A stretch of 40,652 bases of DNA. It comes from Octopus bimaculoides. Lineage: Eukaryota. The position numbers and the translations under genes are program-made. The stretch is from NCBI RefSeq assembly GCF_001194135.2, contig NC_069007.1, forward strand, positions 7,228,768 through 7,269,419, given 5' to 3'. The first letter of the stretch is position 1. Each line of letters begins with the position of its first letter. Shown here in pieces: positions 1-40,652 of this stretch. Under the pieces are notes generated by a model. That model did not search any database. It was not told the DNA's origin and was given only the letters and a program-made list of their open reading frames with translations.

Positions 1-253
1 TAAATAATAATAAAGGAGTTATGACGCAAAAACGTATAAATTCAAAAGAACATATTTATCTTCTTCAATATATATTTCAGTATAAAGAATTCATTAAGAT
101 GCTTAAATCAAAATTTCTTTACACATCATTCAGGAACAGATATAACATCAGAAAAAATACATTCCGTTTAAAAACACAAACCGTTCATGGCGAAAAAATT
201 TCACAATTATATATATATATATGTATGTATGTATGTTTTATTCTCTTATTTAG

Positions 254-403
254 ATGGCTGGTCAAAATGGACTCCTTGGTCTGCATGTGATTGTCGTACC
301 AACAAAGTACAACGGTCAAGAACCTGTCAAACAATACCACATCTCTCTGGATGCAACACCTGTAATGGTCCGATCAACTTTGAAGTGAAGGCCTGCAAAT
401 GTT
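254..403 (+). CDS. Internal coding exon, thrombospondin type-1 (TSP1) repeat; upstream exons lie outside the window
   Basis: Acceptor ttatttag|, donor |gtaagt at 404; 150 nt, phase 1-1. Translates (D)GWSKWTPWSACDCRTNKVQRSRTCQTIPHLSGCNTCNGPINFEVKACKC with the WSxWxxW, RxRxC and C-terminal Cys pattern of TSP1. Confidence 0.85.
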
Positions 404-601
404 GTAAGTATTTCCAAGAAATCTATTTCTATAATTATAGCAGCACAGGTGGTTGATTACCAGAATCATAATATTCTTTGGTGCAGCACGGCTGTGATAA
501 AAAGCTTGCTTGCCACACACATGGTTCCAGGTTCAGTCCTACATTGCAGCATTGTGACCCCAGTACTTTTGTTTTTTTAAGCCTGGTACCTATTCTGTGA
601 A

Positions 602-930
602 GGCGCATGGCTCAGTGTTTAGAGTACTGGGCTCACAATTGTGAGGTAGTGAGTTTGGGCTGTGTGTTGTGTTCTTGAGCAAGACACTTTATTTCACGTT
701 GCTCCAGTTCACTTAGCTGTAGAAATGAATTGCGACATCACTGTTGCCAAGCTGTATCGGCCCCTTTGCCTTTCCCTTGGATAACATCAGTGATGTGGAG
801 AGGAGAGGCTGGTATGCATGGGCGACTACTGGTCTTCCACAAACAACCTTACCTGGACTTGTGCCTCGGAGGGTAACCTTCTAGGTGTAATCTCATGCTC
901 ATTCATGACCGAAGGGGATCTTTACCCTTT
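602..930 (+). mobile_element. SINE family B (tRNA-like head, ttgagcaagacac core); inverted copies at about 27090-27440 and 26820-26955, head at 35008-35042
   Basis: A box tggctcagtg; long shared sequence with the reverse complement of 27090-27440. Confidence 0.8.
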
Positions 931-1174
931 ACCTATTCTATTGATCTAGTTTGCTGAACCACTAAGTTAGGGAAACTTATAGAAGCCAACACTGGTTGTC
1001 AGGTGGTTCTAAGGGACAAACATAGACACAAAGACAAACATAAGGATATGGGTCTAACTGAACAGCACCAATTTCAACTTCTGAGATGGCCTTTTCAATA
1101 TTGTTTTCCAGCTAACACACATAATTGTATTAGAGTTTTTATTTAATTCTTTTATAATCAACATTTTAAAGATA

Positions 1175-1419
1175 GTGAAGGGGCAGAATTGTTAGCATGC
1201 TGGGCAAAAATGCTTAGCGGTATTTCATCTGTCTTTACGTTCTGAGTTCAAATGCCACAGAGGTCTACTTTGCCTTTCATCTTCTTGGGACCGATAAAAT
1301 AAGTACCTTTTGAACGCTGGGGTCAATGTAAGTGACTCATCCCCTTCTCCAAAACTGCTGCCCTTGTAGCAAAATTTGAAACCATTATTGTTATTATTAT
1401 TATCATTATCATTATTATT

Positions 1420-1454
<35 letters not shown>

Positions 1455-1935
1455 TATTATTATTATTATTATTTAGGTGAAGAGGTGGCAGAATCATTAG
1501 CATGCCAGGTGAAATGCTTAGCGGTATTTCATCCATCCTTACATTCTGAGTTCAAATCTTGCTAAGGTCGACTTTGCCTTTTATCCTTTCAGGGTTGATA
1601 AATTAAGTACCAGTTACGCACTGGAGTCGATGTAATCCACTCATCCTCTCCAGCAAAATTTCAGGCCTTGTCCTTATAGCAGAAAGGATTATTATTATTG
1701 TTGTTATTATTATTATAATTATTATTATTATTATTATTAAGGCAGACAGCTGATAGAATCATTAGCATGCTGGGAAGAATACTTAGTGGTATTTCATATT
1801 TTTATGATCAGAGTTCGAATTCCACCGAGGTCAACTTTGCTTTTCATCCAATTGGGGTTGATAAATTAAGTACCAGATAAGCACTGGAGTTGATGTAATC
1901 AACTTACCCCTCCCTTGAAATTTTCTTTATGTGGA
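1175..1935 (+). mobile_element. Three tandem SINE family D copies separated by (ATT)n/(ATC)n tails
   Basis: Repeated ggcagaat..ttagc...gagttcaaat...gactttgcctttcatc...gataaa.taagtacc. Other copies at about 2945-3177, 8985-9290 and 11163-11335 (+), and 29520-30210 and 37262-37470 (-). Confidence 0.85.
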
Positions 1936-1960
1936 ATATTTGAAGTCTCTTCTTCTCATA

Positions 1961-2333
1961 TTTTTTACCTCCATTGTAGTGAAGGCAGAGGTATTGTTTT
2001 CAGTTGTGTTTGTTTGTTTGTCCATGGACAAGATATCTCAAGAACCGTTGGATGGATTCAGATGAAACTTTCAGGGATGTTTGGCATCATAACTAGTATG
2101 AACTGATTTAATTTTGGCATCAATCCGGTACCGGACAAGGATTCTGAATTATTTTTCCTGTTTATTTACTTAATTTTTGAGAGCGGTCAGGTTCATTTTT
2201 AGTATTTTCATTTGTGAGAGAGGTCCAGTTTATTTCAGATATTTTCATTTTTAAAATCATCTCTGGCTAACCATTGAGAGGACATTGGCGCTGCCTTGGC
2301 GGAGGTTTGTGCTCTCTGGGTGCTCTTGTTTTT
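1961..2333 (+). mobile_element. Helentron-associated non-autonomous element (HINE / DINE-1-like)
   Basis: T-rich start ttttttacctcc, (GTTT)n tract, 3' subterminal inverted repeat cttggcggaggt, then a short stem-loop and T-run. Confidence 0.6.
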
Positions 2334-2535
2334 ATTTAATATGTTTATCTTATTTGTACCCCCACCCACTCCCAATCCTTCAATGTATTCCTTCACACCC
2401 TAACCCTGACTCTAATCCTATCCATTCCTACCTGCCTTGAACCTTAAAGGTTCACCCAGATACCCTATCACTACATTTTTGTCACTTTGGCACACACATA
2501 CACACACACACACAGGTGTGTGTGTGTGTGTGTGT

Positions 2536-2900
2536 GCCTGTACAAAGACAGCGTGCTCCACTGGATGGGTAATGTTAGTGTGCATATAGGCAGAGTGTAA
2601 GTGATTTGAGGGAAAAACTGGGTATATGTAGCATCAGATGTTGTGTGCAAGAGAGAAGACTGCGCTAGTATGGCCATGTAATGCGTATAAATGATGACAG
2701 CTGCATCAAAAAGTGTTGCTCTCTCATTGAGGACAAAGCCTGTGGAAGGGGTAGACCCAAGAAGATGTTGGACAAAGTGGTGACAGAGGGGATGATAAGG
2801 GACCGAGACTTCTGGTGGTTTGCTGTGCTTGAGAAGACATATCAAGCTAAATAAAATCGTAGTTGTTCCTGCATACAGGTTTGTCCCCTGCATCTCTCAT
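2536..2900 (+). mobile_element. RTE-clade LINE 3' fragment (decayed ORF C-terminus)
   Basis: Translates to ...LREKLGICSIRCCVQERRLR*YGHVMRI...GRGRPKK...RDRDFWWFAVLEKT, matching RRLRWYGHVxR and GRPRK motifs of RTE C-termini. Confidence 0.75.
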
Positions 2901-3180
2901 CAGCTGAGTCTGGGGAGTTAGGTGGCCAGATGTAAAGGGTGATGTGGTGGCGAGCTGGCAGAAATGTTAGCACGCTGGGCGAAATGCTTACTGGTATTTC
3001 GTCTGCCACTACGTTCTGAGTTCAAATTCTGCTGAGGTCGACTTTGCCTTTCATCCTTTCGAGGTCGATAAATTAAGTACCAGTTACACACTAGGGTCGA
3101 TGTAATTGACTTAATCTCTTTGTCTGTCCTTGTTTGTCCTCTCTATGTTTAGCCCCATGAGGGCAATAAAGAAATAAGAA

Positions 3181-3696
3181 ACTGTCTGACAGCCCTGACT
3201 GGGTTCTGCTGCTTGTGTGGCCTGGTGCAGAGTCCCGTTACCCGACATAGGGTCTTCCAGCAGCTACCCTCTTGACCCAAAGCAGCACTACCTCCTCTAG
3301 GCACTTGATGTAGGCCTCCGTGTTAAGCATGAGACCGTATGGGAAGATGAATGGCAGCATAACTTTGCCACATCTAGTGATTACTCCAAACACCATGATG
3401 TTGACAGGATGTTTGATTTTTATCACTCTCGGTACATGTCCTCAGATTGCACTGTCCTAGATTGACACCCAAACACACTGAAATGTTCATATTGGAGCTT
3501 CTGGCACAAATGCCAAGCAATACAGTATGTCATTTCCAAATTTCTGGCAGAGTGAATTGTGTCATGGTGCTCTTTTTCTCACAGATGGTGCCCAACTGAC
3601 CCTATTATACTGTGTAGTCAACAAAATCAAAAACAGACAATGCACATGCATGAAATGAAAAATATAAAATGGTGACAATTTACCCATTGCCCCCTG
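3181..3696 (-). mobile_element. Tc1/mariner remnant, maT (DD37D)-like, 5' TIR plus transposase fragment
   Basis: KHPVNIMVFGVI...RVAAGRPYVG*RDSAPGHTS resembles the second-Asp region (PYVxQQDSAPxH). Terminus CAGGGGGCAATGGG at 3696 followed by TA. Confidence 0.65.
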
Positions 3697-4350
3697 TATA
3701 TATATATATATNNNNNNNNNNNNNNNNNNNNNNNNNNNNNNNNNNNNNNNNNNNNNNNNNNNNNNNNNNNNNNNNNNNNNNNNNNNNNNNNNNNNNNNNN
3801 NNNNNNNNNNNNNNNNNNNNNNNNNNNNNNNNNNNNNNNNNNNNNNNNNNNNNNNNNNNNNNNNNNNNNNNNNNNNNNNNNNNNNNNNNNNNNNNNNNNN
3901 NNNNNTGTATCTTTGAGAAATTCCCATTGTTTGCTCAACAATCCACAATTTGACTTGAACAATAGACAGGAAGTGATCCCCCCCACTTCCCATCTACCGT
4001 ATAAATTTATATTAATCCAATGTTAGCTTAGCAAAGTCAGTGAGGATTCTGATAATCCATGGTTATTGGAAATGTTAGAAGAGCATGGGAGGACAAAGTG
4101 CTTTGTGGTATTTAGTTATAATTTGTTGAGTTGTGAGTTCAAATCACATGAAGGTCAATGAAGAGTTTGCATTCATTTTTTTTTTTTCAGGTTTTTCTTT
4201 TACCTAGTACTTTTTTCTGTTTTAAAGTCTGGGTCATATTCTACAGATTACTTTTGCTGAACTGTTAAGTTACAAGGATGTAAATAAACTAACACCTGTT
4301 GTTAAGCATCTATAATGCTATCTATCCCTCCATCCACATATATATACACA

Positions 4351-5322
4351 GGCACAGATGTGGGTGTATGGTAAGAAGTTTGCTTCTCAACAACATGATT
4401 CCCATTTCACTCCCACAGCATGGCACCTTGGGCAAGTGTCTTCTACTATAGCCTTGGACTGACCAAAGCCTTGCAAGTGGATTTTGGAGATGGAAACTGA
4501 AAGAAGCCCATTGTATATATATATATATATNNNNNNNNNNNNNNNNNNNNNNNNNNNNNNNNNNNNNNNNNNNNNNNNNNNNNNNNNNNNNNNNNNNNNN
4601 NNNNNNNNNNNNNNNNNNNNNNNNNNNNNNNNNNNNNNNNNNNNNNNNNNNNNNNNNNNNNNNNNNNNNNNNNNNNNNNNNNNNNNNNNNNNNNNNNNNN
4701 NNNNNNNNNNNNNNNNNNNNNNNNNNNNNNNNNNNNNNNNNNNNNNNNNNNNNNNNNNNNNNNNNNNNNNNNNNNNNNNNNNNNNNNNNNNNNNNNNNNN
4801 NNNNNNNNNNNNNNNNNNNNNNNNNNNNNNNNNNNNNNNNNNNNNNNNNNNNNNNNNNNNNNNNNNNNNNNNNNNNNNNNNNNNNNNNNNNNNNNNNNNN
4901 NNNNNNNNNNNNNNNNNNNNNNNNNNNNNNNNNNNNNNNNNNNNNNNNNNNNNNNNNNNNNNNNNNNNNNNNNNNNNNNNNNNNNNNNNNNNNNNNNNNN
5001 NNNNNNNNNNNNNNNNNNNNNNNNNNNNNNNNNNNNNNNNNNNNNNNNNNNNNNNNNNNNNNNNNNNNNNNNATATATGTATATATGTATGTATATATGT
5101 ATGTATATGTGTGGGTGTGTGTGTGTGTCTTTGTTTGTCCCTCCACCACTTGACAACTGAACTTGGTGTGTTTACATTTCTGTAACTTAGCGGATTGGCA
5201 AAAGAGACCAATAGAATAAGTACTAGGCTTAAAAACAATAAGTCCTGTGGGTTGATTTGTTTGACTAAAACCTTCGAGTAAGTCAGTGCTCCAGTATGAC
5301 TAAAACAAGTAAAAGATAAAAG
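4351..5322 (+). mobile_element. SINE family A (tRNA-like head + microsatellite linker + tail), linker in gap
   Basis: Decayed A/B boxes, accttgggcaagtgtctt core, tail ending aaacaagtaaaag. Confidence 0.8.
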
Positions 5323-5809
5323 TATATATGTATATGTATTATTCTATTCTTTTACACATTTCAGTCACCGCCTTTAGTCAAACAAATCAACCCCAGGACT
5401 TATTCTTTGTAAGCCTTGTACTTATTCTATCAGTCTCTTTTGCCGAAACGTTAAGTTACGGGGACATAAACACACCATCATCGGTTGTCAAGTGATGTTG
5501 GGGGGACTAACACAGACACAAATACACATACACAAATAGGGCAGATGAGGAAGCGGTACCATGTTGCTATTGGCAAGAAACTCGGGAGGCACATTGCCTT
5601 GTGAAGGCCATTGCTAGCTCTCACTGCACACGCAACTGTGTGCTGTCATCTGTTGGCGCACTACAGAATTAATCTGGGAACTTTTTTGAAACCACTTCAT
5701 CAACAACAACAACTCATAAAAGACACATTGATATTTCTTAACATATCTTTGTATTGTTTAACATAAACTTGAGTGTTGCTTAGATTGTTTCAACGAAGAT
5801 ATGATATTG

Positions 5810-5985
5810 ATTATCAATAACAACAACAACAACAACAATGACAGTAGTAGTAGTAGTAGTGGTGATAATGGTGGTGGTGGTGGTGGTGGTGGTGGTGAGG
5901 TAGTTATAGTTGTTGAAGTAGTAATAGTAGTGGTAGTGGTGGTGGTGTTACTGATGGTAGTAGTAGTAGTTACTGAAGTAGTCAC
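5810..5985. repeat. Compound trinucleotide microsatellite (AAC)n-(AGT)n-(GGT)n
   Basis: Direct reading. Confidence 0.95.
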
Positions 5986-6331
5986 TGGACTGTGGCCATG
6001 TTGGAGCATTGCCTTAAAGGGTTTTGGTCAAACAAGTTGACCTCAATAGTTATGTATGTTTTAATTTTTAAAACTTGGTCCTTATTCCACAAGTCTTTTT
6101 TTCAGAAATGCTAAGTTACAGGGACATAAACAAACGAACACTAATTGTCGAATGGAAGAAACACACACACACACACATTCATCATCATCATCATCGTCTT
6201 CGTTTAACTGTCTGCTCCCCATGCTGGTATGGGTTGGACAATTTGACATGGAGCTGGCTTGCAGGGAGCTGTCCAGACTCCACCTGTCAGTTGTGGCATG
6301 GTTTCTACACCTGGATACCCTTCCTAATGCC

Positions 6332-6365
<34 letters not shown>

Positions 6366-7832
6366 NNNNNNNNNNNNNNNNNNNNNNNNNNNNNNNNNNN
6401 NNNNNNNNNNNNNNNNNNNNNNNNNNNNNNNNNNNNNNNNNNNNNNNNNNNNNNNNNNNNNNNNNNNNNNNNNNNNNNNNNNNNNNNNNNNNNNNNNNNN
6501 NNNNNNNNNNNNNNNNNNNNNNNNNNNNNNNNNNNNNNNNNNNNNNNNNNNNNNNNNNNNNNNNNNNNNNNNNNNNNNNNNNNNNNNNNNNNNNNNNNNN
6601 NNNNNNNNNNNNNNNNNNNNNNNNNNNNNNNNNNNNNNNNNNNNNNNNNNNNNNNNNNNNNNNNNNNNNNNNATGTGTATGTATGTATGTATTCCATAGA
6701 ACTCAACAAATTTGTTAAAAATGAAGAAGAGAAGATGTTAAAATTTGAAAGAATCTTAGTGCATGCATATGATCATTTCAAACAGCATTATTAACATGTA
6801 AATTCATGGTAGAATAATTAAATTAATTTGATTAAATTAAATTAATTACATATCACTGTTCACCTCAGTGCAAGAATTATAAACAAAAAATTATTATTAT
6901 TACAGAAGACTTGATGAAAGGAATAGCAGAGAACAAATTCAGATGTACATATTTATCCTTATGAAAATTGAGAATGTGAGTCTAGTTGTGTATAAACTAA
7001 AACTGAGGCAGTTAACGGTTATTTGAAAAGGTTTTAAGAGATGTTCCCTCTATAGAAGTAGATAAGTAATTCTAAATCCAAGTAAGTCATTTATTAGAGG
7101 AAATTTTATAGAGATGTCCAATGGAAAGGTATAGTCACGTCTGAATTAGGATATGACTTGACAGTTATAAGTAATATTAGGTATGGTGTACATGAAAAAA
7201 ATTTTTTTTTTGTGTAGGAATGAAATTAAACTAGTGAATGTAGTATATAGGAGGCTGCTAGAATGCAATGAGAATAAGTGTTAGGTAAAGAAATGCTTGA
7301 AGAGCGACATATAATGGAGTTGTGTTAGTGTAGGAACATATATTCGTTTGTGTGTATTATATATAAGGTAAGAAAATAAAAAATAGGAAGTTAGTTGTTA
7401 ATAGTACAGAATTAAGATAGTAAATACTTGCTGTGGCTATAAATATTAAAAAAACATTAAGAGGTATAATAGATGTTGTAAAACTTAAAATTAACAATGT
7501 AGGGGAGATAATATAGCTAGGAAAATGATAGTAAACATTTTAAAATTATAATTATTGATATTTAGCAGGTTGTCTATGTTTATGTATAAATAAAAATGTG
7601 AGTTGATAAGCTAGCTTGGCATAAAGTGAGAGGGAAGAATATAGTAATATTATGTAAGTAATGAGTGTTTAAGTAATAGAAGGTTATTGTGCATTGTGAA
7701 TATAAGAAAAAAATTTTATTTATGGAGTAGTGGGTGCACATAAGTATATTGAATATACAAAATAGTTCATATATAATGTAATATATATATAAAAAAAAAT
7801 CTTATAAGGGAAAAGAATTAAAAAAATTTTAA

Positions 7833-7995
7833 AGGCGTAGGAGTGGCTGTGTAGTAAGTAGCTTGCTTACCAACCACATGGTTCCAGGTTCAGTCCCACT
7901 GCGTGGCACCTTGGACAAGTGTCTTCTACTATAGCCTCAGGTCGACCAAAGCCTTGTGAGTGGATTTGGTAGACTGAAACTGAAAGAAGCCCGTC

Positions 7996-8065
<70 letters not shown>

Positions 8066-8241
8066 GTATGTGTGTGTCCCTAACATCACTTGACAACCGA
8101 TGCTGGTGTGTTTATGTCCCCGTAACCTAGCGGTTCGGCAAAAGAGACCGATAGAATAAGTACTAGGCATCCAAAGAATAAGTCCTGGGGTCGATTTGCT
8201 TGACTAAAGGTGGTGCTCCAGCACCAAGTAAAAGAGTAAAA
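7833..8241 (+). mobile_element. SINE family A
   Basis: aggcgtaggagtggctgtgt head, B box ggttcagtccc, (TA)n/(TG)n linker, conserved tail. Confidence 0.9.
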
Positions 8242-8521
8242 TATCTCTATATATTAACCCTTTCTATGGAATTCAATTATTAATCCTCAAATACTCTGCA
8301 CATCACTTTATCTTACACTATATTGATATATATTTGTTATTTAACCATCTCCTCTGGGACTATAGCAGAAGATACTTTCCCAAGGTGCTGTACTGTGCAA
8401 TGGGACTGAAACCCAAACCACAAGGCTGCAAATCAAGCTTCTTAATTACATTCTGATGATATTCATAAGTAAATGAAAGAAGAAATCTTTATGCTAATTT
8501 CTCTTTTTTTTTCTTTTTCAG

Positions 8522-8766
8522 CTAGCAGAAAGATGAAGTTCCAGAAATTTCCTTGGAAGAATGCTCCCAAGAAATTTCTTCCTTCTCCAATTGGAGTTTC
8601 CAGTCTCCAGGGCTGTGCAAGCATTTGCTTTGAGAATCAAAACTGCAGCAGTTTTGTTAAAGAGAAAAACGAATGTCACTTATTCACAGATCTTAAGGGT
8701 GTCGGTCAGCCGAATAACTATTCATTTACATATGGTTATAGACTAACAGAGTACAATGGAAATTAG
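8522..8766 (+). CDS. Terminal coding exon, PAN/apple-like domain; probably the same gene as the TSP1 exon
   Basis: Strong acceptor ttttttctttttcag| in phase 1, matching the TSP1 exon end. Encodes ...GCASICFENQNCSSFVKEKNECHLF... (CxxxC-x5-C-x2-F-x6-C core); TAG at 8764-8766; ATTAAA at 8802-8807. Confidence 0.7.
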
Positions 8767-9807
8767 TAATTTGTAATTTGAATGTTGCTTTAATGAAAAT
8801 GATTAAAATATATTGAAAGTTTGTTTTTAACAGTGGAATTTGAAGCAGATAAAGCTATATAACTTGTAGATAAAGTTAGAAATAATTCTCCATGTAGATA
8901 GAAAAAGTTTTAAAATGCCTTCAACATTTTCTTTCCAAATAGGTTTTTCTCATTCTATTATTTATAGTTTTATCTAAAGTGGTGAACTGGTGGAATTGGT
9001 AGTGGTTCAGCCAAAATGCTCGGCTCTATTTCTTCCCAGCTCTTTACGTTCTGGGTTCAAGTTCTACTGAGGTCGACTTTGCCTTTCGTCCTATTGGGGT
9101 TGGTAAAATAAGTACCAGACAAGCACTGGAGTTGATGGAATCGATGACTAGCCTGCTCCTTCCTTAGTGGCATTTCTTCTGGATTTTTGGTTCCAGGATT
9201 GATAAGATAAGTACCAGTTGAGAACTAGGGTTGATGTAATTGACAACTAGCCCCCTCCTTCAAAATTTCAGGTCTTTTGCTTATACTAGTAAGAATTTTA
9301 TATATATATATATATATATATNNNNNNNNNNNNNNNNNNNNNNNNNNNNNNNNNNNNNNNNNNNNNNNNNNNNNNNNNNNNNNNNNNNNNNNNNNNNNNN
9401 NNNNNNNNNNNNNNNNNNNNNNNNNNNNNNNNNNNNNNNNNNNNNNNNNNNNNNNNNNNNNNNNNNNNNNNNNNNNNNNNNNNNNNNNNNNNNNNNNNNN
9501 NNNNNNNNNNNNNNNNNNNNNNNNNNNNNNNNNNNNNNNNNNNNNNNNNNNNNNNNNNNNNNNNNNNNNNNNNNNNNNNNNNNNNNNNNNNNNNNNNNNN
9601 NNNNNNNNNNNNNNNNNNNNNNNNNNNNNNNNNNNNNNNNNNNNNNNNNNNNNNNNNNNNNNNNNNNNNNNNNNNNNNNNNNNNNNNNNNNNNNNNNNNN
9701 NNNNNNNNNNNNNNNNNNNNNNNNNNNNNNNNNNNNNNNNNNNNNNNNNNNNNNNNNNNNAATAGAGGAATTTATCTGTAAAAATATGACACTTATTCAG
9801 TAGCCAT

Positions 9808-9868
9808 GATAAAACTCCGAGTTTCGGATACCGGAGTGGGAACCCACGCCGCCATCTCTTCAGTTATC
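9808..9868 (-). ncRNA. Mirror-image hammerhead motif in the other arm of the palindrome
   Basis: Reverse complement reads gataa CTGAAGA gatggcggcgtgggttcccactccggtatcc GAAA ctcggag tt ttatc. Confidence 0.65.
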
Positions 9869-9900
9869 TGGTCATTTTTCACAGGAATTTTCAATGGCCG

Positions 9901-9961
9901 GATAACTGAAGAGATGGTGGCGTGGGTTCCCACCCTGGCATCCGAAACTCGGAGTTTTATC
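9901..9961 (+). ncRNA. Minimal type-I hammerhead ribozyme motif (Penelope-like-element type)
   Basis: Stem I GATAA/TTATC, core CTGAAGA...GAAA, stem II 9913-9943 with a bulge, palindromic stem III ACTCGGAGT, GUU triplet with predicted cut after 9956. Confidence 0.65.
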
Positions 9962-10001
9962 ATGGCTACTGAATAAGTGTCACATATTTTTACAGATATA
10001 T

Positions 10002-10287
10002 ATATAAATACAGTGTATATTTAAACACATAAGAGGTATCCATCATAGGATTCCCTCACGCTAGAAAGAACAGCTAAGTTCCAAACCACTATTAGGAATA
10101 AAATTTTTAAAGGAATGAAAAATAAAAATATTTACCATCAGGAATTAGTTGGTAAATGTTTTTATTTTTCATACTCTTCAAAGTTTTATCCCTAAATAGT
10201 GATATGGAATTTAACTGTTCTTTCTAGCATGCAAGGAATCCTATGATGGATACCTCTTATATGTTTAAATGTACTCTGTATTTATAT
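10002..10287. repeat. Long imperfect palindrome P2 (arms about 135 bp)
   Basis: For example ataagaggtatccatcataggattcc versus ggaatcctatgatggatacctcttat; loop 10138-10149. Confidence 0.9.
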
Positions 10288-11014
10288 GAAGAAAAATATA
10301 TAGTCTATGGACTAAATTTTTACATGCTAGGCCACTGGTGGTAGAAATTTCTAATATTTCTATTNNNNNNNNNNNNNNNNNNNNNNNNNNNNNNNNNNNN
10401 NNNNNNNNNNNNNNNNNNNNNNNNNNNNNNNNNNNNNNNNNNNNNNNNNNNNNNNNNNNNNNNNNNNNNNNNNNNNNNNNNNNNNNNNNNNNNNNNNNNN
10501 NNNNNNNNNNNNNNNNNNNNNNNNNNNNNNNNNNNNNNNNNNNNNNNNNNNNNNNNNNNNNNNNNNNNNNNNNNNNNNNNNNNNNNNNNNNNNNNNNNNN
10601 NNNNNNNNNNNNNNNNNNNNNNNNNNNNNNNNNNNNNNNNNNNNNNNNNNNNNNNNNNNNNNNNNNNNNNNNNNNNNNNNNNNNNNNNNNNNNNNNNNNN
10701 NNNNNNNNNNNNNNNNNNNNNNNNNNNNNNNNNNNNNNNNNNNNNNNNNNNNNNNNNNNNNNNNNNNNNNNNNNNNNNNNNNNNNNNNNNNNNNNNNNNN
10801 NNNNNNNNNNNNNNNNNNNNNNNNNNNNNNNNNNNNNNNNNNNNNNNNNNNNNNNNNNNNNNNNNNNNNNNNNNNNNNNNNNNNNNNNNNNNNNNNNNNN
10901 NNNNNNNNNNNNNNNNNNNNNNNNNNNNNNNNNNNNNNNNNNNNNNGTTTAAATGTAGTTATAAAAATATGTCCTTCTGTTGAAATGTAATTTCAGTAAA
11001 TTTCTGTATCTTTG

Positions 11015-11102
11015 TGCAGCTGAAGATTGCTCTGCATTTTACATTTGATGTAATGTTCACATTGCTTAAATAAATGGAGTAGCATGAAACAATCGTACTG
11101 CA
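11015..11102 (+). ncRNA. Degenerate type-I hammerhead motif
   Basis: Stem I TGCAG/CTGCA, CTGAAGA, stem II tgct/agca with a long loop, GAAAC, near-palindromic ACAATCGT, GUA triplet. Confidence 0.5.
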
Positions 11103-12499
11103 TTAACTTTGGATATCCTTGTTGCTTATTTTGATATGTATATATATATATATATATATAAGATGGTCAGCTGGCAGAACTGTTAGCGCATCAGACAAAC
11201 TACTCTGTGGTATTTTTTCTGGCTCTTTTGTTCTGGGGTTAATAAAATAGGTACCAGTTGAGCACTGGAGCCAACGTAATCAAATTTCCCCTTCCCCTCA
11301 AAACTGTTAACCTTGTGCCAACATCAGAAAGAATTATTTATAACTTTATCCACTTTGAGTTATACTGTTAATAAATGAATTATTTCACATTCTCTTGAAG
11401 TTTCTAACTTTTTTTGACATAGCTTGTGGAAGTTTATAAAGCTGATGCAACACACACCTCTTTTTTCTCCCAAGTGTCTGTGAAAAAAACCATATAAACA
11501 AAGCCATTTTAAAAAAACAAGTAGTTCTTGGTTTTATTACAGTCCATCCTGGGTTTAACTTGTTGAATGTGAATTACTTTGTAAAACTTTGCTTTGTGTT
11601 AAACATTGCTTTGTGTTAAACATTGCTTTAAGGAATAAAGGCTTCAATGAAAATTGTAAACTTGTCTCAGAATCTGTGAATTATTCAGTCTTCTTAACTT
11701 TCTGCTGTTTTTACAAACCATTGACCTATTATTAGGTGGTTCCGGTACCATATCAGTTTTTTGTGCTAGAAGAGACTACTAGACCATTCTCTATCTTTGG
11801 AGAAAGGGACTCTTTAAGTGTTTCCCCATGACCCTTCTCATGGTGCAATGTTACCAATTCCTGCAGTCTCAGGTTCTTTTACTTTAGCCTCAGGTTGGCT
11901 CATGTTTTGTAAGTGAAATTGTGCAGAAGTCTGTGGGAAGAATTGAACCCGTAATTCTAAGATCCAGTCTTGTCACATACTGAATCCCATTGAGTCTTAA
12001 TTGAGAACTACATCAAAAGTAAAATACATATATCTGTGGAATATTCAGCCACTTATGCATTAATTCATTGAAATTGCTTGGTCACCTGACAGCATGGCCG
12101 CAGTCAAATGACTGAAACAAGTAAAAGAGAAAAAGAGTAAAAAGTATCAAATTTGGATCGGACACACACACGTATGAGTGTGTATTTGTGTTTGTCTCCC
12201 AGAACTGCTTGACAAACGGTATTGATTTGTTTACCTAGCCATTCAGCAAAACGAGACTGACAGAATAGGTACCAGGCTTTAAAAAAAGGTACTGGCGTCG
12301 ATTCATTCGACCAGAAATCCTTCACGGCAGATAAAAAAAAAAAAAAAGAATTATGTCTTTTTCAGAAAGTTACGCCGAAATAAAATCGGTAGCAAACCAA
12401 TCTGAAGTCATGTCATACGTGAATCAATACGAATTAATGTGCTTTTTCTTTTTTTCTCTCATTCATTTCATTTTATTTTGAAATGCTGGGATGAGAACC

Positions 12500-12640
12500 G
12501 CCCATTACTTGGTTTTGCTCCGAGGAGAAAACGAAATGACGAAACTAAGGGAGGTGACTCTAAATTGTTTATGTATTAAATGCGGAAATGGCGGCAAATG
12601 TCAGCTCAGCCTCGTGGTTCCGTCAAAAACACCAGGTAAA
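12500..12640 (+). promoter_or_regulatory. Probable ATR promoter / first-exon region
   Basis: Locally CpG-rich. CGGAAATGGCGGC at 12583-12595 overlaps an ETS-like CGGAA and a YY1-like AAATGGCGGC; candidate donor CAG|GTAAAC at 12635/12636. Confidence 0.5.
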
Positions 12641-12980
12641 CACTGAGTTAATATAAACTAAAAAAAACATTCTCTAAATAGGATCGTAATGTTGGGACAT
12701 CGGCAAAAATCTTAGCCGAGTACCTTTCAGAAGGAAAACGAACCTTGCTTTCATTTAATTTATTTATTTTGTCTTGTGTTGTCTTTCTGTTCAAATAAGA
12801 ATCTTTTGTTAATGATGTGATGTAGCTTTAAAAAGCCTTACGATGATTTCTTTTTAAATTATTGATGGAGGAAAATGAACAGTTCTTGATTAATTCTTCT
12901 CGATAGTCTTTTGAAAGAGTGATATAATAATAAATTCATACACACTCAACAGAAAGTGTCATATTTTCATTCTAATCGTC

Positions 12981-15900
12981 ATGGCATCTACTATGGATTT
13001 CAATCTGTTGTTAGAATTACTCAAGAAATACAAGACCACCAGCGACACAAGTCAATTGACACATGCCATGTTACATATTGGTCAGTCTCTCTATGATCTC
13101 GACTCGGTGGCCAAAAAACTTGCCGGCCCCACTGCATCTATGTGTCATTTCTTGCTGAAAATTACCTCAGACATCTTAGACGAGTTTAAATTTACCAAGA
13201 ACCAGCAGCCTAGCCAAGACTCACCTGACGAATGTGAAGCATTTATGTATTGGTTCACATCCCAGCTTCTCAGCCTCTTCACTCACCCCGGCTGCCACCA
13301 GCTCCATCCGAAATGTGTCACCTTGATTGTCCAGTTTCTTAATAGTTTGAAGATAAACGAACCTTACCTGTACCATAAAATCCTTGAGAAACTGGCCTGT
13401 TGTCTTAGTGAACTTGCAGTCTCTGAGTCTTCTGGATTGGAATCTACCGACGAAAATAAACCGATTGTTTTGAATCTTTTTAACGTAGATTTACGCCTGA
13501 TTTCTAATTTTTTACCTCCGTCTGAACAGAACACAGAAATACGCCAAGCTGTTATTAAACTGGGTTGTGAGTCATGTGAGATCCTGCAAGGCAATTTGAC
13601 GTTAGTGTTCTCACAACAGGTTAGATACTTAAATGGCGGGTGGAATACTCGACTGCTGTCTGTTTTGTGTCCCAGTCTTTTAGCCCAGATCGAATATGGA
13701 GACGTCCCATTGAAAGCTGCTTCGTTACAAGTTATTGAACAGTTGTTGCTTCTTCATGGCATACCGGAATTTGAGCAGTTGGAGTATCTTGTAGCAGTTC
13801 TGGTAGCGATTCCACCGATGATGTATGGAGACCAGGCAGAACTAACATCAAAAGAATTGTCTCTAATGGAGACGGCCTATGTTAAGACCCTTAATGCCCT
13901 ACTCAAAGCTGATTCTTCTGGTATTGGCAATCATTTAGACATAGCTAATTTGGACCTCATGTTAAACAAGTTTATAGAATTTATGAGTCTTTGTGGATGG
14001 CTTCAGAAGTTGCAGCAAGAACCATCTGCTGATATGTGTAGTGCTGTCAGCTCATTTCTCAACCATATTTTGACTAAGTTAAAGCAAATTCAAAATATAT
14101 TTGATTCAGTTTACAGCCCAGTTATTAACGTTTTAAAGGAGAAGCTATGTCATTTGCTTGGCAGGGTTTACAACAAAGAATTTTTGGTGCAGAACTTATG
14201 TTTGTTGGTGTCTTGGGAAATGGAATCCTCTTGTCTCAATGAAAATGATTTGTCTAAGGAAACTGAAGAACATCAGCCCAAAAAAGCTAAATTGCCATAT
14301 CTCCCTCATTTGAAAAGCAAAACCAGCAACAATAGCAGGAAAAAAATAACTCCAGAAGATAAATCAAAACTGTTCATGGAAATCAAGCGGAAGCTAGAAA
14401 TGTTCAAAGGAAAGTCACACAACGACAGCAGTGGGGTGTTGTGTATGTTAACTGGTGTACAGGTTATTGTGGAAGTATCAGTACTGTTATTCCATTCTTT
14501 CAAAGACAATCCTTTGCAGAAGAAAACTAAAGACGGTCAACCAAAAGTTTACAGTACTGACCAGAAATTCACAGAATGGCTCTCTAAAGAGGAATTAACA
14601 GAAATCTCTTATCTATGGAAGAATTTGTTTTCTCTTTGCACAAGTCTTCAGAATGCTGATGAATCTAAGGTCAAGGAACTTTTGAATTGTAGTCTTCAGG
14701 TAATTGCAAAATCTGTTGCTGCTTTGTTGATTGTGAAAGATTTCAGTGCTGCAGTGCCGGAATTGGTAAGTGAGTTTGTTGTGTTACTTTCTTTACCATG
14801 GCTTGCCAACAATGCTTCCTGGCTTGATCTACATTCAGCTGACCTGAAACCAATGTTGGAGATCAGTGGCCGATTGTCTCCGCTCTTAGATGACCTCACA
14901 TGCCAAATATGTATGGAAGTTTTGTGCTGGATCCCCAAATATATTGCTGGTCAGTGGCGTTGTCACATCTACAAATCAGTTTTAGCTAATAATTTAAGCC
15001 TTCCGTTGATACTGCAGGGAATTCGCTCCTCTGTTGTTTTATTACATACTCTTGGAGACAACTATGCTCACCTCATGACTGAGTTGATCTTGCCATTATT
15101 TAACATGAAGAATCCCACTGTTGACAACAGTTTGGCATCAGTGTTTGGTGAACTTGTTTGTGTTCTGTCAGGAGAGACTGAAATTTGCCAGAGTAATTCA
15201 TTTGACTCAAATGGTGGTGAAGTAAACATCTTTGACCTTTTCAAGTTGAAATGTAAGCAGTGTGATGATGCTAAGACAAGTCATAAGATGTTGGTCAGTC
15301 AGACCAAGTTGCCGATCATACAGGAGATGTTTGTTTGTTTTTCTGGTTACAAAGACATCAGTGATACAGCATATCGGACGGCTCTTGCACACAGTCTGCT
15401 TCGTGTCTATAACCACGTAGAGATAAAACTCACTGAACACTGGGCTCTTAACTTGCTAAATTACTCACTGCAATTAATTAATGATCCAGATTACGATATT
15501 TGCATTTTATTCAGCAACTGCTGTTGGCATCTGATCAAAGTCTCTGGTCTTGATGTTGCAAATATTGTCTTTGAGAAACTGAAGAATTCTTTGGCAGATT
15601 TAAAAGACACGAAAAGTGTGAAGCTACAGAAATCGATCCTGATGACAGTTGGGCTGCTTGGTAAATATTCAAGTGGTCCTCTTCTCTTGGACGTCACTCT
15701 GTTCCTTTTGGAAAACATAGTTTCTGATGTTCCTGTCTCCAGCGCTGTGGCCTACATGCAACTTCAGGGCATTTCAAGAGCTAAAAAAGCAGGTGAGAAA
15801 CCTTTTAATATATTTATGAATTACCAACAACCTATCTGTATGTTCCTGGTCAAGACAATGGATGAATCCTGTAAATTAAACATTGGTAAAACAGCTGAAC

Positions 15901-18900
15901 AGAAACTGAAAGAGGTCAGTAATGTGTTTGATTATGTGGACATCAGAGCCTTCATACATAGCACCGAGAGATTTCTACTTCCCCAATTGGTTGCTATGGC
16001 TTCCCCGACAGCATCATCTCTGATAAAGCTTCTTGCTACACTTTTACAAGTGCCAAGTCGCAAGAAGCTACTAATTTCTTCCACGAAATACATTTTTTCT
16101 TATCTCATTCGACATCACAATGAACAGGAAATTGCAAAAGCCCTCCAGTTCCATTTTGCCGAGACTGAAATTGAGCTAACTTACCTGCTTCGCATTGACT
16201 TCCAACGAGTCCATAACGAACTCCTGCTCTACCTGAGTACTAATTATGCTGAAGTCTTCAAAGGTTTACAGCGTCTCTGCTCCTATGATGATTTCTATCG
16301 TGGACAGATAGCCACGACAGAAGATATGGCCAACTATCTCCAACCTCGATTACTTGGAATTTTGGCTTTCTTCGATTCTCAATTATTGATATCTAGCATT
16401 CCAATTGAAGAGAAAAGACTCACGTTGGATAGTTTAAATTCCATCATCCAGCTAATGGGAGCAAAACACATCACTTTTGTGAGATACAAAATTATGAATA
16501 CACTCCGAATTAGTCTACGATTTGATGAGAAAGATTTCCTGGCAATAGCTTGTCAAGCGTGGAACTCGTTCATTCGAAGCGTGGAATTGCCAGCTCTGGG
16601 TGACATGTTGTCACCGATATCTGCCACTCTTTTACCGTTGATTCAACAACTTCCTGCACAATCTGCTGAGATCTTCAACTACCTCATCATCGAGAACAAA
16701 GACGCTTTGTGTAGTCACTTCCAAGAAATATATTTTTTACCCGACATTCCAGAATTGTCCAATGTGAATTATGTTTTGAAACAATATTCCAGTAGTCTTT
16801 CTAGCCAATCAGACTTAAGAACAAAGATAACTCATACGTTACGTGGTGTGACACACGAAAGCTTGGATGTCCAAATTCATGCTTTGTCAAATTTGAGGAA
16901 TTTACTTCACAGCAGTCAAAGACAACTGCATCAGTACATGCTTGACAACGAAACTGCAGATCCAATAGTATCGCAGTTGATCTCTGTGCTTTTGTCTGTT
17001 TGCAAAGTTCCGGATCACAGGGTTCGATGTCTGATTGGAGATTGTCTTGGAGAGATTGGTGCTATCGATCCTGGACGCCTCGAGTTGACGTCAAATAATC
17101 CAAAAGAAGAAATGGCCAAATTCCAAGCAAGTACTGAAGACGATAATTTTGCTATTGGAATTATAAATGAAATAATCCGTGCTTTTCTTGCAGCTACTGA
17201 AACGAGGGTGCAGGATTGTGCATCACTAGCTTTGCAAGATCTTTTGCAAATTTATAAAATAAGTGACAAACCTGAAGAAAATAACGAGCATGGTTCTGAA
17301 CGAAGACTTTGGAATCGTTTTCCAGAGCATGTCCAAGAAATATTACAACCTTTGCTTAATTCCAAGTATATTTCATCATCATCTTTTAGCTGGGATAATC
17401 TTCAGAAACCAATTTATGGCAGCATGAAGGGCAGCAAGTACAAGGAATGGATATGTATCTGGACCACTTATTTGTCTTCAAGAGTCCAGCAGAACCACCC
17501 ATTACGTGTGTTTCAAGTATGCAGTCCTATAACACGATATGATCCTTCAATTGCTTTATATATACTGCCACATGTTGTCACGCAAGTCTTGCTAGATGGC
17601 ACTGAAGGGGACATCCAAGACATCTATAATGAGATCATGGAAGTGTTGCACCAAATAAGGAAGTCGGACACTCGACAGGGTAGTGTAACTGATATGCGCC
17701 ACATGTGTGCCCAAACTATTTTCTCTGTTCTTGATTATTTATCGAAATGGAGGACAAACAGGGCACAGCTTAAGGTAGCTGAAATGCCTATATCTAAGGA
17801 ACCAGTGTATCTCAAAGACTCCAGTTACAGAACAGTAAATGCGTTCTTGAATCACATCCCACAAGATGTTCTTGCAGAAGCTTGCTTCAATTGCAATGCA
17901 TTCACACGTGCATTGATGCACTTTGAACATTTCATCAGAAACAACGATTGCAATATCCAACAACATCTCGATCTGTTGCAACGCATCTATGTTGCTTTAG
18001 ACGAACACGATGGCGTAGCAGGAGTTGCGGCCATTCGGCAAGCACAGCCGACCCTTGTGCAACAGATTTTAGCCCATCAGAGTATTGGCCAGTACCAAGA
18101 TGCGGAGGCTTGTTACGAAAGAGCTGTTCAGTTAGAACCTGAAGAAATCTCTCATCACCATGGTTGGCTGCGGAGTTTGATGGAATTGGGTCAGCTGAAC
18201 AAAGCTCTTCTTCATGCTGATGGCATCATTGCTAACCATCCTTCATGGAGCACACAACTGAACACCTATCGTGTTGAGGCCACATCTAAACTCGGAGATT
18301 GGAGCAAACTGGAATCTTATGTGAAGCTGGAGAAAGAAAGCAACGACTGGGTTGTGAGCTTGGGGAAAATTCTTTTGGCCATCAAGGACCGACACGAAGA
18401 GAGCTATCAGAAGCATATGAATAGTGCATGTATAGAAATAATGGGGCCGTTATCGGCAGCTAGCATGGAAAGTTTCTCATATCTTCGAGGTTATGAATAC
18501 ATTGTACGATTACATATGCTCAATGAGATTGAGCAGGCGAAAAAAATTATATTTGACTCCAAGACTCTGCTCAAACGGAGCAAAAGCAAGCAACAAAGTT
18601 CATCTGATTCTGTGAGCCTCGATGAACTCTTATTGCAGTGGGATGCACGTTCAAAGCTGATGCAGTCTCCTTTTCGCATCCAGGAACCTGTACTCACTTT
18701 ACGACGTACCCTCATCACACTGGAAAGCTGTTCCAATTGTTCCCCGCAGATAGGGAAATGGCTCCTCGATACAGCAACAGCTGCCCGTGAAGCCGGTTAT
18801 CTCCAAACAGCATATGGCTCCCTCATTCAAGCAGCTTCCTCCAATCTGCCTGAATATTGCCTGGAGAAAGCTAAATGGTTCTGGGAAAAGGGGCAGAATG

Positions 18901-20960
18901 ATCAAGCTCTCTCCTGCCTTGAAAAAGGCATGGCCGAGCATTTCCCTGATCTGAATCAACTGAAAAGAGACATGTCAAGGAGCTCCAAAAAAAAACTGTT
19001 CACCTATGCTCAGGCGCAGTTGTTGTACACACATTACTGCGACGAGACTTCCAACACGGATAGCAACACTGTACTGAAGCAGTATCGTGATGTCACAGAC
19101 TCATGTTCGGAATGGGAAGATGGCTACTTCTTCCTTGCTAAATACTATGACAAAATGAAGAACAACTTGATAGACGACAACGAAAACTCAGTGAAGCAAG
19201 GAGAGTTCAATATATTTGTTGTGAAGAATTACGGGACATCACTGCAGTACGGAAATCAATACATTTATCAATCTCTTCCAAGGCTTCTTAGTCTGTGGCT
19301 GGATTATGGTTCAACTGTTGTTCAGTCAGAGCTCCGTGACCAGACATCTAATCAAACATCGCACATACAAAAATTGCAGTCTCAGAAAACCATTCTGCAG
19401 AATTTGAATAAAGTGATCGAACAAATAAGTCGCAAACTGGCACCGTATCAACTCTTCACGGCTTTTTCACAGCTCATCTCTCGCATCTGTCATGCAAACT
19501 CAGACGTGTTTCGCCACCTGGTGAAAATAATTGCAAAACTACTGTATACATTCCCTGCTCAAGCTGTTTGGATGTTGATGGCTGTCTCAAAATCGTCCTA
19601 TCCAAAACGAGTAAAGAGATGCCAAGAGATATTCAACCAAGCGAAACTGATGAAGGAAGAACTTGGCAAGTTCTTACTCGATGCCAATAAACTTACAGAA
19701 CGTCTGCTGGAATTGTCTGAGCGCCACTGTCCAGACACTCAGCCTTTGAGTTTGTCCCTACACTTCAAGTCACTAAAACGTCTCCTTGATGACCCTAATT
19801 TCAGCAATATAATTGTCCCCTTGCAATCTTCAATGACGGTTACTTTACCCATGACGAAAACTGATAATAAAGTCGACCATGATCCTTTCCCGGGTGACAC
19901 TGTTTACATCAGCAGTTTTGAAGATACAATTGAGATCTTACCTTCATTACAGAAACCAAAGAAGATCACAATCAAAGGTAGTGATGGTCACCTGTATGTA
20001 ATGATGTGTAAACCAAAGGACGACTTGAGAAAGGATTGTCGTTTGATGGAGTTTACTACGATCGTCAACAAGTTCCTACGCAAAGACCCTGAGGCCAGAA
20101 AGCGACAGCTTCATATACGCACGTACACTGTGATTCCACTGAACGAAGAATGCGGCATCATAGAATGGGTGAACAACACAAGTGGTCTGCAGTATATATT
20201 ACGCAAATTGTACCGCGAAAAGGGGTTACAAATCAGTAATCGGGAGTTGAAGAATCACATCCCAGCTCTTCAGGCACCGCTTGAAAGGAAACTAGAACTG
20301 TTCAAAATGCTCCTTAATCTTCATCCCAGCGTGTTCTACGAATGGTTCCTGCGGACATTTCCAGACCCGACAGCTTGGTACAATTCTAGACTGGCATACG
20401 CCCGAACCTCTGCTGTGATGGACATGGTTGGGTATATCCTTGGACTTGGGGACAGACACGGTGAGAACATACTGATGGACTCCACAACCGGTGACTGTGT
20501 CCATGTCGATTTCAATTGTCTCTTCAATAAAGGGGAGACGTTCGAGTGGCCCGAGCGCGTACCATTCCGCTTGACCAACAACATGGTCAAAGCTATGGGA
20601 CCAATGGGATATGAAGGAATTTTCCGACAGGCATGTGAAGTGACCCTTAAAATACTACGGAACCAAATGGACCCTCTGATGAGTGTCCTAAAACCATTTA
20701 TTTATGACCCTCTTGTTGAGTGGCAGAAACTGACCAAGGGCCAAAGATCACACCAAGTCAGTTCTGGTGAGATTACCAATGAGCAAGCAATGACCCATGT
20801 CCAAATGATTGAGCATCGCATGAGAGGGATCCACGCATCAAAGACGAAACCAAGGGGCCTGCCCTTATCTGTTGAGGGTCAGGTCAACTATTTAATTCAT
20901 GAGGCAACCAATGAAAAACTCTTGTGCCAGATGTATATTGGATGGGCCCCATACTTGTAG
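12981..20960 (+). CDS. ATR: Serine/threonine kinase ATR (PIKK family), single-exon ORF of 2659 aa
   Basis: Uninterrupted ORF with N-terminal HEAT-like helical region, UME-like segment, FAT domain, kinase motifs MMCKPKDDLRKD (from 20001), GLGDRHGENIL (DRHGEN 20451-20468), HVDFNCLFNKG and PERVPFRLT, and FATC end LCQMYIGWAPYL. Length is close to human ATR (2644 aa). Confidence 0.97.
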   Translation: MASTMDFNLLLELLKKYKTTSDTSQLTHAMLHIGQSLYDLDSVAKKLAGPTASMCHFLLKITSDILDEFKFTKNQQPSQDSPDECEAFMYWFTSQLLSLFTHPGCHQLHPKCVTLIVQFLNSLKINEPYLYHKILEKLACCLSELAVSESSGLESTDENKPIVLNLFNVDLRLISNFLPPSEQNTEIRQAVIKLGCESCEILQGNLTLVFSQQVRYLNGGWNTRLLSVLCPSLLAQIEYGDVPLKAASLQVIEQLLLLHGIPEFEQLEYLVAVLVAIPPMMYGDQAELTSKELSLMETAYVKTLNALLKADSSGIGNHLDIANLDLMLNKFIEFMSLCGWLQKLQQEPSADMCSAVSSFLNHILTKLKQIQNIFDSVYSPVINVLKEKLCHLLGRVYNKEFLVQNLCLLVSWEMESSCLNENDLSKETEEHQPKKAKLPYLPHLKSKTSNNSRKKITPEDKSKLFMEIKRKLEMFKGKSHNDSSGVLCMLTGVQVIVEVSVLLFHSFKDNPLQKKTKDGQPKVYSTDQKFTEWLSKEELTEISYLWKNLFSLCTSLQNADESKVKELLNCSLQVIAKSVAALLIVKDFSAAVPELVSEFVVLLSLPWLANNASWLDLHSADLKPMLEISGRLSPLLDDLTCQICMEVLCWIPKYIAGQWRCHIYKSVLANNLSLPLILQGIRSSVVLLHTLGDNYAHLMTELILPLFNMKNPTVDNSLASVFGELVCVLSGETEICQSNSFDSNGGEVNIFDLFKLKCKQCDDAKTSHKMLVSQTKLPIIQEMFVCFSGYKDISDTAYRTALAHSLLRVYNHVEIKLTEHWALNLLNYSLQLINDPDYDICILFSNCCWHLIKVSGLDVANIVFEKLKNSLADLKDTKSVKLQKSILMTVGLLGKYSSGPLLLDVTLFLLENIVSDVPVSSAVAYMQLQGISRAKKAGEKPFNIFMNYQQPICMFLVKTMDESCKLNIGKTAEQKLKEVSNVFDYVDIRAFIHSTERFLLPQLVAMASPTASSLIKLLATLLQVPSRKKLLISSTKYIFSYLIRHHNEQEIAKALQFHFAETEIELTYLLRIDFQRVHNELLLYLSTNYAEVFKGLQRLCSYDDFYRGQIATTEDMANYLQPRLLGILAFFDSQLLISSIPIEEKRLTLDSLNSIIQLMGAKHITFVRYKIMNTLRISLRFDEKDFLAIACQAWNSFIRSVELPALGDMLSPISATLLPLIQQLPAQSAEIFNYLIIENKDALCSHFQEIYFLPDIPELSNVNYVLKQYSSSLSSQSDLRTKITHTLRGVTHESLDVQIHALSNLRNLLHSSQRQLHQYMLDNETADPIVSQLISVLLSVCKVPDHRVRCLIGDCLGEIGAIDPGRLELTSNNPKEEMAKFQASTEDDNFAIGIINEIIRAFLAATETRVQDCASLALQDLLQIYKISDKPEENNEHGSERRLWNRFPEHVQEILQPLLNSKYISSSSFSWDNLQKPIYGSMKGSKYKEWICIWTTYLSSRVQQNHPLRVFQVCSPITRYDPSIALYILPHVVTQVLLDGTEGDIQDIYNEIMEVLHQIRKSDTRQGSVTDMRHMCAQTIFSVLDYLSKWRTNRAQLKVAEMPISKEPVYLKDSSYRTVNAFLNHIPQDVLAEACFNCNAFTRALMHFEHFIRNNDCNIQQHLDLLQRIYVALDEHDGVAGVAAIRQAQPTLVQQILAHQSIGQYQDAEACYERAVQLEPEEISHHHGWLRSLMELGQLNKALLHADGIIANHPSWSTQLNTYRVEATSKLGDWSKLESYVKLEKESNDWVVSLGKILLAIKDRHEESYQKHMNSACIEIMGPLSAASMESFSYLRGYEYIVRLHMLNEIEQAKKIIFDSKTLLKRSKSKQQSSSDSVSLDELLLQWDARSKLMQSPFRIQEPVLTLRRTLITLESCSNCSPQIGKWLLDTATAAREAGYLQTAYGSLIQAASSNLPEYCLEKAKWFWEKGQNDQALSCLEKGMAEHFPDLNQLKRDMSRSSKKKLFTYAQAQLLYTHYCDETSNTDSNTVLKQYRDVTDSCSEWEDGYFFLAKYYDKMKNNLIDDNENSVKQGEFNIFVVKNYGTSLQYGNQYIYQSLPRLLSLWLDYGSTVVQSELRDQTSNQTSHIQKLQSQKTILQNLNKVIEQISRKLAPYQLFTAFSQLISRICHANSDVFRHLVKIIAKLLYTFPAQAVWMLMAVSKSSYPKRVKRCQEIFNQAKLMKEELGKFLLDANKLTERLLELSERHCPDTQPLSLSLHFKSLKRLLDDPNFSNIIVPLQSSMTVTLPMTKTDNKVDHDPFPGDTVYISSFEDTIEILPSLQKPKKITIKGSDGHLYVMMCKPKDDLRKDCRLMEFTTIVNKFLRKDPEARKRQLHIRTYTVIPLNEECGIIEWVNNTSGLQYILRKLYREKGLQISNRELKNHIPALQAPLERKLELFKMLLNLHPSVFYEWFLRTFPDPTAWYNSRLAYARTSAVMDMVGYILGLGDRHGENILMDSTTGDCVHVDFNCLFNKGETFEWPERVPFRLTNNMVKAMGPMGYEGIFRQACEVTLKILRNQMDPLMSVLKPFIYDPLVEWQKLTKGQRSHQVSSGEITNEQAMTHVQMIEHRMRGIHASKTKPRGLPLSVEGQVNYLIHEATNEKLLCQMYIGWAPYL

Positions 20961-21279
20961 AAAAACACTGGTTCTGCTCAAATTATTCTCCTTCCCAATA
21001 ATTGCAAAAGGGAAATTTATTAATGAATGAATATCCTCAACAAAAGTAATGAGATCTTCCACTGCATAATGAACTGTTCCATATGAAAAAAAGGACTTGT
21101 ATAAAAAAAAAAAAATTCCTTTCTGTTTCGCATACATGTATATACGTAAAACCACACTCAACAAGCACATGCAGACATACACACAGACTAATATACATAC
21201 AACTGTATACATATACATGTTCAGTGAGCACATACTAACATGCACAAATACAGACATGTATATGTGTGTGTATACATAT

Positions 21280-21311
<32 letters not shown>

Positions 21312-21581
21312 NNNNNNNNNNNNNNNNNNNNNNNNNNNNNNNNNNNNNNNNNNNNNNNNNNNNNNNNNNNNNNNNNNNNNNNNNNNNNNNNNNNNNNNNN
21401 NNNNNNNNNNNNNNNNNNNNNNNNNNNNNNNNNNNNNNNNNNNNNNNNNNNNNNNNNNNNNNNNNNNNNNNNNNNNNNNNNNNNNNNNNNNNNNNNNNNN
21501 NNNNNNNNNNNNNNNNNNNNNNNNNNNNNNNNNNNNNNNNNNNNNNNNNNNNNNNNNNNNNNNNNNNNNNNNNNNNNNNNN

Positions 21582-21615
<34 letters not shown>

Positions 21616-22074
21616 GTAGATACACAAATACTTTCACATGCACTAATACACATAAACATATACACACAAAGATGCTCATATATGCATGTGTATACACACA
21701 CACACATACACACAAACAATCACCAATGCCATGTTGCTTTCTTGAAAAAAAAAAAATTGTCATATTTTGGAAAACAAAAACTATTTTTATATTGAAATAA
21801 ATCCAGATTGTTCTGATGAGTTTATTAGTGACATCTCTCTCATACATCTTTCCTGTTAGTTTTCTCATCCTTTCTACCTTCCATACTTCTCTCTCTGCCT
21901 GTCTTCTCACCTTCCTCTCTACCTTTCATATACTCTTTCTCTGTCTCTCACACATCTTCACCTGTCTGTCTTTTCATCCTCTCTCTTTCATACACTCGTT
22001 TTCTTTCTCTCTCTCTCTCTCTCTTATGTACCTTTAATCCTTTCCCTCTCACATATACTTTTTTTTTGGACCTG

Positions 22075-23357
22075 TCAGGTCATCCCATAAGTTCTGTCCG
22101 AATTTTGAATAAAGAAAACACGTGATCAAATGTTATATTTAATCATCAGTGTACTTTCCCTGATTATCTATGACTTCCTTCCATCTATTTACAAGCTTTT
22201 TAATCCTATCAATGTAAAACTCTTTTGGTTTCAAAGCAAAGAACTCTGAAATGTCAGTTTCAACCTCCTCCTGGCTTGCGAAAGTTATGTCCCCCAAATG
22301 ATTCTGTAAACTACGAAACAAATGGTAGTCTGAAGGAGCAAGGTCGGGAGAATAAGGTGGATGAGGAATTTTTNNNNNNNNNNNNNNNNNNNNNNNNNNN
22401 NNNNNNNNNNNNNNNNNNNNNNNNNNNNNNNNNNNNNNNNNNNNNNNNNNNNNNNNNNNNNNNNNNNNNNNNNNNNNNNNNNNNNNNNNNNNNNNNNNNN
22501 NNNNNNNNNNNNNNNNNNNNNNNNNNNNNNNNNNNNNNNNNNNNNNNNNNNNNNNNNNNNNNNNNNNNNNNNNNNNNNNNNNNNNNNNNNNNNNNNNNNN
22601 NNNNNNNNNNNNNNNNNNNNNNNNNNNNNNNNNNNNNNNNNNNNNNNNNNNNNNNNNNNNNNNNNNNNNNNNNNNNNNNNNNNNNNNNNNNNNNNNNNNN
22701 NNNNNNNNNNNNNNNNNNNNNNNNNNNNNNNNNNNNNNNNNNNNNNNNNNNNNNNNNNNNNNNNNNNNNNNNNNNNNNNNNNNNNNNNNNNNNNNNNNNN
22801 NNNNNNNNNNNNNNNNNNNNNNNNNNNNNNNNNNNNNNNNNNNNNNNNNNNNNNNNNNNNNNNNNNNNNNNNNNNNNNNNNNNNNNNNNNNNNNNNNNNN
22901 NNNNNNNNNNNNNNNNNNNNNNNNNNNNNNNTTTTCTTCAAGTAATGCCTCAAGGAGCTTATCATTAAACTCAACTAGACGTCCTGTTCGATCTTCATCT
23001 TCAAAGCTGAAATCTCCACTTCTGAATTTTGCAAACCATCTTCTGCAAGTTCTTTCATTCAAGCATTCTTTCCCATAAACTGAGTGCATGTTTCGACTCG
23101 CTTCGGCTGCAGAGTTACCTTTTTTGTATTCATAAAGCATTATGTGCCTTAAATGCTCTTTGGATACTTCCATGTTAGAAAGGGTTTTAATCAAAGAAAT
23201 TTTAATTCTATTATTCTGTAAAATAATATTTAATTAGTTTAAATGTACACAAATGTATAAAAATAATTTTTAATTCCAGTAGACATTCTAAAATACTAGT
23301 AAATTTCATTCAATTTTAAAAAAGGTAAAATCGAAAAGAACTTATGGGATGACCTGA
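22075..23357 (-). mobile_element. Full-length mariner (about 1.28 kb), transposase ORF 23194-22139 partly in an N-gap
   Basis: TIRs tcaggtcatcccataagttct (22075-22095) and agaacttatgggatgacctga (23337-23357), TA at 23358-23359. HTH N-terminus ...ERTCRRWFAKFRSGDFSFEDEDR and PYSPDLAPSDYHLF motif. Confidence 0.93.
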
Positions 23358-23359
23358 TA

Positions 23360-24215
23360 CAAAGTGCATTCTAGAAGTTCAGAGAACTTTTTTAGGTGAG
23401 GCATTTATAAATGTCCTGGATTATTGCAATTTTAGTATATCATTACCAAACATCTAATAAGCTGATCTGCCAACTTTGGTTATTCTAGTTTGTAGGAGAC
23501 GGCTGTAACAGTACTTTGAACACACCTTACTATACACTGCTTGTCACAGCTGACTAATTTGCAGAATGCAGTCAGTACGTTTGGAGGCTTGCCATGCAAT
23601 GAGGTTTTGGGTTAAACTGAGCAAAAAATGCTACAGAAGGTTATGAAATGCTCCAGACTAGTCATGGATTAACTTGTATGAACCAAACATCTGTTTTTCT
23701 CTGGCTCACGGGACCAGGCAAGCAAGTCCTGTAGGAATCTCATGGTGATCCCCTTTTTTGACAGCAAGGACATCATCTACATTCACTGGCTTCCCTCTGG
23801 CCTGATGGTCATCAAAGAATACTTTGTGGAGGTTTTGAGGGAGTTCAGGAAGGGATTTCGTGGCAAAAGGGCAGAATACCTGCACCGGGACAATGAATCA
23901 ATCCACAGTTCCATCCTGGTAACCTACTACTCGACAGAGATGGGCATCAGAACTGTCCCTTACTCTCCTTACAGCCCAGACCTTGTTCCCTGTGACTTTT
24001 GGTTGTTCCCCAAACTGAAAAAGATGCAGGAGGCTGCGACAAGGTTCCCTGACACTTTCACTTTGGAGGTCTTTCATGGGTTCTTCACGAAGTGGCTGGA
24101 GTGCTACAAGTGGATTGAAGTCAAGGGATCCTATTTTGAAGGAGATTAAGAGTTTTGTCCTTTGAAATTAATTATCTTTCCTGAAAAAGTCTCAAAACTT
24201 CTGGAATGTGATTCT
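23360..24215 (+). mobile_element. Degenerate, internally deleted mariner (irritans-like)
   Basis: ORF 23742-24149 with PYSPDLVPCDFWLFPKLK and terminal YFEGD*; N-terminal remnant near 23580-23660; decayed TIRs cattctagaagtt / aacttctggaatg. Confidence 0.8.
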
Positions 24216-24711
24216 TACAAATAGTTCTTGTCTGTCTGTCTCTCTCAGGCTCTATCTGGTGATATTAGTCCCTTGTCTGAAAAAGACAGTTTTTGTAGTT
24301 CCTTGCAGAAGCTGTGCAATTGATTTGGTTATAGCAATGAATCGCTTCCTGTTGGTTGTTCACAGTTTTTCATTTTATCGCAATGTCTCAGTTCCCTTTT
24401 AATCACATGGAGATGGTCGGAATCCTTCCACAATACTGTCTGTTGCTAGCGATAGATAAATGGATTACATGCCATAAATTGAGGATTAGGATTATCTCTT
24501 AGCCCTAATCCTCCTGCTTTCTCTCTATTTTACAAAGATTAAATATAATCTAAACGACCAACACATCAATCTTGCAACAACAGGATCACCTTTGATCATC
24601 CATCATCAAAGGTCTGTTTAACCACAACTGACCTGTGGTTAAACAACGAATTAAAAAACAAAAATTGAAAAAAAGAAGACTAACAAAAACAAAAACTCGT
24701 TAATGTGAGAT

Positions 24712-24737
24712 TTTATTTAATTTATGATGAATTTATT
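24712..24737 (-). terminator. Candidate TMCO1 polyadenylation signals
   Basis: Two AATAAA on - strand (plus-strand tttatt at 24732-24737 and 24712-24717), followed by a U/GU-rich tract (about 24700-24655). Confidence 0.55.
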
Positions 24738-24767
24738 TTAATATATATTTATATTTTTACAAGTTTA

Positions 24768-24860
24768 TCATTTAACAAATTGAGGTGGGGGTGAGAAGAA
24801 TCCGACTCCTTGTTTGTTAGCGACTCTCGAAGGGGCCAAACCAAGCAGCTTTTGGATGTT
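24768..24860 (-). CDS. TMCO1: TMCO1 exon 7 (terminal), NIQKLLGLAPSRVANKQGVGFFSPPPQFVK*
   Basis: aattacag| acceptor, phase 0; TGA at 24770-24768. The seven exons total 552 nt = 183 aa + stop with no frameshift. Confidence 0.95.
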   Translation of the reverse strand, partial: NIQKLLGLAPSRVANKQGVGFFSPPPQFVK

Positions 24861-25044
24861 CTGTAATTAACAACAGTAATTAGAAATAACAAATATTAAA
24901 ATGAAACAAAAAGTAACAACAAAAAGAAATAAATACATCATAGAAAGAATGACATAGAAAATGGTGGGGGTGAGGGGAAGGGGTAAATGCTCAGGGACGC
25001 CTTGCTGCATGAAAATGACCAGTGAAACGGGTACTAACATGACT

Positions 25045-25200
25045 GCAGGAGTGGCTGTGTGGTAAGAAGCTTGCTTCCCAACCACATGGTCCTGGGTTCA
25101 GTTCCACTGCGTGGCACCTTGGGCAAGTGCCAGCCTTGGGCCGACCAAAGCCTTGCGAGTGGATTTGGGAGACGGAAACAGAAAGAAGTCTGTTGTGTAT
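25045..25200 (+). mobile_element. SINE family A head only
   Basis: Same head as 7833; no tail. Confidence 0.85.
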
Positions 25201-25213
25201 ATGTGTGTGTTGT

Positions 25214-25590
25214 GGAGGTGCAATGGCCTAATGGTTAGGGCAGCGGACTCGCGGTCATAGGATCGCGGTTTCGATTCCCAGACCGGGCGTTGTGAGTGTT
25301 TATTGAGCGAAAACACCTAAAGCGCCACAAGGTTCCGGCAGGGGATGGTGGTGAACCCTGCTGTACTCTTCCACCACAACTTTCTCTCACTCTTACTTCC
25401 TGTTTCTGTTATGCCTGTAATTCAAAGGGTTGGCCTTGTCACACTCTGTGTCATGCTGAATATCCCCGAGAACTACGTTAAGGGTACACGTGTCTGTGGA
25501 GTGCTCAGCCACTTGCACGTTAATTTCACGAGCAGGCTGTTCCGTTGATCGGATCAACTGGAACCCTCGACGTCGTAAGCGACGGAGTGC
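25214..25590 (+). mobile_element. SINE family C
   Basis: A box tggcctaatggt, B box gtttcgattccc; high identity to the inverted copy at 27556-27925. Confidence 0.88.
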
Positions 25591-25878
25591 CAACAATTGA
25601 TTTCTGTCTTGACATGACAATGGTAATTGTAAACAAGTGTCACTGTCATATAAGCAGTGTCATTCACTTCCAATGCTCTGCAAAAACATGTCTGGGTACA
25701 GGGAAATATAAACTGGGATGGGAAACAGGCAAGGGCTGACCACAGAAAGGGCATTTGGCTGTAGAAAATCTGACTCAAAACTGTCTGATTCATGCAAGCA
25801 GGGAAAAGTGGATAATAAATGATGATGATGATGATGATGATGACAAATGCGAGTGTGTGAAGACGAAGGAGTTCTTAC

Positions 25879-26023
25879 CTGGCGTATAGACATTGTACAT
25901 AGAATGTAGAGGAAGATGAACGAGCAATGAGTGTAATCGTCTCCGGCTAGATTACGATGTGAAAGACCTTGCATCAGTGAAATTGGAGTAAATGGTAACT
26001 TAGCAACCACTCGGCCATCAAAA
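25879..26023 (-). CDS. TMCO1: TMCO1 exon 6 (145 nt), FDGRVVAKLPFTPISLMQGLSHRNLAGDDYTHCSFIFLYILCTMSIRQ
   Basis: aatctag| acceptor, CAG|gtaaga donor, phase 2-0; hallmark EMC3/TMCO1-family segment. Confidence 0.96.
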
Positions 26024-26128
26024 CTAGATTGTTTTCATTGGATAAGAATAAAATGAAAGGACAAGAAAAAAAAAAAAACAATAAAAATTAAGTCATGAAC
26101 AAATGAACAGTCATAACATTATTATTAA

Positions 26129-26390
26129 CCCTTTAAACATTCAGATTTCTGTCAAATGTAAAGCTTATTTATTCACATTGTTTCGGATTAATCATGCATT
26201 ATCTTGGAGGTTTGAGATTTTGATGATATGTTTGTTTATTTTTATAATGACATTGTAGTTTAGGTGTGAGAGGATGGATCTGGCCAGTTTGATCATAAAA
26301 CAGGTAGAATAAATGGGCCTGATATGGCTGATTTAACCCTTCAGTGTTCAGTTTATTCTGTTAGATATAATGCTTATTTACTTATTTGAA
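26129..26390. mobile_element. piggyBac-like MITE fragments; related inverted fragment at about 39030-39098
   Basis: TTAA|CCC start; cattcagatt...tgtcaaatgta...tttattcaca is shared in reverse complement with 39030-39098. Confidence 0.4.
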
Positions 26391-26595
26391 TGCTCTTCCT
26401 AACGCCAACCACTTTACAGTGTGTACTGGGTGCTTTTAGCGTGCCACCGGCATGAGCGCTTTTTGTGGGGCACCAGCATGGGTGTTTTTTATGTGGTATT
26501 GACATAGGATTCTTGTAGGATCCTCTTCACCAGGGAATGCGATCTTAACACTTTAACTGTGGAGAATAGGTTTTCTTGAGTACAGCAAGGGGCCA

Positions 26596-26634
<39 letters not shown>

Positions 26635-26980
26635 GTGCACTCCGTCGGTTATGACGATGAGGGTCTCAGCTGATATGATCAATGGAACAGCTTGCTCATG
26701 AAGTTAACATGTTAGTGGCTGAGCACTCCACAGACATGTGTACCCTTAACGTAGTTCTCAGGGAGATTCAGCATAAATTAGAATGTGACAAGGCTGGCCC
26801 TTTGAAATACAGGTGCTACACATTTTTGCCAGCTGAGTAGACTGAAGCAATGTGAAATAAAGTGTCTTGCTCAAGGACACAACGCATCACTGGGAATCGA
26901 ACTCACGACTTTACGATTGTGAGCCGAATGCCCTAACCACTAAGCCATGTGGCTTCAAAAAAGAAAAAAAAAATATATAC

Positions 26981-27032
<52 letters not shown>

Positions 27033-27555
27033 TATGTCTGTTATCTCATCACCAATAATGTCATGATGATGTTGGGGTGTGCACAAGGGCATAGGAACAG
27101 TGCTGAGACCCCCTTCGGTCATGACTGACTATGGGATTGCATCAAGAAAGTTACCCTCCTAGACACAAGTCCAGGCAAGGTTGTTTATGGAAGACCAGCA
27201 GTCGCCCATTCATACCGGTCTCCCCTCTCCACACCACTCGTGTTATCCAAGGGAAAGGCAAAGAAGCCGATACAGCTTGGCACCAGTGACGTCACAACTC
27301 ATTTCCACAGCTGAGTGAACTGGAGCAACGTGAAATAAAGTGTCTTGCTCAAGAACACAACAGACACCCTGATCAGGGATTTGAACTCACAACCTCACGA
27401 TCGTTAGCTCGATGCTCTAACCACTGAGCCATGCGCCTTCATATAGGAATAGTATTACCCAAATAAATATTTGGATATGGTTATCTAGAATAACCATATG
27501 CAGAATTAATATGTTCATGCAGAACATAATCCGTACTACACCATACATTGTGTGT

Positions 27556-27925
27556 TGGCACTCCGTTGAGAATTCCAGTTGATCCGATCAACGGAACAGC
27601 CTGCTCGTGAAATTAACGTGCAAGTGGCTGAGCACTCCACAGACACGTGTACCCTTAACGTAGTTCTCGGGGGATATTCAGCGTGACACAGTGTGACAAG
27701 GCTGACCCTTTGAATTACAGGCACAACAGAAACAGGAAGTAAAGATTGAGAGAAAGGTGTGGTGAAAGAGTACAGCACGGTTCGCCACCATCCCCTGACG
27801 GAGCCTCGTGGAGCTTTAGGTGTTTTCGCTCAATAAACACTCACAACGCCCGGTCTGGGAATCGAAACTGCGATCCTATGACCGCGAGTCCGCTGCCCTA
27901 ACCACTGGGCCATTGCGCCTCCACT
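27556..27925 (-). mobile_element. SINE family C, inverted (partial 3' copy also at about 26635-26810)
   Basis: Reverse complement of 25214-25590. Confidence 0.88.
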
Positions 27926-28139
27926 ACACCAAACGTAAGTACGATATTAAACTAACACAACAATCCAATATGAACGATCAATGCTGTCAACTGCTGACAG
28001 TTCACACAGTTGCTTCATTTTATTGATATGTGTCAGTCCACTTTTGGTCACATAGGGGTGGTCAGGATCCCTCCACAACAATATATATAGACAGACATAT
28101 AGATAGAAGGAGCAAACAAGAGATATCCAAAATACTTAC

Positions 28140-28207
28140 ATGGAGTTGAACATACTCAAAAGTGCAGTGAAAGCAAAACCAATTGCAAACATGGATTTCA
28201 TTTTAAC
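28140..28207 (-). CDS. TMCO1: TMCO1 exon 5 (68 nt), VKMKSMFAIGFAFTALLSMFNS(I)
   Basis: ttacag| acceptor, |gtaagt donor, phase 0-2. Confidence 0.95.
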
Positions 28208-28231
28208 CTGTAATAAATAAATAAACAAATA

Positions 28232-28465
28232 CCATAAATCCTTGAGTATAGTCTGCCCTTGAGTATAATACGCAGGGGATTTTTAGGGGGCTGTACCTCT
28301 GAAAAACCTAAACCTTGTGTATAATACGCACCCCTTCTCTAACTTGAGTCAAGGAGGTCTATATAACGTCCTTAGTTTGTAAACGTATATACGGTAACGT
28401 CCTTTATTATTATTGTATATATAACATAATGCAAACGTGTAGCTTTTTTGTTCACTTTGTTTGCA
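28232..28465. mobile_element. Truncated inverted copy of the pogo-like MITE in TMCO1 intron 4
   Basis: Reverse-complement match to about 39360-39598, starting ta|ccataaatc and cut by a SINE. Confidence 0.8.
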
Positions 28466-28833
28466 GTGTGGTAAGTAGCTTGCTTATGAACCACATGGTT
28501 CTGGGTTCAGTCCCACTGTGTGGCACCTTGGGCAAGTGTCTTCTACCATAGCCTCGGGCCGACCAAAGCCTTGCGAGTGGATTTGGTAGACGGAAACTGA
28601 AAGAAGCCCGTCGTATATATGTATATGTATGTGCGTGTGTATGTTTGTGTGTCTGTGTTTGTCCCCCCAACATCACTTGACAACCGACGCTGGTCTGTTT
28701 AGGTCCCCGTAACTTAGCGGTTTGGCAAAAGGTACCGATAAAATAAGTACTAGGCTTACAAAGAATAAGTCCTAGGGTCGATTTGCTCGACTAAAGGCGG
28801 TGCTCCAGCATGGCCACAGTTAAATGACTGAAA
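28466..28833 (+). mobile_element. SINE family A
   Basis: Head, linker and tail as in other copies. Confidence 0.9.
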
Positions 28834-28841
28834 CATACATA

Positions 28842-29008
28842 TACGATGGGCTTCTTCCAGTTTCCATCTACCAAATCCACTCACAAGGTTTTGGTCGGCT
28901 TGAGGCTATAGTAGAAGACACCTGCCCAAGGTGCCACGCAGTGGGACTGAACCCGGGACCATGTGGTTAGTAAGCAAGCTACTTACCACACAGCCACTCC
29001 TGCACCTA
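28842..29008 (-). mobile_element. SINE family A head only, inverted
   Basis: Reverse complement of the family A head. Confidence 0.88.
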
Positions 29009-29216
29009 CAAGCTGCTGATTATCCTAGTAAACGAGATCCAGGAATGCTTCCATCAATGGAAACAGTGCTGGATTAAGTATGTGGCTTCCCGAAGGGAAG
29101 GAAACTGAATGCCAAATAGGTATGTGTTGTAGTTTTGTTTTTATTGCACCAGTCCAAATACTTATTGGATCAGACCCCATATACATATGGATTTGTAAAG
29201 TAATCAATAAACTCAC

Positions 29217-29263
29217 CAATGATAAATCTCGACTGTTGTTTTTCAATTTCTCTTCTTGGCGCT
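29217..29263 (-). CDS. TMCO1: TMCO1 exon 4 (47 nt), (E)RQEEKLKNNSRDLSL
   Basis: ccctttcag| acceptor, |gtgagt donor, phase 1-0; human ERQEEKLKNNNRDLSM. Confidence 0.95.
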
Positions 29264-30262
29264 CTGAAAGGGAAACAAAAGAAACAGAGTATGAGGGAGG
29301 GAGAGTGTGAGCGGGAGATTGGACAAATATGTCTGTCGACTGCAGGATACAATTCTTTTATTGTTCTGTTTCTTCAACTCAAAATCGTTTGGAATCATCA
29401 GGACACATCTTACACCATGCACATCAATCTAGACAATAACCTTCCCAAGATGCCAAATGAATCTGAAGAGATTTTAGAAATTGTTTCCACTTATTCTTAT
29501 AAACAACAACAACAACAATCCTTTCTATTATAGGCACAAGGGCTTGAAATTGTTGTGGAAGGGGCTAGTCAATTACATTGACCCCAGTACTTAACTGGTA
29601 CATATTTTATCGACTCCAAAAGGATGAAAGGCAAAGTTGACCTCGGCGGAATTTGAACTCAGAACGTAGTAGCAGACGAAATACCGCTAAGGATTTCGCC
29701 TGGCGTGCTAACGAACCCTTTGTGCTATAGGCACAAGGCCTGAAATTTGGTGGAAGGGGACTAGTCAATTACATTGACCCCAGTGCGTAACTGGTACTTA
29801 ATTTATCGACCCCAAAAGGATGACAGGCAAAGTCCACCTTGGTGGAATTGGAACTCAAAATGTGAAGATGGACGAAATAGCTCTAACCATTTTACTCATA
29901 TTAATAATAATAATAATAATAATAATTAGGGTTTCAAATTTTAGCTTAAGTCTAGCAATTTTGGGGGTAAGAGTTATGTTGATTACATTGCTAACGTTTC
30001 TGCTACCTAGGGACCTTGCTAATGATAATGATTTTTAAGATATTCACAAAAGCGACAAATTTTGAAGAGAAGGATACAGTTACCTTAATTAGTATTCTGT
30101 TTTATTGAAAGAGGAATGATGAAAAGTTGAGGTAATTACCTGCTGGGATTGAACTCAGAATGTAAGGGCAAATAACTCAGTATTGCAAAACATTTTTTGT
30201 CAGTTGCCTTCCTCATTCTCACACACACACACAGAAAACGGTGTGACTTGTCCCAGACTTAC

Positions 30263-30322
30263 CTAACTTTTTCTTCTGGTTTCGATCAGCTACGTCCATT
30301 CCGGCTTCTCTTTGCTTCTCCA
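30263..30322 (-). CDS. TMCO1: TMCO1 exon 3 (60 nt), (L)EKQREAGMDVADRNQKKKL
   Basis: ttttcag| acceptor, |gtaagt donor, phase 1-1; coiled-coil segment in frame with exons 2 and 4. Confidence 0.92.
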
Positions 30323-30356
30323 CTGAAAAAAAAACAAAACAAACAAATAATAATAT

Positions 30357-30495
30357 AGGCGTAGGAGTGGCTGTGTGGTAAGTAGCTCGCTTACTAACCA
30401 CATGGTTCCGGGTTCAGTTCCACTGCGAGGCACCTTGGGCAAGTGCCTTCTACTGAGTGGATTTGGTAGACGGAAACTGAAAGAAGCTCGTCGTA

Positions 30496-30540
<45 letters not shown>

Positions 30541-30752
30541 TTATATATGTTTGTGTGTCTGTGTTTGTCCCCCAACATCGCTTGACAACTGATGTTGGTG
30601 TGTTTACATTCCCGTAACTTAGTGGTTCGGCAAAAGAGACCGATAGAATAAGTACTAGGCTTCCAAAGAATAAGTCCTGGGGTTGATTTGCTTGACTAAA
30701 GGCGGTGCTCCAGCATGGCCGCAGTCAAATGACTGAAACAAGTAAAAGAGTA
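30357..30752 (+). mobile_element. SINE family A
   Basis: Head, linker and tail. Confidence 0.9.
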
Positions 30753-30759
30753 TCAGGTA

Positions 30760-31115
30760 GTGGTACTGAATGTGATCGATGCCAGGGCCACTTGACTGGC
30801 TCCTGTGCCGGTGGCACATAAAAAGCACCATCTGAATGTAGTCAATGCCAGGTGTGCTTAACTGGCTCCCGTGCTGGTGGCACGTAAAAGCACAATCCAA
30901 ACATGGCCAATGCCAGTACCCACTGACTGGCTCCTGTGCCAGTGGCATGTAAAAAGCACCTACTATACTCTCGGAGTGGTTGGCGTTAGGAAGTGCATCC
31001 AGCTGTAGAAACATTGCCTGGTGCAACCTCCTGGCTTCCCAGACCGCAGTCGAACCATCCAACCCATGCGAGCATGGAAAACGGATGTTAAACGATGATG
31101 ATGATGATGATGATA
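30760..31115 (+). mobile_element. Retroposon 3' end (family E) with (GAT)n tail; related pieces at about 25590-25845 (+), 6175-6335 (-) and 26370-26480 (-)
   Basis: Shared ggcgttaggaagNgcatccagctgtagaaac ... catggaaaacggatgttaaacgatgatgat. Confidence 0.7.
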
Positions 31116-31127
31116 TCTCCTACTTAC

Positions 31128-31205
31128 ATTTTTTACTTTGTTTTTCTACTTCAGATTTCAATTTCTTGTATTTATCTGTTCTGTAAACCATGAGCCATGT
31201 TAAAC
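31128..31205 (-). CDS. TMCO1: TMCO1 exon 2 (78 nt), (G)LTWLMVYRTDKYKKLKSEVEKQSKK
   Basis: ttacag| acceptor, |gtaagt donor, phase 1-1; near-identical to the recalled human segment. Confidence 0.95.
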
Positions 31206-32033
31206 CTGTAACAAACAGAAAAAAAAAACCCCCTTAATTACCATCATCATTAACGAGGGAGAAAGGCCTATATGCTGTTGCTTGATCGCTTAGGGATTAC
31301 GACCAAATTTTACCTTAAATCACACACAAATGACTTTAAAAAAAAGATAAAGGTATCGATGTAGCTGTGTGGTATGCAGTTTGAGTCCTGGAGTCAATGG
31401 TATCAGCTAGCCCCTCCCCTCATAATTGCTAGTTTTGTGTCTAAATCAGAATCCTTTTAGACAAAACTATGTGCTCAGAGCATGGTTACATGGTTAAGAA
31501 ACTTTGTTTGCAACCGTGTGGTTTCAAGTTCAGTCCCACTTCACAAGACTTTGGGCAAGTCTACTATAGCTGTGGGCTGACCGATGCCCTGTGAGTGAAT
31601 TTGGTAGAAGGAAACTGTGTGGAAGTCCATCATGTATGTATGTATGTGTGTGTCTTTCTCTCTTCCAGCATCGTGTGACAACCGGTGTTGGTTTGTTTAC
31701 ATCCACATAACAAACGAGTTTAGCAAGAGACCAATAGCATAAGTACTGAGGTTGATTTGACAGTGCCCCAGTATGGCCATAGTCTAATGACTGAAACAAT
31801 TAAAAGAACCTTCCCCCCAAATAGTACTTCATAAAACATAGTATCAGTCAAGTAATGGGGCCCATGATGCCGATAAAGTTCTCCCCTCAAAACTGCTGGC
31901 CTTGGGGTTAAATTAGAACCCATTCATACAAACTATGTACATAGAAGCATATGACCGCAGTTTCTTGTAGTCCGAGAAAGACGGTGCCGCAATTTCTTGC
32001 CGAACGACCTATAGAAATGATTTGTTTATAATA

Positions 32034-32198
32034 GGAGGTGTAGGAGTGGATGTGTGGTAAGTAGCTTGCTTACCAACCACATGGTTCTGGGTTCAGTCCC
32101 ACTGCATGGCACCTTGGGCAAGTGTCTTTTACTGTAGCCTCGGGCCGACCAAAGCCTTGTGAACGGATTTGGTAGACGGAAACTGAAAAAACCCCGTC

Positions 32199-32233
<35 letters not shown>

Positions 32234-32425
32234 CGTATGTGTGTGTGTATATGTTTATGTGTCTGTGTTTGTTCCCCCAATATCACTTGACAACCGATGC
32301 TGGTCTCCGTCACTTAGCGGTTCGGCAAAAGACACCGATAGAATAAGTACTAGGCTTCCAAAGAATAAGTCCTGGGGTCGATTTGCTCGTCTAAAGGCGG
32401 TGCTGAAACAAGTGAAAGAGTAAGT
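32034..32425 (+). mobile_element. SINE family A (older diverged copy also at about 31476-31800)
   Basis: Head, linker and tail. Confidence 0.88.
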
Positions 32426-32885
32426 AATCAAATGTTCGTGCTGTACATTAGCTCACGCCCTCCATCATATCGACATTACCTGCACAGGTGCACGGTGCAC
32501 CACGCATCAGGTGTCAAAATGGTCGCAGAGCAACGCGAGATGCTGCACCCGGTCTTGGAATTTGAAACAACGATCGCGAAATAACAAAACGGTAAATTCA
32601 GCAACGTGTCACGCGTCACGTAAATTAAAAATTAAATTATATATACATCCATTTAGATGGACAAAAGGAAGAAATAATATACGAAAGGGTAGTCATTCCA
32701 TCGTTCGGTGCTGTGCCTACTCTGAGTTAAAAAATTTTTTTTGTAAGTTCGATCCTCTTGCAAATAAGATAAATCAAATTGCTTGATGGATCGCATGTAG
32801 GGGCAAATGAGTCTTGACTGGTGACAGTAAATCAACAGCTTTTAAGGCGTGTAGATGTGTAGATATATATAGGCAATCTTTCGTT

Positions 32886-33049
32886 TTGTGTGTGTGTGTG
32901 TGTATATATATATACGTGTGTGTGTGTGTATATATATGTGTGTGTGTGTGTGTATATATATACATGTGTGTGTATGTATATATATATATGTATGTGTGCG
33001 CGCGTGTATATATATAATGTAGGTGTGTCTGAATATCTGTGTGTGTATG

Positions 33050-33087
<38 letters not shown>

Positions 33088-33240
33088 CAGAAATATGCGT
33101 TGGTAGATAGATATGTAAATTCGTGTATATGTATTTATATAATTCATTTATAAAATATTATATATACATACATATATATATATACTCACACATATACATA
33201 GATATTAACCGATATATCTATGCGTATATATATATATAAC
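32886..33240. repeat. Compound (TG)n/(TA)n microsatellite in TMCO1 intron 1
   Basis: Direct reading. Confidence 0.9.
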
Positions 33241-33256
33241 CATCTACTCGACCTAC

Positions 33257-33317
33257 CTTCACCAAGTAACGCCGTACAAATTGATATAAACACGATAAGA
33301 AGGCAATCCACTAACAT
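33257..33317 (-). CDS. TMCO1: TMCO1 exon 1 (61 nt coding), MLVDCLLIVFISICTALLGE
   Basis: ATG at 33317-33315; donor GAAG|gtaggt; matches the recalled human N-terminus MFADTLLIVFISVCTALLAEG. Confidence 0.93.
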
Positions 33318-33419
33318 CTTTAACTATATATAAGACTATATATTATATATATATACACGCGTGAATATTATTTTATTCGTCGCACGACTGTAGAAACTAG
33401 ATAACTCTTGTTTTCCTAC

Positions 33420-40652: not shown

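What the first reader, a model, noticed from the sequence alone, without database searches (positions are those of the whole stretch)
12981..20960. Intronless, intact 8-kb ATR: probable functional retrogene
Seen: 7980 bp with no intron, stop or frameshift and all PIKK motifs intact, while the neighbouring 552-bp TMCO1 CDS has six introns. Known: vertebrate ATR has over 40 exons, and retrocopies are usually 5'-truncated and much shorter. Inference: a full-length mRNA was retroposed (or all introns were lost via cDNA recombination) and kept under purifying selection, possibly replacing the parental gene for an essential checkpoint kinase.
Basis: partly seen in the sequence, partly recalled or inferred. 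Interest (0 to 1): 0.82.

Follow-up and report, generated by a model that had tools for sequence, protein, structure and literature searches.

The report
Intronless ATR gene shared by coleoid cephalopods
Octopus carries its essential 8-kb DNA-damage checkpoint kinase gene ATR as one uninterrupted exon; the same holds in argonaut and cuttlefish-type genomes but not in limpet, mussel or clam, so every intron was stripped out once, via a cDNA, before octopuses and squids/cuttlefish diverged.

Summary
Window 12981-20960 (+) is one ATG-to-stop ORF of 2659 codons encoding a complete ATR (N-HEAT, UME, M-HEAT, FAT, kinase, FATC). The window is Octopus bimaculoides, and TMCO1 lies downstream, convergent and multi-exon.

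ATR is equally intronless in O. sinensis, a third Octopus, Argonauta hians, Acanthosepion pharaonis and an unnamed decapodiform. In Patella, Mytilus and Tegillarca the last ~720 codons are split into at least 17 exons. Twelve intron positions and phases are shared between gastropod and bivalve, and one is also shared with Daphnia. The intronless state is therefore derived and arose once, at or before the coleoid crown. It is not a recent octopus retrocopy.

dN/dS is 0.066 and 0.080 in two lineage pairs, so the gene is functional. No second cephalopod ATR was detected.

Still unresolved: whether a retrogene at a new locus replaced its parent, or a full-length cDNA converted the gene in place. 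Synteny is uninformative, and no poly(A) remnant or target-site duplication survives. Nautilus could not be examined.

This is a new member of a known kind (retrogene replacement or wholesale intron loss), notable for its 8-kb size and essential function.

The parts
12981..20960 (+). Single-exon coding sequence of ATR (2659 codons plus stop): N-HEAT, UME, M-HEAT, FAT, PI3/PI4-kinase and FATC domains
   Evidence: ORF; translation; Pfam; human ATR E=0; colinear and uninterrupted in six other coleoid loci; dN/dS 0.066 and 0.080
12545..12625 (+). Conserved ~80-bp upstream element (AAGGGAGGTGACTCTAAAT...GGAAATGGCGGCAAATG...), a candidate core promoter or transcription-start region of ATR. The function is inferred.
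   Evidence: 88-90% three-way identity among three Octopus species against about 50-65% around it. Recognisable in Argonauta (L001 8870-8905). The AWATGGCGG motif lies 385-395 nt upstream of the ATG in two Octopus species and decapodiform L002, and 533 nt upstream in Sepia. The motif occurs only twice in the window against 0.2 expected. The 5' ends of five independent Sepia-type contigs fall at this element.
12626..12980 (+). Leader between the conserved element and the ATG, probably 5'UTR. It contains a donor-like CAG|GTAAAC at about 12636, but the candidate acceptor at about 12952 is not conserved.
   Evidence: Alignment of three Octopus species: CAACAG reads CAACGG in O. sinensis. The interval is about 985 nt and rich in microsatellites in Argonauta. 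The Sepia-type contig is colinear with the A. pharaonis genome through this region.
20961..21145 (+). Proximal 3' flank (3'UTR-like), colinear between Octopus species, with an A13 run about 143 nt after the stop. The A run is not a demonstrable poly(A) relic.
   Evidence: Colinear with L003/L004 up to 21145 and with O. sinensis up to 21311. A-runs are present in Octopus only, not in Argonauta or decapodiforms; no target-site duplication.
24783..33317 (-). Neighbouring multi-exon TMCO1 gene, convergent with ATR. It serves as an internal control showing that this genome region keeps ordinary introns.
   Evidence: tblastn pieces at 33317-33228, 31203-31129, about 29264, 28207-28139, 26028-25879 and about 24900-24783; annotated EMC3_TMCO1 gene in O. 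bimaculoides and O. sinensis.

Best explanation
This is the one working ATR gene of Octopus bimaculoides. Its product is the replication-stress and DNA-damage checkpoint kinase, and it is encoded by a single exon.

The ancestral mollusc ATR was densely interrupted, at roughly one intron per 45 codons in the region examined. On the cephalopod stem, before Octopodiformes and Decapodiformes split, a full-length spliced ATR mRNA was reverse-transcribed. The resulting cDNA became the only ATR gene. That happened either (a) by insertion at a new site followed by loss of the intron-bearing parent (retrogene replacement), or (b) by recombination with the resident gene, erasing all introns in place.

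The intron-free gene has been kept under strong purifying selection in every coleoid lineage examined. It is probably transcribed from a conserved promoter-like element about 0.4 kb upstream of the ATG as one roughly 9-kb unspliced mRNA.

Shown: the intronless state in seven coleoid loci, the derived polarity, and purifying selection.
Inferred: the cDNA intermediate, a single origin, sole-copy status, and the promoter assignment.
I rate (a) and (b) as about equally likely, with (a) slightly favoured.
For: 1. Uninterrupted full-length ATR ORF in O. bimaculoides, O. sinensis, a third Octopus, Argonauta hians (gene span 7884 bp = 2627x3+3; colinear alignment), an unnamed decapodiform on a 58.6-kb genomic contig (7938 bp = 2645x3+3) and the Acanthosepion pharaonis genome (single tblastn block covering aa 3-2659).
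2. Outgroups: Patella, Mytilus and Tegillarca spread the last 320-395 codons over 10-15 kb. At least 17 exons cover octopus aa 1937-2659 in Patella. Intron positions and phases 2317/0, 2347/0, 2383/0, 2435/2, 2466/2, 2518/0, 2603/0 and 2641/0 are identical in all three species. Positions 2012/0, 2145/0, 2182/0 and 2540/0 are shared by Patella and Tegillarca. Position 2603/0 is also in Daphnia.
3. dN/dS is 0.066 (Octopus pair, dS 0.37) and 0.080 (decapodiform pair, dS 0.78), lowest over FAT-kinase-FATC at 0.016-0.05. Synonymous sites are saturated between orders.
4. The exhaustive 1.84-billion-representative search finds one coleoid ATR cluster, then nothing above 56% identity; the named ones among the next-best clusters are a hemichordate, a sea urchin, fishes, a lamprey and a scorpion. 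The annotated Octopus and Argonauta proteomes give one ATR each.
5. A shared upstream element across coleoids argues for one orthologous locus and one event.
6. An RT source is plausible. Retrotransposition-competent LINEs are reported in Octopus (PMC9115989), and a LINE ORF2 (Exo_endo_phos plus RVT_1) lies 3.5 kb upstream of ATR in the decapodiform contig.
7. Retrogene replacement of a multi-exon parent has precedent, for example amphioxus SYCP1 (PMC5803294).
Against: - No poly(A) relic or target-site duplication. The only word shared by the two flanks is a homopolymer A run.
- No outgroup neighbour could be matched to any cephalopod neighbour, and the outgroups do not match each other either. 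A change of locus is therefore not demonstrated.
- Neighbours differ even among coleoids: lectin and TMCO1 in Octopus, NUP43 in Argonauta, and none of these within 10 kb in A. pharaonis.
- Absence of a second ATR rests on annotated proteins and clustered databases, not on a whole-genome translated search.
- Expression was not directly shown; run metadata for the transcript-like contigs could not be retrieved.
- Nautilus was not available, so the event is only bracketed between the split from the gastropod/bivalve lineage and the coleoid crown.
Confidence: 0.85

Rival explanations
1. Retrogene replacement in the strict sense. The ATR mRNA was retroposed to a new chromosomal site in a stem cephalopod and captured a resident housekeeping promoter, possibly a bidirectional one. 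The multi-exon parental gene was then lost.
For: All examined ancestral introns are gone at once, and none remains in the CDS. Cephalopod neighbours (TMCO1, lectin, NUP43) do not match the Mytilus neighbour (PDCD9/MRPS30) or the Patella neighbour. In Argonauta the ATR upstream element lies about 600 bp from the start of divergently transcribed NUP43. That resembles the promoter co-option described for the amphioxus SYCP1 retrogene (PMC5803294). LINE reverse transcriptases are active in octopus.
Against: No poly(A) tail or target-site duplication. The NUP43 adjacency is not found within 10-13 kb in two Octopus species or two decapodiforms, so it may be secondary. The outgroup loci share no neighbours with each other, so no 'ancestral locus' is defined. 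Coleoid genomes are known to be heavily rearranged (own knowledge), so non-synteny is weak evidence. A retrocopy of an essential gene must reproduce full expression before the parent can be lost.
Confidence: 0.45
2. In-place wholesale intron loss. A full-length ATR cDNA recombined with the resident gene (RT-mediated gene conversion) and removed every coding intron, while the gene kept its original promoter and position.
For: This route keeps an essential gene functional and correctly regulated throughout, so fixation is easy. The precise, in-frame removal of all introns is what cDNA conversion produces. Daphnia ATR shows that the same gene can lose long runs of adjacent introns in place: it has exons of 2263, 1451 and 1886 nt. 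The conserved upstream element could be the original promoter.
Against: Complete loss of what is probably 40 or more introns over 8 kb in a single conversion tract is exceptional. Neighbouring genes such as TMCO1 kept their introns, so there is no general intron-loss tendency at this locus. No synteny with outgroups was found to support 'same place'.
Confidence: 0.38
3. Additional retrocopy. The single-exon gene is a functional duplicate, and a canonical multi-exon ATR still exists elsewhere in cephalopod genomes but was missed.
For: Whole-genome translated searches could not be run. Long multi-exon genes are often fragmented or missed in cephalopod annotations, for example the truncated 1637-aa model in A. 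pharaonis and the 42-codon-short start in Argonauta.
Against: Neither the word-index searches nor the exhaustive representative search returns a second cephalopod-like ATR or fragment. After the coleoid cluster, identity falls to 56% or less; the named next-best clusters are non-molluscan and two are unnamed. The kinase-domain search returned many short fragment models from other molluscs but none from a cephalopod. dN/dS of 0.02-0.05 across FAT-kinase-FATC over hundreds of millions of years is what a sole essential copy would show.
Confidence: 0.05
4. Artefact. A processed cDNA or transcript was mis-incorporated into the assembly, or it is a recently inserted processed pseudogene that happens to be intact.
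For: The O. bimaculoides scaffold contains many N gaps around the gene.
Against: The ORF and its non-coding flanks are colinear in the gap-free O. sinensis assembly, in a 5.4-Mb Argonauta contig, in a long-read-style 58.6-kb contig and in the A. pharaonis genome. Strong purifying selection excludes a pseudogene.
Confidence: 0.01

Closest known systems
Retrogene replacement / 'orphan' retrogenes (e.g. amphioxus SYCP1; the human orphan retrogenes of Ciomborowska et al. 2013)
   Same: A gene that is multi-exonic in related lineages is represented by one single-coding-exon gene. No parental copy is detectable, the ORF is intact and conserved across a whole clade, and there may be use of a neighbour's promoter (PMC5803294; PMC3548309 listed).
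   Different: A change of locus, which defines those cases, could not be shown here. The coding exon is about 8.0 kb, against about 3.2 kb for AmphiSYCP1. The gene is an essential housekeeping checkpoint kinase, not a meiosis or testis gene. The event is old enough that all insertion hallmarks are gone.
Reverse-transcriptase-mediated intron loss by cDNA recombination (the model for intron-poor genes of yeasts; runs of adjacent intron losses in animals)
   Same: Introns are removed exactly and in frame, many adjacent introns are lost together, and the gene stays functional. Daphnia ATR shows the partial version in the same gene.
   Different: Here the loss is total across 2659 codons, in a lineage whose neighbouring genes remain intron-rich. 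The typical cases lose a subset of introns, often 3'-biased.
ATR/Mec1/Rad3 orthologues of other eukaryotes (human ATR, PDB 5YZ0-type structures; yeast MEC1)
   Same: Same domain order and catalytic motifs, with end-to-end alignment to human ATR. ATR genes of intron-poor organisms such as budding yeast MEC1 are also intronless (own knowledge).
   Different: Those intronless ATRs sit in genomes that have lost most introns. Coleoid genomes are intron-rich, and other mollusc ATR genes keep dense, ancient introns. Human ATR has 47 exons (own knowledge, not tested here).

Membership tests
ATR (PIKK family checkpoint kinase) orthologue | Domain order N-HEAT, UME, M-HEAT, FAT, PI3/PI4-kinase, FATC | tested here: met
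   All seven Pfam families are above their gathering scores and in the canonical order.
ATR (PIKK family checkpoint kinase) orthologue | Closer to ATR than to the other PIKKs (ATM, mTOR, SMG1, DNA-PKcs) | tested here: met
   Human ATR scores 1881 bits over residues 42-2659. MEC1 scores 434 bits, ATM 241 and mTOR 221.
ATR (PIKK family checkpoint kinase) orthologue | Catalytic residues intact (ATP-binding Lys, catalytic loop DRHxxN, DFN metal-binding motif, FATC terminus) | tested here: met
   MMCKPKDD, GDRHGENIL and VDFNCLF are present, and the protein ends in the FATC domain. These columns are invariant in the five-species alignment.
Retrogene / retrogene replacement | Lacks the introns present in the parental or ancestral gene | tested here: met
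   There are zero introns in the CDS. Sixteen mapped ancestral positions in the last 720 codons are all absent.
Retrogene / retrogene replacement | Lies at a locus different from that of the parental gene | tested here: inconclusive
   No shared neighbours between cephalopod and outgroup loci within 10 kb, and none between the outgroups themselves either. Only 10-kb flanks were available.
Retrogene / retrogene replacement | 3' poly(A) tract and flanking target-site duplications | tested here: not met
   The only shared flank word is a homopolymer A run. A-runs after the stop codon occur in Octopus only. After more than 200 My these marks would be expected to have decayed (inference), so their absence has little weight.
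Retrogene / retrogene replacement | Parental multi-exon copy absent from the genome (orphan status) | tested here: inconclusive
   One ATR per annotated cephalopod proteome and one coleoid cluster in the exhaustive search. Whole-genome TBLASTN was not possible with these tools.
Retrogene / retrogene replacement | Functional: intact ORF under purifying selection | tested here: met
   dN/dS is 0.066 and 0.080, and 0.016-0.05 over the catalytic half.
Retrogene / retrogene replacement | Transcribed | not testable with these tools
   Indirect evidence only. RefSeq-type models equal the uninterrupted ORF. Five near-identical ~9-kb Sepia-type contigs have ends clustered like a transcript. Run metadata were not retrievable.
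In-place RT-mediated intron loss | Gene remains at the ancestral, syntenic position with its ancestral promoter | tested here: inconclusive
   Same synteny limits as above. The 5' ends of the outgroup ATR genes were not available, so their promoters could not be compared.
In-place RT-mediated intron loss | Exact, frame-preserving deletion of introns | tested here: met
   The octopus protein aligns across every mapped outgroup intron position without an insertion or frame change.

The most novel reading that the evidence does not exclude
Coleoid ATR is a true retrogene replacement, and with an 8-kb coding exon it would be the longest known for an essential housekeeping gene. In this reading the retrocopy was captured by a resident housekeeping promoter at the base of the coleoids, and it may be one visible member of a burst of retro-replacements that accompanied the transposon expansion and genome reorganisation of that lineage.
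Probability: 0.2. Interest if true: 0.62.

Novelty: new member of a known kind. Interest (0 to 1): 0.45.

Why it matters
ATR is essential for replication-stress signalling, and in intron-rich animals it is a large, densely interrupted gene. A clade-wide single-exon ATR shows that an 8-kb mRNA can be reverse-transcribed in full and take over an indispensable function. It also gives a clean, datable genomic character for cephalopod phylogeny: if Nautilus retains the introns, the loss is a coleoid synapomorphy.

The gene is a natural experiment on what introns contribute to the expression of a long housekeeping gene, including splicing-dependent export, nonsense-mediated decay surveillance and alternative isoforms. 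This is of particular interest in animals that rely heavily on RNA editing, many of whose editing sites use exon-intron pairing (own knowledge).

Practically, it gives annotators a check. The A. pharaonis and Argonauta ATR gene models are truncated and can be corrected to the full single exon.

Tried and rejected
1. Synteny by blastn and by translated-ORF tblastn. I compared window flanks with Argonauta and decapodiform loci, and outgroup flanks with each other and with the cephalopods. Only interspersed repeats matched, so the test is uninformative at 10-kb flanks.
2. Transcript evidence for UTR splicing from Logan contigs. The Octopus-type contigs L003 and L004 are colinear with the genome and end in microsatellites, so they may be genomic. 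The Sepia-type contigs are colinear with the A. pharaonis genome end to end. SRA and ERZ accessions occur in no searchable paper.
3. A 5'UTR intron model (donor about 12636, acceptor about 12952). I set it aside because the acceptor AG is not conserved in O. sinensis.
4. NUP43-ATR bidirectional promoter as a shared coleoid feature. It is true in Argonauta, but the NUP43 first exon is absent within 10-13 kb in two Octopus species and two decapodiforms.
5. Poly(A) and target-site-duplication search: nothing beyond low-complexity A runs.
6. Full-length and profile word-index searches did not return non-cephalopod mollusc ATRs. The kinase-only query did.
7. The chimpanzee partial ATR could not be located for vertebrate intron positions.
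8. No Nautilus sequence was recovered. The best non-coleoid representatives that carry a name are a hemichordate, a sea urchin, fishes, a lamprey and a scorpion; two others (P0159, P0162) are unnamed.
9. Literature searches for cephalopod retrogenes, intron loss or an intronless ATR found no prior report.
Full report
**1. What is in the sequence**

By my own arithmetic from the base composition, a stop-free run of that length has a chance probability of about 1e-79.

- The product has the complete ATR architecture in canonical order: N-HEAT_ATR, UME, M-HEAT_ATR, FAT, HEAT_ATR, PI3_PI4_kinase and FATC.
- It aligns to human ATR over residues 42-2659 with E=0, far ahead of MEC1, ATM, mTOR, SMG1 and DNA-PKcs.
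- The ATP-binding lysine (MMCKPKDD), the catalytic loop (DRHGEN) and the DFN motif are present. They are invariant in a five-species alignment.

Exact-sequence look-up places the window in Octopus bimaculoides (GCA_001194135.2, scaffold CM046627.1, about 7.23 Mb). A C-type lectin gene lies upstream on the same strand, and TMCO1 lies downstream on the opposite strand. TMCO1 is split into at least six coding pieces between about 33317 and 24783. The 'low-GC' tracts and several long 'ORFs' are runs of N.

**2. It is not an artefact and not specific to this octopus**

The same uninterrupted ORF occurs in six further coleoid loci:

- Octopus sinensis, in a gap-free assembly. The neighbours are the same (Lectin_C, ATR, TMCO1), and nucleotide identity is 92.8% through the ORF and both flanks.
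- A third Octopus-like species, from two independent Logan contigs.
- Argonauta hians, on a 5.4-Mb contig. The gene span of 7884 bp equals 2627 codons plus the stop, and it aligns colinearly with the window. The real start is 42 codons upstream of the annotated one.
- A 58.6-kb genomic contig of an unnamed decapodiform. The span of 7938 bp equals 2645 codons plus the stop. It is 84% identical to cuttlefish sequences.
- The Acanthosepion pharaonis genome. Octopus residues 3-2659 align in a single tblastn block, and the annotated 1637-aa model is simply truncated.

ATR is thus a single coding exon on both sides of the deepest split among living coleoids.

**3. Polarity: the intronless state is derived**

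A kinase-domain query recovered annotated genomic fragments of ATR from a limpet (Patella vulgata), a mussel (Mytilus edulis) and an ark clam (Tegillarca granosa). In these species the last 320-395 codons occupy 10.5, 13.4 and 14.7 kb.

Mapping the octopus protein onto these loci shows at least 17 exons for octopus residues 1937-2659 in Patella. Exact GT-AG reconstruction gives intron positions and phases in octopus coordinates:

- 2317/0, 2347/0, 2383/0, 2435/2, 2466/2, 2518/0, 2603/0 and 2641/0 are identical in all three species.
- 2012/0, 2145/0, 2182/0 and 2540/0 are shared by Patella and Tegillarca.

Daphnia magna ATR has about 11-12 short introns. One of them, at 2603 phase 0, coincides exactly with the molluscan one, so that intron predates the mollusc-arthropod split.

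The cephalopod lineage has therefore lost at least the 16 positions mapped in Patella. At the observed density of one intron per roughly 45 codons, the total is probably 40 or more (extrapolation).

**4. Function and age**

- Nei-Gojobori dN/dS is 0.066 between two Octopus species (dS 0.37).
- It is 0.080 between the two decapodiforms (dS 0.78).
- It falls to 0.016-0.05 over the FAT, kinase and FATC half.
- Synonymous sites are saturated between Octopus, Argonauta and the decapodiforms.

The single-exon gene has therefore been an indispensable gene for the whole history of crown coleoids. That is a few hundred million years (own knowledge of cephalopod divergence dates, not tested here).

**5. 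Is it the only ATR?**

- The word-index searches return one ATR cluster for Octopus, one for Argonauta and one for cuttlefish.
- An exhaustive HMMER scan of 1.84 billion cluster representatives, using the C-terminal 1200 residues, finds one coleoid cluster (87% identity). Identity then drops directly to 56% or less; the named ones among the next-best clusters are a hemichordate, a sea urchin, fishes, a lamprey and a scorpion, and two are unnamed.
- The kinase query returned fragmentary multi-exon models from several other molluscs but none from a cephalopod.

This points to a sole copy. It is not a substitute for a translated search of whole genomes, which these tools do not allow.

**6. How it is probably expressed**

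Upstream of the ATG, the most conserved non-coding stretch is an ~80-bp element at 12545-12625 (AAGGGAGGTGACTCTAAAT...GGAAATGGCGGCAAATG).

- It shows 88-90% three-way identity among three Octopus species, against about 50-65% around it.
- It is recognisable in Argonauta.
- Its AAATGGCGG core lies 385-395 nt upstream of the ATG in two Octopus species and the decapodiform contig, and 533 nt upstream in the Sepia-type contigs.
- That 9-mer occurs twice in the window against 0.2 expected.
- It resembles a YY1-type core-promoter motif (own knowledge; inference).
- Five independent ~9-kb Sepia-type contigs begin at this element and are colinear with the A. pharaonis genome from end to end.

If those contigs are transcripts, the whole transcription unit is unspliced, UTRs included.

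A donor-like CAG|GTAAAC follows the element in Octopus. The candidate acceptor near the ATG is not conserved in O. sinensis, so I do not propose a 5'UTR intron.

**7. Mechanism, and what remains open**

Precise removal of every intron requires a spliced-mRNA-derived cDNA. There are two routes:

- Retroposition to a new site followed by loss of the parent (retrogene replacement, as in amphioxus SYCP1; PMC5803294).
- Conversion of the resident gene by a full-length cDNA.

I could not separate them. No poly(A) relic or target-site duplication survives, which is expected at this age. Flanking genes within 10 kb share nothing between cephalopods and outgroups, or between the outgroups themselves.

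Neighbours also differ within coleoids:

- Octopus has lectin upstream and TMCO1 downstream.
- Argonauta has NUP43 head-to-head, about 600 bp from the ATR upstream element.
- A. pharaonis has none of these within 10 kb.
- The NUP43 first exon is absent upstream of ATR in Octopus.

The Argonauta arrangement is reminiscent of promoter co-option, but it is not shown to be ancestral. Daphnia ATR, with exons of 2263, 1451 and 1886 nt, shows that in-place loss of runs of introns does happen in this gene. Reverse-transcriptase sources are plentiful: competent LINEs are reported in Octopus (PMC9115989), and a LINE ORF2 lies upstream of ATR in the decapodiform contig.

I put retrogene replacement at about 0.45 and in-place conversion at about 0.38. 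An undetected parental copy gets about 0.05.

**8. Comparison with what is known, and novelty**

The gene is an ordinary ATR by every membership criterion tested. Its gene structure belongs to a known class: orphan retrogene, retrogene replacement, or RT-mediated wholesale intron loss.

Three things make it unusual:

- the size of the single exon, 8.0 kb against 3.2 kb for AmphiSYCP1;
- the essential, ubiquitous function of the gene;
- the intron-rich genomic background.

Five literature searches, plus term searches inside the Sepia officinalis genome paper and the octopus LINE paper, found no report of it. Any genome browser would show the single exon, so I treat it as unreported rather than unknown.

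I rate it a new member of a known kind, with interest 0.45. It is a solid and tidy evolutionary-genomics observation with a clear follow-up (Nautilus, macrosynteny, a genome-wide screen). It is not a new type of system.

Noticed in passing
window 4360-4530, 7843-8013, 25051-25202, 28466-28630, 28835-28997 (-), 30367-30510, 32046-32216, 33731-33899, 38168-38338: A ~170-bp interspersed repeat (SINE-like) with at least nine copies in the window at 78-86% identity. It mostly lies in TMCO1 introns and the upstream intergenic region. Its ~95-bp core is also present in several copies in the Argonauta locus (L001 813-882, 6231-6288, 20642-20752), so the family predates the Octopus-Argonauta split.
   Followed up: partly
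window 22139-23194 (-), interrupted by an N gap at 22375-22932: Fragment of a mariner/Mos1-type DNA transposon about 1.2 kb downstream of the ATR stop. The minus-strand ORF hits Pfam HTH_48 (the HTH domain of Mos1 transposase) with E=1.8e-23.
   Followed up: partly
window 26882-26954 (-): A tRNA-like sequence inside a TMCO1 intron, just above the Rfam tRNA gathering score (31 against 29 bits). ARAGORN does not call it. It is probably a tRNA-derived repeat or pseudogene.
   Followed up: no
L001 (Argonauta hians) 9875-10000 and L016 (Acanthosepion pharaonis) 6989-10000: The public ATR gene models are truncated at the 5' end. The Argonauta ORF really starts 42 codons upstream (MASATDLNVLLELLKKYK). 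The A. pharaonis model of 1637 aa omits about 1000 N-terminal codons that are contiguous in the genome.
   Followed up: yes
L001 7996-8334 (-) and upstream: In Argonauta the gene upstream of ATR is nucleoporin NUP43 (E=6e-11 to the human NUP43 N-terminus), transcribed divergently. Its start lies about 600 bp from the conserved ATR upstream element, so the two may share a bidirectional promoter. This is not seen in Octopus or the decapodiforms within 10-13 kb.
   Followed up: partly
L002 1139-6546 (+): An apparently intact LINE (a 641-aa ORF1 followed by a 1158-aa ORF2 with endonuclease and reverse-transcriptase domains) lies 3.5 kb upstream of ATR in the decapodiform contig.
   Followed up: no
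P0162/P0315 (ENA metagenome contigs of 14-16 kb): An unidentified eukaryote in ENA metagenome assemblies encodes a 2688-aa ATR, 51% identical to the octopus C-terminal half, on contigs too short to hold many introns. This may be another independently intron-poor or intronless ATR.
   Followed up: no
window 21130-21730 and many other places; L001 9160-9250: Dense (TA)n, (CA)n and (CATA)n microsatellites flank ATR on both sides and coincide with the assembly gaps. They are also where the Logan contigs of the sister Octopus species terminate.
   Followed up: no
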